NCBI GenBank assembly: GCA_963830385.1
Contig: CAWHMD010000013.1
Location: 20,626 to 84,625 of the forward strand
Origin: an uncultured Actinomycetes bacterium
Lineage (GTDB): Bacteria > Actinomycetota > Actinomycetes > Streptosporangiales > Streptosporangiaceae
Reading direction: 5' to 3'
DNA: 64,000 nt
This document shows, piece by piece, positions 1 to 64,000 of this stretch. The notes below the pieces were generated by a model. It did no database searches. It was not told the DNA's origin and saw nothing but the letters and a program-made list of their open reading frames with translations. Both the position numbers and the translations under genes were made by a program. How positions within the stretch are numbered: the stretch's first letter is position 1; each line of letters starts with the position of its first letter.

Positions 1-482
1 GCCAGCACGGCGTCGACCTGGCCGAACCGCATCTCGTCCTGCATCGGGAACAGGTAGGCGCCCGCGCAGAACAGCGCCGCGAACAGCACCGCCCGCCAGG
101 CGCCCGCCCGGCTCAGCAACGGCCGGAACGAGTACCAGATGATCACCGCGAACGGCCCGTAGACGAACACGACCCAGACCGCCTGCGCGGCCGGCCAGGA
201 CATCATGGCCAGCGGCGCGGCGAAGATCGCGGCCACCGGCGGGTAGGTGAACGGCAGGAGCTGCGGCGGCTGGGTGAGCACGCTGTACAGCGGCTGGCCC
301 TGCAGCACGGCCAGCCCGCCGGTCCGGTACACGTTCAGGTCGACCAGCCGCTGGTCGGGCGGGTTGGTCAGGTATCCGTGGATGATCGGGACGATCGCGG
401 CCAGCGCGGCCGCCCAGGCCAGCACCCCGAGCGTCACGCTCAGCCAGCGCGGCGGCTGGCGGACCCAGCCGGGCGGGGTCAT
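1..482 (-). CDS. GT87/DUF2029-type (PimE-like) membrane mannosyltransferase, 5' part only; gene continues beyond window start
   Basis: Absent from the ORF track because no stop lies in the window. Own reverse translation from ATG 482-480 gives MTPPGWVRQPPRWLSVTLGVLAWAAALAAIVPIIHGYLTNPPDQRLVDLNVYRTGGLAVLQGQPLYSVLTQPPQLLPFTYPPVAAIFAAPL... The DLNVYxxGG and PFTYPP motifs plus TM helices are typical of GT87. The ATG overlaps the upstream TGA (ATGA at 479-482). Confidence 0.6.
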   Translation of the reverse strand, partial: MTPPGWVRQPPRWLSVTLGVLAWAAALAAIVPIIHGYLTNPPDQRLVDLNVYRTGGLAVLQGQPLYSVLTQPPQLLPFTYPPVAAIFAAPLAMMSWPAAQAVWVVFVYGPFAVIIWYSFRPLLSRAGAWRAVLFAALFCAGAYLFPMQDEMRFGQVDAVL

Positions 483-2179
483 CGGCCTCGCCTCCCGTCT
501 GTGGCCGGTTCCGGCGTATCCCCGCCAGTCTCAGCCGTCCCGCGCAGCTCAGCAGTCCCGGAGGACCCAGCTGTCCCGTTCGCCTCAGCCGTCCCGGAAG
601 CCCTACGCCGCAGATCAACGATCAGCCACACCACCACGATGGCGAGGATGGCCGGGGTCACCCCGGTCCTGACCACCGACTGCAGCCAGCCCAGCCCGGG
701 CGGTATGACCACCCCGGCCGCCCGCGCGGGCAGGTACCCGATCCCCAGCGCCGCCGTCCGGGCCAGCAGCAGCCAGTCCAGGCTGGACGCGGCGATCAGC
801 GGCAGCAGCGCCCAGGCCAGCCCGTCGTACCACGGAAGCACGTACGGCCAGGCCAGCAGCCACGCCAGCGACAACGCGAGCGCTCCCCGGCCGGCCAGCC
901 GGGACCCGTCCGCGGCGTCGGCCGGGCCGGCTTCGCCGGAGGCGGGCAGTCCCCGCCACAGCAGGGCGGCCAGCACCACCGCCAGCACCACGGCGGCCGC
1001 CTTGACCACGTCGTCGGCGGCCGACTCGTGCATGGCCAGGTGCAGCAGCGTGCGGATGACCCGCCACGGCGACCCGATCGAGACCATGCTGCTGGCCTGG
1101 ACGGTCTGGTGGAAGCCGGCCCGCCCGCCGACGGCCAGCGCGGCCCCGGCCACCACCGCGAACCCGGCCACCAGGCCGCCCTCGATCGCCACCAGCCGGT
1201 GCCAACGGGACCATCGGGACTGCCGAGGCGCCTGGGGGTTCTGGGAGGGTGCCGGCCGCCCGGTCAGCGGCCAGCAGGAACGCAGCGCGGCGAGGGCGAG
1301 GCCGCCGCCCACCAGCGCCACCGTGATCTTGACCGCGAACCCCAGCCCGGCCAGCGCTCCGGCCGCCACCGCGAAACCGGCCGCCGATCGGGCCGGGCGG
1401 CCGGCCACCCCGCGCACGTATACCGCGACCGCGGCGACCCCGAAGAAGATGGCCTGGCTGTCGAGGTGCTGGCCGGCCACCAGGACCTGGAGCAGCAGCG
1501 GGTTGGCGGTCCACAGCAGCGCCGCGCGCGCCTGCCGGGCCCGGTCACCGCGCGCCAGCCGGTGCAGGATCAGCCCGGTGCCGGCGAAGGCGCCCAGGTT
1601 GAGCACCGACAGCACGAACACCGTGAGCCGGGCCGAGGTGCCGCCGATGAGCGAGGCCAGCGCCTGCCCGGCGGTGGCGACGGTGCCGTAGTCCGACGGG
1701 GTGGTCTTCCAGTCCTGCACGGCCCGGGCCACCGGGTCACCCAGCCGGGCCAGCACGTCCGGCGCCATGACGTACGGGTTGTGCCCGGTGACCAGGATCC
1801 GGCCGTAGGCGGCGTAGCTGAGCGGGTCGGAGGAACCGAACGGCGGCACCAGCGTCAGCGCGAGCGCGGCCAGCAGGCCGGCCAGCAACAGCGGCCGGAC
1901 CGGCAGTTGCCAGCCCCGCCGGGTCGCGAACAGCGCCAGCGCCAGTCCGGCCGTCCCGGCCAGCAGGCCCGCCGCGGTCAGCGCGATGGCCAGGTAGGGC
2001 GACAGGTGGGCGCCGAACGCCCACGGCGGCTGACCGGGGCGCCCCGGATAGGGCGGCTCCATGACCGAGGTCCCGGTCACCGCCACGGTGAACGTCGCCG
2101 CGACGCTCAGGCCGGTCAGCGCGAGACCGGCCCGCCCGGCGACCTCCGGCCGCGGGCCCGGGACCGGCCGCGAGCTCAT
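479..2179 (-). CDS. Polytopic GT-C type membrane glycosyltransferase (MptB/GT87-like)
   Basis: 566-aa ORF with many hydrophobic helices. It carries the loop motif SSDPLSYAAYGRILVTGHNPYVM. It is a paralogue of the 35771-37380 product (STDILDYAANGRMAATGHSPYVM). ATGA overlap with the GT2 gene at 2176-2179. Confidence 0.6.
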   Translation of the reverse strand: MSSRPVPGPRPEVAGRAGLALTGLSVAATFTVAVTGTSVMEPPYPGRPGQPPWAFGAHLSPYLAIALTAAGLLAGTAGLALALFATRRGWQLPVRPLLLAGLLAALALTLVPPFGSSDPLSYAAYGRILVTGHNPYVMAPDVLARLGDPVARAVQDWKTTPSDYGTVATAGQALASLIGGTSARLTVFVLSVLNLGAFAGTGLILHRLARGDRARQARAALLWTANPLLLQVLVAGQHLDSQAIFFGVAAVAVYVRGVAGRPARSAAGFAVAAGALAGLGFAVKITVALVGGGLALAALRSCWPLTGRPAPSQNPQAPRQSRWSRWHRLVAIEGGLVAGFAVVAGAALAVGGRAGFHQTVQASSMVSIGSPWRVIRTLLHLAMHESAADDVVKAAAVVLAVVLAALLWRGLPASGEAGPADAADGSRLAGRGALALSLAWLLAWPYVLPWYDGLAWALLPLIAASSLDWLLLARTAALGIGYLPARAAGVVIPPGLGWLQSVVRTGVTPAILAIVVVWLIVDLRRRASGTAEANGTAGSSGTAELRGTAETGGDTPEPATDGRRGR

Positions 2180-2874
2180 CGCCGGGTGGCCAGCGCCCTC
2201 GCGACGTCGGCCAGCTGCCGGGCCCGGTGCAGCTGGGAGCGCAGGTCGGTGCCGGTGGCCCGGTGGGCCAGCGGGACCTCGACCTCGGTGATCCGCATGC
2301 CCTGACGGGCCAGGTCGATGGTGAGCGCGGTCTCCACCCCGAACCCGGCCGCCAGCGGACGAGCGGCCTCGAACGCGGCCCGGGTCAGGCAGCGCTGCCC
2401 GTTCAGCGGCTGCGCCGGGGACCAGCCGATGGCCCGGCGGGTGCCGGAGCTGGACAGCCCGACCACGATGCCGTGACCGCCGAGCTTGACCGTGGACGAG
2501 AACGCGGCGATGGTCATGTCGGCCTGCCCGCTGAGCACGGGCTGGGCCAGCGGCGCCGCGAAGGCGGCCGAGTCGGCCAGGTCGGCGTCCAGGAACAGCA
2601 GGTGACGGGCGCTGGCCCGGTCGTCCTGCTGGTCGAGCACGCGCACCGCCTCCGCCCCGGTCTCCATGGCGGCGGCCTTGCCCCGGTTGCGATCGTGCCG
2701 GGTCACCACGGCGCCGGCGTCCCGGGCGATCGCCGCGGTGCCGTCCACCGAGCCGTCGTCGACCACCACGACCACGTCCACGCCGGGCAGCTCGGCGGCC
2801 GCGCGCACGGTGGCACGGATCCGCTGAGCTTCGTCTTTCGCGGGGATGACGACCGCTACATCGCCGTTCGGCAT
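2176..2874 (-). CDS. Family 2 glycosyltransferase (polyprenol-phosphate sugar synthase-like)
   Basis: N-terminus VAVVIPAKDEAQRI...VVVVDDGSVDGTAAIA...RNRGKAAAMETG is the classic GT2 Rossmann / DxD region. First gene of a coupled three-gene GT operon. Confidence 0.8.
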   Translation of the reverse strand: MPNGDVAVVIPAKDEAQRIRATVRAAAELPGVDVVVVVDDGSVDGTAAIARDAGAVVTRHDRNRGKAAAMETGAEAVRVLDQQDDRASARHLLFLDADLADSAAFAAPLAQPVLSGQADMTIAAFSSTVKLGGHGIVVGLSSSGTRRAIGWSPAQPLNGQRCLTRAAFEAARPLAAGFGVETALTIDLARQGMRITEVEVPLAHRATGTDLRSQLHRARQLADVARALATRR

Positions 2875-2940
2875 GGGCCCGATCCTAGGGCATCGAACCG
2901 CCTGGACCGGGGCTTACCGGCGGACCGCCTGCTGGATGGG

Positions 2941-3279
2941 CTACTGGCCGGAGGCGACCACGGACTCGTCGAGGACGGTGAACACCGAGTCGAGCCCGGT
3001 GACCTGAAGGATCTTGCGCACGGCCGGCCGGGGGGCGGCGAGCTCGAGCTGGCCGCCACGCTCCTTGGCCCGGCGCAGCGAGGAGAGCAGCACGTTCATG
3101 CCGGTGGAATCGCAGAACACGACGCCGGACATGTCGACGATCACGCGCGCGGGCCGGTCGTCGGCCAGCACGTCCACCAGCTCGCGGTGCAGCCGCGGCG
3201 CGGTGTACAGGTCAATTTCACCCGCCGCGATCACAACGGTGTGATCATCCTGAGACCGACTCGATACATTGAGTTCCAC
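2941..3279 (-). CDS. STAS-domain anti-sigma-factor antagonist (SpoIIAA/RsbV-like)
   Basis: 112 aa with GEIDLYTAPRLHREL...VIVDMSGVVFCDSTGMNVLL...LELAAPRPAVRKILQVTGLD, the typical STAS pattern including the phosphorylatable DSTG. Confidence 0.85.
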   Translation of the reverse strand: MELNVSSRSQDDHTVVIAAGEIDLYTAPRLHRELVDVLADDRPARVIVDMSGVVFCDSTGMNVLLSSLRRAKERGGQLELAAPRPAVRKILQVTGLDSVFTVLDESVVASGQ

Positions 3280-3311
3280 GAGCGAACCATATCGTCATCC
3301 GCGATCCCCTG

Positions 3312-4598
3312 CTATACGCCTGCTCCGATCGGGATGCCAGGGTCAGAGGTCCCGACCGGCTCCCGGCTCACCGGGCAGGTCAGGCCGCGCGGGCCGCCGC
3401 GCCCGCTGCCCAGCTCGCTGCCGGGCACCCGGGTGACCTCCAGGCCGGCCGCCTCCAGCCGGACGCTGGTCGCGGCGTGCCGCTCGAACAGGACCGCCCG
3501 CCCCGGCCCGGTGACCAGGGTGTTGCCGGCGTCGTCCCACGGCCCGGCGGCCGCCGCCGGCGGGGTGAGCCCGGTGTCGATGACCCGCAGCCGGCCGGCG
3601 CCCATGGCCAGCGCCGCGGCCTCCAGAAAGGGCCGGGGATGGGACACCCGCAGCTCGTCTGGTTCGTCGCCACGCCAGGCCGGGCGCCGGGCGGTGATGG
3701 TGCGGGCCGTCAGCGAGTAGGCCACGGCCGGGTGCATGACCACGCTGGCGGCGCCCACCATCGTGCAGGTCGTGTCCAGGTGGCCGGCCCCGCCATCGGC
3801 CGGGCCCGCCCGATGGCCGATCGGCACGGCCAGCACGGTGTGCGCGAAACCGGCCGCGAACGCACTGCGGGCCAGCCGCTCCACCGCGGCGGCACCGGTC
3901 TGGCCGCCGGTCCCGATCGCGATCACGCCCGCGGCCAGCAACAGCACGTCGCCGCCGTCGAGGGCTTCCGGGCCGGGCCGGTACAGCACCTTGCTGCCGC
4001 TGAACATCGGGTGATGGTCGTACACCGCCTGCACCAGGCTGGGCTCGCGGCGACGGCGCGGGCAGGGCGGGCTGGTCACCACCACCCGGTCACCGACCCA
4101 CACGCTGGCGTCGCGGGTGAACATCAGGCCGGGCAACGGCTCGATCAGGTAATCGTGCGGGGCCAGCAGCTGGTGCACGGCCCCCCGCCCGTTCCGGAAC
4201 TCGTCCCGGTCCAGACCGGTGATCAGCACCCGCGACAGCGTCTCCGGGTCCAGGCCGGCCAGCTCCGCCCGGAGCTGGCCGGCCAGGTCCTCACCCAGCC
4301 GGCCCTGGCCGCCCCGGTCCTCGTCCAGCGCCGCCGCGATCACCTGGTCGCGGGCGGCCGGGTACTCCAGCACGTCCTGCAGCAACTCGGTCAGGTACAG
4401 CACGTCCACACCCTGATCACGCAGGGCGCCGGTAAAGACGTCGTGCTCCTGCTGGGCCCGCCCCAGCCACGGCACCCGGCCGAACGGGAACGCGGCCGCG
4501 GTCCCGGGGGTGATCCGGGTGAGCTCGGCTCCGGGCCGATGGACGAGGACCGTGCGCAGCCGGCCGACCTCGGTGTCTGCCCCGTGCCCACCGTGCAT
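3312..4598 (-). CDS. arcA: Arginine deiminase
   Basis: 428 aa. N-terminal EVGRLRTVLVHRPGAELTRITP and C-terminal GGPRGLTCPVSR (catalytic Cys region) match the ADI family layout. Confidence 0.75.
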   Translation of the reverse strand: MHGGHGADTEVGRLRTVLVHRPGAELTRITPGTAAAFPFGRVPWLGRAQQEHDVFTGALRDQGVDVLYLTELLQDVLEYPAARDQVIAAALDEDRGGQGRLGEDLAGQLRAELAGLDPETLSRVLITGLDRDEFRNGRGAVHQLLAPHDYLIEPLPGLMFTRDASVWVGDRVVVTSPPCPRRRREPSLVQAVYDHHPMFSGSKVLYRPGPEALDGGDVLLLAAGVIAIGTGGQTGAAAVERLARSAFAAGFAHTVLAVPIGHRAGPADGGAGHLDTTCTMVGAASVVMHPAVAYSLTARTITARRPAWRGDEPDELRVSHPRPFLEAAALAMGAGRLRVIDTGLTPPAAAAGPWDDAGNTLVTGPGRAVLFERHAATSVRLEAAGLEVTRVPGSELGSGRGGPRGLTCPVSREPVGTSDPGIPIGAGV

Positions 4599-4668
4599 GG
4601 CTCCCCCAGCGGTGCCCGCCGCCGGGCATCTGAACCCGCGCGCACTCGGGAACAGTTATCACCGCTTT

Positions 4669-4699
4669 AACTCTAAGTTACTCCTCATAACTCAGAGTT
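4669..4699. promoter_or_regulatory. AT-rich 12-bp inverted repeat (AACTCTAAGTTA-N7-TAACTCAGAGTT) between arcA start and the RsbW-like gene stop
   Basis: Read directly. The arms are complementary except for one position. It sits in the arcA upstream region and overlaps the TAA (4698-4700) of the upstream minus-strand gene. No U-tract follows, so an operator is as likely as a terminator. Confidence 0.4.
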
Positions 4700-5171
4700 A
4701 TTCCACCACGACCGGGTGCTCGGCGGCCGGGCGCGTCACCGGCTCACCGACGGGCGGCGGGGTGGCGCTGCCCGGCGGGGGCGCAGCCGGGAGCTGGGCC
4801 CACACCGTGGTCTCGCCGTCCTCGCGCAGCACGCCCCAGCGGTCCGACAGGCTCTCCACGATGCCCAGGCCGCGACCGCCCGGCGCGCCCGGCGAGGGCT
4901 CGGCCACCTGCGGTAGCGGGCCGTCACCGGCGTCACTGACCCCGATCCGCAACTCATCGTGATCAATCGTCCAGGTCACCCGGAGCTGCGCGCCCGGCAG
5001 CGGGGCCGCGTGCCGGATCGCGTTGCTCAGCAGCTCACTGACCACGAGGGCGGCGTCACACACCGTCGTCTCGTAGACCCCGGCCGCGGCCAGCTCAGAA
5101 GTGAGGCGGCGCCGGGCCACCGCGACGCTGGACGGGGTGTACGGAAGCAGCACAATGGCCGATGGACTCAC
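4698..5171 (-). CDS. Anti-sigma regulatory factor, HATPase_c serine kinase (RsbW/SpoIIAB-like)
   Basis: Contains AALVVSELLSNAIRHA (N-box) and GGRGLGIVESLSDRWGV (G-box). The track ORF extends to 5471. I prefer the GTG at 5171 just after AAGGAGG, but the spacing is poor, so the start is uncertain. Confidence 0.7.
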   Translation of the reverse strand: MSPSAIVLLPYTPSSVAVARRRLTSELAAAGVYETTVCDAALVVSELLSNAIRHAAPLPGAQLRVTWTIDHDELRIGVSDAGDGPLPQVAEPSPGAPGGRGLGIVESLSDRWGVLREDGETTVWAQLPAAPPPGSATPPPVGEPVTRPAAEHPVVVE

Positions 5172-5433
5172 CTCCTTACCGCCGTTCCGTCCACGCGATC
5201 GAACGAACCCGGTACGTGCGGAAAAATGCCCCGCGGGAGACTCCCGGAAACCGGGACGGTCACATTTTGTCAGCCGGCCTGGGGAAAGAACGGCGGCCCG
5301 CCGGGCACTTCGGTGAAAATGGGCCACATAACGTGACAGCTCGCATTCACACTGACGGGCTCCGCAATGACACCTCCGGGCCGTCAACGCCGTAGGCTGG
5401 CGGTACTCCGAGACGCGAAAGCGAGGTAGGGCC

Positions 5434-6210
5434 GTGGCTGAGCCGATGGTCGTCGTCGACGACCTGCACATCGTTTATCGCGTCTACGGCGCCGGCGGAA
5501 GCAAGGGCACCGCGGCGACGGCGCTGATGCGGGTGATGCGACGCCAGAACCGCCCCGGGCTGCGCGAGGTCCACGCCATCCGCGGCATCTCGTTCGTGGC
5601 CAATCGCGGCGACGCGGTCGGGATCATCGGGCGCAACGGCTCCGGGAAGTCGACGCTGCTGCGCGCGATCGCCGGCCTGCTGCCGCCCGAACGGGGGGCC
5701 GTCTACACCACCGGCGAGGCCTCGCTGCTGGGCGTCAACGCCGCCCTGCTGGACGACCTCACCGGTGAGCGCAACGTGGTGCTGGGCTGCCTGGCCATGG
5801 GCATGACCCCGCAGGAGGTCAAGACCCGCTACCGCGACATCGTGGAGTTCTCCGGCGTCGGCGACTTCATCGACCTGCCCATGCGCACCTATTCGAGCGG
5901 CATGGGCTCCCGGCTGCGGTTCGCGATCGCGTCCGCCAAGAGCCACGACGTGCTGCTCATCGACGAGGCCCTGGCCACCGGTGACGCTCCGTTCCGGGCC
6001 AAGAGCCACAAGCGCATCGAGGAGCTGCGCCAGGAGTCCGGCGCCGTGTTCCTGGTCGCCCACAACCTGGCCGAGGTCGAGGAGACCTGCAACCGCGTCA
6101 TCTGGCTCGAGCGCGGCGAGATCATCATGGACGGCGAGGACGTGGCCGGCATCATCGACGCCTACCTCGAAGCCTCCGGCGGCGACCGTCGCACCCGCCA
6201 GCCCGCCTAG
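5434..6210 (+). CDS. ABC transporter ATP-binding protein, TagH/Wzt (polysaccharide / teichoic-acid export) type
   Basis: Walker A GRNGSGKSTLL, signature YSSGMGSRLRFA, Walker B VLLIDEALATGD. The N-terminal VVVDDLHIVYRVY pattern is typical of ABC-2 exporter ATPases. No permease gene is adjacent. Confidence 0.85.
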   Translation: MAEPMVVVDDLHIVYRVYGAGGSKGTAATALMRVMRRQNRPGLREVHAIRGISFVANRGDAVGIIGRNGSGKSTLLRAIAGLLPPERGAVYTTGEASLLGVNAALLDDLTGERNVVLGCLAMGMTPQEVKTRYRDIVEFSGVGDFIDLPMRTYSSGMGSRLRFAIASAKSHDVLLIDEALATGDAPFRAKSHKRIEELRQESGAVFLVAHNLAEVEETCNRVIWLERGEIIMDGEDVAGIIDAYLEASGGDRRTRQPA

Positions 6211-6233
6211 CCTGCCCTTGCCCGCCTGGGAGG

Positions 6234-7508
6234 ATGGCTCGGAAAAGGGGGTTGGTGGTGGATCGGCAGACCCGGCGCCTGGCCTGGCTCGGTGGCGCAT
6301 GCGTGACCGTGGTAGCGGTGACCGCGATCTTCGCGGTGCTCTTCCGGCCGGCCTCAGATAGCCGCCATTCCGCGTCGGCCCGGCCGTCCCACCGGATCAA
6401 AGCGCAGGCCTCAGTCGCCGGCCCGGCATCACATCCGCCCGCCACGTGGCAGGTCGCGGGCCCGATTGCCGACCTGTCGATGCCGCTGGCGGGGATGCCT
6501 CCGGTGGCTGACCCAGCCAACATCTATGCCGACGCAGGGGCGAACATGCTCAGCCCGGCGGTGCGCGGAGCGCCCTACCGGATCTACGTGCCGAACAGCG
6601 GTGGGTCCACCGTCACCGTCATCGACCCTGCCACCCGCCGGGTGATCGCGACCTACCCGAGCGGGCGCAACCCGCAGCACGTTGTGCCCGGCTACGACAT
6701 GCGCACGCTCTACGTGACGAATGACCTGGCTAACAGCCTCACTCCGATCAATCCCGACACCGGCCAGCCAGCCGGCCCGAATATCGGCGTGGACGACCCG
6801 TACAACATGTACTTCACCCCCGACGGGCGCTACGCCATCGTGGTGGCTGAATCCCGGCAGAACCTGGACTTCCGCGACCCGCACACCTTCGCCCTCAGGC
6901 ACCGAATCCATGTGAATTGCGCGGGCGTGGACCACATCGACTTTGCGGCCAACGGCGCCTACCTGATCGCCACGTGCGAGTTCGTCGGCCGCCTGGTCCG
7001 CATCGACCTGCACAACCTGACCGTGGCCGGGTACCTGAACGTGCCAGGCTCCGCACCGCAGGACATCAAACTAGACCCGGCCGGGCGTATCTTCTACGTC
7101 GCCGACAAGAATCACGCCGGCGTGTGGCTGATCGATGCGGCGACCTTCAAGGTCACCGGATTCATCCCCACCGGCCCGGACGCGCATGGCCTGTACCCGA
7201 GTCGCGACGCCCGCTACCTGTACGTCACGAACCGCGGCAACGGCACGATCACCCTGATCAATTTCGCGACCAGAAAGGTCGCCACTACCTGGCGGATCCC
7301 TGGCGGAGGCAGCCCGGACATGGGCAACCTTTCCCCCGACGGGAAGGTGTTCTGGGTGTCCGGGCGCTATGACAACGTGGTGTACGAAATCTCCACCGCC
7401 GATGGCCGCCTGCTGGCCAAGATCCCAGTGGGGTCGCAGCCGCATGGGCTGTGCGTATGGCCGCAGCCGGGCCGTTACTCCCTCGGCCACACGGGGATCA
7501 CCCGGTGA
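6234..7508 (+). CDS. Membrane-anchored YVTN-repeat beta-propeller protein
   Basis: N-terminal TM helix (LAWLGGACVTVVAVTAIFAVL). Repeated motifs LYVTNDLANSL, FYVADKNHAGV, LYVTNRGNGTI, FWVSGRYDNVV, with PHG at blade ends. Confidence 0.7.
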   Translation: MARKRGLVVDRQTRRLAWLGGACVTVVAVTAIFAVLFRPASDSRHSASARPSHRIKAQASVAGPASHPPATWQVAGPIADLSMPLAGMPPVADPANIYADAGANMLSPAVRGAPYRIYVPNSGGSTVTVIDPATRRVIATYPSGRNPQHVVPGYDMRTLYVTNDLANSLTPINPDTGQPAGPNIGVDDPYNMYFTPDGRYAIVVAESRQNLDFRDPHTFALRHRIHVNCAGVDHIDFAANGAYLIATCEFVGRLVRIDLHNLTVAGYLNVPGSAPQDIKLDPAGRIFYVADKNHAGVWLIDAATFKVTGFIPTGPDAHGLYPSRDARYLYVTNRGNGTITLINFATRKVATTWRIPGGGSPDMGNLSPDGKVFWVSGRYDNVVYEISTADGRLLAKIPVGSQPHGLCVWPQPGRYSLGHTGITR

Positions 7509-8047
7509 ACGCACTGCGGCTCGGCTACCCTGGCCGCGCCGCCCGCCGGGCCGGGCTGATGCTGGCCGGCCTGCTCCTGGTGCTGGCCGGACTGGCCGGC
7601 GCAGCCCCCGCTCACGGGGCCGGTGACGTCATCGCCCGACTGGGTCCACTGAGGGTCAGCGCTACCGTGCTGCGTCCCGGACCCGCGGGCACGCTGACCA
7701 CGTACCTGCAGGTCAGCACCAGCGGGCAAGCTTCTGATCAGCTGGACGCCGCGATCGCTGCGGGCGGCGGAGCGGTGGCGGTCCACCACCAGCAGGTCAG
7801 CGTCGGGGAGATCTCGGACCTCACCGGCTGCGGCACCGAACCTCCGCCGCCGGGGGTCGTGAGTTACTGGCTTCACTACGGCCCGCTGCTGGTCCCCGGA
7901 CGTTCCGGCGGCCCGGCGCCGCCTGCGGACGCGACCCTGACCGTGCTGCCGGACGCCTCCTGGCCGGGCCGCGCGACCGTAGCCATCACCTTGTACTTCG
8001 CGCACGCCGGCTCGGTGATTCTGCGCCTGCCCGTCAGCCCCGCCTAA
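7505..8047 (+). CDS. Secreted protein, weakly PCu(A)C-like
   Basis: GTG 7505 overlaps the TGA of the upstream gene (GTGA). Signal peptide LMLAGLLLVLAGLAGAAPAHG. Beta-rich body with HH. The neighbouring Sco1 gene suggests a copper chaperone, but the canonical Met/His motif is not evident. Confidence 0.45.
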   Translation: MNALRLGYPGRAARRAGLMLAGLLLVLAGLAGAAPAHGAGDVIARLGPLRVSATVLRPGPAGTLTTYLQVSTSGQASDQLDAAIAAGGGAVAVHHQQVSVGEISDLTGCGTEPPPPGVVSYWLHYGPLLVPGRSGGPAPPADATLTVLPDASWPGRATVAITLYFAHAGSVILRLPVSPA

Positions 8048-8829
8048 CCAGCCGGCGGCCGGATTGCCTTCCCGGTCAGCCAGGCGATGGGAGTGATCGC
8101 CTGAGCCGCCGTCCAGGTGCTTGCGTCCGGATGGCTGAGGTCGGCGTGGCCCTGCGGGCTCAGGAAGCGGCGCAGGGCCGGCGTGATGGGCGCCCCCCGG
8201 GCGTTGGGATTGCCCCGCACGGCAAATCGTTCCCGTCCCCGCGCATCGAGGTAGATCAGTGCGTCTTCATGATCGACGTCGTAGGTCAGCATCTTGCCGG
8301 TCAGCCAGTCGGTTCCGGGCGGGCTGTCCTCGGCGACCCGCTGGTAGTGCACCCGGAAGTACCGCCAGATTTGCCCTATGACCGCCGGGCTGGCGGTGAG
8401 CAGCGACCAGTTCGCCGGGGCCCCGGTCAGCTTCCGGTAGGCGCGCAGCCGGAGCGGCGTGTCCCGGCCCGGGTCCACCGTGAGCTCAACGAACCGTACC
8501 CGGGAGCCCAGCCCGGCCGCCGTGACCGCGCGGTCCATCATCAGCAGGTTGCCGGTCGTCAGCGGGCAGGTCTCCTGGCACAGGGTGAGGAGGTCGGTAA
8601 GCACCACAACCTGGCCGTGCCAGGCGGCCAGGCTGGTCGTCTGGCCCGTGTCCGTGGTCAGCGGCAGATCCGCCACCGCGGCCGGCACCGGTGTGTCCAC
8701 CACCGTACCGAGATAGGCCGACGGCGGACCCGGGACGCCTGGCCCCCTGCCGCACGCGGTGACGGCCAAGACGGACGCGGCCAGCATCCCCGCAAGCAGG
8801 ATTGGCCAGCCTCGCACCGTCGCCCTCAC
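8044..8829 (-). CDS. SCO1/SenC family thioredoxin-fold copper chaperone lipoprotein
   Basis: CxxxC motif in LTLCQETCPLTTGNL and lipobox LAVTAC. GTG 8829 overlaps the TGA of the deacetylase gene (GTGA). The longer track ORF (to 9153) overlaps that gene and is rejected. Confidence 0.75.
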   Translation of the reverse strand: MRATVRGWPILLAGMLAASVLAVTACGRGPGVPGPPSAYLGTVVDTPVPAAVADLPLTTDTGQTTSLAAWHGQVVVLTDLLTLCQETCPLTTGNLLMMDRAVTAAGLGSRVRFVELTVDPGRDTPLRLRAYRKLTGAPANWSLLTASPAVIGQIWRYFRVHYQRVAEDSPPGTDWLTGKMLTYDVDHEDALIYLDARGRERFAVRGNPNARGAPITPALRRFLSPQGHADLSHPDASTWTAAQAITPIAWLTGKAIRPPAG

Positions 8830-9617
8830 CGCAACAGCAGACCGGTAAGGGTGACCGGGCGCAGTTGCCGGCTGGCCAGACCCCGCACAATCGCGGGCAA
8901 GGCGATCACGGTACCGGGATGCCCGAGATGCAGGCTGACGATCGACCCCGGCCGCGTCGATCCGAGCACAGTGGACACGATCGCGTCTGGCCCGGGATCG
9001 GTGTAGTCGAGCGAATCCACGTCGTACGATACGCACGTTTGATAGCCCGCCTTGCGGGCCTCCCGCTCGATCAGCGGTGTCGAGTACTGCGTTTGTGAGG
9101 GCCGAAACCAGCGGCCCGCCGATCCGGTCAGCGTGCGCAGCTGTTGCGCGCATCCCGCGATCTCCGCGTAGGCGCCCGAAGCGTCCATGGCCCTGATGTC
9201 GAGATGATGCATTGTGTGATTGCCCAGATCGTGGCCACCGCGCACGATCCGGTCCGCGACCTGCGGATACTGTTCGAGCCAGGTCCCGACGGCCAGCACT
9301 GTGATCCGGGCTCCCGCGCGCTCTGCCTCGCCGAGCAGCGCGTCGGTCATTGAGACTGGTCCCTGGCCGTGGAAGGTGAGCGCCACCTCGGGGCGGCGCC
9401 GTGACCCGTGCACGACCTGCGGGCCAAGGGGGATATTCCCCTCACCGCGCGTGCTCGCTGCCGGCGACGGCGTTGATGACGGCGACGGCACGGCTGATCG
9501 ATGAGCGTCACCGCCCGGCGGCTCGCCGCCCGACCGCGCGCTCGAGCAGCCTGCCAGCCCGGCCCCGGCTATGGCTCCGCCCGCCAGCAGCAAGAATTCC
9601 CGTCGCTCAATAGACAT
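8826..9617 (-). CDS. Polysaccharide deacetylase (NodB domain), Tat/lipoprotein signal
   Basis: MSIERREFLLLAGGAIAGAGLAGCSS (twin-arginine signal plus lipobox). VALTFHGQG...GHDLGNHTMHH are NodB motifs. Confidence 0.8.
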   Translation of the reverse strand: MSIERREFLLLAGGAIAGAGLAGCSSARSGGEPPGGDAHRSAVPSPSSTPSPAASTRGEGNIPLGPQVVHGSRRRPEVALTFHGQGPVSMTDALLGEAERAGARITVLAVGTWLEQYPQVADRIVRGGHDLGNHTMHHLDIRAMDASGAYAEIAGCAQQLRTLTGSAGRWFRPSQTQYSTPLIEREARKAGYQTCVSYDVDSLDYTDPGPDAIVSTVLGSTRPGSIVSLHLGHPGTVIALPAIVRGLASRQLRPVTLTGLLLR

Positions 9618-9664
9618 CTGCAGAACAGTATCCACCCCCGGCCGATCCCACCGCTCTTACCTTC

Positions 9665-11536
9665 TTACGCCGGGGCGGCGGCGTCTTTGAGGACCAGGCG
9701 CATGATCGCGCCGCCGGTGGGGCGGGACCGGGCGTCCACCTCGCCGCCCTGAGCGATGGCCAGGCGGCGGACGATGTAGAGCCCGATCCCGATGCCGCCG
9801 AAGCGGCGCCGGTCGCCCGCCTCGCCCTGGAAGAAACGCTCGAAGATGCGCTCGTGGTCGCCGTCGGCGATGCCGATGCCGTTGTCCGCCACGGTGACCT
9901 CGATCCGGCCGTCGGCCGCGCACGCCCGGACCACCACCTCACCGCCCTGGGGTGAGTACTTGAACGCGTTCTCCAGCAACTGGCCGACGATGATGTCGGT
10001 GGCCATGGTGTCGCCGAAGGCGGTCGGCAGGTCGTCGGGGATGTCCGCGATCAGCGTGTGCTTGTCCGACAGCGGCCGGAACGCGATCACCGCCGCCCGC
10101 AGCAGCGCGGCCAGTTCGAACGGCCCGTTACGGACCGGCAGCTGATCGGCGCCGGCCCGCGAGCCCAGCAGCAGCTGCTCGACCAGGCGGCCGAGCGAGC
10201 CGGCCCGTTCGGCGATCGTCTGCACGGCCGCCCGCCGGTCGGCGTCGGTGAGCTGGTCCCAGCGCTGGGCCAGGGTGCTGGCGAAGCCCTGGACCACGGT
10301 GATCGGGGTGCGCAGCTCGTGACTGGTGGTGGCCAGGAACAGGTCCTTGGCCTCCTCCAGTTCCTTGGCCGCGGTCACGTCGCGGAAGTCGATGACACGC
10401 TCGTCGCTGCCGGCCAGCGCGGTGCACAGCACGTCCAGCCACCGCCCGTTGGGCAGCCGGTGGGTGAGCTTGGCGCCCGGCTCCGGCTGCGGGAACGGCG
10501 GCTCCTTGCCCATCGCCACCTCGGCGGCCACCCCGGTGATCAGGTGCGCGGCCGGGTTCCACTGGCGCACCAGGCCGCCGCCGTCCAGCACGGCGATGCC
10601 GTCGGCGCTGCCGTCGATGACCGCGCGCTCGTGGGCCCGCTGGCGGATGGCCTCCTCGAACGCCATGGCGTTGGTCAGCGCCACGCCGGCGTGCCCGGCC
10701 AGCAGCTCGAGCAGCTCCAGCTCGACGTGGCTGAGGTTGCGGCGGCTGTACAGCGCGTACAGCGCCCCGTAGGGACGCTCCCCCACGTGCGACAGGCTGA
10801 GCGCGATCGTGTGCAGGCCGGGCAGCGCCGACCAGATCAGGTCGTCGAAGCCGCCGGAGTCGCCGGTGGTCATCATCACCGTCTTGCCCGACCGCATCAG
10901 GTCGCCGACCAGGCTGCTGGTCAGGTCGGCGGTGCGCCCGCGCAGCCGTTCCGGCAACCCGGAGGTGCTGACCAGCCGGAGCACGTTGTCCTCGATGAGC
11001 ACGAAACCGCCCGCGTCGGCCCCGGTCAGCTCGCGCAGGCTGGCGGCGATGCGGTCGAGCACCGATCCCAGGTCGCGCTGGGCGTTCATGTCGGCCACCA
11101 CGTCACCGAGCCGCCGGACCACCCGAGCCCGCTCGGCCATGTAGTGCCGGGCCACGTCGTCCTCGCCCACCTGGTGGCAGACGTTGACCCAGCCGGTCAC
11201 CACGCCGCCCGCGTCGTTCAGGGCGCTGGTGTCGATGCGGACGTCGATCGCGCTGCCGTCTTTGCGGATACGCCGGGTCGCGAACGAGATCTGGCCGCCG
11301 CCCCGGACCCGCTCCAGCACCGCGTTGTGTTCGGCCTTGAGCTCCTCGGGGATGATCGGCGGCTCGAGGCCCACCACTTCGGGCGCGGTCCAGCCGAACA
11401 TCCGCTCGGCCGCCGGGTTCCACAGCAGCACCGTGCGGTCGGTGTCGAACGCGACGATCGCGTCGGCCGCGCACTCGATGACGGCCCGGGCCGTCGCGTC
11501 GAACCGGCCCGTGACCTCCGCTGGCTTCATCACCAC
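9665..11536 (-). CDS. Cytoplasmic PAS-GAF-PAS sensor histidine kinase (orphan)
   Basis: H-box TSHELRTPITVVQGFASTL, N-box LLENAFKYSP, G-boxes DNGIGI and GGIGIGLYIVRRL. PAS-like WNPAAERMFGW and WNPAAHLITG. No response regulator adjacent. Confidence 0.85.
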   Translation of the reverse strand: MVMKPAEVTGRFDATARAVIECAADAIVAFDTDRTVLLWNPAAERMFGWTAPEVVGLEPPIIPEELKAEHNAVLERVRGGGQISFATRRIRKDGSAIDVRIDTSALNDAGGVVTGWVNVCHQVGEDDVARHYMAERARVVRRLGDVVADMNAQRDLGSVLDRIAASLRELTGADAGGFVLIEDNVLRLVSTSGLPERLRGRTADLTSSLVGDLMRSGKTVMMTTGDSGGFDDLIWSALPGLHTIALSLSHVGERPYGALYALYSRRNLSHVELELLELLAGHAGVALTNAMAFEEAIRQRAHERAVIDGSADGIAVLDGGGLVRQWNPAAHLITGVAAEVAMGKEPPFPQPEPGAKLTHRLPNGRWLDVLCTALAGSDERVIDFRDVTAAKELEEAKDLFLATTSHELRTPITVVQGFASTLAQRWDQLTDADRRAAVQTIAERAGSLGRLVEQLLLGSRAGADQLPVRNGPFELAALLRAAVIAFRPLSDKHTLIADIPDDLPTAFGDTMATDIIVGQLLENAFKYSPQGGEVVVRACAADGRIEVTVADNGIGIADGDHERIFERFFQGEAGDRRRFGGIGIGLYIVRRLAIAQGGEVDARSRPTGGAIMRLVLKDAAAPA

Positions 11537-11849
11537 CCCCTCATGGTGCCATCGAAGCGCTGTCCCAGGTCAGCAATTGCCGAGTGTCCCGATCGCGGAG
11601 GCGAGGCCTCTGGTCTGGGCCGGGACTCCTGGCTAAGGTAGTTGCTTGTTTGAAACCAAATAAATGAAGGAATGAGGTACCCGGTAAGGGGGCATACGTT
11701 CCAGTAACCAGCGCCCGGCGCGGGCCAATCCAGATCGCGGGCGGGCGCGCCCAGGGGTTGGCAAGGACTGCGGCCGGCAGTCATCCTTACTCCAAGGCTC
11801 CACCCGGGGCCACCGAACGTGCGGCGCGGTTCCCGCAAGGACGCGGACA

Positions 11850-12344
11850 TTGGACCAGGCAGAGTCTTATCCCCCTCAGGGCCAGCCGGAACGGCGGCGT
11901 GGGCAGGAGCAGCACGGCCATACGCGGCTCGACCATCCGGTCGTGGTGGGCTACGACGGCTCCCCGTGCAGCCGCAACGCGCTGGCCTACGCGGCCGGGG
12001 TGGCCCGGCGGCTCGGCCGCTCGTTGCTGGTGGTGCACGTGTCGTCCACCGGCATGTACTGCGAACCGCTGACCGGCCAGGTGATCGGCCTGCCGGAGCA
12101 CAGCGGCGACCTCGAGCGGTGGCTGCGGGCCGAGCTGGAACAGGTCGCCGACCCGACCGGTCTCGACGTGCACGTGCGCACCCGGCGGGGCAGCCCCGCC
12201 CGCGAGCTGGCCGCCATCGCCGCCGAGCAGGACGCGGACGCGCTGGTCATCGGCGCCCCGTCGCGGAACTGGCGGCGGGTCGGCGGCTCGGTGCCCAGCT
12301 GGCTGACCAGGCACGCCCGCTGCCCGGTGATCGTCGTCCCCTGA
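11850..12344 (+). CDS. Universal stress protein (UspA family)
   Basis: HPVVVGYDGSPCSRNALAYAA...LVIGAPSR...GSVPSWLTRHARCPVIVVP. Start (TTG 11850) uncertain. Confidence 0.8.
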   Translation: MDQAESYPPQGQPERRRGQEQHGHTRLDHPVVVGYDGSPCSRNALAYAAGVARRLGRSLLVVHVSSTGMYCEPLTGQVIGLPEHSGDLERWLRAELEQVADPTGLDVHVRTRRGSPARELAAIAAEQDADALVIGAPSRNWRRVGGSVPSWLTRHARCPVIVVP

Positions 12345-12448
12345 TCACGTCAACCGCTCCGGCGGTCAGCGCGTCTTGTTACGGAGCCAAGCGGTTTCGC
12401 AGCGTGACGATCTGATCGTAATCGGTCATTTACCCCGAACGGAGCGGT

Positions 12449-12838
12449 ATGAAGCTGAAGCGTGCGTCCCTGGTCCTGGCTGCACCGGTGACGGCCCTGC
12501 TGGCGGTGGCCACCCCGGCCGTCAGCGCCAGCGCGGCTCCCACTGCGGCAAACCCGACTAAGGTGCCGTGCCGCACCTGGGTGAGCAACAGCAAGCCCAA
12601 GGACTACTCGACAGTGGACGTGTGGGTAGCGACGGCCCGGGACGCGGGCGTGACCACCGTGGCCCACTACAAGACCAAGACGACCAAGCACACGGCCAAG
12701 GCGAATAGCAAGGGTGCCGCCGAGATCGCCTACCGCATCAGCGACGCGACCCCCGGCTACAAGGTGAAGGTATCGGTCACTGTGACCTCGGGCCGTCATA
12801 CCGGTAGCTGCTCCACGTCGTTCGTCCCGCACCGGTAG
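12449..12838 (+). CDS. Small secreted protein, unknown function
   Basis: Sec signal MKLKRASLVLAAPVTALLAVATPAVSASA followed by a beta-rich Lys/Thr-rich body. RBS-like GGAGCGGT precedes the ATG. Confidence 0.5.
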   Translation: MKLKRASLVLAAPVTALLAVATPAVSASAAPTAANPTKVPCRTWVSNSKPKDYSTVDVWVATARDAGVTTVAHYKTKTTKHTAKANSKGAAEIAYRISDATPGYKVKVSVTVTSGRHTGSCSTSFVPHR

Positions 12839-12874
12839 GGCGCTCGGCGGCAGGACATTTTCAGGTTCTTCTGG

Positions 12875-15800
12875 TCAGCGGAAGTCCCGGCTGGGCGGGG
12901 CGGCCGCGACCCGCAGGCGCCGCAGCCGGGACGCGACCAGGTTGGTGGCGCCTTCGGTGCGCTCGACCCGGCCGTGCACCAGCAGCGCGCCCGACTCCGC
13001 GCCGATCCGGCGGTAGCGGGCCCAGACGTGCGGCGGGCAGATGACGTTGACCATCCCGGTCTCGTCTTCCAGGCTCATGAACACCACGCCGCCCGCCGTC
13101 TCGGGCCGCTGCCGGTGGGTGACCAGGCCGCCGACCACCACCCGGTCGCCGGGCGGGGCGGCGGCCAGGCCGGTGGCGGTGAGCACGCCGTCGGCGTCCA
13201 GCCCGGTCCGCAGGTGCTCCAGCGGGTGGGTGCCGTAGATCCCGGTCGCCCACAGGTCGGCGACGGTCTCCTCGACCGGGGTCATCGCGGGCAGGGCCGG
13301 CGCGGTCAGCCCGGGCGTGCTGCCGGGCAGCTGGGCGGGCCGGATGGCGGCCGCCGCCCCCGCCACCCACATCGCCTCCCGGCGACCCGGGCCGAAGCAG
13401 CCGAACGCGCCCGCGGCGGCCAGCACCTCCATGGCGGGCGGGGACAGCCGGGCCCGGCGGGCGAAGTCCTCCAGGTCCCGGTACGGGCGGCCGGCGGCGA
13501 CCGCCGCGGCGGTGTCGGCGCCGAGGTGACGGACCCCGCGCAGGCCGAGCCGGATGGCCGGCTGCTCGCTCCCGTTGCTCTCCAGGGTGGCCAGGTCGCT
13601 GCTGATGTTGACGTCCACCCCGCGGACCTCGACCCCGTGCCGGCGGACGTCGCTGATCAGGCTGGCCGGTGAGTAGAAGCCCATCGGCTGGTTGCGCAGC
13701 AGGGCGGCGGTGAACGCGGCCGGGTAGTAGTGCTTCAGCCAGGCGCTGGCGTAGACCAGGTAGGCGAAACTGATCGCGTGTGACTCGGGGAACCCGTAGC
13801 TGGAGAAGGCCAGGATCTTCTGGTAGACGTCCTCGGCCACCTCGCCGGAGATGCCCCGCTCGGCCATGCCGTCCAGCAGCCGCTGGCGCAGCTCCTCGAC
13901 GCGTTCCGGCGCCCGCTTGGAGCTCATCGCCTGCCGCAGCTTGTCCGCCTCGGCCGGGCTGAAGCCCGCGCAGTCGATGGCCAGCTGCATCATCTGCTCC
14001 TGGAACAGCGGCACCCCGTAGGTCTTGTCCAGGGCCGCCTTCATCGACTCGTGCGGGATCAGCCGTTCCTCGTCGCCCGCGCGGCGGCGCAGGTAGGGGT
14101 GGACCGAGCCGCCCTGGATGGGGCCGGGCCGGATCAGCGCCACCTCCACCACCAGGTCGTAGAACTTCTCCGGGCGCAGCCGGGGCAGGGTGGACATCTG
14201 GGCCCGCGACTCGACCTGGAACACCCCCACGGTGTCGGCCGCCTGCAGCATCCGGTAGACGGCCGGGTCGTCCTGCGGGATCGAGTTCAGCGTCCAGGAG
14301 TGCCCGTAGTGGGTGTCGACCAGGTCGAAGCAGTCGTGCAGGGCCGACAGCATGCCCAGGCCGAGCAGGTCGAACTTGACCAGGCCGGCGTAGGCGCAGT
14401 CGTCCTTGTCCCACTGCAGGACGCTGCGGCCGGGCATCCGCGCCCACTCCACCGGGCAGACGTCGCTCACCGGCCGGTCGCAGATGACCATCCCGCCGGA
14501 GTGGATGCCCAGGTGCCGCGGCAGCCGCTGCAGCTGCCCGGCCAGCGCGGCCACGTCACCGGGCACCCCGGCCTCGCCATCGGCCACCTCGCCCGGCCCG
14601 GCCCGGTGGGACCAGGCGTTCAGCTCCTCCGGCGGGTGCCCGAGGGCCCGGCCCGCGTCCCGCAGCGCCATCCGCGGCCGGTAGGTGATCACGTTGGCCA
14701 CCTGGGCCGCCCGTTCCCGGCCGTAGCGGTCGTAGACGTACTGGATCGCCTCCTCGCGGCGGCGGTGCTCGATGTCGAGGTCGATATCGGGTGGGCCGTC
14801 CCGCCCGGATGAAAGAAAACGTTCGAACAGCAGACCGTGCCGGACCGCATCGACGCTGGTGATCCCCAGGGCATAACAGACCACCGAGTTCGCGGCCGAA
14901 CCACGCCCCTGGCAGAGGATCTGCTGGCGCTCGCAGAACCGGACGATGTCGTGGACGAGCAGGAAGTAGCCGGGGAACCCGAGTTGCCCGATCACGTTCA
15001 GCTCGTGCTCGATCTGGCGGTAGGCCCCGGCCTGCCACTCCGCGCCCGGCGGCCCGTAGCGCTTAGGGGCCTGCTCCGCGACCAGCGCGCGCAGCCAGGA
15101 CATCTCGTCGTACCCGTCCGGCACCGGGAAGTCGGGCAGGTTCGGGGCCAGGTCCCCGAAGCCGAACGCGCAGGCCTCGGCCAGCTCCACCGTCCGCTGC
15201 TGGACGCCGGGAAAGCGGCGCAGCCGGCGGCTCATCTCCGCCCCCGACCGCAGGTAGGCCGCGCCCGAGGCGGGCAGCCAGCCGTCCATCTCGGTCAGGC
15301 TGCGGCGCGCGCGGATCGCGGCCAGCGTGTCGGCCAGCCGGGCCCGGGCGGGGGTGGCGTAGTGCACGTTGCCGGTGGCGATCACGCCGGCCCCGGCCGC
15401 GGCGGCCAGCCCGGCCAGCAGGTCGTTCCGCTCGTCGTCACCGGGCTGGTCGTGGAAGGTCAGCTCGGCCAGCACGTTGCCGGGGCCGAACGTGGCGGTC
15501 AGCGCGCGCAGCTCGGCCAGCGCGGCGGCCGGGCCGCCGGTGGCCAGGGCGGCGGGCACCGCGCCCTTCCGGCAGCCGGTCAGCACCACCCAGTGCCCGT
15601 CGTGGGCTTGCCCGAGCGCGTCCAGGTCGTAGACCGGCCGTCCCTTGGCCCCGCCGGCCAGCTGGGCCGCGCTGATCACCGCCGACAGCCGTTTGTAGCC
15701 TTCCACGTCCCGGGCCAGCACCAGCAGGTGCCGCCCGCCTGGATCGGGTGATCCGGCTCGTTCCCGGTCGTTCCGGTTGATGTCCAGGCTCAGCTCGGCG

Positions 15801-16132
15801 CCAAAGACGGTGGCGAGCTGGTGCCGGGCCGCGGCCTGGGCGAACTGGGCCACCCCGTACATGCCGTCGTGGTCGGTGACGGCCAGCGCCCGCAGGCCGA
15901 GCCGGGCGGCCTCGGCGACCAGCTCGCCCGGGCTGGACGCCCCGTCCAGGAAGCTGTAGGAGGAGTGGCAGTGCAGCTCGGCCCAGGCCAGGCCGGCCTG
16001 CTCCGTGTTTTCGTCCCCCAGGGGGTGGCGCGGGCGCCGGGCCCGGTCCGGCCCGGGCGGCAGCTGGGTCACGTTCCAGGACAGCCGTCGTTCCAGCTCG
16101 CGCCAGCTGACCGGTGGGTTGTGCCAGCCCAT
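12875..16132 (-). CDS. dnaE2: Error-prone DNA polymerase III alpha-like subunit DnaE2 (ImuC)
   Basis: 1085 aa. N-terminus MGWHNPPVSWRELERRL and the PHP motif AELHCHSSYSFLDGAS are characteristic of DnaE2. Located downstream of imuA'-imuB. Confidence 0.9.
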   Translation of the reverse strand: MGWHNPPVSWRELERRLSWNVTQLPPGPDRARRPRHPLGDENTEQAGLAWAELHCHSSYSFLDGASSPGELVAEAARLGLRALAVTDHDGMYGVAQFAQAAARHQLATVFGAELSLDINRNDRERAGSPDPGGRHLLVLARDVEGYKRLSAVISAAQLAGGAKGRPVYDLDALGQAHDGHWVVLTGCRKGAVPAALATGGPAAALAELRALTATFGPGNVLAELTFHDQPGDDERNDLLAGLAAAAGAGVIATGNVHYATPARARLADTLAAIRARRSLTEMDGWLPASGAAYLRSGAEMSRRLRRFPGVQQRTVELAEACAFGFGDLAPNLPDFPVPDGYDEMSWLRALVAEQAPKRYGPPGAEWQAGAYRQIEHELNVIGQLGFPGYFLLVHDIVRFCERQQILCQGRGSAANSVVCYALGITSVDAVRHGLLFERFLSSGRDGPPDIDLDIEHRRREEAIQYVYDRYGRERAAQVANVITYRPRMALRDAGRALGHPPEELNAWSHRAGPGEVADGEAGVPGDVAALAGQLQRLPRHLGIHSGGMVICDRPVSDVCPVEWARMPGRSVLQWDKDDCAYAGLVKFDLLGLGMLSALHDCFDLVDTHYGHSWTLNSIPQDDPAVYRMLQAADTVGVFQVESRAQMSTLPRLRPEKFYDLVVEVALIRPGPIQGGSVHPYLRRRAGDEERLIPHESMKAALDKTYGVPLFQEQMMQLAIDCAGFSPAEADKLRQAMSSKRAPERVEELRQRLLDGMAERGISGEVAEDVYQKILAFSSYGFPESHAISFAYLVYASAWLKHYYPAAFTAALLRNQPMGFYSPASLISDVRRHGVEVRGVDVNISSDLATLESNGSEQPAIRLGLRGVRHLGADTAAAVAAGRPYRDLEDFARRARLSPPAMEVLAAAGAFGCFGPGRREAMWVAGAAAAIRPAQLPGSTPGLTAPALPAMTPVEETVADLWATGIYGTHPLEHLRTGLDADGVLTATGLAAAPPGDRVVVGGLVTHRQRPETAGGVVFMSLEDETGMVNVICPPHVWARYRRIGAESGALLVHGRVERTEGATNLVASRLRRLRVAAAPPSRDFR

Positions 16133-16180
16133 CGTCCCCTCCCGGCTCAGTCGTAACGGGCCGCCCGGCCTTGCCGACGG

Positions 16181-17605
16181 TCAGTCGTAGCGGGCCTCGA
16201 TCTGCCACTGGCCCTGCTGGACGGCGGCCAGCCAGCCGATGCCGTCCCCGGTGACCAGCTGGAACCGGGCGCGGCGGCTGGCCTGTTGCCCGTCCCACCA
16301 GCGTTCGGTCACCGGCCACGGGCCGGCCCAGGCGGTGATGGCCAGCCACGGCTCGGTCCCGGTGGCCAGCGCGTCCGGGGACGCGGAAACCACCGCCCGC
16401 CCAGTGACCGTCACCGGCGCCCCGGACGCGTCGATCACCTGGGCCGGGACCGGGGCCGGGTACACCGTGGCCGGAGCGGGCGGCGGGATGCCGGCGGGCC
16501 ACGGCCGGCCAGCGGGCAGCCGGGCCTCGCGCACGTCGCCGAACGGCACCAGCACCACCCGGTCGCCCGGGCCCCGGCCGCCGGCCAGCAGCGGGTGCGT
16601 CACCGATTCGTGCCCGAGCATGGCCTGGAGCCGCACCGCGGCCCGTTCCACCCGGTCCCGGACCAGATCGTCGCCCCACAGGGCGAGCTGCCGGCCCTCG
16701 TACCGGACCAGCTGATCCGGCACCAGCCGGAGCCGGGAGATCCCGCCGTCGGCCCCGGTTGTCCCGTCCGCCTCAGGCCGCTCGTGACCCTCGCCGGCCT
16801 GCCAGCTGTCCAGCTGCCAGCGCACCCGCTGGGCGATGGCCAGCGCGGACAGCAGGCCGTCGTGCCGCCACAGCCGGGCCTCGGTCCGGCCCGGCCCGGC
16901 CGTCACCTCGACCCAGATCCGGACGCAGGACAGCCCGCGGGCGGCCAGCCCGGCCAGCAGCTGACCGGCCAGGTTCTTGGCCGCGAACGCGGCCGGCTCG
17001 GCCAGCACCGGCGGGTCGAACTCCATGGCGGCGGACAGGTCGGCCGGGGCCGTCCCGGCGGCCAGACGGCGGGCTTCGGCCCCCTGGGCGATCCGCTGGG
17101 CGGCGCTCCCCTCGGTGCCGAACCGGCTGGCCACGTCCCGGGCCGGCAGCGCCGCGAAGTCGCCCACGGTCCCGATGCCCAGCCGGACCAGCTGCCCGGC
17201 CAGGGCCGGGGCGGCGAGGATGTGAACCGGGTACGGGGCCAGGAACGACCGTGTACCCCCTGGGGGTACCACCATCGCTGCGTGGTCCGGGCCGGTGGCC
17301 CGAGCAGCCAGGACGGCCGCGAACTGGCCGTCGGCCACTCCGGCGTGACAGGCGATACCCCCGGCCGTCACCACGCCGACGATCCGGCCGGCCAGCGCCT
17401 CCTCGCCACCGAAGTAGCGGGCCGGACCCCGGGCATTGATCAGGCACAGGCCGGGCCGGACCACCTCCACCACCGGGCAGAAGTCCGTCACCGCGGTGAC
17501 AACCCGCTCGAAGGCGCGGGCGTCGTGGCTGTCGGCCGTCTCTTCCGGCCAGTCCGGGCACCACACGGCCAGGATCCGGGCCGGGCGGTCGGCCGCGGTC
17601 CTCAC
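16181..17605 (-). CDS. imuB: ImuB, Y-family polymerase-like mutasome subunit
   Basis: Characteristic N-terminus RILAVWCPDWP. GTG 17605 overlaps the imuA' TGA (GTGA). The Arg/Gly-rich N-terminal extension in the track ORF (to 18166) is rejected. Confidence 0.85.
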   Translation of the reverse strand: MRTAADRPARILAVWCPDWPEETADSHDARAFERVVTAVTDFCPVVEVVRPGLCLINARGPARYFGGEEALAGRIVGVVTAGGIACHAGVADGQFAAVLAARATGPDHAAMVVPPGGTRSFLAPYPVHILAAPALAGQLVRLGIGTVGDFAALPARDVASRFGTEGSAAQRIAQGAEARRLAAGTAPADLSAAMEFDPPVLAEPAAFAAKNLAGQLLAGLAARGLSCVRIWVEVTAGPGRTEARLWRHDGLLSALAIAQRVRWQLDSWQAGEGHERPEADGTTGADGGISRLRLVPDQLVRYEGRQLALWGDDLVRDRVERAAVRLQAMLGHESVTHPLLAGGRGPGDRVVLVPFGDVREARLPAGRPWPAGIPPPAPATVYPAPVPAQVIDASGAPVTVTGRAVVSASPDALATGTEPWLAITAWAGPWPVTERWWDGQQASRRARFQLVTGDGIGWLAAVQQGQWQIEARYD

Positions 17606-18426
17606 TGGACCGCTCCGGCCAGTGCTGCCGGGGCTATCTGGGCCGGGGGCTCGACGCCGCCCGCGGCCCAGGCGGGCACGGCCGGCCGGGCGGCCACCGT
17701 CTCGTCCACCGTCACCGTGCCGTCCGGGCCGGGCAGCCACAGCCACTGCCGCCGCGGCCGGGCGGCCGCGCCCCGGCCCTCGGCCATCACCTCGGCCCGG
17801 CAGCCCCGCAGGCTCCCGTACCCGTCGCCGATCCCGGCCCAGGACCGCTGGGTCACCCGCAGCCGCACCGGTGCGCCGTCCCACGCCCCGGCCGCGATCA
17901 GCACCCCGCCGCCGCGCCGCAGCGCCCCCTCCAGCCGCCGCCGGACCTGCGCGGACGGCGGCCCAGGAGGCCGGACCACGACGACCTCGCACGCCTCCAG
18001 CATCGACGCGACCACCTGGGGCCAGTTCGGTCCGGGCTCGGGTACCAGCATCAGCCGGGTGGCCTCGGCCCCCATCCCGGCCGCCGCGACCACTCCCAGG
18101 CTGGGCACCCCGGCTACCCCGCACCACGCCCCCGCGGCCGACGTCGCCGCGAGCAGCGCCAGGCACAGCAGGCCGGGCTGCTCCACCGCCAGTACCGAGC
18201 CGCGGGTGAGACCCTGGCCCGGCAGCAGCCCGGCCAGGGCAGGCAGCACCGGCAGCATCCCCGCGCTGGACAGCACGGCGGTGCCGCTCGTGCCGCTCGT
18301 GCCGCTCGTGCCGCTCGTGGCTGCGGGAAACACAGCGTCACCGGCCCCCGGCCCGGATGCGGGGCGCGCAAGGTCGCCGGGGCTTTGGTCAAAAAGCCCT
18401 TTGACCTGCGAAGTCTGCTCCCGCAT
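17602..18426 (-). CDS. imuA': ImuA' (RecA-fold, SulA-like) mutasome subunit
   Basis: Position and translational coupling with imuB. ATG 18426 lies 13 nt downstream of the SOS box. Contains an in-frame (SGT)x4 repeat. Confidence 0.7.
   Translation of the reverse strand: MREQTSQVKGLFDQSPGDLARPASGPGAGDAVFPAATSGTSGTSGTSGTAVLSSAGMLPVLPALAGLLPGQGLTRGSVLAVEQPGLLCLALLAATSAAGAWCGVAGVPSLGVVAAAGMGAEATRLMLVPEPGPNWPQVVASMLEACEVVVVRPPGPPSAQVRRRLEGALRRGGGVLIAAGAWDGAPVRLRVTQRSWAGIGDGYGSLRGCRAEVMAEGRGAAARPRRQWLWLPGPDGTVTVDETVAARPAVPAWAAGGVEPPAQIAPAALAGAVQ
18281..18316 (-). repeat. Perfect 9-bp tandem repeat x4 (GTGCCGCTC on plus strand) inside imuA'
   Basis: Read directly: gtgccgctc repeated four times. Encodes SGTSGTSGTSGT in the imuA' frame. 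Confidence 0.95.
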
Positions 18427-18438
18427 AGGTAACCAGTA

Positions 18439-18454
18439 TCGAATTAATATTCGA
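18439..18454. promoter_or_regulatory. LexA SOS box (TCGAAT-N4-ATTCGA palindrome) upstream of imuA'-imuB-dnaE2
   Basis: The sequence tcgaattaatattcga(ac) is a perfect palindrome. It resembles the actinobacterial consensus TCGAAC-N4-GTTCGA and sits just upstream of the imuA' start, where SOS boxes occur in other actinobacteria. Confidence 0.75.
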
Positions 18455-19000
18455 ACTGTCAAGATGACAGACTGTGACTCTCAGTAACAGTTTCGGCTGG
18501 GGGTGGCGGGAGATGGCGTGGGCTTTGGCCTCCAGGAGTTTCAAGATCCATCATGCTCGGGTCCGGCCGGCCACCGGGGTAAGGCCCAGGGCAGCTGGAT
18601 GGGTATTTGGTTACGCAGGGTGGTATCACGAGGGCTCTGCCGCAACTTCCAGGAATCTGGAAAGTACCTTCGACCCCTGGCTCACACGGGCTCGCACGTT
18701 CCATTCGCCCCGGAGTGGGAAGAACCCATCCGACCCCGCACAGTAATCGCGACCCACGGGATCGAGCGCTGGCGTTTTTCAGCCCGCTCCCGCGCGAGCA
18801 CCCAGAGAAGTGGCACCCCTTTTCCATGCGAAAGAGCAGCACCAGCACCGCAAACGGCGGGCTGAAGGCCGTCGGCGGCCAGCCTGAGCGGGAGGCAGGG
18901 CCGCGTGGGGGGTTCCGGGGGGTCGTCCCCCCGGGCCAGCACGGCGCGGGCAAAAACGAAAGGTGGCCGCCGGCCAATGACCAGCGACCACCAACTCGCG

Positions 19001-19083
19001 TGGGCGAGGAGGGATTTGAACCCTCACGTCCTTTCGGACACACGGACCTGAACCGTGCGCGTCTGCCGTTCCGCCACCCGCCC
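19001..19083 (-). tRNA. tRNA-Leu (anticodon CAG), class II with long variable arm
   Basis: Reverse strand reads GGGCGGGUGGCGGAACGGCAGACGCGCACGGUUCAGGUCCGUGUGUCCGAAAGGACGUGAGGGUUCAAAUCCCUCCUCGCCCA. It has a 7-bp acceptor stem (one G-U), anticodon loop UUCAGGU and T-loop GGUUCAAAUCC. CCA is not encoded. Same position as leuT next to fhaA in M. tuberculosis. Confidence 0.9.
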
Positions 19084-19168
19084 GGGCGCGGAAAGAAGGT
19101 TAGCACGACCCCGAGTGCACTCAGGCCCCGGATACGATCAGAGGCGAGTTGCGAAGGGAGGTGCCACG

Positions 19169-19927
19169 GTGGGAGTTCTGCAGCGCTTTGAGCGGCGGCT
19201 CGAAGGCATGGTCGAGGGGGCCTTCGCCCGTGCCTTCAAATCCGAGCTACAGCCGGTCGAGGTAGCCAGCGCCGTGCAGCGCGAGATGGATGACCGGGCG
19301 GCGATCGTGGCGCAGGGCCGCACCCTGGTGCCGAACGACTTCGTGGTCGAGCTGGCCGAGAGCGACCATGACCGTCTCGACGTGTACGCGGACAGCCTCG
19401 GCGTGGAGCTGGCCAACCTGGCCCGGGACTACGCCAAGGAGCAGGGCTACTCGTTCGTCGGCCCGGTGCGGATGCGCTTCGAGGGCGTGAACGACCTGAC
19501 CACCGGAACGTTCCGGATCCGGTCGGGCGTCATCCGGGGCTCCACGGTCGAGGGCGGGGAGATCCGCCAGCCCGCCAGTGACCTGCCGCAGCCGCGGGGC
19601 GGTGATTTCGCCGGGCGTCCCCACCTGCTCGTCTCGACCGACAACCCGAACGGCGGCGGACGCCAGCAGCGGACTTATGACCTGGTCACCGCCACCACCC
19701 TGCTGGGCCGGGGTACCGACTGCGACCTCCGGCTCGTCGATCCGGGCGTTTCCCGTCACCATGCCGAGTTGCGGGTTGAGGGGGGCGAAGTCGTCCTGGT
19801 CGACCTAGGCTCTACCAATGGCACGTTCGTCAACGGGCAACCCATCAAGCATGTCGTGCTCACCGACGGCATGCAGATCACCCTGGGCCGCACCACCCTG
19901 GTCTTCCGCAGGGACAGCAGTTACTGA
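19169..19927 (+). CDS. fhaA: FhaA (DUF3662 + FHA domain protein)
   Basis: GGAGG-N7-GTG start. N-terminus VGVLQRFERRLEGMVEGAFARAF. C-terminal FHA TLLGRGTDCDLRLVDPGVSRHHAEL...GSTNGTFVNG. Confidence 0.9.
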   Translation: MGVLQRFERRLEGMVEGAFARAFKSELQPVEVASAVQREMDDRAAIVAQGRTLVPNDFVVELAESDHDRLDVYADSLGVELANLARDYAKEQGYSFVGPVRMRFEGVNDLTTGTFRIRSGVIRGSTVEGGEIRQPASDLPQPRGGDFAGRPHLLVSTDNPNGGGRQQRTYDLVTATTLLGRGTDCDLRLVDPGVSRHHAELRVEGGEVVLVDLGSTNGTFVNGQPIKHVVLTDGMQITLGRTTLVFRRDSSY

Positions 19928-19954
19928 CCCGTCAGGCAGGGACCTCTCACTGGA

Positions 19955-20443
19955 ATGACCGAGCTCACCCTCACCCTTATCCGGGTGGCCTTTCTCGCCG
20001 TGCTCTGGCTGTTTGTCATCGCGGCGATCGGAGTCGTCCGCACGGACCTCTCCGGCAATTCCAGTGGCCGGTCACGGCTGGCCCGGCGGCAGGCGACCGC
20101 GCCGCGGCCGATGCCCAGGCCCAACGGCAAGCCGCAGCGGTCCCGTCGCGGACAGTTGCATACGCTCGTCGTAACCGGCGGCGCGCTCAAGGGAACGACC
20201 ATTGATCTCAACGAGCAGCAAATTACGCTCGGCCGGTCAAATGACGCTACGCTCGTCCTCAACGACGACTACGCTTCAAGCCACCACGCCCGGATTTTCC
20301 CGCAGGACGGGCAGTGGATCGTTGAAGATCTCGGTTCAACCAACGGCACGTACCTGGATCGCCAGAAAGTGACGCGACCTACTCCGGTGCCGGCGGGCGT
20401 GCCGGTCCGTATCGGCAAGACCGTTCTGGAACTTCGCAGATGA
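19955..20443 (+). CDS. fhaB: FhaB/FipA (membrane FHA domain protein)
   Basis: N-terminal TM helix, then the FHA motif ITLGRSNDATLVLNDDYASSHHARI...GSTNGTYLD. Stop overlaps the pstP start. Confidence 0.85.
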   Translation: MTELTLTLIRVAFLAVLWLFVIAAIGVVRTDLSGNSSGRSRLARRQATAPRPMPRPNGKPQRSRRGQLHTLVVTGGALKGTTIDLNEQQITLGRSNDATLVLNDDYASSHHARIFPQDGQWIVEDLGSTNGTYLDRQKVTRPTPVPAGVPVRIGKTVLELRR

Positions 20444-21993
20444 CACTTGCACTCCGCTACGCGGTACGTTCCGACGTCGGACTTCTCCGCGAGGGGAACG
20501 AAGACTCGGCGTACGCGAGCCCCCGCCTGCTCGCCGTCGCGGACGGCATGGGCGGCCATGCCGCCGGCGAGGTGGCCAGCGCCGTGGCGATTGCCTCGGT
20601 GGCGGCGCTGGACGGAACGGTCCGCGGCGGCGACCTGCTCGGCGCGCTGAAGGAAGCGGTGCACTCCGCCAGCGACACCCTGCACCAGATGGCGTCGGCC
20701 GATCCGGCCGTCGAGGGCATGGGGACCACGCTGACCGCGATGCTGTGGGCGGGTCAGGGCTACGCGCTGTGCCACATCGGCGACTCCCGCGGCTACATGC
20801 TGCGCGACGGCGAGCTCTACCAGATCACCCACGACCACTCCCTGGTGCAGTCGCTGGTCGACGAGGGCCGGCTCAGCCAGGAGGAGGCGGCTACCCACCC
20901 GCAGCGCTCGCTGATCCTGCGCGCGCTGGACGGGCGCGGCGAGGCCGAGCCCGACCTGTCCATGCGCAAGGCCATGCCCGGCGACCGGTACCTGCTCTGT
21001 TCCGACGGCCTGTCCGACGTGGTCAGCGCGGAGACGCTGCACCACACGCTGAGCACGATCCCGGACCTGGACGACGTGACGGTCCAGCTCATCGAGCTGG
21101 CCATCCGGGGCGGCGGCCCGGACAACATCACCGTGGTGGTGGCCGACGTCGTCGACGACGAGACCGACACCCGGGCACCCACCACCGTGCCGATCATGGC
21201 CGGCGCCGCCTCGCACGGGAACGCCGCCGACCTCAGCCTGCTGGCGCGCAGCGACAGCCCGGCCGGGCGGGCCCAGATGCTGGCCCACACCGCGCCGCAG
21301 CCCTCGGTCATGCTGGATGAGCCGCGGACCGGGCCGGACGGCTGGGCCGGGGCCGAGCAGGAGCCCGAAGGCCCGGACAGCTGGCCGGCCACCCAGAGCC
21401 AGCCCGAGTACCGCAACGGCCACCGGGCCCGGCGCCAGCGACGGCGGCGGCGGTGGCCGATCGTGACGATGGCGCTCGTGGTGCTGGCCGCGGTGGTGAT
21501 CGGCGGCGGGTACGGGGCCTGGGCCTACACCCAGCACCAGTACTACGTGGGCACCAATCAGGGCCACGTGGTGATCTTCAAGGGCGTCAACCAGAAGGTC
21601 GTCGGCATCAGCCTGTCCAGCGTGTACTCGCGGTCGTCGCTGACCGAGCAGCAGGTCCCGCCGCAGGAGCTGTCGATGGTCCAGGGCACGATCTCGGCCA
21701 CCAGCCTGGCCGACGCGCACCGGATCGTCGGCCAGCTGCAGTCCCAGGACGCGGTGTGCCGGACCGCCTACGGCAGCCGCAACGACTGGGTGACCCAGCA
21801 GGCCGCGCTGGCCGCGGCGGCCAAGGCCAGTAAGAAGGCCAAGCCGTCGGCGTCACCGGAGCCGACCGTCCCGTCCGACTGCCCGTCGGCGACCGTGCTC
21901 GGCGTGCCCTCGCCGGCCGTGTCTCCGTCGGCGTCCCCCGCACCGTCACACTCGGCCTCCCCCACCCCGACGGCTAGGAAGGGCACGTCGTGA
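20440..21993 (+). CDS. pstP: PP2C Ser/Thr phosphatase PstP with C-terminal TM and extracellular tail
   Basis: RSDVGLLREGNEDSAY, AVADGMGGHAAGEVAS, GGPDNITVVVADV, then TM WPIVTMALVVLAAVVIGGG. Confidence 0.9.
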   Translation: MTLALRYAVRSDVGLLREGNEDSAYASPRLLAVADGMGGHAAGEVASAVAIASVAALDGTVRGGDLLGALKEAVHSASDTLHQMASADPAVEGMGTTLTAMLWAGQGYALCHIGDSRGYMLRDGELYQITHDHSLVQSLVDEGRLSQEEAATHPQRSLILRALDGRGEAEPDLSMRKAMPGDRYLLCSDGLSDVVSAETLHHTLSTIPDLDDVTVQLIELAIRGGGPDNITVVVADVVDDETDTRAPTTVPIMAGAASHGNAADLSLLARSDSPAGRAQMLAHTAPQPSVMLDEPRTGPDGWAGAEQEPEGPDSWPATQSQPEYRNGHRARRQRRRRRWPIVTMALVVLAAVVIGGGYGAWAYTQHQYYVGTNQGHVVIFKGVNQKVVGISLSSVYSRSSLTEQQVPPQELSMVQGTISATSLADAHRIVGQLQSQDAVCRTAYGSRNDWVTQQAALAAAAKASKKAKPSASPEPTVPSDCPSATVLGVPSPAVSPSASPAPSHSASPTPTARKGTS

Positions 21994-23435
21994 GCAGCGT
22001 CGCGACGTCGGACAACAATCCGACGCTCGGCGGCGTTCCTGACACTCCGGTAGCGAGGCCGCGGGGACGCCGCACGACCGAGCTGCTGATGCTGGTGTTC
22101 TCGGTCGTGCTGGTCGCGTTCGCCTACGTGAACGTCGGGCTGGGGCTCAAGGGCACGGTGCCGCCCGGGATCATCGAATACATCATCGGCTTCACGGTGC
22201 TGCTGGCCATCGCCCACATCGTGGTGCGCTGGCTGGCCCCGTACGCCGATCCGCTGCTGCTGCCGCTGGCCGCCACCCTGAACGGCCTGGGCATCGTGAT
22301 GATCTACCGGCTGCAGGAGTCCGGCCGCAACGGCAACCCGGGCCAGACCATCAGCACGCTGAGCTCGAACGCCACCGTCCTGCAGGTCTTCTACTCGGCC
22401 GTCGGGATCGGCTGTTTCGTGGCGGTGCTGGTGCTGTTCCGCGAGCCGCGGGTGCTGCAGCGCTACACCTACCTGTTCGGCCTGGTCGGCATCCTCCTGC
22501 TGGCACTGCCGGCGCTGCTGCCCGCCAGCATCAGCGAGGTGCAGGGGGCCAAGATCCAGGTCCGGCTGGGCAGCTTCTCCCTGCAGCCGGAGGAGTTCGC
22601 CAAGCTCGCCCTGGCGGTCTCGTTCGCCGGTTACCTGGTGGCCAAGCGGGACGTGCTGTCGCTGGCCGGCCTGCGGGTGCTGGGCATCGACCTGCCCCGC
22701 GCCCGCGACCTCGGCCCGGTGCTGGGCGTGTGGGGCGTGAGCCTGCTGCTGCTGGTCTTCGAGAGCGACATCGGCACCTCGGCCCTGTTCATGGGCCTGT
22801 TCGTGGCCATGCTGTACATCGCCACCCAGCGCACGTCGTGGCTGCTGATCGGTTTCCTGCTGTTCATCGGGGGCGCGTTCGCCGCCAGCAAGCTGTTCAG
22901 CCACGTGGGTGAGCGGTTCCAGATCTGGCTGCACCCGTTCTCCGGCGGCAACCCCTACGGGAACGCCTACCAGCTGGTCCAGGGCCTGTACGGGATGGCT
23001 TCGGGCGGGATCCTGGGCAAGGGCCTGGGGGCCGGCCAGCCATACCTGACCCCGCTGGTCCAGAGCGACTTCATCACCACCGCGTTCGGCGAGGAGATCG
23101 GGCTGACCGGGCTGATGGCGATCCTGCTGCTGTATGGCCTGATCGTGCAGCGCGGGCTGGCCACCTCGCTCGCGGTCAAGGACCCGTTCGCCAAGATCCT
23201 GGCCGGCGGCCTGGCGTTCATGCTGGCCCTGCAGGTGTTCGTGATCGTCGGCGGGGTCACCCGGCTGATCCCGCTGACCGGTATCACCACCCCGTTCCTG
23301 GCCCAGGGAGGCTCCTCACTGCTCGGCAGCTGGATGCTGATCGCGCTGCTGATGCGGCTGAGTGACACGGCCCGGCGGCCACCGCCGCAGCCGATCCAGG
23401 ATGAGGGCATGACCCAGGTGGTGAACCTGCCGTGA
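21990..23435 (+). CDS. rodA: SEDS glycosyltransferase RodA (FtsW/RodA/SpoVE family)
   Basis: Polytopic protein with the QPEEFAKLALAV and TDFITTAFGEEIGLTG motifs. Coupled to pstP and pbpA. Confidence 0.9.
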   Translation: MSSVATSDNNPTLGGVPDTPVARPRGRRTTELLMLVFSVVLVAFAYVNVGLGLKGTVPPGIIEYIIGFTVLLAIAHIVVRWLAPYADPLLLPLAATLNGLGIVMIYRLQESGRNGNPGQTISTLSSNATVLQVFYSAVGIGCFVAVLVLFREPRVLQRYTYLFGLVGILLLALPALLPASISEVQGAKIQVRLGSFSLQPEEFAKLALAVSFAGYLVAKRDVLSLAGLRVLGIDLPRARDLGPVLGVWGVSLLLLVFESDIGTSALFMGLFVAMLYIATQRTSWLLIGFLLFIGGAFAASKLFSHVGERFQIWLHPFSGGNPYGNAYQLVQGLYGMASGGILGKGLGAGQPYLTPLVQSDFITTAFGEEIGLTGLMAILLLYGLIVQRGLATSLAVKDPFAKILAGGLAFMLALQVFVIVGGVTRLIPLTGITTPFLAQGGSSLLGSWMLIALLMRLSDTARRPPPQPIQDEGMTQVVNLP

Positions 23436-24901
23436 ACCGAGCGGTACGCCGGATCTCCATCGCCGCCCTGATCATGTTCGTCCTGCTGCTGGCCAACATC
23501 AACTACCTGCAGGGCTTCGAGGCGAGCGCGCTGAGCAGCAAACCCGGGAACTCCCGGGCGTTCGCCGCGCAGTTCCAGTACCAGCGGGGCGAGATCGTGA
23601 CCTCCGACGGCGTGGTCGTCGCCCGGTCCAAGGCGGTCGGCGGCATCTACAAGTACCAGCGGGTCTATCCCTCCGGGCAGGAGTATTCGCCGGTCACCGG
23701 CTACGACGCGCTCTACGGCGCGAGCGGCGTCGAGAAGACCGAGAACTCAGTGCTGAGCGGCAACTCCTCTTCGCTGGCCGTGCGCAACGTGATCGACATG
23801 ATCACCAACAAGCCCCGCAAGGGCGCGACGGTCCAGCTCACGATCAACTCCAAGGCCCAGAACGCGGCCTGGAGCGCGCTGCAGTCCGGCGGCAAGTCCG
23901 GCGCGGTGGTGGCCATGGACCCCTCCACCGGCAAGATCCTGGCCATGGCGTCGTACCCGTCGTACGACCCGAACCAGCTGGCGGTGCTGGACGGCACCCA
24001 GCTCAACAACAACGACAAGGCGCTGCTGAACGACAAGAACCAGCCGCTGCTGAACCGGGCGACCAGCGCGACCTACCCGCCCGGGTCGACGTTCAAGATC
24101 GTCACCAGCTCCAGCCTATTCAGCCAGGGCAAGGGCTCGCCGAGCTCGGTGGTGGACGCGCCGACCAGCTTCACCCTGCCGCAGAGCAGCACCAAGCTGA
24201 TCAACAACAACGGCGAGGCGTGCGGCTCGATGGGCAACGGCAAGGCCACCATCGACGTCGCGTTCACCGAGTCGTGCAACACCGCGTTCGCCAACATCGG
24301 CATGCAGCTCGGGTCGGCCGCGTTGAAGAGCGAGGCCGAGAAGTACGGCTTCAACAACCCGAACCTGACCATCCCCACCTCGGTCGTGCCCAGCAACTTC
24401 CCGCTGGAGCCGGCGCTGTCCTTCACCGCCATGTCCGCCATCGGCCAGAAGGACGACACGGTCACCCCGCTGCAGGAGGCCATGATGTCGGCCGCGATCG
24501 CCAACGGCGGCAAGCTGATGCGGCCCTACCTGGTCCAGCAGGTCCAGGCGGCCGACCTCAGCATCGTCGACTCGGCGTCGCCTCAGGTGCTGAGCCAGCC
24601 GGTCAGCTCGAGCGTGGCCGGCCAGATCAAGACGATGATGCTGCACGTGGTCAGCCAGCCGGACGGCACGGCCGCCGCGTTCAACAACGCGATCCCCGGG
24701 GTGCAGATCGCCGGCAAGACCGGCACCGCCCAGAACGGGGTCAACAACAGTGGCCTGAACGATGCGGTTTTCACCTGTTTCGCCAGTAACGGCAACCGTT
24801 CCATGGCGGTGGGCGTCATCATTCAGGGCGGCGGTTACGGCGCTGCGGCGGCTGCCCCCATTGCCGTCAGTGTCCTCAAGGCTTACCTGGAGAACGGGTG
24901 A
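23432..24901 (+). CDS. pbpA: Class B penicillin-binding protein PbpA
   Basis: Transpeptidase motifs STFK (PPGSTFKIV), SxN (ESCNTAF) and KTGT (AGKTGTAQ). Confidence 0.9.
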   Translation: MNRAVRRISIAALIMFVLLLANINYLQGFEASALSSKPGNSRAFAAQFQYQRGEIVTSDGVVVARSKAVGGIYKYQRVYPSGQEYSPVTGYDALYGASGVEKTENSVLSGNSSSLAVRNVIDMITNKPRKGATVQLTINSKAQNAAWSALQSGGKSGAVVAMDPSTGKILAMASYPSYDPNQLAVLDGTQLNNNDKALLNDKNQPLLNRATSATYPPGSTFKIVTSSSLFSQGKGSPSSVVDAPTSFTLPQSSTKLINNNGEACGSMGNGKATIDVAFTESCNTAFANIGMQLGSAALKSEAEKYGFNNPNLTIPTSVVPSNFPLEPALSFTAMSAIGQKDDTVTPLQEAMMSAAIANGGKLMRPYLVQQVQAADLSIVDSASPQVLSQPVSSSVAGQIKTMMLHVVSQPDGTAAAFNNAIPGVQIAGKTGTAQNGVNNSGLNDAVFTCFASNGNRSMAVGVIIQGGGYGAAAAAPIAVSVLKAYLENG

Positions 24902-26424
24902 ACGATCACCTGCTGGGCGGACGTTATCGGCTGAGCAGCCGGATAGCGGTCGGCGGCATGGGCGAAGTGTGGCGTGGCACCGACGAGCTGCTGGACCGCG
25001 CGGTGGCCGTCAAGCTGCTGTCGGCGGCGCACGCCACCGACGAGGCGTTCCGGGCCCGGTTCCGGGCCGAGGCCCGCTACGCGGCTTCGCTGTCTCACCC
25101 GAACATTGCCCAGGTCTTCGACTACGGCGAGATGTCGGGTCCCGACGAGGCCCCGCCCGGCCTGCCGTCCGGTGGCGCCTATCTGATCATGGAGCTGGTT
25201 CAGGGCGAGCCGCTGTCGGCGGTGATCGCGCGGCAGGAGCGGCTGTCGGCCGGCGACACCCTGCGCATCGTGAGCCAGGCGGCCGACGCGCTGGCGGCCG
25301 CGCACGAGGCCGGCATCGTCCACCGCGACATCAAGCCCGGGAACCTGCTGGTCACCAGCGACGGCACCACGAAAATCACCGACTTCGGCATCGCCCGCGC
25401 AATGTGGGCCGCGCAGGCGTCCCATCTGACCCAGACCGGCATGGTCATGGGTACCGCCAGCTACGTTTCCCCGGAGCAGGCCACCGGCGGGACGATCACG
25501 TCCGCCTCGGACATCTACTCGCTCGGGGTCGTCGCTTACGAGTGCCTGACCGGTGAACCGCCGTTCACGGCCGAGACCCCGGTCGCGATCGCGGTCGCGC
25601 ACATGCACCGGCCGGTACCGCCGCTGCCGGACGACGTGCCCGCGCCGGTGGCCGATCTGGTCACGAACATGCTGGCCAAGCGGCCGGAGGACCGGCCGCA
25701 GACGGCCCACTGGGTGGCGGACCGGGCCCGGCAGCTGCGCAGCTCGCTGCCCAGCACCCCGGACCTGCCGGCCGACATGGACGTGGCCGGGCTGACCGAG
25801 ACCGCGGCCGTCGGCGCCGCGGCCTTCGCGGCGGCCGGGCAGGCGACCGACCCGCGCGACGCCGGGGCCGCTCTGACCCGGAACGACATGGGCCGCCCGG
25901 GCGCGGCCACCCCGCCGCCCCGGCCCCCCGCCCACACCGCGGGCCACAGCCGAGGCGGCAGCGGCCGCCGCCGGCGCGCCCTGATGGCCGCGGGCGTGAG
26001 CGTGGTGGTGGCCGCCATCGGCGGCACGGTGGCGGCGTTCATGCTGGCCGGGAGGCCGATGAACCAGGTCGGCAACGTGAGCCCGGCCAGTTCCGCGACG
26101 CCCGGCACGAGCGCGAGCCCCACGACCACGACGATCAGCCCGACACCCACGCCGAGCCGGGAAAACGGCGTCGGCTACCGGAGTACGCCTACTCTAGGGG
26201 TGGGCGCCGGGGCGGGCGGCAGGATCAGCCCGTCCTCGGTGATCTCGCCGACGAAAGTTAAATCGACAAAAACTAAGAAGAGTTCTCCTCCACCGACGAC
26301 GAAGCCGCCGGTCACGCCGACGACTCAGCCGCCGACAACAACGCCGCCGACAACAACGCCGCCGACGCAGGGCAACGGCGGTGGCGGTAACGGCCACGGC
26401 CCCGGGCCAAATGGGAAGACCTAG
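24898..26424 (+). CDS. pknA: Ser/Thr protein kinase PknA with TM and Thr/Pro-rich extracellular tail
   Basis: GGMGEVWRG, VAVKLL, HRDIKPGNLL, DFGIAR, SPEQA. TM ALMAAGVSVVVAAIGGTVAAF. The tail includes a 15-bp tandem repeat (gccgccgacaacaac, 26328-26366) encoding PPTTT repeats. Confidence 0.85.
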   Translation: MNDHLLGGRYRLSSRIAVGGMGEVWRGTDELLDRAVAVKLLSAAHATDEAFRARFRAEARYAASLSHPNIAQVFDYGEMSGPDEAPPGLPSGGAYLIMELVQGEPLSAVIARQERLSAGDTLRIVSQAADALAAAHEAGIVHRDIKPGNLLVTSDGTTKITDFGIARAMWAAQASHLTQTGMVMGTASYVSPEQATGGTITSASDIYSLGVVAYECLTGEPPFTAETPVAIAVAHMHRPVPPLPDDVPAPVADLVTNMLAKRPEDRPQTAHWVADRARQLRSSLPSTPDLPADMDVAGLTETAAVGAAAFAAAGQATDPRDAGAALTRNDMGRPGAATPPPRPPAHTAGHSRGGSGRRRRALMAAGVSVVVAAIGGTVAAFMLAGRPMNQVGNVSPASSATPGTSASPTTTTISPTPTPSRENGVGYRSTPTLGVGAGAGGRISPSSVISPTKVKSTKTKKSSPPPTTKPPVTPTTQPPTTTPPTTTPPTQGNGGGGNGHGPGPNGKT

Positions 26425-26471
26425 CCCTGACCAGGGGCCAGTGATGAGACAACGCGGGATGGTTTGGCAAA

Positions 26472-28316
<1,845 letters not shown>

Positions 28317-28367
28317 CGATCACGAGAACGGCTAGCGGCCGCCGGAACGGCTGGCGGCCGCCGGCCG

Positions 28368-28526
28368 TCAGCCGTTGATGGCGCTGCCGTCGACCGGTAC
28401 GTGCAGCTGCAGCCAGGGGAAAACGCCGAACCACAGCGCCGCCGCGGCCAGCAGCAGGAGCAGCACCATCCAGGCCGTCCTGATCCCGGGACGTCCCGGG
28501 AGTGACCGCCAGAGCCATCCGTACAC
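28368..28526 (-). CDS. Possible 52-aa single-TM small protein
   Basis: Below the track cutoff. Own translation: VYGWLWRSLPGRPGIRTAWMVLLLLLAAAALWFGVFPWLQLHVPVDGSAING, preceded by GGAGACGGAC. Lies upstream of the sortase gene on the same strand. Confidence 0.35.
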   Translation of the reverse strand: MYGWLWRSLPGRPGIRTAWMVLLLLLAAAALWFGVFPWLQLHVPVDGSAING

Positions 28527-28564
28527 GTCCGTCTCCTAACTGTGCCTGCTGATAACTGTGTCTG

Positions 28565-29215
28565 CTAACCGCGGGCCGCGGCCGAGACCAGCTGACCGGT
28601 CACGATCACCCGGTGCGTGCCGGTCCAGGCCGGGTTGCAGGTGATCAGCGTGATCAGCCGCTGCGTGGGGCGCTGGCCGGGGTCCCCGGGGACCGGGTCG
28701 ACCACCGCCGTGTCGGTCGGCAGCACGGTGTGCTGGCCGGTCACCCGGTAGGTGTAGGTGTTGAGCTTGGTGTCGATGTAGACGAGGTCGCCGGCCTTCA
28801 GCGACGGCAGGCTCCAGAAGGGGTTGCCGGCCGTGACCCGGTGCCCGGCCACGGCGAAGTTGCCGAGCTGGCCCGGGAGCTGGGTGCCCGGCACGTGCCC
28901 GGGGCTCACGTTCAGCTGGGCCAGCGCGGTGCCCTGGATGATGGTGAACCGCCAGTGCGGGCCGAAGGCCGGGATCCGGATGTAGGCGAACGGCTGCCCG
29001 GTGACCAGCGCCAGCTGTTCGGGCCGGGCTGTCCGGGCCGCGTGGCCGCCACCGGCCGCGACGCTGGCCCACTGCTGGTTCAGCTCGTTGCTGAGCTGGT
29101 GCTGGGCGCTGCTGGCGTGCAGCGCGGTGCCCCACATCAGGTACGCGACGAAGAGCAGGACGACGGCGCCCAGGGTGACCAGAAGCTCACCCAGGCCGCG
29201 GATGACGGTACGCAC
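28565..29215 (-). CDS. Class E sortase
   Basis: N-terminal TM anchor, HRVTAGNPF (catalytic His region), TLITCNP (catalytic Cys), and a late Arg. Confidence 0.8.
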   Translation of the reverse strand: MRTVIRGLGELLVTLGAVVLLFVAYLMWGTALHASSAQHQLSNELNQQWASVAAGGGHAARTARPEQLALVTGQPFAYIRIPAFGPHWRFTIIQGTALAQLNVSPGHVPGTQLPGQLGNFAVAGHRVTAGNPFWSLPSLKAGDLVYIDTKLNTYTYRVTGQHTVLPTDTAVVDPVPGDPGQRPTQRLITLITCNPAWTGTHRVIVTGQLVSAAARG

Positions 29216-29374
29216 GATTGACCCATATCGCTGAGGTGGTTTTACCGGGATGATTACTGAACGTCATTGAATATTAGCGGCTCGTGACGACATGCGCCGC
29301 CGGAACATCCGGGCCCGGCTCTGAGACTCAGGTACTACGATGACGCCACAGCCAAACAGACCAGGAGAATCACG

Positions 29375-29623
29375 GTGCCGAAGTCCCGCGTCCGCAAGAA
29401 GCCGGTGTACACGCCGCCGCCACGGTCGGTGCGGCGTAAGGTCAGCCCGCCGTGGCTGGCCCCGGTCATGGTGGCGTGCCTGGTGGTCGGCCTGATCTGG
29501 ATCGCCTTGTACTACATCACCAACGGGCAGCTGGCCGGGATGTCGGTGCTGAGCTACTGGAACATGGTGATCGGGTTCGTGCTGATCATCGCCGGAGTGG
29601 TGCTCGCCACCCAGTGGCGTTAG
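29375..29623 (+). CDS. crgA: Cell division protein CrgA
   Basis: MPKSRVRKKPVYTPPP...SPPWLAPVMVACLVVGLIWIALYY plus a second TM. AGGAG-N7-GTG start. Conserved position. Confidence 0.9.
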   Translation: MPKSRVRKKPVYTPPPRSVRRKVSPPWLAPVMVACLVVGLIWIALYYITNGQLAGMSVLSYWNMVIGFVLIIAGVVLATQWR

Positions 29624-29659
29624 GGCGCGTCCGGGCGCGCCTGACCGGCCGGCGGCCGG

Positions 29660-30628
29660 TCAGAAGGCCGGCAGGCCGAGATGGACGCTCCACAGCGCGG
29701 TAGCGGCGATCAGCGCGGCCAGCACGCCGACGGTGGCCGCGGCCTGGATCAGGACGCGGTTGGCGCGGGGGGCGTAGGCGTAGGCGGCCGTGATCAGCGC
29801 CCCGACGACCAGGCCACCGATGTGGTCCTGCCAGGCGATGCCGTGCACCACGAAGCCGATGAACAGGTTGAGGGCGATCAGCCCGATGATGCCGCGGCTG
29901 TCCACCCGCAGCTTGCGGGACACCACGAACCAGGCGCCGAACAGGCCGAACACCGCGCCGGAGGCACCCAGCGCGGCCTGGTTGGGTGGGACCAGGTAAT
30001 AGAGGAAGACCCCGCCGCCGATCGCGCTGAGCAGGTAGATGGCCAGGAAGCGGAGGCGGCCGAACAGGTGCTCGAGCTGCGGCCCGACCACGATCAGCGC
30101 CCACATGTTGAACAGGATGTCGGCGAAACCGAAGGTGCCCCCCGACGGGGCCACGAACGCCGAGGTGAGCAGGCGGTACCACTGGCCCGCGCCCACCCCG
30201 ACCGCGTTGCCGCGGCCGTCGGTGGCGTACCCGACCATCTCCAGGTTGGTGGCGACGCTCGGGCGGACCAGCACGACCAGGTAGAGCAGGACGTTGAGGC
30301 CGACCAGCGACCAGGTGACGGCGGCCCCCGTCGTCACCCGGCCGCCGAACGCGGTCCTCGGCTGCCGCACCGGCGGGCCCGCCTCGGGGCTGCGGCCCCG
30401 GATGCAGTCGACACACTGCTGGCCGACCGGGGCGGACCGCAGGCAGTCCGGGCAGGCGGGACGCCCGCAGCGCGAGCAGGAAACGTACGTCTCCCGGCCC
30501 GGGTGCCGGAAACAGGTCGGCACGCCGGACGACGCGGCTGCGCCCTCGTCCGGCGGCCCAGCCGCGGACCCGGTGCCGGGTCCGATCTCAGGCCCTGTGT
30601 CCGGCGATCCGGAGGCGGGAGTGGTCAC
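29660..30628 (-). CDS. Rhomboid family intramembrane serine protease with N-terminal zinc ribbon
   Basis: CFRHPGRETYVSCSRCGRPACPDC...CVDC (Cys4-type ribbon). Rhomboid GASGAVFGLFGA and a late His in GFVVHGIAWQDHIGG. Confidence 0.85.
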   Translation of the reverse strand: MTTPASGSPDTGPEIGPGTGSAAGPPDEGAAASSGVPTCFRHPGRETYVSCSRCGRPACPDCLRSAPVGQQCVDCIRGRSPEAGPPVRQPRTAFGGRVTTGAAVTWSLVGLNVLLYLVVLVRPSVATNLEMVGYATDGRGNAVGVGAGQWYRLLTSAFVAPSGGTFGFADILFNMWALIVVGPQLEHLFGRLRFLAIYLLSAIGGGVFLYYLVPPNQAALGASGAVFGLFGAWFVVSRKLRVDSRGIIGLIALNLFIGFVVHGIAWQDHIGGLVVGALITAAYAYAPRANRVLIQAAATVGVLAALIAATALWSVHLGLPAF

Positions 30629-30635
30629 GGTGGCC

Positions 30636-31160
30636 TCAGGCGTCGCCGCGGTCGATGGTCACCGACTCGAGCACCACGTCCTGGCTGGGCCGGTCCCGCC
30701 GGTCGGTGCTGGTCTGGCTGATGCGCTGCACGAGGTCGGCGCCCTCGACGACCTCGCCGAAGATGGTGTGCTTGCCGGTCAGCCAGGGCGTCGGCGCGAC
30801 CGTGATGAAGAACTGCGAGCCGTTGGTCCCCGGGCCGGCGTTCGCCATGGCCAGCAGGTACGGGCGGGTGAAGGCCAGGTCCGGGTGGATCTCGTCCTTG
30901 AACTTGTAACCCGGGCCGCCGGTACCGGTGCCGAGCGGGTCACCGCCCTGGATCATGAAGTCGGGAATCACCCGGTGGAAGATGGTCCCGTTGTAGAGCG
31001 GCTCGCTGGTCTCCGCCCCGCTGCCGGGGTCGGTCCACTTCCGGCTGCCCTCGGCCAGCTCGACGAAGTTGCGCACGGTCTCCGGGGCCTGGTCCGGGAA
31101 CAGCCGGACCTTGATCGGGCCCTGGTTGGTGGTGAGCGTTGCGGTAAGCGTATTGGTCAT
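30636..31160 (-). CDS. ppiA: Cyclophilin-type peptidyl-prolyl isomerase
   Basis: MTNTLTATLTTNQGPIKVRLFPDQAPETVRNF...FHRVIPDFMIQGGDP...MANAGPGTNGSQFFI. The track N-terminal extension is rejected. Confidence 0.9.
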   Translation of the reverse strand: MTNTLTATLTTNQGPIKVRLFPDQAPETVRNFVELAEGSRKWTDPGSGAETSEPLYNGTIFHRVIPDFMIQGGDPLGTGTGGPGYKFKDEIHPDLAFTRPYLLAMANAGPGTNGSQFFITVAPTPWLTGKHTIFGEVVEGADLVQRISQTSTDRRDRPSQDVVLESVTIDRGDA

Positions 31161-31451
31161 GCCGGGAATCCTCGCATAGCCGGCCGCTGGGCCGGCTGAC
31201 TTGTCCTTACGTTTTCCTGGTCGCCACGTTTCCCGCGAGCCGGCTTTGCCCGGCTCGCACTTCCACGGTACAAGCAATATCGTGTGCCCGGCCCGATCGC
31301 ATACGCGAAGCTTGCAGGCCTGTTCCAGCCGATCGTCAGGCTGGGTTCCGGCCGGGGTTCTGACCGGTTCGGCAGGCCCATTTCGCCAATAGGGTTGAGT
31401 TCGCCGACCACGGGAAGTGTTTGAGTCGAGATCATAAGCAGGAGGTCAACT

Positions 31452-32117
31452 GTGCCGCTTTTGAAGACAGATAAGGCCAGGAGCGCGTCCCAGGCCTCAG
31501 AGGCCGCGGACGCGACGAAGAAGGCCGCCCGCAGCCGGGCCAAGAACGCGGCGAACCTGGCGCGTGATCGTGCGCAGGACGCGGCGAACCTTGCGCGTGA
31601 TCGTGCGCAGGACGCCGCTGACCTCGCCCGTGACGCCGCGGCCCAGGCCGCGCCGAAGGCCAAGGACATAGCTGCCCAGGTCAGCGCCCAGGCCGCGCCG
31701 AAGGCCAAGGACATAGCTGCCCAGGTCAGCGCCCAGGTCGCACCGAAGGCCAAGGACCTGGCCGCCCAGGTCGCCGCGACAGCGGCCCAGACCGTCGAGC
31801 AGGGTCGTGAGTGGGCCGCACCGAAGCTGGAGGATGCCGCCTCGGCGGTCACTGAAACGGTGGCGCCGAAGGTGTCCGCCGCTCTCAAGGCCACCGCCAA
31901 GAAGGTCGAGCCGCCCAAGAAGCGGCGCCTGCTGGGCTGGCCGGGTGCGATCGGGCTGGCCCTGCTGGCGGCCGCGGGTGCGGCCGCCGCGGTGGTCCTG
32001 CGCCGGCGGCAGCCGCCGCCCCCGCCGCCCTACCCGGGCGAGGAGGCCGAGGACGCCCCGGACACGGCCACCAGCGGCGTCGACGCCGAGGCCAACGGAC
32101 GAGTCCGGCAGCCCTGA
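31452..32117 (+). CDS. Ala/Lys-rich repeat protein with C-terminal TM helix (apolipoprotein/LEA-like)
   Basis: AGGAGG-N6-GTG start. 11-aa and 15-aa helical repeats (AANLARDRAQD x2; AQAAPKAKDIAAQVS x2-3). TM GWPGAIGLALLAAAGAAAAVVL, then a PPPPPP tail. Confidence 0.6.
   Translation: MPLLKTDKARSASQASEAADATKKAARSRAKNAANLARDRAQDAANLARDRAQDAADLARDAAAQAAPKAKDIAAQVSAQAAPKAKDIAAQVSAQVAPKAKDLAAQVAATAAQTVEQGREWAAPKLEDAASAVTETVAPKVSAALKATAKKVEPPKKRRLLGWPGAIGLALLAAAGAAAAVVLRRRQPPPPPPYPGEEAEDAPDTATSGVDAEANGRVRQP
31548..31613 (+). repeat. 33-bp tandem repeat x2 (one mismatch)
   Basis: gcggcgaacctggcgcgtgatcgtgcgcaggac at 31548-31580 is repeated at 31581-31613 with ctg changed to ctt. Confidence 0.9.
31641..31775 (+). 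repeat. 45-bp tandem repeat x3 (first two identical, third diverged)
   Basis: gcccaggccgcgccgaaggccaaggacatagctgcccaggtcagc at 31641-31685 equals 31686-31730. A diverged copy lies at 31731-31775. Confidence 0.9.
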
Positions 32118-32140
32118 CGCCCTGATCGGTTAAAAGGCGT

Positions 32141-32185
32141 GACGCGGCGCACGAGCGCAATGCTCCTGCGCCGCGTCGCGTTTTT
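32141..32185 (+). terminator. Rho-independent terminator between convergent genes
   Basis: Stem gacgcggcgca (32141-32151) pairs with tgcgccgcgtc (32167-32177), followed by gcgTTTTT (T-run 32181-32185). Confidence 0.7.
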
Positions 32186-33572
32186 AGCTGACGGTAATGG
32201 ACAGGCTGGTGATCGCGCCGGTGTTGCCGAGCACCACCGGCTGGTCGGCGGTCACGTCGGTCAGCGTGACCGGTACCAGCGGGGTCAGCGAGTTGAGCAG
32301 CTGCAACAGCGTCGATTCGGCGTTGTCCGGGGTCAGCGTGAGCGGGACCCCGGCCAGCTTGCCGGTCAGCTTGGTCGCGTAGAGGACCACGCTGCCGGCA
32401 AACGAGGCGGACGGGGCGGCGGTCGTCAGCGTGCCATCGGCCCCGGTCACCGTGAGGTCGAGGCCGGACAGCTGCTGGGAGCTCATGGTGAACTTCATCA
32501 TCGTCAGCGTGCCGCCGCCGTTGACCGGCATGTTGACCTTGCCCTGGTAGGCGAGGCCGTCGAGGGTGGCCGAGCTGGCGGTGATGACCGCCGGGGAGCT
32601 GGAGACGACGAGGCCCTGCGTACCGGTGCCGGTCTTGTCGTTCTTGTTCTTCGCGCCGGGGCTGGCGCTGCCGATGCCGCCCACCACCGGCAGTCCGGTT
32701 GTGGGCAGGCCGGGAACGGTGGACGGCAGCACACCGCTGATCGGCAGCACGCCACCGAGGCCCCCGCCGCCCGACGACGACGGTGACGGTGAGGCGGTCG
32801 GCGTCGGGGACGGGGAGCTGCAGATGACGAACAGGATGCAGCCCTGCCCGGACTGAGCCTGTGCTGACTGCTGCGCCTGGGCCGGGTGGTCTTCGGCCGC
32901 GGAGGCGCGGGCGCCGCCGGCCAGCGTTCCGGCCGCCACCGCCAGCAGGGCGGCCACGGCCAGCAAGCGGGGGCCCTGCCAGCCACGCCCGTCGGGCCGC
33001 GGCTCGCCCAGACCCCAGGTCCTGAGCCCCGTCTCGGAGTCCGGTGACTCAGGCGGCTGAGGGGGCTGAGAGGGCTCCGGCTTCACAGCTGACTCGTGGT
33101 GCTCAGGTGACGGTTCAGGCGGGGACGGCCGGGCGGGCTCGGGCTCGGCCAGCGATCCCGGGGACCAGGCGAAGGCCAGTGAGCCGCCGACGATGCCCAG
33201 TAGCATTCCGATGAAAAAGCCACCCAGATTGGTGCCGATGAACGACAGCAGCGCGAGCAGCACCCCGGCGATCGCGTAGAACGTCTTGTGCACCGGGGTG
33301 AACCACAGCGCCAGCCCGCAGGCGATCAGCAGCGCGCCGATCAGGATGCCGAACACCCCGCCGATCCCGACGTAGATGACCAGCTTGATCTGGCCGCGGG
33401 CGAGGACTCCGGTCAGCGGGATGAGCAGCATCTCCAGCCCGCCGATGAGCAGCAGCAGGCCGCCCCAGAACGGCCGGGACCGCCGCCACTGCCGGAACTC
33501 GAACCGCCACGTCCCGGGCCGTGGCCCGGAACGCGGCCGCCGGACCGGACCCGCGTTCTCGCAAGCGGCCAT
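32184..33572 (-). CDS. Membrane protein: 4-TM N-terminal domain (resembles what I recall as DUF6114) + Pro-rich linker + TM + beta-rich extracytoplasmic domain
   Basis: WRRSRPFWGGLLLLIGGLEMLLIPL... has four helices. The linker PEPSPEHHES..PPQPPESP follows. Then RLLAVAALLAVAAGTLAGGARASA, and a Thr/Ser/Gly-rich C-terminal domain. ATG 33572 overlaps the upstream TGA (ATGA). Confidence 0.55.
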   Translation of the reverse strand: MAACENAGPVRRPRSGPRPGTWRFEFRQWRRSRPFWGGLLLLIGGLEMLLIPLTGVLARGQIKLVIYVGIGGVFGILIGALLIACGLALWFTPVHKTFYAIAGVLLALLSFIGTNLGGFFIGMLLGIVGGSLAFAWSPGSLAEPEPARPSPPEPSPEHHESAVKPEPSQPPQPPESPDSETGLRTWGLGEPRPDGRGWQGPRLLAVAALLAVAAGTLAGGARASAAEDHPAQAQQSAQAQSGQGCILFVICSSPSPTPTASPSPSSSGGGGLGGVLPISGVLPSTVPGLPTTGLPVVGGIGSASPGAKNKNDKTGTGTQGLVVSSSPAVITASSATLDGLAYQGKVNMPVNGGGTLTMMKFTMSSQQLSGLDLTVTGADGTLTTAAPSASFAGSVVLYATKLTGKLAGVPLTLTPDNAESTLLQLLNSLTPLVPVTLTDVTADQPVVLGNTGAITSLSITVS

Positions 33573-34183
33573 CACGGGCACGAGCCGCCATTGGTGCTGA
33601 CGCTCAGGTTGAGACCGGGGAGCGTGAACGTGCCGGCCGTGGTGAGCCAGGTGTGCTGCACCAGGTGGTTGATCATCACGGTGTCGGCCTGCTCGCCGAA
33701 GGTCCCGGGTGTGCCGGTGGTGCCGGGGACCTGGTTCAGCGTCCCGGCGTCCTGGCCGATGGCGATGTTGCTGAAGCTGGCGTCACCGCTCAGCGAGCTG
33801 GCGTCGACGATCAGGTTGCTGGCCGAGACCGGGTGGCCGGACGAGCGGCCGGCCCGGAGCAGCAGAGTGACCGAACCGACCTTGACCGCCTGGCACAGGC
33901 TGTCCAGGGTGGCGGACCTGATCGCGGATTCGGCCACCGGGATCTGCTTCTTGCCCGAGGTCACGGTGGAGCCGAACTGCTCGAAGCCGGTGCCCTTGAG
34001 CTGGGTGGCGGTGACCGTGTACTCCTGGCCGGACACCGAGATGTTGGCGCCGATGGCGCCTTCCGCGGTCAGCCCGATCAAGATCGCGGCCACCACGGCG
34101 GACGGCACCATGATGAACGCGAACCGCCTCCAGCGGACCCGGCCCATCGTGAACTGCGGGCCGGGCTCTGCTCCTATCGACAT
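33572..34183 (-). CDS. Single-TM exported beta-rich protein (resembles what I recall as DUF6230)
   Basis: MSIGAEPGPQFTMGRVRWRRFAFIMVPSAVVAAILIGL anchor, then ISVSGQEYTVTATQLKGTGFEQFGS... GGGAG RBS before ATG 34183. The track extension is rejected. Confidence 0.55.
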   Translation of the reverse strand: MSIGAEPGPQFTMGRVRWRRFAFIMVPSAVVAAILIGLTAEGAIGANISVSGQEYTVTATQLKGTGFEQFGSTVTSGKKQIPVAESAIRSATLDSLCQAVKVGSVTLLLRAGRSSGHPVSASNLIVDASSLSGDASFSNIAIGQDAGTLNQVPGTTGTPGTFGEQADTVMINHLVQHTWLTTAGTFTLPGLNLSVSTNGGSCP

Positions 34184-34383
34184 GGCGCTCCCAGGAAGTG
34201 ATTGACTTGTGCCGCTCCGCGTCGGTGCGTGGCGGGCTGCGTCCGGCACCTCGTTCAGAAGACCGGCGATACGGCGCAAAACGTCACTGTGACGTAGGCC
34301 ACCACGCGGTCGGAGCAGAAAGTTACTCCCGAGTAAGGAACGCGTCAAGCAAGGTTTGGCCCACGGAAAGTACACATCGGGCC

Positions 34384-35232
34384 TTAAATACGGACTTTTC
34401 GGTACGAGATTTTTTCTAAATCCTGGGGATCGGTGTCGCCGGCCGGTTGCGCGGGGCCGGACGGGATGTCGATGCCGTACTCGAGCACCACCCGGTCGGA
34501 CGGGACCACGATGTGGCGGCACACTTCCAGCACCTCGCCGCCGGAGATCAGCCGGCGCAGGATCGTGAACACCGGCACGCCCTGAGCCATCTGCAGGGTC
34601 TGGGTCTCGGGTTCGGTCGGCATCCGGGCACTGACCGATTCCTCCACCCGCGACACCGGGTGGCCGAGGTAGGCCAGCTGCGCGAGCGTGCCACCCGGCC
34701 AGGGCTCGCGGGCGGGGTCGGCCACCGGGGTATCGGCCACCAGCTCCAGCGGCAGGAAGTTGATGCTGATCTGCTCGGGCTCACCGCGCACGAAGAACAC
34801 GAAGTGCCGCCGCAGCAGCGGCGTCCCCGGCTCGGTCCCGAACAGCGCGGCCAGTTCCTCGTCGGCGGTGACCTCGGAGTACTGGGCGGTGAGCCGGTAG
34901 TCCCGCCAGCCGATGGCGTGGTCCTGGGTGAACGAGGTGCGTGGCTCGGCGTAGCGCTCCCGGGCCTGACGGGCGTCGACGACGTAGCGCTCCATCGCCC
35001 GCCGCCGTACCTGCGGGCGGGCCCGCACCACCGTGCCCCCGCCCCGGCGCGTCTCGACCAGGCCCTCGTGCCGCAGCAGCGACACCGCGTGCCGGATGAC
35101 GATTTCCGAGACACCGTAGAAGCGGCGCAGCTCTTCCATGGTGGGCAGGCGGCCGCCCGGCGGGTAGTGGCCCGACTGGATCTGCTGGCGCAGTTCATCG
35201 GCCACTTGAAGGTAGGCGGGACGTTCCTGCAC
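34384..35232 (-). CDS. GntR family (HutC/UTRA subfamily) transcriptional regulator
   Basis: GGAGG-N8-GTG at 35232. wHTH LPTMEELRRFYGVSEIVIRHAVSLLRHEGLVETRRGGGTVV, followed by a UTRA-like effector domain. Confidence 0.8.
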   Translation of the reverse strand: MQERPAYLQVADELRQQIQSGHYPPGGRLPTMEELRRFYGVSEIVIRHAVSLLRHEGLVETRRGGGTVVRARPQVRRRAMERYVVDARQARERYAEPRTSFTQDHAIGWRDYRLTAQYSEVTADEELAALFGTEPGTPLLRRHFVFFVRGEPEQISINFLPLELVADTPVADPAREPWPGGTLAQLAYLGHPVSRVEESVSARMPTEPETQTLQMAQGVPVFTILRRLISGGEVLEVCRHIVVPSDRVVLEYGIDIPSGPAQPAGDTDPQDLEKISYRKVRI

Positions 35233-35311
35233 GGTTGACACCTCCGGGCCCAGACGTCCCCCCCGGAACATTATGCGTTCAGCTTGACACGATCCGCATC
35301 TTCCCTCATTT

Positions 35312-35319
35312 TGTATACA
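35312..35319. promoter_or_regulatory. TGTATACA palindrome in AT-rich GntR upstream region (possible GntR operator)
   Basis: Read directly in cattttgtatacataagtt. HutC-type operators are short GT..AC-type palindromes. Weak evidence. Confidence 0.3.
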
Positions 35320-35467
35320 TAAGTTACGGAGCGGAGCCATCGATATCCATCGAGTTACCAAAGGGATCCTCGGGACTGATGGTGATAACGGCCGTCGCCC
35401 GCGTGGGCGGCCGGCCACGGTGCCGGAGGCAGCGATGCCCGGGGGAACGGTGCCGGAGGGAGCGGTC

Positions 35468-35692
35468 ATGGCAGGCGGGACCCAGGCGGCGGCCGAGCTG
35501 GAGGCGCAGTTCCCCGGCTGGCACGTCTGGCCGAGCAGCGCCGGCCGCTGGTGGGCGACCCGGACCGGGATCGTGCTCGACCGCCGGGCCCTCGGCGACG
35601 GCCGGGCCATGACGATCGACGCGGACGACACCGAGGCGCTGCGTGCTCAGCTGGCCCGGCAATCCCGCCTCGACCAGGCTGCGCGGCAGTAG
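35468..35692 (+). CDS. Small cytoplasmic protein, unknown function (FPGWHVW...GRWWATR motif)
   Basis: GGAGGGAG-N5-ATG at 35468. MAGGTQAAAELEAQFPGWHVWPSSAGRWWATRTG...TIDADDTEALRAQL. I recall this motif as recurrent in small actinobacterial proteins. Confidence 0.45.
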   Translation: MAGGTQAAAELEAQFPGWHVWPSSAGRWWATRTGIVLDRRALGDGRAMTIDADDTEALRAQLARQSRLDQAARQ

Positions 35693-35770
35693 GGCCGGGC
35701 CGCGCCGGGGCGGCCTGATCCGATACGTTCAAGGCGTACCGGCGTCGACCCTGAACCGGCAGGCAGGCAA

Positions 35771-37380
35771 GTGAGCAGCGCGAACGGTGACGACCAGGCG
35801 GCCCGTCCGGGGTATCCCGACGCAGCCGTCGCCACCTCAGCCCCGCCCGGCGGCCGGACCCGCGATCAGCCCGCCCCCGACCGGCTGCGGCTGACCCTGT
35901 GCTGGGTGGCGGCGATCGGGATCGTGGCCTCGGCCGTGGTCATGATCGCGGTCTCGCTGGCCGGCCCCAGCCTGTCCGTGGTCAACATGCCCCGGCCCGC
36001 CGCCGGCCCCCGTGGTGGATCTCTTTGCACCCGGGGGCCGCCAAGGTGACGTTCGCGCTGTGGGGCGCGGTCGCCGCCGGCGGCATCGGGGTCATCGCCG
36101 GGCTGGTGGCGGTGGCCCGCGGAGCCCGGCCGCCGGTCCGGGTCATCGTCGGCTTCGCGGTGCTCGTCGTCGGCGTGCTCACCGTGCTGCCGGCCGCGGG
36201 ATCGACGGACATCCTCGACTACGCGGCCAACGGCCGGATGGCCGCGACCGGCCACAGCCCGTACGTGATGACCCCGCTGGAGCTGCAGAAGTCCGGCGAC
36301 CCGGTCGGCCGCTGGATCCCGCCGACGTGGGAGACCAGCGTCTCGGTCTACGGCCCGGTGGCCACCGCCGAGGAATGGGCCGCCGCCAAGCTCGGTGGTA
36401 CGTCGATGGCGCGGATCACGTTCTGGCTCAAGCTGTGGAACTCGATGGCGTTCGGCCTGGTGGTGCTGCTGCTGGACCGGACCCTGCGCTCCGACCCGGC
36501 CCGCCGCCTGCGCGGCCACCTGCTGTGGACGGCCAACCCGCTGCTGTGGTGGGAGATCGTCGCCAGCGGGCACATCGACGGCCTGGCCGCCGCGTTCGGC
36601 CTGGCCGGGATCCTGTTGTTGCGGCGGCGACCGGCCCCGGGAAGCGAACGCCCCCGGCTCACGAGCTTTCTGCTGGCGGGCCTGTTCATCGGGGTCGCGG
36701 CGGCGATCAAGATCCCGTTCGCGGCCTTCGGCGTTGGTGTCATCTGGGCGGGCCGCCGCTCGGTCACCGCGCTGGCCGCCGCGGCGGCCGGGTTCCTGCT
36801 GGTCCTCGTCCCGGCGTACGCGGCCGCGGGCCATCCGGCCATCTCGGTGCTGATCAGCCGGGGTCCCGCCACCACCTGGGACACGATGTACCAGATCTTC
36901 TACCGGCCGTTCGGCTACACCGAGTTCGGGGCGTTCCTGGTGCCGCCGCACCTGACAGCCATCGCCGCGGTCGCGTTCCTGGCCGTCCTCGTCCTGGCGT
37001 TCCTGCGGTTCCCGGACGGCACCCCGCAGCTGCCGGCGCTCAGCCCGGCGCTGGCCGTCAGCCTGGCCTGGCTGCTGGTCTGGTCCTACCAGCGGCCCTG
37101 GTACGACGTGATGGCGATCTGCCTGCTGGCCGTCTATCCGGCGTCGCGGCTGGACTGGCTGGTCCTGGTCCGCCTGGTCCTGACCGCGCCGGTCTACCTG
37201 CCGGGCGTCCCGGGCCTTACACCCGCCTGGGTCACCGACGCCATCAACCTCGTCGGGGAGGTGGTGGCCCCGTGGACGCGGCTGCTGGCCGCCCTCGGTT
37301 TCATCGCGCTGTGCGTCTTCGGCTGGTGGGGATGGCAGGACCTGCGCTCCGGCCAGGCCGTCCCACGCCCGCTCATCTGA
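35771..37380 (+). pseudogene. GT-C/GT87-like membrane glycosyltransferase, paralogue of 479-2179, with apparent frameshift in a C5 run at 36007-36011 (or assembly error)
   Basis: ORF 35771-36049 encodes TM1 plus ...VVNMPRPAAGP. ORF 35899-37380 continues PPWWISLHPGAAKVTFALWG... in the adjacent frame. The paralogue reads SVMEPPYPGRPGQPPWAFGAHLSPY across the equivalent point. One extra C would fuse the two frames. Confidence 0.55.
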
Positions 37381-37463
37381 CCGAATCGCGCCGACGCCCC
37401 GGCTGGCACACGAGTCACTCCAGCCGCCCGGTGCCCAGAGCCAAGTGTGCACTTCCCGATCCG

Positions 37464-37500
37464 GGAACACTTTTGGGCAGCATTTGTAAAAAAGTGTTCC
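37464..37500. promoter_or_regulatory. 11-bp perfect inverted repeat GGAACACTTTT-N15-AAAAGTGTTCC upstream of the RSH-like gene
   Basis: Read directly (37464-37474 and 37490-37500). AT-rich element in a 240-bp intergenic region. Operator or hairpin; no U-tract after it. Confidence 0.4.
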
Positions 37501-37622
37501 AGGCTTCGGAGGAAGCTCGAATCCGCAGCGGCGAACCACGCGGCTGAGGTATCCGTGCAATCTACGGATGACATTTCCTGCCGTACCTTGCCCCCGAACG
37601 TTTCCGGGAGCGCCCCACCCCG

Positions 37623-38471
37623 ATGGCAACCGACCGGCCCGCCCGTGCCGACGAGGCAACCGCCCCCGCCGACCGTGGCGTGGTTCGGCCGGACGCCCCG
37701 CCGGACGAACCGCCGGACGAACCGCGCAGCCGCGCCGAGCTCTACGCCGCCAGGCGCGGCACGGACACCCCGCCAGCCTCCAATGACACTCACACCACCG
37801 CCGACGGCGGCTGGGCCTGGAAAGGCCTCCGCCTCGATCCCCCCGCCAACCACGTCGCCGACCAGCAACTGGCCGCCCGCCGCGACGCCGAGGGCCGCCA
37901 CCCCGACGGCAGCTACGACGACCGGGGCCTGACCCCCGCCCTCCGCCGCGTCGAAGCCCAGCTCGAGCACGGCACGCTCGCCCCGGACACGGAGAAATTC
38001 GCCCTGAAATCCCCCGACCGCTTCAAAGAAAAGCTCGCCAAGATGATGGGGACAGAACCCGACCGCCCGGCCGCTGATCTGGCCGCCGACATTCACGACG
38101 GTATACGGTATACATGCATTCTTGATTTCGAGCATTACAGCTCCGAGGTTGACCAGGCACGGCGATTGCTCAGGATCGATGGCTACCAACTCATCGCCTT
38201 CAAGCCGAACTGGTCGGGCCACGAGTACAAGGGCATCAACAGCCAGTGGCGAGACCCCGCCAGTGGCGAGTATTTCGAGGTCCAGTTCCACACCCAGGAA
38301 AGCTGGGAAGCCAAGCAGCAAACCCACGACGCATACGAGAAAATCGAGTCTCCCCAGACCTCGCCGACCGATCGCACCCGTCTCCGTGAATATCAGCGAC
38401 ACATCTGCACACAGATTCCGATCCCAACCGCTGCCCTCGATTTCCATCCATTGAAAGAACGGGAAAAATAA
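37623..38471 (+). CDS. RelA/SpoT-homologue (small alarmone synthetase / toxSAS-like) nucleotidyltransferase with disordered N-terminus
   Basis: Motifs appear in canonical order. FALKSPDRFKEKLAKM (38001-38036; compare xKSxxSxxxKLxR). DIHDGIRYTC (38097-; compare DxxGxRxx). EYKGINSQW (38226-; compare YRSLH). FEVQFHTQESWEAKQQTHDAYEK (38274-38342; compare EIQIRTxxxxxWAxxxHxxxYK). Third-position G/C bias supports the plus strand over the antisense 470-aa ORF. Confidence 0.65.
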   Translation: MATDRPARADEATAPADRGVVRPDAPPDEPPDEPRSRAELYAARRGTDTPPASNDTHTTADGGWAWKGLRLDPPANHVADQQLAARRDAEGRHPDGSYDDRGLTPALRRVEAQLEHGTLAPDTEKFALKSPDRFKEKLAKMMGTEPDRPAADLAADIHDGIRYTCILDFEHYSSEVDQARRLLRIDGYQLIAFKPNWSGHEYKGINSQWRDPASGEYFEVQFHTQESWEAKQQTHDAYEKIESPQTSPTDRTRLREYQRHICTQIPIPTAALDFHPLKEREK

Positions 38472-38725
38472 GTGGCCGAGCAGATCATCTACTACGCAAT
38501 CGTCGGTACCGGCCGGACGGCGGCGGACCCTTCCGGGCTGGTTCGCCGCCGTACCACTGCTGAGGGAGCAGTGGACGAATCGTTCACGCGAGACGGCTCT
38601 TGGCAATTCACGAACGCGATCTATCAGGCGAACGCGGCGAGAATTTCGGGCCTGACCTGATTGAGATCAGCGCTGATGAGGCGGCCGCGCTGGTTGAGCG
38701 GTTCCGGCAGCGGTGGGCTGAGTAG
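38472..38725 (+). CDS. Small ORF immediately after the RSH-like gene, apparently split by a -1 frameshift near 38630-38642 (candidate antitoxin/immunity)
   Basis: GTG 38472 abuts TAA 38469-38471. Frame 0 gives MAEQIIYYAIVGTGRTAADPSGLVRRRTTAEGAVDESFTRDGSWQFTNAIYQANAA and then stops at 38658-38660. The overlapping frame continues GENFGPDLIEISADEAAALVERFRQRWAE to TAG 38723-38725, 2 nt before the ATPase ATG. Confidence 0.4.
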
Positions 38726-38727
38726 CG

Positions 38728-41556
38728 ATGGTCTCGCCCTGGCGGCGGTTGTGCGGGCTGGAGACATTCCAGATTGCGGAGGTTCCCCGGCCGGACGAGA
38801 GCGAGAACGGGGCTACCCGGGACCCGGGACGTGCACAGCGGGCGGCGGCCCTGGTGGCGGCCTATCACGCCGGGGAGGCGCTGGCGTTCGGGTGGCTGCG
38901 GGAACGGGCCGGCGACACGGTGCGGGTGCTGGCGGCGGGGGCGGCGCTGGTGGGCACGGCCGACGGGAACGAGGTGGTGCTGGCGATGCCGGGCGGGGCC
39001 CGGGGACGGGTACTGGGGCGTGGCACGGCGGCGACAACGATGGCCGGGCTGGCCTGCTGGCGGGCGATCGGCGGGATCAGCGACGGCTTAGTGGTGGCCG
39101 CGAACGGTGACCAGGCGGACCGGGAACGGGCCGCCCCCTCCCTGGAGGAGTGCCTGCTGCCGGCTTGGGGCGGGCCGTTCGGATGGCTCGCGCTGGCCGA
39201 ACCGGTGGCGCCCGCTGAACTACAGCGCCTGGCCGACGACGAGGCGCGACGTGAGCGGCTGGCTGCCCGGATGGCGGACCGCTTCCCCGAGCAGGACGTG
39301 CAGGCCCGGCGGCACCGGGACCGGCACGCCGAGTTGCGCCAGGGCCTGTCCACCGGCCTGTGGCGGGTGCATCTGCTGGCGGGCGGCGCCGATCCGGCCG
39401 CCGCGGCCCGGATCGCGGGGCTGGTGTGCGCCTCGGCCGACCTGCGAGGGCTGCCGTACTCGCTGACACCAGCAGTTACGAGGGCGAGCGGGCTGCGGGG
39501 GCTGCTCGATTCGGCGCCACCTCTGGCCCCGGCCGAGCCGGCCGAATCGGCGGATGACCTGGCCGAGCTGTACGAGGACGTGGCGCCGCGGACGCCGTTC
39601 CACGCCAGCACCACGCTGCTGGCGACGCTGGCCCGGACGCCGGACCGCGAGATCCCCGGCCTCCGGCTCACGCTCCGGCCGGACTTCGACGTGACCCCGG
39701 AGCAGGACCACCCAGCGGCCAGCATCCCGCTCGGTCAGGTGCTGGACCGGCAGCGGATGGCCGCGGGGCCGCTCCGGATCCCGCTGGACTCGCTGAACCG
39801 GCACGTTTTCGTGTGCGGGGCGACCGGCGGCGGCAAGTCGCAGACCGTGCGCGGCCTGCTCGAGGCGGCCAGCCGGGCCGGGGTGCCGTGGCTGGTGGTG
39901 GAGCCCGCCAAGGCCGAATACCGGCTGATGGCCGCCCGGCTGGCCGGGTCGGGCGCCGAGGTGGTGCGGATCCGGCCGGGCGAGGCCGACGCGGTGGCGG
40001 CCGGGCTCAACCCGCTCGAGCCCGCCACCGACGGCCACGGACGGCGGTTCCCGCTGCAGACCCACGCGGACCTGGTCCGGGCGCTGTTCCTGGCCGCCTT
40101 CCAGTCCGAGGAACCGTTCCCGCAGGTGCTCAGCGCCGCACTGTCCCGGGTGTACGAAGAGGCCGGGTGGGACCTGGCACTGGGCGAACCGCTCACGCCG
40201 GGCCTGCGCCCCGGCTATCCGGGGCTGGCCGACCTGCAGCGCACGGCCGAACAGGTGGTGCGGGGCATCGGCTACGGCCCGGAGCTGAGCGCCGACGTCC
40301 TCGGGTTCATCAAGGTGCGGCTGGCCAGCCTGCGGCTGGGCACCACCGGCCGGTTCCTGGACGGCGGGCACCCGATCGATTTTGGGCGGCTGCTGCGCCG
40401 CAACGTGGTGCTGGAGATCGAGGACGTCGGGGACGACCGCGACAAGGCCTTCCTGATGGGCACGGTGCTGTTGCGGCTGGTGGAACATTTGAGGCTGATG
40501 GGGCCAGTGAGAGCTGAGCGCGGCCTGCGTCACCTGACCGTGTTCGAGGAGGCCCACCGGCTGCTGCGGCGTCCCGAGCCAGGCGGTGGTGGTGCCGCCG
40601 CGCACGCGGTCGAGCTGTTCGCCGGGCTGCTGGCCGAGGTCCGCGCCTACGGCGAGGGGATCATCATCGCCGAGCAGATCCCCGGCCGCCTCGTCCAAGA
40701 CGTCATCAAGAACACAGCGGTGAAGATCGTGCACCGGCTGCCCGCGGCCGATGATCGCGAGGCGGTCGGCGCGACCATGAACCTCAGCCCGGCCCAGTCG
40801 CGCTTCCTGGTCACGCTGGTCCCGGGGGAGGCGGCGGTGGCGGCCGACGGGATGGACCACCCGCTGCTGGCCCGGATGCCGGACGGCACCGCCCGCGAGG
40901 CCGCCACCGCCCGCGGGGCCGTCGCCTCCGCGCCGAACGGCCCGGCACCAGCCGGGACCGCCAGCCCGGCCACGGTGTCCGCGGTCCGCAGCGTCACCTG
41001 CGGTACCGAATGCGTGGCCAGTCCGTGCACGCTGCGCGACATGCGGGCAGGCCAGCGCGCCGCCGAACGCTACCCGGCGGTCGCCCTGTGGACAGAACTG
41101 TCCGTGCTCGCGCACCTGACCGGCTGGCCGATGCCGATCCCGGGGGCCACCCTGCTCGGCCTGCTGCGCGAGTGGCCGGCCCGGCGGCGCGACTGTGCGC
41201 TGTCGCACGCGGTGGACGCCGCCGTCGCGGCCCGGACCCCGCTGATCTGCGCCCGGGTGAGCGGGCCGGCGCTGGCGGCGCACGTGGCGACGGCGGTGCG
41301 GGTACGGGTGACCCAGGGGATGTGGCTGTGCCCCGAGCGGGAGCCGCGGTGGCTGGCGCCCGGGTGGGAGGACGACGAGGGGGAGCCGGACACCGAGGCG
41401 TTGCGCCCGCTCGCGTTCGGGCTGGCCGATCCTTCGGCGGTGGAGCGGGCCGTCGGGACCAGCGTTACCGCCGCCGATTTCGGGTCACGGCTGGCCGGGT
41501 ACCTGGATCGGGAGTTCACCGACTGCCGGTGGCCGCTCCGCTATCTGAAGACGTGA
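38728..41556 (+). CDS. HerA/FtsK-superfamily P-loop ATPase (DUF87/AAA_10-like core) with unassigned N-terminal domain of about 350 aa and C-terminal domain of about 220 aa
   Basis: Walker A VFVCGATGGGKSQTV (39817-39840) followed by LVVEPAKAEY. Walker B LTVFEEAHRLL (40540-40557). VRAYGEGIIIAEQIPGRL...NTAVKIVHRLPAADD matches the HerA/VirB4 pattern. C-terminal Cys cluster CGTECVASPC. Confidence 0.75.
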   Translation: MVSPWRRLCGLETFQIAEVPRPDESENGATRDPGRAQRAAALVAAYHAGEALAFGWLRERAGDTVRVLAAGAALVGTADGNEVVLAMPGGARGRVLGRGTAATTMAGLACWRAIGGISDGLVVAANGDQADRERAAPSLEECLLPAWGGPFGWLALAEPVAPAELQRLADDEARRERLAARMADRFPEQDVQARRHRDRHAELRQGLSTGLWRVHLLAGGADPAAAARIAGLVCASADLRGLPYSLTPAVTRASGLRGLLDSAPPLAPAEPAESADDLAELYEDVAPRTPFHASTTLLATLARTPDREIPGLRLTLRPDFDVTPEQDHPAASIPLGQVLDRQRMAAGPLRIPLDSLNRHVFVCGATGGGKSQTVRGLLEAASRAGVPWLVVEPAKAEYRLMAARLAGSGAEVVRIRPGEADAVAAGLNPLEPATDGHGRRFPLQTHADLVRALFLAAFQSEEPFPQVLSAALSRVYEEAGWDLALGEPLTPGLRPGYPGLADLQRTAEQVVRGIGYGPELSADVLGFIKVRLASLRLGTTGRFLDGGHPIDFGRLLRRNVVLEIEDVGDDRDKAFLMGTVLLRLVEHLRLMGPVRAERGLRHLTVFEEAHRLLRRPEPGGGGAAAHAVELFAGLLAEVRAYGEGIIIAEQIPGRLVQDVIKNTAVKIVHRLPAADDREAVGATMNLSPAQSRFLVTLVPGEAAVAADGMDHPLLARMPDGTAREAATARGAVASAPNGPAPAGTASPATVSAVRSVTCGTECVASPCTLRDMRAGQRAAERYPAVALWTELSVLAHLTGWPMPIPGATLLGLLREWPARRRDCALSHAVDAAVAARTPLICARVSGPALAAHVATAVRVRVTQGMWLCPEREPRWLAPGWEDDEGEPDTEALRPLAFGLADPSAVERAVGTSVTAADFGSRLAGYLDREFTDCRWPLRYLKT

Positions 41557-41561
41557 GCGGC

Positions 41562-41864
41562 TCAGGCCGCGTTGGCCCGGCGCATCCGGCGACGCCGCTC
41601 AGACGAGCGCTGTTCCTCGTTCAGGCCGCCCCAGGTGCCGTACTTCTCCGGGCGGGACAGCGCGTAGTTCAGGCAGTCGATCCGCACCGGGCAGTCGGCA
41701 CAGATGGCCTTGGCCTTGCGCTCGCGGATGTCGCGCTCGGGCTGGCGCTCACCATCTGGCCCGAAGAAGATATTCAGATCCTCGTTGCGGCACGCGCCCT
41801 CGTCCTGCCAGCTCCAATTGGGCCGGGGAAGCGCAGCCGCCGAGGACCGCCGAACGTTGGACAT
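41562..41864 (-). CDS. WhiB-like (Wbl) Fe-S transcriptional regulator
   Basis: WQDEGACRNEDLNIFFGP...AKAICADCPVRIDCLNYAL...GTWGGLNEEQR has four Cys plus the GxWGG turn and a basic tail. Convergent with the ATPase gene (5-nt gap). Confidence 0.85.
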   Translation of the reverse strand: MSNVRRSSAAALPRPNWSWQDEGACRNEDLNIFFGPDGERQPERDIRERKAKAICADCPVRIDCLNYALSRPEKYGTWGGLNEEQRSSERRRRMRRANAA

Positions 41865-42011
41865 GGAAACGATCACCTCAACCGGTATTACCAAAGTTAC
41901 GTATGCGTCTAGGGCCCCGTTGGCGGGCGGAGGTCCGTTCTGGTGCGGTGCCCGCCGTACGCAAGTGCAACGCCAAGAATGCCCTGGACGTTCCCGTTCG
42001 CGTGCGGGAAA

Positions 42012-42025
42012 TTGCTTTTAAGCAA
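42012..42025. promoter_or_regulatory. TTGCTT-TT-AAGCAA palindrome in the wbl / methylase divergent intergenic region
   Basis: Read directly at 42012-42025. Function unknown. Confidence 0.25.
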
Positions 42026-42125
42026 GTAACAATGCCATCAAGCGGACGACTGTCCGCCGAATGGCGCAGCTTACTGACCGTGTCGGACCGCCACATCCTG
42101 GCTGACCGGCCGCTACGCTCTCCCC

Positions 42126-43409
42126 GTGACAGCCCGCATGATCAATACCCCGCAACGGGCGGCCACGCGACAGAACTCGCATCTTACGCACAGAGCGAAC
42201 ACGGACGCAGGCCGGCACGGCTGGCTCCGGCTGACGCCCGCGTACTCGGTCCGGCTGGTCCGCGAGCGGACCGGTCACCTGCCGCCCGGCGCGATCGTCA
42301 CCGACCCGTTCTCCGGCAGCGGGACCACGGTGCTGGCCGCCGCCGAGCACGGCGGCGTGGGCCAGGCGATCGACGTCAACCCGTTCCTGGTCTGGCTGGG
42401 CAACGCCAAGGCGGCCGCCTATCCGCCCGCGCTGCTGGACGAGGGCCAGGTCCTGGCCTCGTGGCTGGCCGAGCAGGCCGCCCACCACGCCCGCGACGCG
42501 GCCGGGCTGTGGGCCCCGAACCTGCACAACATCGACCGCTGGTGGTCACCGGGGTCGCTGGCCGGGCTGAAGGCCCTGCGCCACGCGCTGGACCAGGCGG
42601 AGCTGCCCGGCCCAGTCCACGACCTGTTCAGCATCGCGTTCTGCCGCACCGCGATCGGCGTGAGCAACGCGGCCTTCAACCACCAGAGCATGTCGTTCGC
42701 GGCCGGCCGTGACGCCGCGCTCGACGGTGAACCGTCCAGCGGCGACCACGTTTTCGCCCGGTTCAGCGCCGAAACGGCCGGGATCCTGGCCAGCGCCCGT
42801 ACCCGGCTGCCGGGGCGGGGCCGGGTGGTGCTGGGCGACGCCCGCGACCTCGGGACGGCCGGGCTGCCGGGCTGTGACCTGCTGCTCACCTCGCCGCCGT
42901 ACGTGAACCGGATGTCCTACATCCGTGAGCTGCGGCCGTACATGTACTGGCTGCGGTTCCTGGACCAGGCCTGCGACGCCGGCGAGCTGGACTGGACGGC
43001 GATCGGCGGCACCTGGGGCATCGCCACCTCGCGGCTGCACGACTGGGCGCCCGCCGATCTCCGGACGGCCGGCCCCACCGCTCCCATCGGCGACGAGCTG
43101 CGCGCGGTCACCGCGCTGATCGCCCGCGACGGCGGCAAGCACGGGCCGCTGCTGGCCACCTACGTGACCAAGTACTTCCACGACATGGCGGTCCACTTCA
43201 CCGCGGCGTTCGAGCACGTCAGGAGCGGCGGGACGGCGAGCTACATCATCGGCAACTCGACGTTCTACGGCCACGTCGTGCCGGCCGAGCGCTGGTACGC
43301 CCAGCTGCTGAGCGCGGCCGGCTTCGCCAGCGTGCAGACCACCGTCCTCCGCAAGCGCAACAGCAACCTCGCCCTGTACGAGTACGAGGTCACCGCGCTC
43401 CGTCCGTGA
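42126..43409 (+). CDS. Orphan DNA methyltransferase, amino-MTase (N6-A or N4-C), alpha-type motif order
   Basis: Motif I VTDPFSGSGTTVLAAAEHG near the N-terminus. Catalytic motif IV LLLTSPPYVNR lies about 190 aa later. No endonuclease gene recognised nearby. Confidence 0.8.
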   Translation: MTARMINTPQRAATRQNSHLTHRANTDAGRHGWLRLTPAYSVRLVRERTGHLPPGAIVTDPFSGSGTTVLAAAEHGGVGQAIDVNPFLVWLGNAKAAAYPPALLDEGQVLASWLAEQAAHHARDAAGLWAPNLHNIDRWWSPGSLAGLKALRHALDQAELPGPVHDLFSIAFCRTAIGVSNAAFNHQSMSFAAGRDAALDGEPSSGDHVFARFSAETAGILASARTRLPGRGRVVLGDARDLGTAGLPGCDLLLTSPPYVNRMSYIRELRPYMYWLRFLDQACDAGELDWTAIGGTWGIATSRLHDWAPADLRTAGPTAPIGDELRAVTALIARDGGKHGPLLATYVTKYFHDMAVHFTAAFEHVRSGGTASYIIGNSTFYGHVVPAERWYAQLLSAAGFASVQTTVLRKRNSNLALYEYEVTALRP

Positions 43410-43445
43410 GAGGGCGCCCCGGTCGCGCCCGGCCCGCGAACAGCC

Positions 43446-44198
43446 TCAGCCGCGGTCCACGGGGAGGGCGCCGAAGCTCTGGGCCACCGGCATCATCTCG
43501 ATGACGTTGATGTTCACGTGCGGGGGCAGCGTCGCGGCCCAGTGCACGGCCTCGGCCACGTCGCCCGCCTCCAGGGGATGGACGCCCTGGTAGACCTGGC
43601 TGGCCCGGTCCTGGTCACCGCCGAACCGGACCACCGAGAACTCGGTGCCGCCGGACAGGCCGGGCTCGACGCTGGTGACCCGGACGCCGGAGCCGTGCAG
43701 GTCGGCCCGCAGGTTCAGGCTGAACTGGTGCACGAACGCCTTGGTCGCGCCGTACACGTTGCCGCCCGGGTAGGGGTAGGTGCCGGCGATCGAGCCGAGG
43801 TTGATCACGTGGCCGCGGCCGCGCGCCACCATGCCGGGCAGGACGGCCCGGGTGCAGTAGGTGAGCCCCTTGCAGTTGGTGTCGACCATCTGGTCCCACT
43901 GGTCCAGGTCGGCCTCGGGGGCGCCCTCGAGCCCGAGCGCCAGACCGGCGTTGTTGACCAGCACGTCGATGTCGGCGAAGCGGGCTGGCAGCCCGGCCAC
44001 GGCCGCCGCCACCGCCGCCCGGTCCTGCACGTCGAAGGCCAGCGGCAGCACCTGGTCGCCGAATTCCTTGGCCAGCTCGTCGAGCCGGCCGGCCCGCCGG
44101 GCGGACGCCACCACCCGGTCCCCGTCGGTGGCGAAACGCCGCGCGATGGCGGCCCCGAACCCGGCGCTGGCCCCGGTCACAAACACGGTTCTGTCCAC
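43446..44198 (-). CDS. Short-chain dehydrogenase/reductase (YdfG-like NADP-dependent)
   Basis: VFVTGASAGFGAAIA, NNAG, and YGATKAFVHQF (YxxxK). Confidence 0.85.
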   Translation of the reverse strand: MDRTVFVTGASAGFGAAIARRFATDGDRVVASARRAGRLDELAKEFGDQVLPLAFDVQDRAAVAAAVAGLPARFADIDVLVNNAGLALGLEGAPEADLDQWDQMVDTNCKGLTYCTRAVLPGMVARGRGHVINLGSIAGTYPYPGGNVYGATKAFVHQFSLNLRADLHGSGVRVTSVEPGLSGGTEFSVVRFGGDQDRASQVYQGVHPLEAGDVAEAVHWAATLPPHVNINVIEMMPVAQSFGALPVDRG

Positions 44199-44227
44199 CC
44201 CGCGATGCTATGGGGTGGCCGGGCCGC

Positions 44228-45106
44228 TCACTTCAGCAGCCGGGAAAGCCGCCGGTCGGCCAGCGGCTTGCCGCCGGTCTGGCAGGTCGCGCAGTACTGC
44301 AGGGACGAGTCCGCGAACGACACCTCACGGATGATGTCACCGCACACCGGACAGGCCTGGCCGGTCTTGCCGTGCACCCGCAGGCCGGTCTTCTTCTCGG
44401 CCTTGAGGTCGCCCGCGGCCAGCCCGGACGCCCGTTTGGAGGCGTCCCGCAAGGTGGCCTGGATCGCCTCGTAGAGCTCGGTGACCTGGTCCGGGGTCAG
44501 TGAGGCGGCCATCTTGAACGGGGACATCTTCGCCGCGTGCAGCACCTCGTCGGAGTAGGCGTTGCCGATCCCGGCGATGATGTGCTGGTCGCGGAGCACC
44601 CCCTTGATCTGCGTCCTCCGCCCGGCCAGCAGCTCGCCCAGGGTGGCCGCGGTGAACGCGGGGTCCAGCGGGTCCGGGCCGAGCGAGGCCACCCCGGGCA
44701 CGTCCATCGGGTCCCGGACCAGGTAGACGGCCAGCCGCTTCTGTGTCCCGGCCTCGGTCAGGTCGAATCCGGAATCGTCGTCGAGGATGACCCGGAAGGC
44801 CAGCGGCGCCTTGCCCGGCTTGGGCGGCGCGGCCGGGATCTCCTCCCGCCAGCGCAGCCAGCCGGCCCGGGCCAGGTGAACGATCAGGTGCACCGGGTCG
44901 CCACCGCCGGCCGGGGCCAGCGACAGGTCGAGGAACTTGCCGTGCCGGGTCACATCCCCCACGACCAGGCCGGTCAGGCTGTCGGGGGACGGGTCGTAGG
45001 TCTTCAGCACGGAGATGGCCGCCACGTAGGCGTGGGTCACCGTGTGACCGCTGGCCCGCTCCCGCAGGAACGAGGCCAGCGCCTCGACTTCAGGCAGCTC
45101 AGGCAT
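44228..45106 (-). CDS. Fpg/Nei family DNA glycosylase / AP lyase
   Basis: Starts MPELPEVE (catalytic Pro2). C-terminal zinc finger CPVCGDIIREVSFADSSLQYCATCQ. The track N-terminal extension is rejected. Confidence 0.85.
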   Translation of the reverse strand: MPELPEVEALASFLRERASGHTVTHAYVAAISVLKTYDPSPDSLTGLVVGDVTRHGKFLDLSLAPAGGGDPVHLIVHLARAGWLRWREEIPAAPPKPGKAPLAFRVILDDDSGFDLTEAGTQKRLAVYLVRDPMDVPGVASLGPDPLDPAFTAATLGELLAGRRTQIKGVLRDQHIIAGIGNAYSDEVLHAAKMSPFKMAASLTPDQVTELYEAIQATLRDASKRASGLAAGDLKAEKKTGLRVHGKTGQACPVCGDIIREVSFADSSLQYCATCQTGGKPLADRRLSRLLK

Positions 45107-45121
45107 ACTCTGAGTGTAAGC

Positions 45122-45215
45122 ACGCGGGAGCTCGGGCCAACCGGGCTGAGAGGGTGGCTGATCCACGGCGCCGCCGACCGTCCGAACCTGACCGGGTAAT
45201 GCCGGCGTAGGGAGG
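45122..45215 (+). promoter_or_regulatory. TPP (THI-box) riboswitch
   Basis: GGGAGCUCGGG..CUGAGAGGG...CCGAACCUGACCGGGUAAUGCCGGCGUAGGGAGG matches the conserved CUGAGA and ACCUGAUCYGGGUAAURCCRGCGUAGGGA cores. Located directly upstream of the permease GTG 45223. Confidence 0.75.
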
Positions 45216-45222
45216 CGTCTTC

Positions 45223-46572
45223 GTGTTCACGACCGTGCCGGGCGACCGTCAGTCCGAAGCCCCTCGCACCCTGGCCGGGCCGGTGCCGCAGGCGCTAACC
45301 CTGGCCGACCAGCTGGGGTTGTGGGGCAACCTGGGCGTGAGCCTGCTCGGCTTCACCGGCGCCCTGTTCGTGCTGCAGCCGGGGGGCGCCGGCACCCCCA
45401 AGCTCTCGCTGCTGTCCGCCTTCGTCGCGCTGATCGTGGGCACGGTGCTGGGCACGCTCGGGGTGGCCGTCTCCGGGCTGCCCGGGGTGCGGACCGGGGC
45501 GCCGGCCATGGTGCTGCTGCGCGGGCTGTTCGGCGCCCGGCTGTCCTACCTGCCGACCGCCATCAACATGCTGCAGCTGCTCGGCTGGGGCGTGTTCGAG
45601 CTGGTCACCATCGCCACCGCCGCCCACACGATCGCACCCGCCCTGCCCCGCTGGGCCTACGTGCTGATCGCGGGGCTGATCACCGCGCTGCTGACGCTGT
45701 ACCCGCTGGGCTCGATCCGGGTCCTGCGCCGCTACGCGGCCGTGGTGGTGGCCGTGGTCCTGGTCTACCTGCTGGTCCAGCTGGCCCGGCACCCGCTGCC
45801 GCCGCTGACCCACGGCTCCTGGTCGGGCTTCTGGCCCGCCACCGACACCGTGGTCGCGGTGGCCATCTCGTTCGCGCCGATGGCCGCCGACTACATGCGG
45901 CACTCCCGGTCGGGCCGGTCGGCCTTCGCCGGGGTCATGATCGGGTACAGCGTGACCCAGGTGCTGTGCTACGTGATCGGGCTGCTGGCCCTGGTCACCG
46001 TGGCCCGCAACCCGAACGACATCTACGGGGCGTTCATCGCCCTCCCGCTGGGCACGGTGGCGTTCGCCATCCTGGCCGCCCGCGAGCTGGACCAGTCGTT
46101 CGCCGACATCTACTCGACCGCGGTGTCCACCCAGAACCTGCGGCCGCTGTGGGACCGCCGGATCCTGGCCGGGCTGATCACCGGGCTGGCCACCGCGGGC
46201 GCCCTGGTGCTGAACATCGCCGACTACGAGAACTTCCTGACCCTGCTCGGCTCGGTGTTCGTGCCGATGTTCGCGGTGCTGGCGGTGGACTTCTTCCTGC
46301 TGTCCGGGGGTCAGTGGGACGTGTCCGAGCAGGCCCGGTCGCGGTGGCCGATGCTGCTGCCGTGGGCGGCCGGGTTCATCGTCTACCAGCTCATCAACCC
46401 GGGCTACCTGTCCTGGTGGGTGTCGGCCTGGGCCTGGGTCCGGCAGCAGATCGGTTTCACCCCGGCCAGCTGGATGTCCGCCTCCATCGGGTCGTTCCTG
46501 ACCGCCGCCCTGCTCACGCTGGCCGGAGGCTCGGCGGTCACCCTGATCCGGCACCGCCGTCAACGGTCTTGA
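45223..46572 (+). CDS. NCS1 family permease (CytX/CodB-like; probable thiamine-precursor transporter)
   Basis: 449 aa with about 12 TM helices. N-terminal LGLWGNLGVSLLGF and GAPAMVLLRGLFG resemble purine-cytosine permease family motifs. Substrate inferred from the TPP riboswitch. Confidence 0.7.
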   Translation: MFTTVPGDRQSEAPRTLAGPVPQALTLADQLGLWGNLGVSLLGFTGALFVLQPGGAGTPKLSLLSAFVALIVGTVLGTLGVAVSGLPGVRTGAPAMVLLRGLFGARLSYLPTAINMLQLLGWGVFELVTIATAAHTIAPALPRWAYVLIAGLITALLTLYPLGSIRVLRRYAAVVVAVVLVYLLVQLARHPLPPLTHGSWSGFWPATDTVVAVAISFAPMAADYMRHSRSGRSAFAGVMIGYSVTQVLCYVIGLLALVTVARNPNDIYGAFIALPLGTVAFAILAARELDQSFADIYSTAVSTQNLRPLWDRRILAGLITGLATAGALVLNIADYENFLTLLGSVFVPMFAVLAVDFFLLSGGQWDVSEQARSRWPMLLPWAAGFIVYQLINPGYLSWWVSAWAWVRQQIGFTPASWMSASIGSFLTAALLTLAGGSAVTLIRHRRQRS

Positions 46573-46633
46573 CACCCAGTCTTAGTGTCAGATCTAACGG
46601 AAGTGCCGGCTACGGCGGGGGAAAGGCGCAGAA

Positions 46634-47620
46634 ATGATCCCGTACAGGGACGTGGACCGCATGATCTCGGCCGGATCGAAGGGCGCTCGCCTGGCCAAGC
46701 GCCGGGCCAAGCGTGGGCGGCAGGTCGGCGACCCGGGCCGCGACCGGCTCCCCCCGGAAGCGAGCATCACGCTGGCGGCCGAACGGGAGGCGACGGGGGT
46801 CGACAACGTCCTGGCCGACCTGGACCAGGAGCTGATCGGCCTGGTACCGGTCAAGGACCGGGTCCACCAGATCGCGTCACTGCTGCTGGTCGACCGGGCC
46901 CGGCGGCGGTTCGGCCTGGAGGCCCCCCGGCCGAACCTGCACATGTGCTTCACCGGAGCTCCCGGCACCGGCAAGACCACGGTGGCCCTGAAGATGGGCC
47001 GCTTGCTGCACCAGCTCGGTTATCTGGAGCAAGGCCAGCTGGTGCACGCCATGCGCAACGACCTGGTCGGCGAGTTCGTCGGCCAGACGGCCCCGCGCAC
47101 GAAGAAGGTGCTGGACATGGCCATGGGCGGCGTGCTGTTCATCGACGAGGCCTACTACCTGTACCACGGGGAGGACGCACGCGACTTCGGGCAGGAGGCC
47201 ATCGGCATCCTGCTGCAGGTCATGGAGAACGACCGCGACAAGCTGGTGGTGATCCTGGCCGGCTACAAGGACCGGATGGACGAGTTCTTCGGCTCGAACC
47301 CCGGCATGAGCTCGCGGATCGCCCACCACATCGACTTTGCCGACTACCAGCTGGACGAGCTGCTGTCGATCGGCGAGATCATGCTGCGCCAGGCCCACTA
47401 CCACCTGTCGGAAGACGCCGAGGAGATGCTCGGCCGGTACCTGAAACGGCAGATGGGCGAGCCGCGGTTCGCCAACGCCCGCAGCGTCCGCAACGATCTC
47501 GACGCGGCCCGGCTCCGGCACGCCCACCGGCTGGCCGCGGAGCCCGATCGGCTGTGGACCCGCGACGACCTGATGCGCATCGAGCCCGCCGACATCATGG
47601 GGGACGACGACCCGCTGTAG
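46634..47620 (+). CDS. CbbX/CfxQ-type AAA+ ATPase
   Basis: LIGLVPVKDRVHQIASLL..., Walker A FTGAPGTGKTTVA, Walker B GVLFIDEAYYL, then VVILAGYKDRMDEFF. No RuBisCO genes nearby. Confidence 0.8.
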   Translation: MIPYRDVDRMISAGSKGARLAKRRAKRGRQVGDPGRDRLPPEASITLAAEREATGVDNVLADLDQELIGLVPVKDRVHQIASLLLVDRARRRFGLEAPRPNLHMCFTGAPGTGKTTVALKMGRLLHQLGYLEQGQLVHAMRNDLVGEFVGQTAPRTKKVLDMAMGGVLFIDEAYYLYHGEDARDFGQEAIGILLQVMENDRDKLVVILAGYKDRMDEFFGSNPGMSSRIAHHIDFADYQLDELLSIGEIMLRQAHYHLSEDAEEMLGRYLKRQMGEPRFANARSVRNDLDAARLRHAHRLAAEPDRLWTRDDLMRIEPADIMGDDDPL

Positions 47621-47632
47621 CCGGGGCCGTGC

Positions 47633-48319
47633 CTAGCCGGGGCGGGGTACGAAGCTGCCGAGCATCGTCCGCATGGTCCGGGCCACGGCCTGCCGGGTCC
47701 GGGCCGGGTCGTCGGAGTTCGCCACCAGCATGGCCCCGCGGGTGAGCGCGCCGAGCAGGAGCCGGGTCAGCGTCTCCGGGTCCTCGACCGCGAGCCGCCC
47801 GGCGTCCACCGCACTCTGCAGCGCGTACATGATCTCGGTGTAGGCGTACTGCTCGTCCAGCTCGGTGAAGCGGGCCAGCCCCAGCACCGCGGGGGCGTCG
47901 ACGATCACGATCTGCCGCAGCTCCGGCTGCTGGGCGCTGTCCAGGAACGCCTCGAACCCCCGGCTGAGCAGCTCCACCTCGTCCGGCGCCCCCGCGGCGG
48001 CCTGCACCGAAGCCTCCATCAGCTCGGTGTGCGCCTGCTCGAAGACCGCCTCGAACAGCTTGGTCTTGTTCGGGAAGTGGTGGTAGAGCGCGCCGGTGGT
48101 GACCCGCGCCTCCCGGGCCAGGTCGTCCACTGACGTGGCGGCGAAGCCCTGCTGCCCGAACAGGCGGCGGCCGGCGGCGACCAGCGCGGCCCGGGTCTGC
48201 GCCACCTGCTCGGCCCGCAGGGACGGCGGCGGCTGAGCTCCCGAAGGGCTCCCGGCTGGTGAATTGGCTGGTGGCACTCCCCTTGTGTACTCCGTAACAA
48301 GTCGCTTGTGCATGCTCAT
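47633..48319 (-). CDS. TetR family transcriptional regulator
   Basis: AAGRRLFGQQGFAATSVDDLAREARVTTGALYHHFPNKTKLF. Start is ambiguous among three close ATGs (48313-48322). Confidence 0.8.
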   Translation of the reverse strand: MSMHKRLVTEYTRGVPPANSPAGSPSGAQPPPSLRAEQVAQTRAALVAAGRRLFGQQGFAATSVDDLAREARVTTGALYHHFPNKTKLFEAVFEQAHTELMEASVQAAAGAPDEVELLSRGFEAFLDSAQQPELRQIVIVDAPAVLGLARFTELDEQYAYTEIMYALQSAVDAGRLAVEDPETLTRLLLGALTRGAMLVANSDDPARTRQAVARTMRTMLGSFVPRPG

Positions 48320-48374
48320 CATTTTAGATAACGTCACTATGTCAGTGAACGATACTACCTTACGGGGCAACGCT

Positions 48375-49214
48375 ATGAACGATCACGTCACTGCACGCGA
48401 CAGCGGCACCGCCCAGCAGACCACCGTCCCGGCCGCGGCCGCGCTACCCGCCGCCGCCGATCGCACCGCGCAGCTGATGCGCGAGATCACCAACCCCGGC
48501 GCCCCCGTACCCGGCCTGCGCTGGACCGCTGCCGAGCTCGCCGCCCACGTGGTCGCGGACCTGCGGACCTACACCGGCGTGGTGGCCGGGCAGGGTCCGG
48601 TGGTGGCGCCGGGGACCGCCCCGGCCGCCGAGCTGGGTACCGCCGAGAACCAGCGCCAGCTGGCGGAGTACCCCGAGCGGAGCCTCGACCGGCTGGCCGC
48701 CGAGCTGACCAGGGCCATGCCCGCCTTCATCGCCGCGGCCGCGGCCGCACCGCCCACCGCCCGGGTGGGCAGCCCGATCGGAGTACCCATGACCCCGGCC
48801 ACGGTCGCCGCCATCGTGCTCGGCGAGCAGCTCATCCACGGTCTGGACCTGGCGCGCGCGGCCGCCCGGCCCTGGACCATCGACGCCGCCGACGCCCGGC
48901 TGGTCATCCCCGGTGTGGTCGACCTGCTGCCGGCCTACTTCAACCGCGAAGCGGCCCGCGGCGTCCGGGCCCGCTACGAGCTGCGGCTGGGCGGCGACCT
49001 GCGCTACCAGCTGACGGTGGACGACGGCACGGCTACCGTCGGGCCTGCCACCGGCCGGGCGGACTGCGTCATCACCGCCGACCCGGTGGCGTTCCTGCTG
49101 GTCGGCTACGGGCGCATCAGCCAGTGGGGCCCGATGCTGCGCGGCCAGCTGCGCGCGGGCGGCCGCAAGCCCTGGCTCGGCTTCAAGTTCAACCGGCTGA
49201 CGGTCAGCCCCTGA
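48375..49214 (+). CDS. DinB/MDMPI-like N-terminal domain + SCP2-like C-terminal domain protein
   Basis: WTAAELAAHVVADL (DinB-fold His) and C-terminal CVITADPVAFLLVGYGRISQWGPMLRGQLRAGGRKPWLGFKF. Divergent from the TetR gene. Confidence 0.55.
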   Translation: MNDHVTARDSGTAQQTTVPAAAALPAAADRTAQLMREITNPGAPVPGLRWTAAELAAHVVADLRTYTGVVAGQGPVVAPGTAPAAELGTAENQRQLAEYPERSLDRLAAELTRAMPAFIAAAAAAPPTARVGSPIGVPMTPATVAAIVLGEQLIHGLDLARAAARPWTIDAADARLVIPGVVDLLPAYFNREAARGVRARYELRLGGDLRYQLTVDDGTATVGPATGRADCVITADPVAFLLVGYGRISQWGPMLRGQLRAGGRKPWLGFKFNRLTVSP

Positions 49215-49235
49215 TACGGCCTGCGGGGGCCCGCC

Positions 49236-50102
49236 TCAAGGTGTTTGCGGCAGCTTGACCGGGCGCTTCGGCGCCCGGGCGGAGGGCGGCGGCACCATCG
49301 GGCCGATGTCGCCGTCGGGCGCCTCGTCCAGGTCCACGATGACCGGGGCGTGATCGCTGGGGCCGGTGCCCTTGCGGGCCTGCCGGTCCACCCACGCGGC
49401 CTTGACGCGCGCCGCCACCGGGTCACTGGCCAGCACCAGGTCGATCCGCATGCCCAGGTTCTGGTGGAACATCCCGGCCCGGTAGTCCCAGTAACTGAAC
49501 ACTCGCTCGGACGGCCAGCGGTCCCGGACCACGTCGTGCAGGCCGAGGCCCTCCAGCTTGGCCAGGGCCTCCCGCTCCGGCGGGGTGACGTGGGTCTGGC
49601 CCACGTAGGCGGCCGGGTCGAACACGTCGGCGTCGGTCGGCGCGATGTTCATGTCGCCGCACACCAGCGTCCCGATCTGGCCAGCACTGTCCGCGACCAC
49701 GTCGGTGAGCGTGGCCAGCCAGGCCAGCTTGTACTGGTAGTGATCCGAGCCCGGCGACCGGCCGTTGGGCACGTACACCGACCAGACCCGGACCCCGCCG
49801 CAGGTGGCGGCGACCGCCCGGGCCTCCGGGCCCGGGAACCCGGGGGCGCCGGCCAGCCCGGTCACCACGTCGTCCAGGCCCGCCCGGGACAAAATGGCCA
49901 CTCCGTTCCACTGGCCCTGGCCGTGCACCGCGGCCTGATAACCCCGCTGCTCCAGCTCGGCGTCGAGCAGTTCGTGGAAGGCATCGTCGGTCAGCTTGGT
50001 CTCCTGCAGGCAGACCACGTCCGGCTTCCGCTGATCCAGCCAGGGGAGCAGCCGCGGCAACCGCTGCTTGACCGAGTTCACGTTCCACGTCGCTACCCGC
50101 AC
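49236..50102 (-). CDS. xthA: Exodeoxyribonuclease III
   Basis: VRVATWNVNSVKQRL, CLQETK, GDMNIAP, and SDHAPVIVDL at the C-terminus. Confidence 0.85.
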   Translation of the reverse strand: MRVATWNVNSVKQRLPRLLPWLDQRKPDVVCLQETKLTDDAFHELLDAELEQRGYQAAVHGQGQWNGVAILSRAGLDDVVTGLAGAPGFPGPEARAVAATCGGVRVWSVYVPNGRSPGSDHYQYKLAWLATLTDVVADSAGQIGTLVCGDMNIAPTDADVFDPAAYVGQTHVTPPEREALAKLEGLGLHDVVRDRWPSERVFSYWDYRAGMFHQNLGMRIDLVLASDPVAARVKAAWVDRQARKGTGPSDHAPVIVDLDEAPDGDIGPMVPPPSARAPKRPVKLPQTP

Positions 50103-50194
50103 CCGGCCCACAGTAGTCCGGTCGCAGACGCCCGGCGATGAATCGGGGACCCGGCCGGCGTCCACCCTCACAACGGCTCACGAAGGGATCACCG

Positions 50195-50704
50195 ATGACC
50201 ACGCCGCAGACCACCCTGGACGAGCGCTTCAGTCAGCCCGGCAGCGACCCGACCAGCCGGGATCAGGCCCGGGCGGTGCTGGAGACGGCCGAGCTGACCT
50301 GGCTGACCACGGTCCGGGCCGACGGGCGCCCGCACCAGACACCGCTGGTGGCCGTGTGGCACGACGGCGCGCTGCACTTCTGCACCGGCACCGAGGAGCA
50401 GAAGGCGGTCAACCTGAGCCACAATCCGCACGTGCTGCTGACCGTGGCCGGCCGCCGCTGGGACGAGGGCCTGGACGTGGTGGTGGAGGGCGACGCGGTC
50501 CGGGTCACCGACGAAGGGGCGCTGGGCGCGCTGGCCGCGGCGTGGACGGCCAAGTGGGACGGCCGCTGGAACTTCGAGGTCCGGGACGGGCACTTCTTCC
50601 ACCGCGGCGCCGAGTTCCCGGTGCTGGTCTACGCGGTAAGGCCGGCCAAGGTACTGGCGTGGGGCCAGGGGACGTTCACCCAGACCCGGCACCAGTTCGG
50701 CTAG
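50195..50704 (+). CDS. Pyridoxamine 5'-phosphate oxidase-fold (split beta-barrel) protein
   Basis: AELTWLTTVRADGRPHQTPLVAVWHDGALHFCTG is the typical PNPOx-like pattern. ATG 50195 chosen. Confidence 0.65.
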   Translation: MTTPQTTLDERFSQPGSDPTSRDQARAVLETAELTWLTTVRADGRPHQTPLVAVWHDGALHFCTGTEEQKAVNLSHNPHVLLTVAGRRWDEGLDVVVEGDAVRVTDEGALGALAAAWTAKWDGRWNFEVRDGHFFHRGAEFPVLVYAVRPAKVLAWGQGTFTQTRHQFG

Positions 50705-50713
50705 CGCCGGCCC

Positions 50714-51898
50714 CTAACGGCCAGCCAGCTCCTGCTCGAGCCAGGTCAGGCCCCGGGCCCGGGCGGTGAGCCGGACCGGGCCGACCACGGCGGCCAGCCG
50801 GGCCGCGGCTGCTTCGGCTGCGGCCCGGGCTTCGGATCCGACGTCTTCCAGGAACCGGCACACGATCTGGCCGTCGCTGTCCTGACCCCAGCCGCCGACG
50901 ATCCGGCCGTCCCACCACAGGGTCGGCCCCACGTTCCCGGACCGGTCGAACGCCCGGGAGGCGTGCTCGCCCAGGAACCAGTCCCGGCGCTGCCACCCCA
51001 TCGGGGTGGAGTCCAGGCCGGGCAGCAGCGCCGCCCAGGGCTCGGCGGCCGGCGGTGGCTCCAGGTCATCGGCCAGGACGATCCCTGGCTCACCGTCCAG
51101 GTCGGCCTCGGCAGGCTCCAGCGCGGTCAGCACCCGCCGGGTCTGGGTCCGGGTCCAGCCCGTCCACCACTGCAGGTCCGCGGCGGTCGCGGGCCCGTAG
51201 CGGTGCAGCCAGCGCCGGGCCAGCTCCACCGCGGCCGCCTCGGTGGCCCATTCGTCCAGCCCGCCCGGGCACCACCGCGCCATCGGGGACCAGCGGTACT
51301 GCTGTGAGGTCCACGATCCCCGCGGGCGCCCGCGGACCACCCGGCCCTGGGCGGCCAGCAGGAACAGCACCCGGCTGCTGACCGCCTGCCGTCCCTCGTA
51401 GCTCTTGCCCCGGGACAGCACGATCTCGGTCTTCAGCCGCGGGTCCTCGGCCGCCAGCTCGGCCGCGGTGGCCTCACCGCGGCCGAGCAGGGCCCGGAGC
51501 GCCACCTCTTCCACTTCGGTCAGCCAGCCGTCCGGGTCCGGATCGACGCCGGACTCGGTCAGCCAGCCGAGCAGCTTGCGCCGTTCGCGGGCGGCCACCG
51601 CGTGTCCGCACGCGGCCTGGATCAGCGCCGCGACGTCCACGGTGGTGACGAAGACCGTGCGTCGCATGCCCAGCAGCCGGATGAGCGTCCGGTCCTGGTA
51701 CAGCGCTTGTTCGACGGAGGACAGCGACCCGCCGGCCATCCGGGACAGGATGCCCAGGTAGACCGATGACGGATCGGTGCTGTGCACCGCCACCAGCGAT
51801 TCGGCCACCTCGGCCGGTGAGCTGGCTGCCGACCCCGGCGCCAGCCGGTGCCGCAGGCCGAGCCGGGCCCGGCGCTCCGGCGCCCCGATCCGGTGCAT
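50714..51898 (-). CDS. Winged-helix DUF1006 protein (YcaQ/AlkZ-like DNA glycosylase family)
   Basis: N-terminus ERRARLGLRHRL...VAVHSTDPSSVYLGILSRM...ALYQDRTLIRLLGMRRTVFV fits my recollection of the family. GGAGG RBS before ATG 51898. Confidence 0.55.
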   Translation of the reverse strand: MHRIGAPERRARLGLRHRLAPGSAASSPAEVAESLVAVHSTDPSSVYLGILSRMAGGSLSSVEQALYQDRTLIRLLGMRRTVFVTTVDVAALIQAACGHAVAARERRKLLGWLTESGVDPDPDGWLTEVEEVALRALLGRGEATAAELAAEDPRLKTEIVLSRGKSYEGRQAVSSRVLFLLAAQGRVVRGRPRGSWTSQQYRWSPMARWCPGGLDEWATEAAAVELARRWLHRYGPATAADLQWWTGWTRTQTRRVLTALEPAEADLDGEPGIVLADDLEPPPAAEPWAALLPGLDSTPMGWQRRDWFLGEHASRAFDRSGNVGPTLWWDGRIVGGWGQDSDGQIVCRFLEDVGSEARAAAEAAAARLAAVVGPVRLTARARGLTWLEQELAGR

Positions 51899-52823
51899 GC
51901 CGCCTCCCCCCGCCGACCAGCGGAACCGAGCTCAAGGCTATGCCCGCAACGATCGCGGCACCCCCGGCCGCCTGCAGCGGGCCGACCGGGTCGCCGAACG
52001 CGACCACGCCGGCCAGCGCGCCGACCAGCGGCTCGAGGTTGAGGAAGGCCCCGGCCAGCTCGGCCGAGATGCGGCTCTGCCCGTAGGCGAACAGGGTGAA
52101 CGGCGCCAGCGTGCCGGCCAGGGCCAGGGCCACGGTGGCGATGACCGGGCCGGCCGCGTGCGGGGCCGGCGGCAGGCCCTCGGCCACACCCGCGTACACC
52201 AGCGCGGCCAGGGCCGCCCCGAGGAACTGCACGGCGGTGACCGCGACCGGGTCACGTCCCTGCAGCAGCCGGGTCTGGCCCACGGTGAACGTGGCCGAGA
52301 TCAGCAGCGAGAGCATCACCAGCCCGTCCCCGAGGGTCGAGGCACCACCGCCGTGGCCGCCGGTGACCAGGCCGACCCCGGCCAGCGACACCCCGAATCC
52401 GGCCCAGGCCACGGGCTTTGCCACCGCCCGGTGCCAGACCGCGGCGATCACCGCGACCAGCACCGGTACCGCGCCGATCAGCAGCGCGGCGTGGGTGACG
52501 CTGGTGAGCGCGACGCCCGCGTTCTGCAGGACCACCGACGCGCCGTAGCCGGCCGCGCCCGAGGCGAGCACCAGCGGCGTGGCCGCCCGCCGCTCCGGCG
52601 CCGGCCGCACGGCCGCACCCCGAGCCTGCGCCTGTGCCTGAGCTCGCCGGTTGTTCCGGCTGAGCAGGACGAACAGGACGGCGGCGGCCAGGCCGAACCG
52701 GGCTACGGTCAGCCAGCCGGCCGGCAGCCAGGCCAGCGCCACCTTGGACAGCGGGACAGTGGTGCCCCACAGCGTCCCGGCGACGGCCAGCGCGGCGACA
52801 GCGAGGCGGCGGTTGTTGTTCAT
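51474..52823 (-). CDS. EamA/DMT family transporter (10 TM); ORF has a 425-nt tail overlapping the downstream gene
   Basis: Ten hydrophobic helices up to ...IVAGIALSSVP (about aa 305). After that the frame stays open as an Arg/Gly/Pro-rich tail until 51474, overlapping 50714-51898. Confidence 0.7.
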   Translation of the reverse strand: MNNNRRLAVAALAVAGTLWGTTVPLSKVALAWLPAGWLTVARFGLAAAVLFVLLSRNNRRAQAQAQARGAAVRPAPERRAATPLVLASGAAGYGASVVLQNAGVALTSVTHAALLIGAVPVLVAVIAAVWHRAVAKPVAWAGFGVSLAGVGLVTGGHGGGASTLGDGLVMLSLLISATFTVGQTRLLQGRDPVAVTAVQFLGAALAALVYAGVAEGLPPAPHAAGPVIATVALALAGTLAPFTLFAYGQSRISAELAGAFLNLEPLVGALAGVVAFGDPVGPLQAAGGAAIVAGIALSSVPLVGGGRRHAPDRGAGAPGPARPAAPAGAGVGSQLTGRGGRIAGGGAQHRSVIGLPGHPVPDGRRVAVLRRTSAVPGPDAHPAAGHATHGLRHHRGRRGADPGRVRTRGGRPRTAQAARLADRVRRRSGPGRLADRSGRGGAPGPARPR

Positions 52824-52893
52824 GCATTCAGTTTGCCAACTACAAGCTCAAAGTTTGCTGACTAACGTTGTCAGCCAAATAAGATTTGGTGTT

Positions 52894-53409
52894 ATGGCCG
52901 TTAAACTTGACGAAGTTGACATAAAACTGCTGACCGCGCTGCAGGAAGATGCGGACTCGACCAACGTCGAGCTGGCCCGGATGGTGGGGCTGTCACCGGC
53001 CGCCACCTTGCACCGGGTGCGCTGGCTGAAGGAGTCCGGGGTGATCCGGGTCATCCGGGCCCAGCTGGACCCGGCCGCGGCCGGCTTCCCGCTCCAGCTC
53101 TACGTGATGGCCACGCTGTTCCGGCACGACACGCGGTCCGAGCGGATCTTCGAGGACCAGGTGCGCTCGCTGCCGCAGATCATCGCGGCCGACATCGTCG
53201 CGGGCGAGACCGACTACCTGCTCACGGTGGTCGCCCGCGACGTCGCCGAGCTGCAGGAGGTACTGGTCAGCCTGGCCACCCGGGGTGGCCAGCGGCTGGT
53301 CACCTACCTGCGGCTGGCCGAGATCAAGCCGCCGTCCCGGCTCCCGCTGGACCTGGCCGGCGAGGTGCCGGCCCGTCAGCCGCGGCGGCGCCGCCCGAAC
53401 GCGAAGTAG
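52894..53409 (+). CDS. Lrp/AsnC family transcriptional regulator
   Basis: MAVKLDEVDIKLLTALQEDADSTNVELARMVGLSPAATLHRVRWLKESGVI. Divergent from the EamA gene, a classic pairing. Confidence 0.85.
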   Translation: MAVKLDEVDIKLLTALQEDADSTNVELARMVGLSPAATLHRVRWLKESGVIRVIRAQLDPAAAGFPLQLYVMATLFRHDTRSERIFEDQVRSLPQIIAADIVAGETDYLLTVVARDVAELQEVLVSLATRGGQRLVTYLRLAEIKPPSRLPLDLAGEVPARQPRRRRPNAK

Positions 53410-53603
53410 GCCAGCGGGATCGTGCCGGCCGAGTTGACGATCATGGCCGGGCCCCAGACCCACTTCGAGCCGCGGATCTCGCTGGCCGGGCGGCGCTTCA
53501 TGTCGACCAGCGCCGCCACCTTGAGCACGCCTTCGACGGCCGCCCCGGCGATGAGCAACTGCCGGGCGCGCGGGCTGAGATCGCTCCAGTGCTGTACCGC
53601 CAT
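53376..53603 (-). CDS. Small two-TM protein, PLDc_N-like
   Basis: LLIAGAAVEGVLKVAALVDMKRRPASEIRGSKWVWGPAMIV..IPLAYFAFGRRR resembles the PLD-nuclease N-terminal small-protein pattern. Confidence 0.4.
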   Translation of the reverse strand: MAVQHWSDLSPRARQLLIAGAAVEGVLKVAALVDMKRRPASEIRGSKWVWGPAMIVNSAGTIPLAYFAFGRRRRG

Positions 53604-53696
53604 GACCGCCTCCACGTCGTTGCGGTAACCCCATGGCAGCACGTTACCCGCGGCCCGGCCATCCACCATGCGGTTAACCCCCGATTCCGGGCCGCC

Positions 53697-54566
53697 TCAG
53701 GCCAGCGCGGCCAGGGTGGCCAGCGCCGCCCGGACGACCTCCGGCCACGGCGTCACCGGCCGGCCAAGCAGCTTCTCCAGGTCGTTCCCCCCGACGTAGA
53801 GCGCCCCGTCCCGCGCCGCCCGATCGGAGTCGGCCAGGATGGCCGCGACCGGAGCAGGCAGGCCGGCCTCCTCCAGCGCCTTCGCGTAGGCGTCGGCGCC
53901 CAGATCGCTGTAGCGGACGTCACGCCCGGACTGGCGGGCGATCTCGGCCGCCAGGACCGCCAGCGTGAACGCTTGGCCGCCCAGCTCGTAGACCCGGTTC
54001 TGGTGACCCTCGCCGGTCAGCACGGCGGCCGCCGCCTCGGCCAGGTCGCGGCGGGCGGCCCCGCTGATCAGGCCGTCGCCGGCCGCCCCGATCAGGCCGC
54101 GGGTGAGGATGACCGGCAGCTGAGCGGTGTAGTTCTCGACGTACCAGCCGTTGCGCAGGAAGACGTAGGGCACCCCCGAATCGATCAGGGCCCGCTCGGT
54201 GGCCAGGTGTTCCTCGGCCAGCACCATGTCCGAGGTATCGGCCTTGGGCGCGCTGGTGTAAACGACCAGGCCGACGCCCGCTGCCCGGGCCGCGTCCACC
54301 ACCGCCTGGTGCTGGGCCACGCGCTGGCCGACCTCGCTGCCGGACACGAACAGCAGCCGGTCCACCCCGGCCAGCGCGCTCCGCAGCGACGCCGGGTCGC
54401 CGTAGTCGGCGCGCCGGCTGGTGACGCCGAGCTGGGTCAGGTCGTCCAGCTTGGCCTGGTCGCGGCCGATGGCAACGATCTGGCCGACCGGAACGCCGCG
54501 CTCCAGCAGGCTTTCGATGGCGAGGCGCCCGAACGGGCCGGTGGCGCCGGTCACAGCGATGGTCAT
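53697..54566 (-). CDS. NmrA-like / atypical SDR NAD(P)H-binding oxidoreductase
   Basis: MTIAVTGATGPFGRLAIESLLERG Rossmann motif. Divergent from the HxlR regulator. Confidence 0.8.
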   Translation of the reverse strand: MTIAVTGATGPFGRLAIESLLERGVPVGQIVAIGRDQAKLDDLTQLGVTSRRADYGDPASLRSALAGVDRLLFVSGSEVGQRVAQHQAVVDAARAAGVGLVVYTSAPKADTSDMVLAEEHLATERALIDSGVPYVFLRNGWYVENYTAQLPVILTRGLIGAAGDGLISGAARRDLAEAAAAVLTGEGHQNRVYELGGQAFTLAVLAAEIARQSGRDVRYSDLGADAYAKALEEAGLPAPVAAILADSDRAARDGALYVGGNDLEKLLGRPVTPWPEVVRAALATLAALA

Positions 54567-54697
54567 GGGGTGACTCCTTGGCGATGATGCGGCCGCGTCT
54601 CGGCCGACGTTTCCCGCAACGGCCCCGCTACGTGCATACTTCCCACCAGAGAGTGGGCACCTTGAAGTGCAGTACTTACCTGAGGGATAGTGAGCAG

Positions 54698-55066
54698 ATG
54701 GACGCCGACGTATACGCCAAGGACTGCGCCAGCCGTCAGCTGCTGGACCGGATCGGCGACACCTGGAGCGTGCTGATCGTGGCCTCGCTCGCGGACGGCC
54801 CGCTCCGCTACAGCCAGCTGGCCGCCCGGATCGACGGCATCAGCCCGAAGATGCTCACCCAGACGCTGCGCGCGCTGGAACGGGACGGCCTGATCAGCCG
54901 GACCGTGTTCCCGGTGGTGCCGCCCCGGGTGGACTACGAGCTGACCGCCCTGGGCGGGGACCTGCTCGATCTGGTCCGCGCCCTGACCGTCTGGTCCGAG
55001 CGGCACATCTCCGACGTGCTGGCCGCCCGGGACGCTTACGACACCAGGGCGGCCGCCGCCAGCTGA
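54698..55066 (+). CDS. HxlR family transcriptional regulator
   Basis: CASRQLLDRIGDTWSVLIVASLADGPLRYSQLAARIDGISPKMLTQTLRALERDGLISR. Confidence 0.85.
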   Translation: MDADVYAKDCASRQLLDRIGDTWSVLIVASLADGPLRYSQLAARIDGISPKMLTQTLRALERDGLISRTVFPVVPPRVDYELTALGGDLLDLVRALTVWSERHISDVLAARDAYDTRAAAAS

Positions 55067-55096
55067 CCGCCCCTGCCCAGGCCACTCCGGCCCAGG

Positions 55097-55978
55097 TCAC
55101 TCCGGCAGGACCGCCAGCTGCAGCCGGCGGAGCCGGTCCGGGTCGGCGATCACCTCGATGCCGGTGATCTTCCGCTGCTCGCTGACGGTCAGCTTGAGCG
55201 CGATCCGCAGCTGGCCGGCCGGGGCGAACACGATGCCCACGTCCCCGTCGATCAGCGCCAGCCGCGAGGACCCGGCGCGGGCCGAGGCGGCCACCACCGC
55301 GCCCCGGGACACCGCCAGGGCGCCGCGCGCCCGCTCCGGCCTGCCGGCGGGGGCGGCGAACGAGTCGGCGGTCAGCGTCACGTCCTCGTCCAGCACGGCG
55401 ACCAGCGCCGCCAGATCTCCGCCCCGGGACGCGGCCAGGAACGCGGTCGCCGCCTCCCGCTGCCGGGCCAGATCGGCCGCGCGGTCCGGGCTGGGCGCCC
55501 CGCGGACCCGCCGCCGGCCCCGGCTGGCCAGCTGCCGGGCCGCCTCCGGAGTGCGCCCGAGCACGGCCGCGACCTCGGTGAACGGCATGGCGAAGAGGTC
55601 GTGCAGCACGAACGCGAGCCGCTCGGCGGGGGTGAGCGTCTCCAGCACCACGATCAGCGCCAGCCCGACCGAGTCGGCCAGCACCGCCTCGTCCTCGGGG
55701 ACGGCCGCGTCGATCGCCGCCGGCCAGTCGGTGCCGATCGGCTCTTCCGGCCGCCGCCGGCGTGATCGCAGCGTGTTCAGCGCCACCCGGGCCACCACCG
55801 TGGTCAGCCAGCCCCCCAGGTTCTCCACTTCGCTGGTGTCGGCGCTGGTCAGCCGCAGCCAGGCCTCCTGCACGGCGTCGTCGGCGTCGGACATCGAGCC
55901 CAGCAGCCGGTACGCCACCCCGCGCAGGTGGGCGCGGTGCTCCTCGAAGGCGGCGGTCAGCACGTCGGTGTCGTCCAT
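55097..55978 (-). CDS. ECF sigma factor with C-terminal SnoaL-like extension (SigJ-type)
   Basis: Region 2 HLRGVAYRLLGSMSDADDAVQEAWLRL. Region 4 LTPAERLAFVLHDLFAMPFTEVAAVLGRTPEAARQLASRGRRR. An additional C-terminal domain of about 110 aa follows. Confidence 0.8.
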   Translation of the reverse strand: MDDTDVLTAAFEEHRAHLRGVAYRLLGSMSDADDAVQEAWLRLTSADTSEVENLGGWLTTVVARVALNTLRSRRRRPEEPIGTDWPAAIDAAVPEDEAVLADSVGLALIVVLETLTPAERLAFVLHDLFAMPFTEVAAVLGRTPEAARQLASRGRRRVRGAPSPDRAADLARQREAATAFLAASRGGDLAALVAVLDEDVTLTADSFAAPAGRPERARGALAVSRGAVVAASARAGSSRLALIDGDVGIVFAPAGQLRIALKLTVSEQRKITGIEVIADPDRLRRLQLAVLPE

Positions 55979-56145
55979 GGTCACGTCCCTCGTTGCCGGT
56001 GTCACTACCCTGACACCCACTCGCCCGCGAATGTGACGGCCGAGTGACATGAGACACCCGAGCCCGGCCGGGGCAATCCCCTCCGGCCGGCGCTCCGTAG
56101 TACAGGGACGAACAAGCAGTTCACATCGATCATGGAGGTCACTCA

Positions 56146-56658
56146 GTGACGGCGGAATCCGGCGTAGCCCCGCACACCACCCTCGATACCACCCGGCGCG
56201 GCGCCCTGACCGGCCTCGGCGTGGCCGGTGTGGCCGTCGTGGTGGCCGCCTGCGGCGGGGGCAGCAGCGGCTCGTCCGACAGCTCGTCCGGATCCGGCGG
56301 CGCGGCGTCCTCCGGCGACAGCCCGGCCGCTACGGGGGGCAACTCCGCTGCTTCGGGCGGCAGCTCCGCCGGCGAGGCGCTCGGCAGCACCAGCGAGATC
56401 CCGGTCGGCGGGGGGAAGATCTTCACCTCGGCCAAGGTCGTCGTGACCCAGCCCACGGCCGGTGAGTTCAAGGGCTTCAGCGCGATCTGCACCCACCTGG
56501 GGTGCACCGTGGACCAGGTCGCGGACGGCACGATCGACTGCCCCTGCCACGGCAGCAAGTACAGCATCACCGACGCCCAGGTGGTCGCGGGACCGGCGCC
56601 CAAGCCGCTGCCGGCCAAGAAGATCGACGTCGCCAACGGCAAAATCTCGCTCGCCTGA
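56146..56658 (+). CDS. Tat-exported Rieske [2Fe-2S] lipoprotein
   Basis: [23 protein letters not shown] (Tat signal plus lipobox). CTHLGCTV...CPCHGSKY. Confidence 0.8.
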
Positions 56659-56714
56659 CCAGCCCTGGCCGCCCGGGGATTCCGGGGGTGCGCCGGCTGG
56701 GCCCGCTGGCCGCT

Positions 56715-56921
56715 TCAGCCGTGACGGCGGCCGGACAGCAGACCGACCGCGGCGGTCACCACGGCGGCCGCGCACAGGACCACCCCGGCCCAGAGCAGCG
56801 TGTGCCCCCGGCCGTGCGCGGTGAGCGTGAACACCCCGATCACCAGGAGCAACAGGCACGGCGTGACCCACGTCCGCTCCCGCAGGTACCGCAGCAGTCC
56901 CATCCGCATGCCCTTTCGCAT
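56715..56921 (-). CDS. Possible small two-TM membrane protein
   Basis: 68-aa ORF with two hydrophobic helices. No other support. Confidence 0.3.
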   Translation of the reverse strand: MRKGMRMGLLRYLRERTWVTPCLLLLVIGVFTLTAHGRGHTLLWAGVVLCAAAVVTAAVGLLSGRRHG

Positions 56922-56926
56922 TTCCT

Positions 56927-57301
56927 TCAGTAGCGTACGTCGCTCTCCACCAGCGGCGGGTACACGGTGGAGGCTTCGCCATCGACGGTGGTGCCGGCGA
57001 ACTGGAGCATGGCCCGCTGCACCCCGTGCATCGGGGCCGGGTAGTTCAGCACCGGGGCCGACACCTCGTCCAGCCGCCGGAGCTGCTCCGGGCTGAGCAC
57101 CAGGTCCAGGCCGGCCAGGTTGGTCTCCAGGTGGTCCAGGCGGCGGGCCCCGACGATCGGCACGACGGTCCCCGGCCGGGCCCGCAGCCAGGCCAGCGAC
57201 ACCGTCGCCGGACTGGCGCCGAGCTCGCCGGCGACCGCGGCCACGGCGTCGATGACCGCGTACTCGTCCTCGCTGGGGTCGCCCGTGTGAGCGGTCCGGG
57301 C
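56927..57301 (-). pseudogene. C-terminal remnant of an aldo/keto reductase
   Basis: IDAVAAVAGELGASPATVSLAWLRARPGTVVPIVGARRLDHLETNLAGLDLVLSPEQLRRLDEVS is the conserved AKR C-terminal third. The catalytic N-terminal two thirds are missing. Confidence 0.6.
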
Positions 57302-57334
57302 CGAGTCGGTGACCCGGCGGCCGCGCCGGCGGCC

Positions 57335-57481
57335 GGGCATCTGGTCGGCTACGGCAGCCCCACCCAGTTCAGCCGCGAGTACCGACGCCTGTTCGGTGCC
57401 CCGCCCGGCCAGGACGCCGCCACGCTGCGCGCCGCCATCGCCCCCGAGGCGATCCCCGGCACTGTCCCCCACCTGCCCTGA
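57335..57481 (+). pseudogene. C-terminal remnant of an AraC-family regulator
   Basis: GHLVGYGSPTQFSREYRRLFGAPPGQ is the end of the second AraC HTH. No upstream AraC sequence is present. Confidence 0.5.
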
Positions 57482-57495
57482 CCGGGGCGCGCTGC

Positions 57496-58212
57496 TCAGC
57501 GGCCGCCCAGGATGCAGTCGCCGCAGACGGCTCCGGGCTGGCCGGGGGCGAGCCGGTAGATCAGGCAGCAGCTGGACCGGCGGAACGACGGCCCCGGCGG
57601 GTCGTGCTCGGTACCGAGCGCGGGATGGCGGAAGAACGCCGCGGCCGCGGCCCAGGCGGCCGGGGCCAGCTCAGGCCGGGCGCGGGCGACCTGCCCGGCC
57701 GCGCCGTTGACGGCCGACGCGACGTTACCCCACAGCACCCGAGGTGAGACCGGGGCCAGCGCGGTGGTGGCGACGGTGATCGGCGCGATCACCTCGTCGA
57801 GCAGTTCCGTCGCTCCCGGCGGATGGGCCGGCGCCGCCGGGTCCACCACGGATAGCGGCACCGGGCCGCCCACCGTGTCCTGCCACCACCCGTCGCTCAG
57901 CCGCAGGCCGAGCCGATGCCCGCCGGCCTGTGCGGCCAGAACCGGCGCGACCAGCCGGGCCACCACCCCCAGCTGGGTGACCGAGGCCGCGACCCGCAGC
58001 TCGACGTCCTCCGGGGCACAGCCCGCCTGCCCAGCCAGCGCGGAACGGACCAGTGCGATCCGTCCTCGCAGGACCGGCGCGGCCGTCACGTCGGCGAGGG
58101 GACGCCAGGGCTGCACCGGAACGGCGCCCGGCCGGTGCGCCTCGACCGCGAAGAAGGGCCCGAGTGCCGCCAGTTCGTCCAGGACGTCTGGGTGCGCTCG
58201 GGCCGTTGCCAC
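57496..58212 (-). CDS. FhuF-like (2Fe-2S)-binding / ferric reductase-like protein
   Basis: C-terminal SSCCLIYRLAPGQPGAVCGDCIL (CC..CxxC). GTG 58212 chosen as start. Upstream in-frame sequence belongs to another gene's remnant. Confidence 0.6.
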   Translation of the reverse strand: MATARAHPDVLDELAALGPFFAVEAHRPGAVPVQPWRPLADVTAAPVLRGRIALVRSALAGQAGCAPEDVELRVAASVTQLGVVARLVAPVLAAQAGGHRLGLRLSDGWWQDTVGGPVPLSVVDPAAPAHPPGATELLDEVIAPITVATTALAPVSPRVLWGNVASAVNGAAGQVARARPELAPAAWAAAAAFFRHPALGTEHDPPGPSFRRSSCCLIYRLAPGQPGAVCGDCILGGR

Positions 58213-58455
58213 GCTCAATTGATACCCGGTCCAGCAGGTACCCGAAGACCAGCGCGATCGTCGTCCAGATGAGCAGCTGGCTGAGCAGCGAGTACCAGCG
58301 GAACTTCCACAGCACGTCGGGGTCGAAGCCCGGGTAGACGATCTGCCCGGGGGCGATGGTCTTGCCGCCCGCATGCAGCAGCACCGGCAAGATGTTGCTG
58401 ATCGGCTGCGGCGTCTCGGTGCCAGCGCACCGCGCCCGATGATGCGTACCTCCAT
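58213..58455 (-). pseudogene. cbtA: Truncated cbtA (C-terminal about 65 codons only)
   Basis: Frame of ORF 57725-58522 reads TETPQPISNILPVLLHAGGKTIAPGQIVYPGFDPDVLWKFRWYSLLSQLLIWTTIALVFGYLLDR. This resembles the CbtA C-terminus. Only about 20 codons separate it from the cbtB stop, and the N-terminal TM region is absent. Confidence 0.45.
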
Positions 58456-58476
58456 GTGAACAGGCCCCGGCCCGCG

Positions 58477-58710
58477 TCAGTGGCAGGGGAAGCCGAGGAA
58501 GTGCCGCGAGTCGTGCACCCACTCGTGGATCACCATCGTCTTGCCGAACACCGAGGTCATGCCCTCGTCGACGCCGACGACGTAGTAGATGGCCAGCGCC
58601 AGCAGCACCGTGATACCCAGGATCAGGGCGATCCGGGTGCCGGACAGGGCCTCCGGGGAAACGGTGACCCTCGGCTTGGGGTGGGCACCGGGTGCGGGAA
58701 TCGTCGCCAT
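58477..58710 (-). CDS. cbtB: Cobalt transporter subunit CbtB
   Basis: 77 aa, one TM, C-terminal HEWVHDSRHFLGFPCH signature. AAGGAGG-N8-ATG. Confidence 0.8.
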   Translation of the reverse strand: MATIPAPGAHPKPRVTVSPEALSGTRIALILGITVLLALAIYYVVGVDEGMTSVFGKTMVIHEWVHDSRHFLGFPCH

Positions 58711-58749
58711 GGGGCGATGCCTCCTTAGGGATCGTGCGTCCCTACTCGA

Positions 58750-58900
58750 AAACGGGGCGTCGTGACGGCGAAGTGTCTGACTGACCAGCCTCCATCGGCT
58801 GGCTCACAGTGGCGCGACCGTGCTGGATTTACACCAGCTTCCTCGCGCCGCCACGCAACCCGGACGCTACGTGCAGGTCAGCGCGTCGTCAATGCTTCGG
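58750..58900 (-). promoter_or_regulatory. Cobalamin (B12) riboswitch upstream of cbtB
   Basis: Reverse strand reads GAGGAAGCUGGUGUAAAUCCAGCACGGUCGCGCCACUGUGAGCCAGCCGAUGGAGGCUGGUCAG. It matches the conserved GGUG.AA.UCC...GC.G.CCCGCCACUGU core plus a B12-box-like AGCCAG..GGCUGG. Boundaries approximate. Confidence 0.7.
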
Positions 58901-58962
58901 CGGCTGCCAATACAAAATTTGATTGGATGATCAGATATGTACGCCCGTGCCATAGTGGGCTC

Positions 58963-59307
58963 GTGCATCTGCTTCCGGCTGAGCGGTCCGGTCACCGGGT
59001 CATCGATGAGGAGCGTGTCTGCCAGGCGATCGCCGCCGTCGGCTCGGCCGCGGTGATCAGCGCCCGCGCGCGGGCCTTCGCCACCCTCGGCGATCCGACC
59101 CGGCTCACCCTGCTGATCTGCATCCGGGCGGCCGGCCTGATCAGCGTGTCAGACCTGGCCGCGGCGACCGGCTTCAACGATACGACCGTGTCCCAGGCGC
59201 TGCGTTACCTGCGGGCCACCGAGGTCGTCACCACCGAACGGGACGGCCGGGTGATCCGCTACCGGCTGACCGACAGCCCGGTGGCGGACCTGCTGGCCCA
59301 TATCTGA
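58963..59307 (+). CDS. ArsR/SmtB family metalloregulator
   Basis: FATLGDPTRLTLLICIRAAGLISVSDLAAATGFNDTTVSQALRYLRATEVVTTERDGRVIRYRL. Start is GTG 58963 or ATG 58927. Confidence 0.8.
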   Translation: MHLLPAERSGHRVIDEERVCQAIAAVGSAAVISARARAFATLGDPTRLTLLICIRAAGLISVSDLAAATGFNDTTVSQALRYLRATEVVTTERDGRVIRYRLTDSPVADLLAHI

Positions 59308-59334
59308 TCATCTGCTGAGACTTGACCATGTGCG

Positions 59335-59505
59335 GTCCCGCTCTGTACGTTGCGGGAGGCCCCGGGACGCGCCGGGGCTGGCGGTCAGCCAGCGAAGTCC
59401 GGTGAGAGCCCGGCACTGTCGCGCAACGGTCAAGCCCCGCGGGGGATGAGTCCGGTCGCCTGGCTGACGGCCTGCGAACACCAGTCCTCGCGGAAGGGGC
59501 GGTTT
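59335..59505 (+). promoter_or_regulatory. Probable second cobalamin riboswitch upstream of the NiCoT gene
   Basis: GCGAAGUCCGGUGAGAGCCCGGCACUGUCGCGCAACGGUCAAG is the core. GAGUCCGGUCGCCUGGCU resembles the B12 box AGYCMGG.G.CCKGCC. Boundaries approximate. Confidence 0.6.
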
Positions 59506-59507
59506 CG

Positions 59508-60662
59508 GTGGGTCGTTCTGTGCTTGCCCGCGCCCGGCTGGTTCGTGCCAACCTGGCGGCCCGTGAGTGGGGCCGCCTCGGCGCCATGTTCGCGTTCATC
59601 CTGGCGCTGAACGTCGCGGGCTGGAGCATTTTCGTGCTGTACGTGATGCCGCACCACTTCGACTACAAGGGCGAAGGCGGCAGCAAGGGGCTCGGCGTCG
59701 GGCTGGGCGTGGCCATCACCGCCTGGCTCCTGGGCTTCCGGCACGCGTTCGACGCCGACCACATCTCCTGCATCGACAACACCACCCGGAAGCTGATGGC
59801 CGACGGCAAACGGCCGCTGGGCTCGGGCTTCTTCTTCTCGTTCGGCCACTCCACGGTGATCGTGGCGGTCGGCGTCGGGATCACGATCGCGGCCCGGGCG
59901 GTGTTCGGCGCGGTGGTCAACCCGGACTCGGCCTACGAGACCGCCGGCGGGACGATCGGCACGGCGCTGTCGGCCAGCTTCCTGTACCTGATCGCCGTGC
60001 TCAACCTGATCGTGCTGGCCGGCATCTTCAAGGTGTTCCGGGAGATGCGATCCGGCACCTACGACGAGGAGCAGCTCGAGGCCCAGCTGCAGGCCCGCGG
60101 CCTGATGTACCGGTTCTTCGGCCGGTTCATGAAGTCGATCAACCACACCTGGCAGCTGTACTTCGTCGGCTTGGTCTTCGGCATCGGGTTCGACACCGCC
60201 ACCGAGGTGGTGCTGCTGGCCGCCACCGCCTACGCCGCCATCCAGGGCCTGCCGTACTTCGCCGTGCTGGCGCTGCCGCTCCTGTTCTCGGGCGGCATGA
60301 CGCTGTTCGACACGCTGGACGGGGCGTTCATGAACTTCGCCTACGGCTGGGCGTTCGCCCGCCCGGTCCGCAAGGTGTACTACAACCTGGTCATCACCGC
60401 CCTGTCGATCGGCGCGGCGTTCATCATCGGCACGATCGAGATCCTCGGCATCCTGACCGACGAGGTCCACCTGCACGGCGCGTTCTGGGACCTGATGGCC
60501 AACTTCAACATCAACGTGGCCGGGTTCTGCATCGCCGGGATGTTCGTCCTGGTCTGGGCGGCCGCCCTCATCTACTGGCGGGCCGGCAACGTCGAGGACC
60601 GGTGGTCCGCGGGCATGGCCAGCCGCCAGGCGCCGCCGCCCCCAGTCACTCCGGAAAGCTAA
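59508..60662 (+). CDS. NiCoT (HoxN/HupN/NixA) family nickel/cobalt transporter
   Basis: Signature RHAFDADHISCIDNTTRKLM and FFFSFGHSTVI, with LFDTLDGAFMN. Eight TM helices. Confidence 0.85.
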   Translation: MGRSVLARARLVRANLAAREWGRLGAMFAFILALNVAGWSIFVLYVMPHHFDYKGEGGSKGLGVGLGVAITAWLLGFRHAFDADHISCIDNTTRKLMADGKRPLGSGFFFSFGHSTVIVAVGVGITIAARAVFGAVVNPDSAYETAGGTIGTALSASFLYLIAVLNLIVLAGIFKVFREMRSGTYDEEQLEAQLQARGLMYRFFGRFMKSINHTWQLYFVGLVFGIGFDTATEVVLLAATAYAAIQGLPYFAVLALPLLFSGGMTLFDTLDGAFMNFAYGWAFARPVRKVYYNLVITALSIGAAFIIGTIEILGILTDEVHLHGAFWDLMANFNINVAGFCIAGMFVLVWAAALIYWRAGNVEDRWSAGMASRQAPPPPVTPES

Positions 60663-60700
60663 AGACCGGCGGCCTGCCCCGGTGAGCGGGACCCGGTTCT

Positions 60701-61408
60701 TCAGCCGGTGATGGCGGCGATCAGGCTCACCACCGCCAGGGCGATCATCACCAGCGCCGCCACCCGGACGATCCACTTGAACGGCACCACCCGCAGCAGT
60801 TGCCGGCCGCCCACGATGGCCAGCGCGCCGACCGCCCACAGGCCCAGCACCGCACCGACCCCGACCGCCACCGGGTCGTGGTAGCGGGCGGACAAGTTGG
60901 CCGTGACCAGCTGGGTCAGGTCGCCGAACTCGGCCACAAACAGCACCGCGAAGCTGCGCCAGGCCACCTTCCAGAAGCCGTCCCGGGTCAGCACCCGGGT
61001 CACCGGCCTGGTCAGCGTGGCCACTCCGCCCCGTGGTTCGCTCCCGAACGGACCGCCGGCGGGCGGCTCGTCACCACCCCAGCCGGCGTCACCGGGCTGG
61101 CCGGCCTCGCTCAGGCTCTGGACCTCAAGGTCTTCACCGTCGTCGCGGCGCCGCAGCATCAGGACCGCGCCCAGCGCGAACAGCACCGCCACCACCGCCT
61201 GCACCACCCGGTGCGGCAGCAGGAACAGCAGGCTCCCGGCGCTGACCGCGAGCACCACGTGCAGCAAGAACGCGGCCGCGACCCCGGCGAACACGTAGAT
61301 CGGCCGGTACCGGGTACCGAGAATCAGGCTGGCGAGCGCCGTCTTGTCCGGCAGCTCAGCCACGAACACGACGCCAAACACGGTCGCGAGGATCGCGAGG
61401 TTCAACAC
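60701..61408 (-). CDS. GDT1/TMEM165 (UPF0016) family cation transporter, likely Mn2+ exporter
   Basis: Two copies of the family motif: ELPDKTALASLIL and EFGDLTQLVTANL. An acidic central loop. Start is GTG 61408 or TTG 61405. Confidence 0.8.
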   Translation of the reverse strand: MLNLAILATVFGVVFVAELPDKTALASLILGTRYRPIYVFAGVAAAFLLHVVLAVSAGSLLFLLPHRVVQAVVAVLFALGAVLMLRRRDDGEDLEVQSLSEAGQPGDAGWGGDEPPAGGPFGSEPRGGVATLTRPVTRVLTRDGFWKVAWRSFAVLFVAEFGDLTQLVTANLSARYHDPVAVGVGAVLGLWAVGALAIVGGRQLLRVVPFKWIVRVAALVMIALAVVSLIAAITG

Positions 61409-61459
61409 GGCTCCTGTCGTCTCTGCGCGCGCCTGCCCCCGGCGCGGCAGCATTCACTA

Positions 61460-61570
61460 CCTAGCCGAAGGTCTCGCTCAGCGCATCGACAAACGTCCGC
61501 GCCCCGGGTACCGGGCCCGCAGGCCAGCATGTCGGCATCCCGGCGGAGAGCTACTCCCCCTCGCGTTTTT
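61460..61570 (-). promoter_or_regulatory. yybP-ykoY (Mn2+) riboswitch
   Basis: Reverse strand reads GAGGGGGAGUAGCUCUCCGCCGGGAUGCCGACAUGCUGGCC...GUUUGUCGAUGCGCUGAGCGAGACCUUCGG. The conserved GGGGAGUAG and GAGAGACC-like elements are present, upstream of a UPF0016 gene, a known regulon member. Confidence 0.65.
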
Positions 61571-61727
61571 AACACTAGCGGCTGTCTAAAACTGAGACGA
61601 CCGCTTCGCACCAGATGTAACGGGGTTAACACGCTTGCGCATTCCGGGCCGGGTCGCGGCACGACCGGCGTCGGACCGGCACGACCGGCGTCCTTATGCT
61701 GGGCTGGTGGACGACGAGGGGCGCACC

Positions 61728-62156
61728 GTGGCCGACGGGATGCTCACGGCCCCGGTCCGGCACCCGGTGTCCGCCACCGTCCGCGAGCTACGGCGCTTCT
61801 TCCGCGACGACCACGTGCAGGCCGCGCTGATCGTCAGCCCGGACGGATATCTGCAGGCGGTCGTGGAACGCGACGACATCGCCGGGTGCCGGGCCGCCGA
61901 GACCGCCGCCCCGCTGGGACGGCTGGCCGGCCGCACCGTGCGGCCCGAGGCCGGCCTGGCCGCGATACGCCGGGCCATGATCTCCGCTGGCCGGCGGCGA
62001 GCGGCGGTCACCAGCGCCGACGGCCGGCTGCTGGGGCTGCTGTGCCTCAAGGCCAGCCGGAGCGGATTCTGCTCGGCCGAGGACGTCCGGGCCCGCGCCG
62101 GCGACCAGGCCGTCGAGCAGTCGGCCGGCGAGCAGGCCGGGGCCGTCGTCAGCTGA
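61728..62156 (+). CDS. CBS-pair domain protein
   Basis: MLTAPVRHPVSATVRELRRFFRDDHVQAALIVSPDGYLQAVVERDDI plus a second CBS-like unit RRRAAVTSADGRLLGLLCLK. GAGGGG-N6-GTG. Confidence 0.5.
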   Translation: MADGMLTAPVRHPVSATVRELRRFFRDDHVQAALIVSPDGYLQAVVERDDIAGCRAAETAAPLGRLAGRTVRPEAGLAAIRRAMISAGRRRAAVTSADGRLLGLLCLKASRSGFCSAEDVRARAGDQAVEQSAGEQAGAVVS

Positions 62157-62165
62157 GCGACGTCG

Positions 62166-63392
62166 TCAGCTGAGCGCGAGCGGGTGGTGGATCCGGCCCT
62201 CGGTGTCGGTCAGGGCCTGGCCGCTGCCGCCCCAGCGGAGCTGGATCAGCTCGGCCGCGATCGACACGGCGGTCTCCTCCGGAGTCCGGGCGCCGAGGTC
62301 CAGCCCGATCGGCGACCGCAGGCGGCTCAGCTCGTCCTCGGTCAGGCCGGCCTCGCGCAGCCGCGCCAGCCGGTCGTCGTGGGTGCGGCGGCTGCCCATC
62401 GCGCCGATGTAGGCGGCCGGGGTGCGCAGCGCCACCTCCAGCACCGGCACGTCGAACTTGGGGTCGTGGGTGAGCACGCAGATCACGGTCCTGGCGTCAA
62501 CGGCCACGCCGGCCAGGAACCGGTGCGGCCAGTCGACCACGACCTCGTCCGCGTCCGGGAACCGGGACGCGGTCGCGAACACCGGGCGGGCGTCGCAGAC
62601 GGTGACGTGGTAGCCGAGGAACTTCCCGGCCCGGGCCACCGCCGCGGCGAAGTCGATCGCGCCGAACACCAGCATCCGGGGCGCGGGCGCGAACGAGTTC
62701 ACGAACACAGCCAGCTCGTCACCGAGCCGCTCGCCGCCGGCTCCGTACCGGCGGATACCGGTCAGCCCCTGGGCCAGCATGCCGCGCGCGTCGTCGTCGA
62801 TCGCGGCGTCCAGCCGGGCCGAGCCGAGCGAGCCGGACGCACCCGAGTGCCAGCCGCCGTCACCGTCAGCGTCACCGTAACCGGCGACGTCGGCACCGTC
62901 ACTTGTGTCACGGGCCCAGATGACCCGGCGCGCGCCGACCTGGCCCGGTCCGGAAATCACCGTCGCGACCGCCACCGGCTCGCCGCGCTCGACGGCCACG
63001 GCGATCTCACCGAGCTCGGGGAAGCTGGCCTGGTCGACCCGCTCGACGAAGATGTCGATGATCCCGCCGCAGGTCAGCCCGACCGCGAACGCGTCGTCGT
63101 CGCTGACCCCGTAGGTCTCGAACACCGGCGTGCCGGTCTCGCCCACCTCGAGCGACAGCTCGTAGACGGCGCCCTCCACGCAGCCGCCGGACACGCTGCC
63201 GACAACCTCGTGGTCGCCCGCGCCCGCCACGGCCAGCGCGGCGCCCGGGTCCCGGGGCGCGCTCCGGTACGTGTGCACGACCGTGGCCAGGCTGAATGCG
63301 TCACCCGCATCCCACCACTTGGTGATCCGGCTCAGTATGTCGCGCACGTTTTCGACTGTAGCCCGCCTGCGCCGGGATACCAAAGCGAGCAT
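62166..63392 (-). CDS. XdhC/CoxI family molybdoenzyme maturation factor
   Basis: VRDILSRITKWWDAGDAFSLATVVHTYRSAPRDPGAALAV...GSVSGGCVEGAVY...LTCGGIIDIFVE and a Rossmann-like MLVFGAIDFAAAVA. AGAGG-N8-ATG 63392. The track extension to 63914 is rejected. Confidence 0.8.
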   Translation of the reverse strand: MLALVSRRRRATVENVRDILSRITKWWDAGDAFSLATVVHTYRSAPRDPGAALAVAGAGDHEVVGSVSGGCVEGAVYELSLEVGETGTPVFETYGVSDDDAFAVGLTCGGIIDIFVERVDQASFPELGEIAVAVERGEPVAVATVISGPGQVGARRVIWARDTSDGADVAGYGDADGDGGWHSGASGSLGSARLDAAIDDDARGMLAQGLTGIRRYGAGGERLGDELAVFVNSFAPAPRMLVFGAIDFAAAVARAGKFLGYHVTVCDARPVFATASRFPDADEVVVDWPHRFLAGVAVDARTVICVLTHDPKFDVPVLEVALRTPAAYIGAMGSRRTHDDRLARLREAGLTEDELSRLRSPIGLDLGARTPEETAVSIAAELIQLRWGGSGQALTDTEGRIHHPLALS

Positions 63393-63467
63393 TAAGGCAC
63401 CTCTTAATCCGGCCGTTGACCCGGTCGCCGGCCGGTGCTGGCCCCCGCGCCGGCCAGCCAATACGCT

Positions 63468-64000
63468 GTGACGGTGCTTCCGGCCCAAGAGCCAGCCCCA
63501 GAGCCAGCCCCGGAGACCGCTACCGAGCCGGCCGGTGAACCGGCCCTGTCGCTGTCCGAATGGATCGTGCTGTGCCTGGTCTGCGAGCAGCCCACGCACG
63601 GCAACGCCGTCGCCGCCCTGGTGGGCCGGGACGGTGAGCTCGGCCAGATCTGGCACGTGCACCGGGCGGTGGTCTACCGGTCGCTGGACCGGCTGACCGA
63701 GCTCGGCCTGATCCGCTCGGCCGGTGCGCAGCACTCGACCCAGGGCCCGGTGCGGTCGCTGGTCGAGGCGACCCGGGCCGGGCGGGCGGCCGCCCTGCCC
63801 TGGCAGCAGCGCCCGGTCCAGCACACCCGTGACATCCGGTCCGAGCTGCTGGTCAAGCTGGCTCTGCTGAACCGCGCGGGCACCGACCCGCACAACCTGC
63901 TGACCGCCCAGCACACCCGGCTGGTGCCCATCGCCGAGGCGCTGCGGGAACGGGCCGCCACCGCCTCCGGGTTCGACCGGACCCTGCTGCTGTGGCGGTA
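63468..64000 (+). CDS. PadR family transcriptional regulator, 3' end beyond window
   Basis: Not in the track (no stop in window). Own translation from GTG 63468: VTVLPAQEPAPEPAPETATEPAGEPALSLSEWIVLCLVCEQPTHGNAVAALVGRDGELGQIWHVHRAVVYRSLDRLTELGLIRS... Confidence 0.7.
   Translation, partial: MTVLPAQEPAPEPAPETATEPAGEPALSLSEWIVLCLVCEQPTHGNAVAALVGRDGELGQIWHVHRAVVYRSLDRLTELGLIRSAGAQHSTQGPVRSLVEATRAGRAAALPWQQRPVQHTRDIRSELLVKLALLNRAGTDPHNLLTAQHTRLVPIAEALRERAATASGFDRTLLLWR

Follow-up and report, generated by a model that had tools for sequence, protein, structure and literature searches.

What role might a toxin-like alarmone synthetase play when its gene is packed against a small ORF and a gene for a large ATPase? 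This question is raised by a locus in the 64-kb stretch of DNA analysed here (the window). The original prediction described a conflict or defence locus built from a RelA/SpoT-homologue (RSH)-like enzyme, a small ORF and a HerA-type ATPase. The analysis supports a conflict locus. We see an even chance that it is a toxin-immunity-ATPase unit, a variant of an actinobacterial polymorphic toxin system centred on a VirB4/HerA-like ATPase of the DUF87/HerA_C/DUF8350 family. Toxin export is a likelier role than intracellular defence.

The three genes and their products

The three packed plus-strand ORFs are real, and the stop and start codons at their junctions were confirmed (Table 1). The RSH ORF ends with TAA at 38469-71 and is followed without a spacer by GTG 38472. 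The TAG at 38723-25 precedes the ATPase ATG at 38728, from which the 942-aa ORF runs to 41556. Judging from these gaps of 0 nt and 2 nt, the genes are probably co-transcribed and translationally coupled. Two boundaries had to be corrected. The RSH gene keeps its predicted stop but does not start at 37381, the first base past the stop of an upstream GT87-like gene; ATG 37623 encodes MATDR, as in homologues. The small ORF does end at TAG 38723-25, but this codon and GTG 38472 are in different frames. The operon promoter presumably lies within 37381..37622. A scan of this region for the sigma-70 consensus, which says little for actinobacterial promoters, found no promoter site. The WhiB gene is convergent to the ATPase gene with a 5-nt gap and the methyltransferase gene is divergent from the WhiB gene, both as predicted.

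Table 1. Positions of the locus and adjoining features in the window
Feature	Position	Strand	Remarks
Intergenic region upstream of toxin gene	37381..37622		No ORF with coding-type GC3; GC 63% vs ~73% in flanking genes
RSH-like toxin gene, 282 aa	37623..38471	+	SaEAS/Apk1-type SYNTH domain, MATDR start
Small cognate ORF, putative immunity protein/antitoxin	38472..38725	+	Split by 1-nt deletion; homologues 83-86 aa
VirB4/HerA-like P-loop ATPase, 942 aa	38728..41556	+	Pfam HerA_C, DUF87; DUF8350 C-terminally
WhiB gene	41562-41894	minus	Pfam Whib 5.7e-23
Methyltransferase gene	42126-43409	+	PADLOC MTase_II 5.5e-23

By its sequence, the RSH protein is a member of the SaEAS/Apk1/XopAD toxin clade of alarmone synthetases. 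It matches the SaEAS structure (PDB 8vx3) across residues 127-271 (E 2.3e-22) and the NCBIfam XopAD C-terminal domain (8e-22). The predicted synthetase motifs are genuine: DGIR (D159, R162), YKGIN (N206) and FEVQFHT (E219, Q221) align to SaEAS D121, R124, N169, E182 and Q184, so the catalytic residues are conserved. Together with the structure match, this conservation indicates an RSH protein of the toxin type. The Pfam search gave no RelA_SpoT match to this protein. The MATDR start is followed by an Ala/Pro/Asp-rich low-complexity leader of ~60 residues and then the SYNTH domain; no signal peptide or hydrophobic segment was found. By homology, the protein is made in the cytoplasm and is expected to transfer pyrophosphate from ATP, yielding (p)ppApp and/or (p)ppGpp. 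The RSH gene and small ORF have a base composition atypical of their neighbours; the catalytic half of the RSH gene has a GC of 56% and a GC3 of 0.70, compared with a GC3 of 0.91-0.96 in neighbouring genes.

A DNA alignment with four homologous loci located a 1-nt deletion near 38629 in the window, which splits the 84-codon small gene into ORFs at 38472-38660 (62 aa) and 38600-38725 (41 aa). Homologues have one uninterrupted ORF of 83-86 codons. The invariant ERGENFGP...ERFRQRW motif is still intact in the downstream frame, so the frameshift must have arisen very recently or reflect an assembly error. A real frameshift would sit badly with a toxin that is expressed and active, and would count against the polymorphic toxin explanation. 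The family (74 members, all ~84-86 aa) has no Pfam domain and is highly conserved, with a mean column identity of 67% and an invariant RGENFGP motif. An AF2 model of the protein (pLDDT 91.5) had no fold match in the PDB (best E 0.28). From the strict co-occurrence described below, we infer that the small protein is a specific neutralising partner of the RSH toxin.

The third gene encodes a HerA/FtsK-superfamily ATPase, as HMM matches, fold matches and Walker motifs agree. The protein consists of an N-terminal alpha/beta region (~1-330), an ATPase core (~335-720) and a Cys-rich C-terminal region, DUF8350 (PF27615 in the precomputed Pfam annotation). Across 38 homologues, neither Walker A (GATGGGKS, 364-371) nor Walker B (VFEEAH, 605-610) varies. 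Matches were found to Pfam HerA_C (2.9e-07) and DUF87 (3.5e-06), PADLOC mad8 (1.2e-15) and HerA (3.6e-12), and NCBIfam CedD (4e-14). In a profile search of the PDB, anti-phage HerA ranked first (3.7e-07). With Foldseek, VirB4/TrwK gave the best match (1e-9, TM to target 0.68-0.70) and HerA came next, using a model of only moderate confidence (pLDDT 67.8, pTM 0.42). The label "HerA-type" is too narrow: HerA is matched, but by fold the likeness to VirB4 is at least equal. The core shares 40% identity with DUF87 ATPases encoded in the conjugation regions of actinobacterial plasmids; on Rhodococcus plasmids, more remote homologues are found between the relaxase/MobC and T4CP genes. No TM segment is present in the ATPase. 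One clade of homologues is tied to a two-TM partner of 570-790 aa and to a DUF1361 protein, which we take to be an integral membrane protein of a family given no function by Pfam. The 64-kb window does not contain the two-TM P730 partner, nor does any membrane partner adjoin the ATPase in the window's clade.

Conservation of the trio and other toxins beside the ATPase

Across other contigs, the small ORF comes after the RSH gene in 64/64 cases, and the ATPase gene follows in 41/47 of those with enough downstream sequence. The three-gene packing is therefore more than chance, and the predicted unit, with ATPase orthologues adjoining RSH-like genes in other genomes, is a conserved one. RSH-ATPase adjacency is kept at toxin identities down to ~48% and across different flanks. 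Most ATPase homologues have no RSH pair, which is present at ~15/80 ATPase genome loci. Pairs lacking the ATPase exist too (L098, L113, L143, L155), and elsewhere the pair has been lost or has decayed in a patchy fashion (L009, L010, L011, L043). In L118/119, the gene order is permuted to ATPase-RSH-small ORF. An isolated gain was seen in Actinoallomurus purpureus (L061; strain KCTC 19541 of this species is a cultivable carrier of the trio), where the pair has taken the place of most of a PHP gene still found upstream of the ATPase in sister genomes.

The WhiB and methyltransferase genes had been counted as members of the locus, a view that was not upheld. Of the trio-bearing clades, the window's own is the only one to have them, and they belong to a conserved core-chromosome synteny, with crgA/rhomboid and the pknB cluster ~8 kb away; they are syntenic bystanders. 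In this clade the locus is part of the vertically inherited core chromosome, which is not typical of fast-turnover toxin loci.

ATPase homologues adjoin at least seven other toxin types, each with an immunity-like gene. The toxin genes begin 1-4 nt past the ATPase stop or overlap it. They encode a Zeta kinase (Zeta_toxin, 1e-15 to 7e-19), a calpain-like protease (Peptidase_C2), a DddA-like deaminase (1e-11) whose cassette includes an Imm1 gene, and an ADP-ribosyltransferase (ADPrib_exo_Tox, 2e-24), a variant carried by S. clavuligerus pSCL4. Behind a RelA_SpoT-like domain (4e-4) come a 94-aa ORF and an HD_4 alarmone-hydrolase homologue, and behind a Tle-like lipase related to a T6SS lipase effector (7ubz, 1.5e-10) an ankyrin protein. 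Downstream of each toxin family lies a small ORF of its own, one of them Pfam Imm1 (3.5e-10). Most of these toxins share with the window's MATDR protein an N-terminal M-x-(T/V/I)-D-R start and an acidic, proline-rich stretch. Only 1.4% of control ORFs (8/561) match the strict pattern ^M.[VTIL]D[RHQGMF], but it recurs in at least six mutually unrelated effector families. Most other effectors are encoded downstream of the ATPase, whereas the toxin is upstream in the window's clade, and many homologues have no recognisable adjacent effector. That ATPase relatives lie beside so many unrelated toxin-antidote pairs suggests a little-described toxin-deployment system of Gram-positive soil bacteria.

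Explanations for the locus

In a polymorphic toxin-immunity system, the ATPase would recognise the short N-terminal leader that otherwise unrelated toxins have in common, namely M-x-T/V/I-D-R plus an acidic, proline-rich disordered stretch. ATP hydrolysis would hand the unfolded toxin to an envelope-crossing route. The exported toxin would then intoxicate neighbouring cells without the immunity protein, which would shield the producer and its kin. The strict linkage of the genes, the permutation, the isolated gain and the atypical composition support a toxin-immunity-ATPase unit; the varied toxins with their own small ORFs and the leader common to at least six unrelated families support a polymorphic system. 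The VirB4/TrwK fold, the homologues in plasmid conjugation regions and the two-TM and DUF1361 partners link the ATPase to the envelope. Against export, no channel is visible, since the ATPase has no TM segment and the window's clade no membrane partner. T4SS substrates normally carry their signals at the C-terminus rather than the N-terminus, which also counts against export by way of the leader. Sequence profiles favour HerA, the scaffold of intracellular defence complexes. The upstream position of the toxin and the homologues without an effector likewise speak against the polymorphic toxin explanation.

An intracellular abortive-infection or defence system is a less likely alternative. By analogy with Sir2-HerA, DUF4297-HerA or PARIS, and with interchangeable effectors, a HerA-like hexamer would act as holder or sensor and, on phage infection, release or activate a toxin-antitoxin-type effector, here the alarmone synthetase. 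The PADLOC HerA and mad8 matches, the top rank of anti-phage HerA and the missing membrane elements in the window's clade fit this idea. So does the use of toxSAS, Zeta, ART and deaminase domains as abortive-infection effectors, and so do a plasmid copy in S. antimycoticus beside an ABC-three-component conflict system and a Nocardia copy near an integrase. To our knowledge, however, no described HerA defence system carries a separate immunity gene, whereas every effector here has one, including the Imm1 and ankyrin types typical of secreted polymorphic toxins. The T6SS-type lipase and the long disordered leaders better suit translocated toxins, and membrane partners do occur in other clades. 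Sir2, DUF4297 and NurA partners are all absent, and the core-chromosome setting is no defence island. The signal-sensing or tRNA-modifying defence module first proposed fits less well than a polymorphic toxin-immunity system, given the other toxin types with their own immunity-like genes.

The pair could instead be an ordinary toxSAS cassette lodged upstream of an unrelated housekeeping ATPase gene, co-inherited with it and borrowing its transcription but functionally uncoupled. We regard this as improbable. It would account for the small share of ATPase loci with the pair, the pairs without an ATPase, their patchy loss and the core synteny of the ATPase. It would not account for an adjacency kept at such divergence and across varied flanks, then re-created by permutation and independent gain, and chance lodging does not explain why other toxin-immunity pairs with the same leader abut ATPase homologues. 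A physiological role is very improbable in our judgement: the RSH enzyme would make (p)ppGpp or (p)ppApp for developmental or stress signalling, under the control of the small protein and the ATPase, and would be linked to WhiB and cell-division genes. Proximity to crgA, rhomboid, the pknA/B cluster and WhiB, vertical inheritance in the window's clade and a small protein unusually conserved for an immunity protein would agree with it. The closest characterised relatives, however, are toxins or exported enzymes rather than housekeeping SAS enzymes, other trio-bearing clades have no WhiB, and the pair is foreign in composition. Nor can signalling be the role of the parallel Zeta, ART, deaminase and lipase cassettes.

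Relation to known systems

Polymorphic toxin systems likewise combine a common N-terminal part with a variable C-terminal toxin, here RelA/SpoT-like, deaminase, ART, Zeta, peptidase or lipase, and have an immediately downstream immunity gene (Imm1 and ankyrin types) and a link to a trafficking ATPase (Zhang et al. 2012, PMC3482391). Their trafficking element is a folded WXG/LXG, PAAR or TPS domain, in contrast to the short motif and disordered stretch found here, and they use YueA/EccC, ClpV or a phage-derived apparatus in place of a single-domain VirB4/HerA-like ATPase.

The locus shares with T4SS-delivered toxins, such as the Xanthomonas X-Tfe proteins, toxin and immunity genes combined with a secretion-type ATPase; VirB4/TrwK is the best structural match, and distant homologues lie in conjugative T4SS plasmid regions. 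The window contains no VirD4, VirB6, VirB8 or relaxase gene, and the putative signal is N-terminal, unlike the C-terminal XVIPCD of X-Tfe. Dedicated T4SS effector translocators are an open question in Gram-positive hosts (PMC12857230), to which the window's host belongs. HerA systems (Sir2-HerA, DUF4297-HerA, archaeal HerA-NurA) have an ATPase core of the same superfamily, matched weakly but consistently by HMM and by fold, and an interchangeable adjacent effector. The window's ATPase differs in its length, its distinct N-terminal and Cys-rich DUF8350 domains and its at least equal VirB4 matches, and its partners are others, with immunity genes. toxSAS modules (FaRel, PhRel, CapRel) also place a small RSH toxin beside a small neutraliser in a mobile two-gene cassette. 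The window's RSH belongs to a different subclade (Apk1/SaEAS/XopAD-like) without a Pfam RelA_SpoT match, its putative antitoxin has no known fold, and a third, tightly coupled ATPase gene is present.

The nearest relatives are the exported alarmone synthetases (EAS: SaEAS of Streptomyces albidoflavus, Apk1/Tas1, AaEAS), toxin-type RSH proteins with a homologous SYNTH domain and the same catalytic residues (PMC12691689). In E. coli, SaEAS is toxic when deprived of its signal peptide (PMC12691689). The window's RSH has no Sec signal peptide, LXG, Rhs/PAAR, MuF or SKWP-repeat domain but a short MATDR start and disordered leader. Its coupled partner is one soluble VirB4/HerA-like ATPase, and the window contains no other T4SS/T7SS genes. 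The pairing of an RSH effector with such an ATPase, first put forward as not known to be described, is partly pre-empted: Streptomyces SaEAS homologues without a signal peptide were found clustered with "TrwB, TrwK, TrwI"-like genes (Ahmad et al., mBio 2025, PMC12691689). The cluster A and B homologues of that paper likewise have no signal peptide and lie in conserved clusters, one with the TrwB/TrwK/TrwI-like genes and another with a downstream small immunity ORF. No named system was found, however; none of the PADLOC models names the RSH-small ORF-ATPase trio, and literature text searches returned no description of a toxSAS-HerA combination. The window's RSH subfamily and its partners fall outside the discussion in PMC12691689, and one member of this subfamily, A0A3D5DQS5, is within the 1,369-sequence set of that paper.

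Gene layout and the putative alarmone synthetase-like toxin gene

The trio of co-oriented genes in the window encodes an RSH (RelA/SpoT homologue)-like putative toxin, a small protein and an ATPase. The original prediction started the RSH-like gene at 37381, which is instead the base just after the stop codon of a GT87/MptB-like gene upstream. Scans for promoters and terminators gave no useful information. The trio is located about 8 kb from crgA, which belongs to a conserved actinobacterial cell-division region. The closest relatives keep the whole gene order, from crgA through the rhomboid, PPIase, DUF6114, DUF6230, GntR and GT87 genes to the RSH gene, and onward through the small ORF, ATPase, WhiB, methyltransferase, SDR, Fpg and permease genes. 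Since this order is kept, the trio locus belongs to the core chromosome and is not in an island. The DUF6114/DUF6230 membrane-protein pair and its GntR/UTRA regulator showed no link to the trio besides local synteny.

Features of the window and of homologous loci (L-numbers) fetched from other genomes
Feature	Position	Strand	Description
Cell-division cluster	20440-30628		PP2C phosphatase pstP, rodA (RodA/FtsW), PBP gene pbpA, pknA and pknB (Ser/Thr kinases, the second with PASTA), sortase, crgA, rhomboid
DUF6114/DUF6230 pair and GntR/UTRA regulator	32184-35631	-	kept upstream in closest relatives
Intergenic region	37381-37622		no gene
RSH-like gene	37623 (ATG) to TAA 38469-71	+	282 aa
Small ORF start (GTG)	38472	+	abuts RSH stop, 0-nt gap
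ATPase gene	38728 (ATG)-41556	+	942 aa
DUF8350 region of ATPase	41000-41556	+	residues ~757-942
WhiB-family gene	41562-41894	-	converges on ATPase, 5-nt gap
DNA methyltransferase	42126-43409	+	N6/N4, orphan; diverges from WhiB
DddA-like deaminase	L078:9874-11675		Amycolatopsis sp. NPDC051128
Setting of the ATPase-RSH-hydrolase locus	L166:16686-19710		S. antimycoticus plasmid
Two-TM protein	L065:4719-6911	-	partner of one ATPase clade
Two-TM protein	L074:3182-5251	-	partner of one ATPase clade
Two-TM protein	L056:1841-4222	-	partner of one ATPase clade
Two-TM protein	L165:6924-8720		partner of one ATPase clade
Two-TM protein	L166:6229-7941		partner of one ATPase clade
Two-TM protein	L167:5494-7413		partner of one ATPase clade
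DUF1361 protein	L069:9745-10407		directly after ATPase; likewise in L066, L067, L070, L075 and L081

The WhiB and methyltransferase genes had been counted as members of the locus. This was not supported, as they accompany the trio in the window's clade only, where their synteny is kept with 70-94% identity. No nuclease gene was found near the orphan methyltransferase. The pattern suggests a vertically inherited regulatory gene or orphan methylase and no mobile R-M system. Both genes were treated as bystanders and, for the window, should not be taken as parts of a defense system.

The best PDB match of the RSH protein was 8vx3 ('SaSAS', phmmer, E 2.3e-22, query residues 127-271), which is SaEAS, the exported alarmone synthetase of Streptomyces albidoflavus (PMC12691689). 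Residues 73-271 also align with the C-terminal domain of XopAD/SKWP type III effectors (NCBIfam, 8e-22). The catalytic and ATP-binding residues named by the SaEAS authors, D121, R124, N169, E182 and Q184 (PMC12691689), align with D159, R162, N206, E219 and Q221 of the window protein, and these five positions vary little or not at all across 15 homologues. The equivalent of K154 is ambiguous in the alignment, which has a 2-residue indel there. The 8vx3 similarity and the kept catalytic residues bear out the prediction that the first gene is of RSH type; its SYNTH domain is of the SaEAS-Apk1 clade. The protein is a putative pyrophosphokinase of the alarmone synthetase family, whose activity could be (p)ppApp synthesis, (p)ppGpp synthesis or tRNA modification. 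The Pfam check proposed for it (RelA_SpoT, PF04607) failed: no Pfam family matched at E <= 1, and PADLOC gave no matches; the assignment came from NCBIfam XopAD and PDB 8vx3. The subclade is too divergent for the Pfam model, as the need for jackhmmer in the SaEAS paper also suggests.

SaEAS is exported with a signal peptide, whereas the window protein has no Sec signal peptide and no hydrophobic segment (Kyte-Doolittle scan). Its N-terminus reads MATDR and continues with about 60 residues rich in Ala, Pro and Asp. In a window of about 72% G+C, its catalytic half has a G+C content of 56% and a GC3 of 0.70, compared to a GC3 of 0.91-0.96 in the neighboring genes; this base composition suggests that the cassette was acquired. 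In all, 707 family members were detected, most of them about 280-300 aa long and encoded in soil metagenomes or MAGs of Streptosporangiaceae. One member, A0A3D5DQS5, is present in the 1,369-sequence set of Ahmad et al. but not discussed there.

As in toxSAS modules, an adjacent, co-oriented small gene accompanies the toxin gene. The original prediction had it run intact from GTG 38472 to TAG 38723-25. The GTG start stood, but the two codons are in different frames: the GTG opens a 62-codon frame ending at 38660, and the TAG closes another. Aligned with four homologous loci, the window lacks a single base near 38629; with one base put back, the product is 84 aa long and has the family-invariant RGENFGP and ERFRQRW motifs. 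Because the frame downstream of the deletion is still perfectly conserved (window 38600-38660), the frameshift is either a very recent lesion that inactivated the putative immunity gene next to a toxin gene still intact, or an assembly error.

The small ORF follows the RSH gene in all 64 loci with enough sequence. Its strongly conserved family has 74 detectable members of 80-94 aa, apart from a few outliers; none of the 74 has a Pfam domain, and PADLOC found no matches for the small ORF. The AF2 model of the small protein is confident (pLDDT 91.5), and a fold search against the PDB gave no significant match (best E 0.28). A BFVD fold search with the model (P0241) found three unnamed phage proteins with the same fold, A0A516KX65 (92 aa, the best match, E 7e-4, TM 0.74), A0A1B0XTJ1 and A0A5J6TPB6. 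Phages may carry a related toxSAS neutralizer. Position and strict co-occurrence are what lead us to infer that the small protein is the toxin's putative neutralizer.

Distribution of the trio and other toxins beside the ATPase

When one genome was scanned for each GTDB species, at least 468 relatives of the ATPase were detected, spread over Streptosporangiaceae, Trebonia, Actinoallomurus, Actinomadura, Spirillospora, some Streptomyces, Amycolatopsis and a Pseudonocardiaceae MAG. The packing of the trio recurs in other genomes, with the ATPase gene directly downstream in 41 of the 47 RSH loci with enough sequence. The RSH gene and small ORF were present at about 15 of 80 fetched ATPase loci, scattered patchily over several clades of the ATPase tree. 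Together these counts indicate that the ATPase does without the pair, yet the pair is nearly always by an ATPase. Pairs without the ATPase occur in L098, L113, L143 and L155, and the order is permuted to ATPase-RSH-small ORF in L118/119. In Actinoallomurus purpureus (L061), the pair has, in an isolated gain, displaced the greater part of a PHP gene still present in sister genomes. In L009, L010, L011 and L043 (~5880-6700), the RSH gene is broken into frames or shortened beside an intact ATPase gene, which points to repeated decay of the toxin; the small ORF is still whole in L009 and L011.

In other genomes, on plasmids and chromosomes alike, the gene after the ATPase homologue encodes a toxin of another kind. 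On S. clavuligerus pSCL4, an ADP-ribosyltransferase gene (Pfam, 2e-24) overlaps the ATPase gene and precedes a 134-aa ORF. An S. antimycoticus plasmid encodes a 664-aa protein with a RelA_SpoT-like C-terminus (4e-4), then a 94-aa ORF and an HD_4 protein that is a homologue of (p)ppGpp hydrolases (4e-18). On a Nocardia plasmid, a 725-aa protein whose C-terminus matches a T6SS lipase effector (7ubz, 1.5e-10) is followed by an ankyrin protein. At chromosomal loci, the gene directly after the ATPase encodes a Zeta-toxin kinase (five loci, 1e-15 to 7e-19), a calpain-like protease (Peptidase_C2, in Streptomyces) or, in L078, a DddA-like double-stranded-DNA deaminase (Pfam, 1.3e-11). These chromosomal toxin genes begin 1-4 nt past the ATPase stop codon or overlap the ATPase gene. 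Each toxin then has a family-specific small ORF, and the one after the L078 deaminase is Pfam Imm1 (3.5e-10).

These unrelated toxins share a start followed by an acidic, proline-rich sequence, here called the leader. It reads MATDR in the window RSH protein and L044, MSTDR in the ADP-ribosyltransferase, MSVDR, MNVDR or MPIDR in Zeta toxins, MAIDR in L064, MSIDF in the lipase and MGIDG in L042. The strict leader pattern was found in at least six unrelated effector families, compared to 8 of 561 control ORFs (1.4%). Five further loci (L031, L033, L037, L041 and L051) have ORFs of 91-140 codons directly after the ATPase gene, with an M-x-V/I-D-R leader and without a toxin domain; these may be truncated or frameshifted Zeta effectors or artefacts of long-read MAG assembly.

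The S. antimycoticus ATPase-RSH-hydrolase locus adjoins an annotated ABC-three-component conflict system and has DprA/ComF genes near it. Such surroundings are like those of a conflict island and differ from the core-chromosome location in the window.

The ATPase and its membrane partners

The Walker A (GATGGGKS, 364-371) and Walker B (VFEEAH, 605-610) motifs are invariant in 38 ATPase homologues. Pfam matched HerA_C (2.9e-07) and DUF87 (3.5e-06), PADLOC matched mad8 (1.2e-15) and several HerA models (to 3.6e-12), and NCBIfam matched CedD (4e-14) and the VirB4-like CD1110 (5e-4); the NCBIfam scores, including those for HerA, were far below the cut-offs. A profile search of the PDB placed anti-phage and archaeal HerA first (3.7e-07). 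Foldseek with the AF2 model, which has moderate confidence (pLDDT 67.8), placed VirB4/TrwK first (E 1e-9, TM to target 0.68-0.70, 4ag5/4ag6) and HerA next. More distant homologues, with 40% identity in the core, are DUF87 ATPases of Rhodococcus plasmids, where their genes have relaxase/MobC genes on one side and coupling-protein genes on the other. From the Foldseek, profile and plasmid evidence, the ATPase is called VirB4/HerA-like. It contains one P-loop domain and lacks TM segments.

For the ATPase, PF27615 (DUF8350) is listed as well in precomputed annotation. This C-terminal region, poorly modeled by AF2, has invariant cysteines C758, C762, C767, C823, C868 and C933 and the motif TCGxxCxxxPCTLRD. 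The cysteines may form a metal or Fe-S site.

One ATPase clade is tied to a protein of 570-790 aa (P730) whose N-terminal part has two TM helices and whose tail is rich in Ser, Thr and Gly; no Pfam match above threshold was found for it. P730 is absent from the 64-kb window. The NCBIfam 'serine-rich protein' model NF033849 (1163 aa) weakly matches both P730 and the ATPase, a hint that the two may be fused elsewhere. In Actinomadura and Spirillospora, the gene directly after the ATPase of this clade encodes a DUF1361 protein, which we take to be membrane-embedded and which may be another component of the apparatus. No leader-bearing toxin was seen downstream at these loci.

Proposed toxin delivery and alternative explanations

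A conserved ATPase, interchangeable toxins with a common N-terminus and cognate immunity genes define, by comparison of loci, a polymorphic toxin-immunity system (Zhang et al. 2012, PMC3482391) with predicted secretion and killing. As in such systems, unrelated C-terminal toxins stand behind a shared N-terminal element, and a family-specific immunity gene lies directly downstream of each toxin, with the Imm1, ankyrin and alarmone-hydrolase HD proteins as examples. The window trio is the alarmone-synthetase variant, with its cassette upstream of the ATPase gene and not downstream. A T7SS was rejected: the toxin N-terminus has no WXG/LXG (no Pfam match), and the ATPase is single-domain, with the multi-domain EccC/YueA type absent.

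We favor a mechanism, which we hold at even chances, in which the ATPase would recognize the toxin leader and hand the unfolded toxin, driven by ATP, to an export route. Export is favored because the toxins and immunity proteins are of interbacterial type, the nearest relatives of the ATPase outside its family appear to be conjugation VirB4s, and other clades have membrane partners. Against export, no channel component is visible in the window's clade, and the putative signal is N-terminal, in contrast to T4SS substrates. No T4SS coupling protein, VirB6/VirB8-like channel or relaxase was found among the window genes scanned. A broader reading, put forward tentatively as somewhat doubtful, is that one VirB4-derived DUF8350-family ATPase in actinobacteria recognizes the leader, an M-x-T/V/I-D-R motif with a disordered acidic, proline-rich stretch, and exports a polymorphic arsenal as a hitherto unrecognized Gram-positive T4SS-derived translocator. 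The arsenal would comprise proteases and lipases as well as alarmone synthetases, Zeta kinases, dsDNA deaminases and ADP-ribosyltransferases, with P730 and the DUF1361 protein accompanying the ATPase in some clades.

The main rival is an intracellular defense system scaffolded by a HerA-type ATPase. The HerA matches in Pfam, PADLOC and the PDB profile search speak for it, whereas Foldseek ranks VirB4/TrwK ahead of HerA. We consider this rival unlikely. Pfam and PADLOC scans of the neighbors found no Sir2, DUF4297 or NurA partner, and a Sir2/DUF4297-HerA type was rejected for that reason. MADS, an eight-gene operon (mad1-mad8), was considered because of the mad8 match and a mad2 match (6.5e-07). 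The latter is a weak generic methyltransferase hit, and MADS was rejected because the other mad genes are absent; the other neighbors are GT87, WhiB, SDR and Fpg. The variable upstream neighbors of RSH-less ATPases (otsA, ALO oxidase, PHP, exonuclease, SpoIIE) were at first read as a stand-alone housekeeping ATPase with a hitch-hiking RSH pair, a reading overturned by the downstream genes and the plasmid copies; hitch-hiking of the pair now seems improbable. Physiological signaling by the alarmone synthetase is considered very improbable.

RSH toxins, toxSAS modules, polymorphic toxins and HerA/VirB4 ATPases are already known. One sentence of Ahmad et al. 2025 states that, in Streptomyces, SaEAS homologues lacking a signal peptide are found together with TrwB/TrwK/TrwI-like genes (PMC12691689), and that cluster is probably the same kind of system as the window trio's. 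Literature searches on toxSAS with HerA, DUF8350, polymorphic toxins with VirB4 and Streptomyces, and DUF87 with polymorphic toxins found no description beyond it. Nor did they find one of the ATPase family as a multi-toxin hub, the shared leader or the subfamily's small partner. The S8-PTS paper is unrelated.

If the ATPase deploys the toxins, this would be a new mode of trafficking for polymorphic toxins in soil actinobacteria. Delivery by T4SS-type machinery would also offer a testable candidate for effector translocation in Gram-positive bacteria, where dedicated effector-translocating T4SSs have been called a long-standing open question (PMC12857230, a 2025 review). It would widen the recent finding that bacteria use alarmone synthesis as a weapon, apart from its part in the stringent response. 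The combination of an ATPase homologue with a leader-bearing gene and a small ORF would serve as a simple sequence handle for mining new toxin/immunity families, among them DddA-like deaminases, a class relevant to base editing. The L078 deaminase with its Imm1 gene is a possible source of new deaminases.

Follow-up and report, generated by a model that had tools for sequence, protein, structure and literature searches.

A candidate alarmone synthetase toxin of the Apk1/Tas1-SaEAS clade and its frameshifted immunity-like partner, encoded upstream of a HerA-like ATPase in an uncultured actinomycete

The window (the whole 64-kb stretch of DNA that was analysed) contains a gene for a small alarmone synthetase (SAS) that consists of a SYNTH domain only, followed on the same strand by a small immunity- or antitoxin-like gene and by a gene for a HerA/FtsK-like P-loop ATPase (Table 1). 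Upstream of the SAS gene lie, in order, genes for FhaA, the PknB region, sortase, CrgA, rhomboid, PPIase, DUF6114, DUF6230, GntR and a GT87/MptA-B-like membrane glycosyltransferase; downstream, the small gene and the ATPase gene are followed by a gene for WhiB on the opposite strand and by repair and metabolic genes. A DnaE-like polymerase, Fpg, SDR and TetR are also encoded in the window. No T4SS, T6SS, T7SS, phage or mobile-element genes were found in the 64 kb, and a location on a conjugative element, a prophage or a T7SS island was rejected, the window being core actinomycete chromosome.

The three genes of interest are closely packed. The GTG start codon of the small gene abuts the TAA stop codon of the SAS gene with no gap (TAAGTG), and the ATPase gene begins 2 nt past the small-gene stop codon once the reading frame is restored, so it is probably co-transcribed. 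A scan of positions 37200-42000 for promoters and terminators returned no sites, and hence none between the SAS, small and ATPase genes.

Table 1. Positions in the window of the genes, protein regions, motif codons and DNA repeat discussed in the text
Feature	Position	Strand	Basis or remark
Small alarmone synthetase (SAS) gene, SYNTH domain only	37623..38471	+	ATG to TAA, 282 aa
Variable, disordered Pro/Asp/Glu-rich N-terminal region of SAS, aa 1-55	37623..37787	+	pLDDT, conservation, composition
Folded synthetase module of SAS, aa 56-282	37788..38468	+	AlphaFold2 pLDDT mostly >89; Foldseek versus SaEAS
Codons of D159-G-I-R162	38097..38108	+	Catalytic Asp (Mg2+) and adenine-contacting Arg, equivalent to SaEAS D121 and R124
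ggtatacggtatac, 7-bp tandem duplication inside the G-I-R-Y-T codons	38100..38113		Chance codon choice
Codons of Y202-K-G-I-N206	38226..38240	+	Syn3-type motif; N206 equivalent to SaEAS N169 and Apk1 N370
Codons of F218-E-V-Q-F-H-T224	38274..38294	+	E219 and Q221 equivalent to SaEAS E182 and Q184
Immunity/antitoxin-like small gene, normally 84 aa, frameshifted here	38472..38725	+	tblastn, DNA alignments
HerA/FtsK-like P-loop ATPase gene, 942 aa (DUF87, HerA_C, DUF8350)	38728..41556	+	Pfam, NCBIfam, PADLOC

The motifs on which a preliminary description of this DNA based its recognition of a synthetase fold are present in the order given there: LKSPDRFKEKL (aa 128-138), DGIRYT (aa 159-164), YKGINSQW (aa 202-209) and FEVQFHTQESWEAKQQTHDAYEK (aa 218-240). 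The same description spoke of a proline-rich, acidic and disordered N-terminus, which holds for the first ~55 residues of the protein. By composition count, residues 1-58 include 10 Pro and 12 Asp/Glu; AlphaFold2 assigned pLDDT values below 50 to residues 1-36 and 41-52; and among 41 homologues the first 55 residues, which open with a conserved MA(T/I)DR, are otherwise poorly conserved except for M1 and D4. Because the protein is both conserved and confidently folded from about residue 56, disorder is limited to this leading segment. The N-terminal extension of the folded module itself (aa 60-126, a GGWxWKG hairpin plus helices) is conserved family-wide.

No signal-peptide-like hydrophobic stretch was apparent by eye in the hydrophilic, disordered N-terminus, in agreement with the earlier observation that a secretion signal is absent, and Pfam detected no delivery or export domain in the protein (LXG/WXG, PAAR/Rhs, MuF, DUF4157 or XopAD repeats). 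Judged from its sequence, the SAS would therefore fall outside the strict definition of an exported alarmone synthetase (EAS), having neither a Sec signal nor a secretion-system domain. The Pfam scan of the SAS returned no family at E <= 1, including the RelA_SpoT model, and an exact-sequence look-up gave no record for the window SAS or for the protein P0001.

An AlphaFold2 model of the SAS, built on a 41-sequence alignment with homologues at 50-81% identity, has a mean pLDDT of 79.7 and a pTM of 0.72, and is confident for residues 56-278. Its best Foldseek match is 8VX3 (E 1e-14; target-normalised TM 0.85-0.89; 30% identity across ~213 columns), the structure of SaEAS, an alarmone synthetase that Streptomyces albidoflavus exports (Ahmad et al., mBio 2025, PMC12691689). 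RelP, RelQ, RelSeq, FaRel2 and SpoT follow in that order, and the top 32 matches are RSH synthetases only (8VX3, 6FGJ, 6EWZ, 3L9D, 1VJ7, 2BE3, 5DED, 8PU1, 7QPR), so that none of these best matches lies outside the RSH/pol-beta fold, an outcome that favours the interpretation given in the preliminary description. The predicted structure has the SYNTH fold of the RSH superfamily, an antiparallel beta-sheet with helices on its flanks and a pol-beta-like nucleotidyltransferase core. The structure of Apk1/Tas1 (6OX6) was not among the top 50 Foldseek matches.

Sequence comparison leads to the same relative. A phmmer search of PDB sequences with the SAS found one significant relative, again 8VX3 (there named 'SaSAS'; E 2.3e-22), and a search with the family profile recovered it at E 9.4e-35; this profile search of PDB sequences reached SaEAS alone, RelQ and the others being seen by fold search only. 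Membership in the RSH superfamily thus rests on structure and on SaEAS, the clade being too divergent for the Pfam RelA_SpoT model. Residues 73-271 also match NCBIfam NF041399, at the extreme C-terminus of this XopAD/SKWP model (E 8e-22). Furthermore, A0A3D5DQS5, a member of the published EAS set (File S4 of PMC12691689), is 54% identical to the SAS over 214 aa. The published Apk1/EAS set comprises 1,369 sequences and was built by jackhmmer from Apk1 (PMC12691689); since A0A3D5DQS5 is listed in it, the SAS family is already inside that set, and the paper lists this sequence without discussing its family. The SAS belongs to the published Apk1/Tas1-EAS toxin clade (Ahmad et al. 2019, 2025). The enzymes nearest to it are small alarmone synthetases of the toxic or exported kind, which supports the earlier suggestion that it is a specialised, toxSAS-like enzyme rather than a housekeeping SAS.

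The toxSAS enzymes FaRel2, PhRel2 and CapRel share this fold and pyrophosphorylate the 3' CCA end of tRNA in place of free nucleotides, and a tRNA-targeting toxin of that type could account for the locus, since the acceptor is not readable from sequence and FaRel2 is among the Foldseek matches (E 5e-3). We consider this very improbable: FaRel2 superimposes with a TM of 0.38-0.39, far below SaEAS, RelP and RelQ, the sequence searches reach SaEAS only, and the tested members of the Apk1/EAS clade all use nucleotides.

Key positions, the catalytic residues included, are strongly conserved in the family, with D159, R162, Y202, G204, N206, E219, Q221 and H223 invariant or nearly so among the 41 homologues. 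Equivalences with SaEAS were taken from a pairwise alignment against the full-length protein (37% identity over 145 aa). In SaEAS, the change D121A abolishes activity, and R124, K154, N169, E182 and Q184 are listed as contacting ATP (PMC12691689). Four of these five ATP-contacting residues align in the SAS, while K154 falls on A192, with a conserved lysine (K194) two residues further along the same strand. A second difference concerns the RxKS motif, RLKS in SaEAS, whose first arginine is replaced by an invariant Ala127, an invariant Arg133 lying one helical turn later. Both differences in the ATP site count against reading the protein as an alarmone synthetase toxin, as does its failure to match the Pfam RelA_SpoT model.

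The preliminary description treated EVQFHT in place of EIQIRT, and YKGIN in place of YRSLH, as divergent features of this enzyme. Both substitutions are present, but neither is peculiar to the SAS, as they are standard in the Apk1/Tas1-EAS clade. SaEAS itself carries FEVQFHT and YKGLN, and File S1 of PMC12691689 (Streptomyces SaEAS-like proteins) contains EVQFHT 108 times, the Apk1/Tas1 homologue lists of the same paper ~100 times. The SAS has both clade-typical variants, YKGxN and E(V/I)Q(F/I/L)HT. Since His for Arg and Asn for His are common in an active clade, they give no pointer to new chemistry; EVQFHT as a sign of such chemistry was rejected, as it is the norm in a clade with measured alarmone synthetase activity.

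A direct 7-bp duplication had also been singled out in the DNA encoding DGIRYT. It is present, but it has no significance in comparison with shuffled sequence or with related loci: 7-bp tandem duplications occupy 16 positions in the window versus 12 +/- 6 in shuffles, and the string is shared by 1 of 44 homologous loci, the others using different synonymous codons for G-I-R-Y-T. The 14-bp GGTATACGGTATAC repeat was accordingly rejected as a functional DNA element, its frequency being that of chance and its sequence unconserved across loci.

The immunity-like gene downstream of the SAS and its frameshift, which tell more about the locus than any other feature, were overlooked in the preliminary description. 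In the window, its open reading frame (38472-38660) encodes 62 aa, comprising 52 native and 10 out-of-frame residues. A second-frame open reading frame of 41 aa (38600-38725) holds the C-terminal part of the protein, so that the 31 native C-terminal codons (38630-38722) and the stop codon (38723-38725) lie in another frame. A metagenome contig that is 98% identical (L052) encodes an intact 84-aa protein (P0121), and comparison with it places the lesion after 38628, where one A is missing (TATCAGG-CGAAC in the window versus TATCAGGACGAAC in L052). The product is cut at residue 52 of 84, with loss of the last strand and the C-terminal helix. This 1-nt deletion may be a real mutation or an assembly error. 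If real, it would leave an intact toxin without intact immunity, which argues against either strong toxicity or an immunity role.

Among 49 related genome loci (almost all from Streptosporangiaceae, plus Actinoallomurus and Nonomuraea), tblastn found the two pieces of the small gene contiguous, in one frame and right after the SAS in ~40, where the protein is 83-94 aa long. Frameshifts affect several genes at locus L001, at locus L002 and at many of the MFD MAG loci, and these loci were treated as noisy assemblies rather than as pseudogenes. The small protein has a predicted beta-sheet-plus-helix fold (AlphaFold2 pLDDT 88.5). It has no match in Pfam, PADLOC or PDB sequences and no significant Foldseek match in the PDB. 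Nor did the Pfam, PDB sequence or Foldseek searches relate it to an immunity or antitoxin protein already known, which counts against the immunity reading.

The wider distribution of the SAS module suggests a toxin domain. A profile search of 1.84 billion representatives gave 4,036 matches to the module; in most of the top matches it forms, over ~225 aa, the C-terminal end of proteins of 400-2,500 aa, and in 50%-identity representatives the profile match usually begins at position ~57. One long relative (P0177) opens with a WXG100-like domain (Pfam WXG100_2), besides which Pfam scans of the longer SAS relatives found no delivery domain. Proteins of 412-510 aa that end in the SAS domain occur in Nonomuraea and several MAGs, and there too the same small gene comes next. 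The conserved adjacent small gene thus travels with the toxin domain, and its retention after both short SAS forms and longer SAS-ending proteins follows the logic of a toxin-immunity pair. Tandem SAS-small pairs occur at three loci (L022, L031 and L049), and one Actinoallomurus sp. (L044) has lost the catalytic half of its SAS and kept the small gene. The GC3 of the SAS module is 0.78, with stretches at 0.55, versus 0.91-0.95 in neighbouring genes, a composition that would fit an accessory toxin-immunity cassette. The core-chromosome setting, which has no secretion, phage or mobile genes, counts against this interpretation. Our preferred reading, to which we assign a probability of about 0.72, is that the locus carries an alarmone synthetase toxin of the Apk1/Tas1-SaEAS clade together with an 84-aa immunity protein, as an accessory two-gene module.

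Alternatively, the enzyme could be a physiological, non-toxic SAS that makes (p)ppGpp or (p)ppApp for signalling in growth or development, with the small protein as its regulator. The conserved oriC-proximal cluster around it (FhaA, PknB, sortase, CrgA, rhomboid, PPIase and WhiB) is in keeping with such a role, having no secretion or phage genes nearby, as is an SAS that has neither a signal peptide nor an export domain; moreover, an intact SAS gene beside a frameshifted partner is tolerable only if the enzyme is non-lethal or tightly repressed. Nevertheless, we find a non-toxic role of this kind quite improbable: each of the closest enzymes that have been characterised is toxic in the cytoplasm, the domain mostly occurs at the C-terminus of long proteins that resemble polymorphic toxins, and the SAS-small module is facultative, with atypical codon usage, tandem pairs and, in the Actinoallomurus sp. 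noted above, a decayed toxin whose partner is retained.

The relationship of the SAS to the neighbouring ATPase was assessed from the co-occurrence of the two genes. Short SAS forms (median ORF ~310 aa) lie directly upstream of the ATPase gene in 39 loci, and at least 17 SAS-small loci, many with longer forms (median 390 aa), have no ATPase gene within reach. Conversely, of 54 metagenome loci of the ATPase for which 1.3 kb or more of upstream sequence was available, 38, although otherwise syntenic, are devoid of an SAS and instead carry a small membrane-protein gene upstream. An obligate partnership with the HerA-like ATPase was rejected on these counts; the resident gene is thus that of the ATPase, beside which the SAS-small pair is a facultative insert. 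For the ATPase, PADLOC gave generic HerA/mad8 matches only, and DUF8350 was seen in its orthologues. The locus shows neither the obligate pairing of effector and HerA genes nor the match to defence-system models that would place it among the HerA-based anti-phage systems (Sir2-HerA, DUF4297-HerA).

Functional coupling between the SAS and the ATPase is possible. The three genes could form a unit in which the ATPase exports the toxin as its translocation motor, or senses or scaffolds and then releases it, and their packing with gaps of 0 and 2 nt and no terminator-like site between them is consistent with this. The 39 loci with a short SAS upstream of the ATPase span at least three kinds of flanks, including those of Actinoallomurus (L012, from the cultured Actinoallomurus purpureus KCTC 19541, and L044), and longer SAS forms with N-terminal domains are mostly found without the HerA gene. 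In Streptomyces, 'cluster A' homologues that lack a signal peptide are reported to adjoin TrwB/TrwK-type ATPase genes (PMC12691689), the window ATPase is distantly related to VirB4 and to the HerA proteins of defence systems, and a sensor or scaffold role would have its parallel in the Sir2-HerA and DUF4297-HerA anti-phage systems. We regard such a unit as unlikely, however, in view of the many HerA loci that have no SAS and the SAS-small loci that have no HerA in reach. In addition, the identities of SAS and HerA to the window drop roughly in parallel, as expected from one old, vertically inherited insertion followed by losses, and no PADLOC model matches either the SAS or the small protein. 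That the locus represents an undescribed three-component system, with non-canonical export or a trigger or scaffold function provided by the ATPase, and so an alarmone-synthetase counterpart of Sir2-HerA-type defence embedded in the core chromosome of Streptosporangiaceae, is likewise doubtful, and we would give it only a slender chance.

Several characterised systems resemble the locus in part. SaEAS makes both (p)ppApp and (p)ppGpp at ~1e5 per minute, is toxic when held in the cytoplasm and has Apk1/Tas1, a T6SS toxin, as its nearest structural neighbour (PMC12691689). The window SAS shares its fold, an identical FEVQFHT, near-identical YKG(L/I)N and LKSPD motifs, and the conserved D, R, N, E and Q residues. 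However, SaEAS is secreted via a Sec signal peptide and has no adjacent immunity gene, whereas the window SAS begins with a disordered segment, lacks a signal peptide and adjoins a conserved small gene, and K154 and the RLKS arginine of SaEAS are not conserved in place.

The Apk1/Tas1-Tis1 pair of Pseudomonas aeruginosa (6OX6), a T6SS (p)ppApp synthetase toxin with its immunity protein, resembles the window in its clade (PMC12691689) and in placing an immunity gene after a toxin domain; Apk1 differs in being fused to a PAAR/Rhs-type T6SS delivery domain, as the window has neither such a domain nor a T6SS. AaEAS of Amycolatopsis azurea, an actinobacterial EAS which makes (p)ppGpp and was compared by description only, has a SYNTH domain that forms one fold with the ~120 residues ahead of it, and a putative immunity gene of small size lies downstream, much as the window SAS has a conserved ~65-aa extension before the core and a small downstream gene; in contrast to the window, it has an N-terminal LXG domain and T7SS targeting factors beside it. 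To the type III effectors XopAD/SKWP the likeness is confined to the terminal domain: the window SAS corresponds to positions 1927-2126 of the 2133-position model and scores 76 bits against a family cut-off of 2000, and the window has neither SKWP repeats nor a T3SS. Finally, the toxSAS modules FaRel, FaRel2, PhRel and CapRel are likewise cytoplasmic, stand-alone RSH synthetase toxins with a small neutralising gene adjacent, but they are a distant structural match only, several of them act on tRNA, and the 84-aa protein of the window bears no relation to their antitoxins, among which are SAH hydrolases.

Taking the locus as an alarmone synthetase toxin with its immunity protein, we propose that, in a Streptosporangiaceae-like actinomycete, the SAS-small module entered the conserved oriC-proximal region at a point upstream of a HerA-like ATPase gene already resident there. 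By analogy with SaEAS and its relatives, the enzyme would move the beta,gamma-pyrophosphate from ATP onto the 3'-OH of adenine and/or guanine nucleotides, giving (p)ppApp and/or (p)ppGpp, and in the cytoplasm an unrestrained SAS would probably drain ATP and GTP pools fast enough for growth arrest. The 84-aa protein is most likely the cognate immunity protein or antitoxin and would most likely neutralise the SAS by binding it directly; binding is favoured over hydrolysis because the protein is too small for a hydrolase and has no hydrolase motifs. The toxin might act inside its producer, in the style of toxin-antitoxin or abortive-infection systems, or in other cells after delivery.

The locus presents no new catalytic motif or enzyme class, as the clade was described in 2019-2025 and its structure has been solved. 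What it adds to the exported and toxic alarmone synthetases is a ~280-aa actinomycete subfamily that has no signal peptide or delivery domain. The 84-aa family, with a confidently predicted fold that has no match in the PDB, may be a new immunity protein against toxins that synthesise (p)ppApp/(p)ppGpp; SaEAS has no known inhibitor. The consistent position of short SAS forms just upstream of a HerA-like ATPase is a lead on how signal-less members of the clade may be controlled or delivered. The residual interest of the locus lies in its uncharacterised partner protein, in the frameshift of that partner in the window and in the recurrent position of the pair upstream of a HerA-like ATPase.

The small immunity-like gene of the cassette appears disrupted in the window: compared with metagenome contig L052, which is 98% identical, and with every other relative, a single A is missing after position 38628, which shifts its reading frame. 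The small alarmone synthetase (SAS, toxin) gene upstream of it is intact. The missing A may be a genuine deletion or may have arisen during assembly. Among the related loci, L001 and L002 carry multiple frameshifts in several genes, including those encoding the SAS, the small protein, the HerA-like ATPase and the MptA-B-like protein, as do many MFD MAG loci (e.g. L047, L048 and L050). This pattern is typical of noisy long-read assemblies, and the apparent pseudogenes in the L001, L002 and MFD MAG records are therefore not trustworthy.

The small gene, together with the part of the SAS gene that encodes the catalytic half, differs in base composition from its surroundings, with G+C falling to 0.57–0.59 and GC3 to 0.55–0.85, compared with 0.72–0.78 and >0.9, respectively, in the genes flanking the cassette. 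Homologous cassettes at other loci likewise have lower GC3 than their neighbors. At the SAS N-terminus, a MA(T/I)DR(P) pentapeptide is conserved in the alignment of SAS homologues (A1; M1 invariant, D4 at least 90%) and is followed by a variable, disordered linker. The pentapeptide could serve as a recognition tag or could merely reflect a translation-start constraint.

No family was assigned to the N-terminal ~330 aa of the HerA/FtsK-like ATPase. In many Streptosporangiaceae-like contigs the ATPase gene is conserved beside one for a membrane protein of the GT87/MptA-B-like type, whether the SAS cassette is present or absent. In three rearranged loci (L008, L017 and L019), the DUF6230 gene again lies beside the MptA-B-like gene. 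The sole match of the 427-aa ORF, to the DNA methylase model N6_N4_Mtase, is marginal (24 residues, 27.4 bits), and that of its L002 orthologue is equally faint.

Coordinates of features in the window and in related loci
Feature	Record	Positions	Strand	Remarks
DUF6114 (464 aa) and DUF6230 (315 aa) genes	window	32184-34522	-	adjacent pair, upstream of GntR/UTRA regulator
SAS pentapeptide	window	37623-37640
Low-G+C segment	window	37950-38700
Small immunity-like gene	window	38472-38725	+	frameshifted
HerA/FtsK-like ATPase (942 aa)	window	38728-41556	+	Cys-rich C-terminal DUF8350
427-aa ORF	window	42126-43409		downstream of WhiB
Frameshifted genes	L001	10001-11137
Frameshifted genes	L002	10001-11121
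Partial SAS and small-gene homologue	L044	5155-6639		Actinoallomurus sp. NPDC050550
Tandem SAS–small gene pairs	L022	4856-6950		two pairs
Tandem SAS–small gene pairs	L031	6001-8400		two pairs
Tandem SAS–small gene pairs	L049	4921-6991		two pairs

Cassette structure also varies among related loci. In the Actinoallomurus locus L044, the SAS match is limited to aa 58–164 and then continues in-frame into the small-gene homologue; this looks like an orphan immunity gene, the catalytic half of the toxin having been deleted and the immunity part retained. Three other loci carry SAS–small gene pairs in tandem, an arrangement that resembles arrays of polymorphic toxin–immunity cassettes.

Follow-up and report, generated by a model that had tools for sequence, protein, structure and literature searches.

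A DUF8350 ATPase of the FtsK-HerA superfamily beside an alarmone-synthetase gene: a putative motor for polymorphic toxins in Actinobacteria

The stretch of DNA analysed here (the window, 64 kb) contains an ATG-initiated ORF for a 942-aa ATPase (38728..41556, forward strand), which is present in the mechanical ORF list and whose codon GC (GC3 0.91, GC1 0.79, GC2 0.56) is the coding signature of a ~71% GC genome. A toxin-like gene and a small ORF are packed against its 5′ end, and two further genes follow it:

37623..38471, forward strand: alarmone-synthetase (SaEAS/SAS-like) toxin gene, 282 aa, identified by PDB and NCBIfam matches
38472..38725, forward strand: small immunity/antitoxin-like ORF, delimited by DNA alignment with intact relatives
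38728..39720, forward strand: N-terminal domain of the ATPase (aa 1-331), of alpha/beta type and including an extended helical hairpin at aa 162-209 (AF2 model of the whole protein)
39721..40884, forward strand: P-loop ATPase core (aa ~332-719), delimited by Foldseek, hhalign and invariant residues
39817-39840, forward strand: Walker A, GATGGGKS (aa 364-371)
40534-40557, forward strand: Walker B, LTVFEEAH (aa 603-610)
40999..41553, forward strand: C-terminal helical, Trp-rich domain (aa 758-942), from AF2 secondary structure and pLDDT
41562-41894, reverse strand: WhiB
42126-43409, forward strand: methyltransferase

WhiB and the methyltransferase were considered as system partners, but they co-occur with the ATPase only in its closest syntenic relatives and were therefore left out of the system. 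A promoter and terminator scan gave no signal over chance inside the module formed by the first three genes. Sequence records of the window outside the assembly are soil-metagenome DNA contigs only, with no RNA among them.

The original prediction had assigned the protein to the HerA/VirB4-type ATPases on the basis of motifs, and a string check on the translation located each quoted string where it had been reported. Besides Walker A, these are:

aa 167-186: RLADDEARRERLAARMADRF
aa 210-222: GLWRVHLLAGGAD
aa 392-398: EPAKAEY
aa 605-613: VFEEAHRLL, Walker B-like (hhhhEE)
aa 648-655: AEQIPGRL
aa 668-676: VHRLPAADD (the motif HRLPAADDR belongs to the core)
aa 758-767: CGTECVASPC

Database matches to Pfam, PADLOC, NCBIfam and PDB all fall within aa 334-718. 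Those to the local Pfam copy are confined to aa 334-422 (HerA_C, 30 bits; DUF87, 27.7 bits; both over cut-offs), while PADLOC HerA models and mad8 span aa 355-718. Foldseek matched the core to VirB4 (4ag6, E=2e-8, TM 0.65 on target), TrwK (8rtd), HerA (4d2i/9x1m) and TrwB (1e9s), with a probability of 1.00 to VirB4, HerA and TrwB, and the solved HerA-Sir2 and HerA-DUF4297 defence complexes were also among its matches. An hhalign comparison with a homologue from Sporosarcina gave a probability of 100% over aa 291-718, and the Walker A motif, the EE of Walker B, R639 and Q650 are invariant in the family. By these features the protein belongs to the FtsK-HerA superfamily, as the motif-based assignment had proposed, and it is apparently an active P-loop ATPase whose core is about equally near to VirB4/TrwK and to HerA. 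No transmembrane (TM) segment was predicted.

These matches could point to the VirB4-like motor of a conjugative type IV system, or to another DNA translocase, on an integrated mobile element. Like VirB4/TrwK (4ag6, 8rtd, 7o42), which provide its best structural matches, the protein is large, places a family-specific N-terminal domain before a C-terminal RecA-like ATPase and would be a soluble motor docking on membrane partners. It also gives weak TrwB_AAD_bind, TraG and CD1110-family matches, and a paralogue operon encodes a TraD-like protein. Unlike VirB4, however, it has no CagE_TrbE_VirB match, carries an additional Cys-containing C-terminal domain, has as its partner in relatives a single protein with no Pfam model, and is linked to toxin/immunity pairs rather than to VirB3/6/8/10 or relaxase genes. 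No type IV secretion genes were found in the window or the homologous loci examined, and the loci examined in detail contain no relaxase, integrase, VirB3/6/8-type gene or CagE_TrbE_VirB domain. NCBIfam conjugative equivalogs scored ~10-18 bits against cut-offs of 325-800, and the chromosomal site is conserved, GC and synteny being unbroken outside the toxin cassette. A conjugative or DNA-translocating role is thus highly improbable.

The terminal regions had been reported to match nothing nameable, and this held for solved structures and older Pfam models: aa 1-330 and 745-942 gave no match in local Pfam, NCBIfam or PDB sequence searches, and profile searches with the two domains against PDB sequences returned nothing significant. 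A name comes from the newest Pfam, where the family is catalogued as a DUF of no known function: the window protein and all listed homologues are PF27615 (DUF8350), a membership that rests on precomputed annotation without a position in the protein, the model being missing from the local Pfam copy. The ATPase family comprises 5531 clusters at 50% identity, mostly of 900-1050 aa, and is spread over several bacterial groups. Both terminal regions are retained in over 1850 full-length homologues, at 57-81% identity by best local alignment, and so are true domains and not spurious extensions. A metagenome scan with a diverse alignment retrieved near orthologues only (49-77% identity), which were used for the cassette counts below.

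Over aa 1-260 of the full-length AF2 model, the mean pLDDT is 76-96 in most 10-residue blocks and drops around aa 21-30 and 121-140. When aa 1-332 were modelled alone (AlphaFold, 12-sequence alignment), the pLDDT of 44 was too poor for a fold search or a HAS-barrel comparison. The N-terminal domain features two motifs, G210-x-W212 and P305-x-x-E308-x-P-G311, whose residues G210, W212, P305, E308 and G311 never vary among 40 diverse members (26-65% identity). Judged by eye, the Sporosarcina relative appears to keep the layout of this domain, with an S/T-rich insert in the hairpin. The C-terminal domain follows a low-confidence linker (aa 728-756), and seven Trp residues lie beyond aa 720. It contains a Cys cluster (C758-x3-C762-x4-C767 plus C823) that is a possible metal site, and C758, C762 and C823 are kept in 27-28 of the 40 diverse members. 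It is plausible that the two domains are sensor or docking modules.

The gene upstream of the small ORF has a GC content below that of its surroundings and encodes a protein whose acidic, Pro-rich N-terminus reads MATDRPARADEATAPAD...PPDEPPDEP, with neither a signal peptide nor a TM segment predicted. A SYNTH-like catalytic domain occupies aa ~127-271. This region matches PDB 8vx3 ‘SaSAS’ (E=2.3e-22, aa 127-271, 146 aligned residues), with the motifs YKG[IL]N and FEVQFHT in common, and the protein also matches the NCBIfam XopAD C-terminus (8e-22). Homology of the SYNTH domain to SaEAS/Apk1 (8vx3, XopAD) thus places it among the exported alarmone synthetases (EAS). SaEAS has been shown experimentally to be exported, and Streptomyces EAS genes without a signal peptide adjoin ‘TrwB, TrwK, TrwI’-like genes (PMC12691689). 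We consider the 282-aa protein a putative cargo or effector of the ATPase.

The small ORF starts 1 nt past the toxin stop and, as read, ends at 38660 after 62 aa, its frame being broken by the loss of 1 nt near 38628. An extra A follows 38628 in one soil-metagenome contig (X4), and DNA alignment showed an intact 84-aa ORF at four homologous loci (L003, L005, L011 and L046). The restored ORF likewise encodes 84 aa and ends with TAG at 38723-38725, 2 nt before the ATPase ATG. Given this frameshift, the cassette in the window may be decaying or misassembled. Family searches with the small ORF gave no match. Contigs of the nearest soil populations have the ATPase and the 3′ end of the small ORF in common and diverge upstream of 38630, which would represent cassette variability and was counted in favour of a polymorphic-toxin system.

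Homologous loci in other taxa suggested what such a system might comprise. A common layout places the ATPase between a protein of 516-676 aa, here called M, and a variable toxin gene followed by a small ORF. This order was found in S. clavuligerus, three Pseudonocardiaceae-genus loci, Dactylosporangium and one unassigned metagenome lineage. In S. clavuligerus, M and the ATPase precede an ADPrib_exo_Tox protein (2e-24) and a 134-aa ORF, with gene gaps of 10, -4 and -1 nt. The corresponding positions are taken by Colicin_E5 (1e-29) and a 114-aa ORF in a Pseudonocardiaceae locus (L160) and by a 497-aa protein and Imm49 in Actinokineospora, and the operons of Saccharothrix, Dactylosporangium, Pseudonocardia and L076 follow the same plan. 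Close full-length homologues encoded in tight operons with toxin and small-ORF pairs are 44-55% identical to the window protein, which is itself 49-55% identical over almost its entire length to the ATPases of the full toxin operons. One member of the window's own orthologue group (L018) encodes a Zeta_toxin (9e-17) and then a 100-aa ORF downstream of the ATPase, and in the more distant Sporosarcina locus, which has no M gene, the ATPase is followed by a WHH/colicin-DNase and SUKH.

By the criteria for polymorphic toxin systems of Zhang et al. 2012 (PMC3482391), the toxin domains beside these ATPases are variable and C-terminal (ADPrib_exo_Tox, Colicin_E5, Zeta_toxin, WHH/Colicin-DNase and the SaEAS-like synthetase), and SUKH and Imm49, with a predicted protective role, are encoded just downstream of a toxin. 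Elsewhere the immunity position holds small overlapping ORFs without a family, which in the window is the frameshifted 84-aa ORF. No recognised domain was found in several of the neighbouring ‘toxins’, nor in any small ORF other than Imm49 and SUKH. The toxins also have an N-terminal region in common: 8 of 10 independent cargo proteins begin with M-[STAG]-x-D, compared with 8 of 657 background proteins (Fisher p=6e-13), and continue into an acidic, proline-rich disordered stretch. Their first 60 residues contain 15-30% Asp+Glu, against 9% in the background, and few hydrophobic residues. The window toxin fits this signature with its start MATDRP..., which recurs at L003, L005 and L007. The start motif together with the acidic leader is a candidate trafficking signal.

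Protein M has no Pfam model and is widespread in Streptomyces, Amycolatopsis, Lentzea, Frankia and Nocardia. TM segments were predicted in two examples (L058 and L046), and two others (L073 and L075) align through the N-terminal hydrophobic stretch. A profile search with M against PDB sequences gave nothing significant (E>0.3), and comparisons of M with the ATPase and with the Sporosarcina protein gave no match. In hhalign, M and the ATPase core align collinearly over 261 columns across the P-loop and Walker B regions, yet with E=0.26 and a probability of 0.2%, so that M may conceivably be a degenerate copy of the ATPase fold by an alignment without statistical support. Across its 64 kb, the window encodes neither an M homologue nor a TraD-like partner, and no small membrane protein of the C0 kind either, and the membrane partner would therefore be encoded elsewhere in the genome.

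The chromosomal setting offers a different explanation, in which the Streptosporangiales ATPase serves as a conserved motor for housekeeping or development, for instance tied to the adjacent envelope or division genes, and the toxin cassette came to lie beside it with no direct functional link in the window. Streptosporangiales orthologues occupy a conserved oriC-proximal place near ppiA-rhomboid-crgA-pknB-pbpA-rodA, which is unusual for a competition or defence module, and many adjoin housekeeping genes (ALO oxidase, OtsA, GT87, PPIase-rhomboid-crgA). The gene most often found upstream of them encodes a small single-pass membrane protein, a paralogue operon of TraD-like protein, M and ATPase lies beside murT/gatD, and the window has no M gene. 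The alarmone-synthetase cassette is absent from 98 of the 114 orthologue loci, which also counts against export. The remaining 16, however, span three different and unrelated contexts in the chromosome, and there the cassette of synthetase homologue and small ORF abuts the 5′ end of the ATPase gene with near-zero spacing. The leader of the window toxin is that of toxins from M-ATPase operons in other orders, the Zeta-toxin cargo at L018 belongs to the same orthologue group, and the close, nearly full-length similarity to ATPases of full toxin operons likewise argues against this reading. The original prediction had taken the RSH-like neighbour for a linked effector and not a bystander, and the analysis supports this. 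Membership of a well-characterised housekeeping family, which it had named as evidence that would tell against it, was not found, and the conserved place near pknB/rodA/crgA was noted. We regard a housekeeping motor with a functionally unlinked neighbour as unlikely.

The original prediction had further framed the locus as HerA-type anti-phage defence. In an abortive-infection system of this kind, the ATPase ring would sense infection and free or activate the adjacent toxin in the producer, with the small ORF as antitoxin. HerA proteins (HerA-NurA in repair; HerA-Sir2 (Nezha) and HerA-DUF4297 in defence; 4d2i, 9x1m, 8xau, 8uae, 8ziq) resemble the window protein in having DUF87 and HerA_C over threshold and in similar structural scores (E 1e-7 to 1e-4), and the defence versions have an adjacent effector gene; near the window ATPase there is no NurA, Sir2 or DUF4297 gene. 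The core is matched by PADLOC HerA and mad8 models, and the two defence complexes are among its structural matches. Several homologous loci lie in conflict islands with Cas3/Cas2, a STAND NB-ARC/TPR protein or TerY/PRTase, and the Sporosarcina locus has dynamin-like GTPases and a McrBC-like pair. Alarmone-synthetase toxins also occur in toxin-antitoxin modules and phages (PMC12691689).

Against this, similarity to HerA at the sequence level extends no further than the P-loop region and the C-terminal portion of the core, and curated HerA equivalogs scored far below their cut-offs of 800-970 bits (NF042943, 28 against 800; NF040819, 25.5 against 970; NF042944, 15.9 against 850), the anti-phage ones reaching only 16-28 bits against 800-850. 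MADS was also considered, as mad8 (PDLC04140) is the top PADLOC match (1.2e-15) and covers the whole core (aa 355-708), but this model covers 314 positions of the core alone, the neighbourhood contains no other mad genes, and the methyltransferase is matched far better by a generic Type II model (5.5e-23) than by mad2 (6.5e-7), consistent with a Type II orphan outside any MADS set. The Streptosporangiales gene sits at a conserved core-genome position. The linked effectors have polymorphic-toxin hallmarks, namely interchangeable C-terminal toxin domains, their own SUKH or Imm49 immunity genes and disordered leaders with a common start motif, and their co-operonic partner, where tested, has predicted TM segments. 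Toxin domains, immunity genes, leaders and an anchored partner fit toxin trafficking better than abortive infection. The defence framing is not supported, and we judge its chances to be poor.

The preferred reading, trafficking of toxins, has a parallel in Type VII secretion. EccC/EssC (YueA-like) is an FtsK-HerA-superfamily motor and the constant part of a Gram-positive export route for polymorphic toxins, as the DUF8350 ATPase would be, and its WXG/LXG toxins likewise combine a targeting region at the N-terminus with C-terminal domains that vary and with immunity genes encoded downstream. Type VII systems may also combine active and degenerate ATPase modules, as the ATPase and M might. In contrast to EccC/EssC, with its N-terminal TM helices and three tandem FtsK-like domains, the DUF8350 protein has a single ATPase domain and no TM segment, the loci examined contain no WXG100/LXG, EccB/D or MycP genes, and the cargo signal would be a short M-x-x-D start with an acidic disordered leader and not a helical WXG/LXG domain. 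By description, the locus also resembles the Streptomyces ‘cluster A’ EAS of Ahmad et al. 2025 (mBio, PMC12691689), with the SaEAS toxin family, no Sec signal and TrwB/TrwK/TrwI-like neighbours. A T4SS-like export route has already been proposed there, whereas the ATPase, the M partner and the common leader are not characterised in that work.

As its relatives adjoin interchangeable toxin and immunity genes, the window ATPase most likely handles or exports antibacterial toxins, here the upstream alarmone synthetase. The module in the window would comprise the toxin (37623-38471), the frameshifted immunity-like ORF (38472-38725) and the ATPase (38728-41556). We propose that the ATPase assembles into a ring like those of its relatives and recognises the common N-terminal signal of the toxins, probably via its family-specific N- or C-terminal domain. 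ATP would then power delivery of the toxin to a membrane complex built by M, or its threading through that complex. Once exported, the toxin would attack competitors, and the producer would be protected by the small downstream ORF. No channel-forming component was identified, and export is predicted. Taken as a whole, the explanation that this protein is a soluble, catalytically competent motor of a toxin-exporting polymorphic-toxin system, one present mainly in Actinobacteria, is, in our assessment, probable, if by no means secure.

A broader proposal is correspondingly more tentative, and we put it forward as a possibility whose chances are below even. DUF8350 ATPases and M might constitute an undescribed actinobacterial pathway for protein-toxin export, with relatives in Firmicutes and distinct from Sec, T4SS and T7SS, whose substrates would be marked by M-[STAG]-x-D and a long polyanionic disordered leader and perhaps threaded by a DNA-pump-like ring. 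The literature on DUF8350, on HerA with polymorphic toxins and on actinobacterial toxin secretion ATPases yielded no account of such a system.

Actinobacteria encode many toxins without a recognisable secretion signal, of which the signal-peptide-less alarmone synthetases noted in 2025 are an example. If the ATPase and M are a delivery route for such proteins, a very large orphan ATPase family (5531 clusters) would gain a function; M is covered by no Pfam model. New antibacterial toxins and immunity genes could also be sought in Streptomyces and related genera by a simple sequence rule, an M-x-x-D start with an acidic leader, and a compact system of four genes would become available for studying protein handling, as opposed to DNA handling, by a HerA/VirB4-like motor. 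Should export prove wrong, ATPase, toxin and immunity gene would still be strongly linked, independently of lineage, which is a concrete lead that can be tested.

The ATPase gene of the window (GC ~71%) is an ATG-initiated ORF of the mechanical ORF list (38728-41556, +; 942 aa) with a GC3 of 0.91 and the third-position GC excess usual for genes of this genome. All of the motifs quoted in the original prediction were confirmed at their positions in the protein:

aa 167-186, RLADDEARRERLAARMADRF, helical
aa 210-222, GLWRVHLLAGGAD
aa 364-371, GATGGGKS, Walker A
aa 392-398, EPAKAEY
aa 605-613, VFEEAHRLL
aa 648-655, AEQIPGRL
aa 668-676, VHRLPAADD
aa 758-767, CGTECVASPC

Pfam matches are confined to aa 334-422 (HerA_C and DUF87, both above cut-off), PADLOC HerA models and mad8 span aa 355-718, and a PDB sequence search gave weak HerA and VirB4 matches to the core only. 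The NCBIfam CedD, HerA and VirB4-like equivalogs score far below threshold, with nothing better. An AlphaFold2 model built from a 73-sequence alignment (mean pLDDT 76) is closest among solved structures to VirB4 (4ag6; E=2e-8, TM 0.65 on target), the other nearest being TrwK/VirB4 of R388, archaeal HerA, HerA of the defence complexes with Sir2 and DUF4297, and TrwB, a coupling protein. Because the Pfam, PADLOC, PDB and model-structure matches fall on it, the core is an ATPase of the FtsK-HerA superfamily, at about the same distance from HerA and VirB4 and with intact catalytic motifs, which bears out the HerA/VirB4-type core originally proposed. A conjugative role for this ATPase is highly improbable, given that all accessory genes are absent from the loci examined in detail. 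The terminal domains had been described as nameless, and neither aa 1-331 nor aa 758-942 has a PDB sequence match, but precomputed annotation with the newest Pfam already catalogues the family as PF27615 (DUF8350), with no assigned function. Both domains are conserved family-wide: G210, W212, P305, E308 and G311 of the N-domain are invariant in a 40-member alignment (26-65% identity), and C758, C762 and C823 of the helical, Trp-rich C-domain are kept in 27-28 of 40 diverse members.

The genes that accompany the ATPase in the window are as follows:

19052-30658, fhaA, PP2C phosphatase (pstP), rodA/ftsW, pbpA, two Ser/Thr kinases (pknA and the PASTA-bearing pknB), sortase and rhomboid
37623-38471, alarmone synthetase (SaEAS homologue), 282 aa, upstream of the ATPase; PDB 8vx3 'SaSAS', E=2.3e-22
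38472-38725, small immunity-like ORF, 1 base after the synthetase stop; 62 aa as read
41562-41894, -, WhiB-family regulator, convergent with the ATPase and 5 nt past its stop
42126-43409, +, orphan DNA methyltransferase (N6/N4, Type II-like) lacking an adjacent nuclease gene

SaEAS is an alarmone synthetase that Streptomyces albidoflavus exports (PMC12691689). The window homologue, whose gene has a lower GC content than the flanking DNA, had no match in a Pfam search, also matches the C-terminus of XopAD effectors, and has neither a predicted signal peptide nor a predicted TM segment. Toxin, small ORF and ATPase are tightly packed. In four relatives (L003, L005, L011 and L046) an intact 84-aa ORF occupies the place of the small ORF and stops 2 nt short of the start codon of the ATPase; the window copy is frameshifted to 62 aa by a 1-nt deletion near 38628, and a related soil-metagenome contig (X4) has the missing A. 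Either the cassette is decaying or the assembly went wrong at a variant junction. The WhiB and methyltransferase genes were set aside and are not counted in the system, since they co-occur with the ATPase only in its closest syntenic relatives (L002-L007, L030, L064 and L068). The 19052-30658 genes form a conserved actinobacterial oriC-proximal cluster, which puts the window close to the origin region of the chromosome. Elsewhere, a 1101-aa DNA polymerase III alpha-type gene (12875-16180, -; PHP, DNA_pol3_alpha, finger, HHH_6 and OB domains) lies next to a PAS-GAF histidine kinase gene (9665-11569, -), and a 328-aa AAA ATPase (46634-47620, +) with weak PADLOC IetA matches (4e-6) is kept in syntenic relatives, its L002 counterpart matching Pfam AAA and AAA_lid_6.

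An exhaustive HMMER search with the ATPase returned 5531 clusters (50% identity) at E<=1e-3 and 2359 at E<=1e-30, mostly of 900-1050 aa and aligned across nearly the whole length, from sources including Streptosporangiaceae, Trebonia, Nonomuraea, Actinokineospora, Saccharothrix, Actinosynnema, Dactylosporangium, Pseudonocardia and Streptomyces. Some members (P0316, P0273, L162) are far longer, at 1433-1439 aa; an MptA_B/GT87-type glycosyltransferase Pfam match in one long protein suggests that it is fused to the adjoining GT87-like gene or that the gene call reads through.

Comparison of 70 genomic loci, 80 metagenomic loci and 12 places from an exact protein look-up distinguished full operons from Streptosporangiales orthologues. 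Full operons occur in Streptomyces clavuligerus, Actinokineospora, Saccharothrix, Dactylosporangium, two Pseudonocardiaceae MAGs (L160 and Pseudonocardia sp. L161) and one unassigned metagenome lineage, in the order M, DUF8350 ATPase, variable protein, small ORF, with spacing mostly of -11 to +10 nt (only L160 departs from this, its gaps being 204 and 552 nt). M is a 516-676-aa protein annotated 'hypothetical' and without a Pfam model. N-terminal TM segments were predicted in both members put through a hydropathy scan (L058 and L046), and the hydrophobic stretch is aligned in most others, L076 being without that region. The variable proteins comprise:

ADP-ribosyltransferase exoenzyme, 2e-24 (S. 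clavuligerus)
colicin E5 tRNase, 1e-29
a protein encoded ahead of Imm49
C39-like peptidase, weak match
several further proteins with no known domain

Downstream of a Sporosarcina relative of the ATPase (core 33% identical; hhalign probability 100%, aa 291-718) lie genes for a WHH/colicin-DNase toxin and a SUKH immunity protein; an M homologue was looked for at this locus and none was found. The Sporosarcina luteola locus (L070, 13-12253) is a conflict island ordered as two dynamin-like GTPases, a small TM protein, the ATPase, the WHH DNase toxin, SUKH, and AAA_5 (McrB-like) with a partner gene, and its ATPase carries a ~130-aa Ser/Thr-rich insert in the N-domain. Linkage of the ATPase to toxin/immunity pairs is recurrent and lineage-independent, and in full operons it extends to M. 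Aligned nearly end to end, the window ATPase shares 49-55% identity with the ATPases of the toxin-cargo loci L018, L160 and S. clavuligerus; with that of L161 it shares 44%.

The cargo proteins share an N-terminal signature, a short motif followed by a long acidic, proline-rich, hydrophobic-poor stretch ahead of the globular toxin domain:

MSTDRETISPPPES, S. clavuligerus ADP-ribosyltransferase
MSTDTPSETVQE, colicin E5
MSVDTSEGGPPP, MSADRNRPAEQPEP, MGIDAPPPPPEP and VSADAGITTADAIPPPP, further cargo
MGVDRHPDPSDD, Zeta
MATDRPARADEATAPAD...PPDEPPDEP, window synthetase

M-[STAG]-x-D begins 8/10 independent cargo proteins versus 8/657 of the other proteins encoded at those loci (Fisher p=6e-13), and Asp and Glu make up 15-30% of the first 60 cargo residues versus a background of 9 +/- 5%. 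Within the window the signature is convincing in the synthetase gene only; an ORF at 17345 (+) passed the leader filter and looks like a spurious internal start. The common leader ties the window synthetase to the same system as the full-operon toxins and, judged from sequence, may serve as a trafficking signal. HerA-type phage defence would be compatible with the conflict-island settings of homologous loci, but the dedicated immunity genes (SUKH and Imm49), the disordered leaders of the cargo and a partner predicted to have TM segments do not sit well with it, and we regard it as unlikely.

In X1 and X2, the soil metagenomes nearest to the window, contigs break exactly at 38628-38630, and one such contig carries the small-ORF 3' end and ATPase start with unrelated sequence further upstream. 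Another population, X4, has a contig that skips 232 nt within the synthetase domain (window 38041-38274). These breaks and the skip indicate a variable toxin side and a constant ATPase side, as in polymorphic-toxin loci, and suggest that cassettes are exchanged at the small ORF's conserved 3' end, or that a paralogous locus is involved.

Streptosporangiales orthologues lie at conserved places (beside ALO oxidase, OtsA, GT87 or a PPIase-rhomboid-crgA-pknB cluster), and M is absent near most of them. The synthetase cassette is directly upstream in 16/114 orthologue loci, in three differing contexts. The conserved position, together with the 86% of orthologue loci that have no such cassette, would suit a housekeeping ATPase beside which an unrelated toxin inserted by accident; we consider this rather unlikely, as the window synthetase shares its leader with the operon toxins and the L018 orthologue, within the window's own group, has a Zeta-toxin protein (9e-17) and a 100-aa ORF directly downstream. 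The commonest gene directly upstream of orthologues (L009 4043-4414, L010 5065-5598, L017 5544-5912 and about 30 other loci) encodes a membrane protein of ~120-180 aa that has a single TM pass and a tail rich in Pro, Tyr and Trp (YDPWDWRTYP...RYGYPxGYEPYP), a possible membrane anchor; the window does not have this gene. A paralogue group (43-46% identical) occurs in a three-gene operon directly upstream of murT-gatD (peptidoglycan amidation) in L055-L062 and L079 (e.g. L058 1581-8853), where a 666-840-aa protein, which has TM helices at its N-terminus and a degenerate, TraD-like P-loop (GSPRSGTT), precedes a 738-856-aa M-family protein and the ATPase. In L079 a DUF4157/eCIS_core protein comes next.

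We cautiously favour a toxin-trafficking role, in which the ATPase would be the constant motor of a polymorphic-toxin system, recognising the cargo leader and, together with M, exporting the toxin. In the window itself the M gene is missing and the immunity-like ORF is frameshifted, both caveats to this reading. M may be a degenerate relative of the ATPase's own fold: on visual inspection, the M motifs GGTxxGWS, hhhhAGAD and RLGNxxDA fall opposite Walker A, Walker B and HRLPAADD of the ATPase, and hhalign gave the same collinear alignment at E=0.26, so that this kinship is not established. Separately, NCBIfam NF033849 ('ser_rich_anae_1', 1163 positions) matches the ATPase core (aa 438-680, model 842-1099, E=3e-5) and one M protein (aa 519-617, model 268-370, E=1e-3), hinting at fused M-like and ATPase modules in some anaerobes; the matches are weak and may reflect Ser-rich composition.

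Signal-peptide-less Streptomyces EAS genes are independently reported to adjoin genes named 'TrwB, TrwK, TrwI'-like, and T4SS-type export has been proposed for their products (PMC12691689). We found no mention of DUF8350 in the literature searched, nor a description of the ATPase or M in the polymorphic-toxin and conflict-system surveys consulted. Toxin export driven by relatives of FtsK-HerA ATPases is already known from T4SS and T7SS; if the trafficking reading is true, the novelty would be FtsK-HerA-type toxin export with its own motor, partner and signal.
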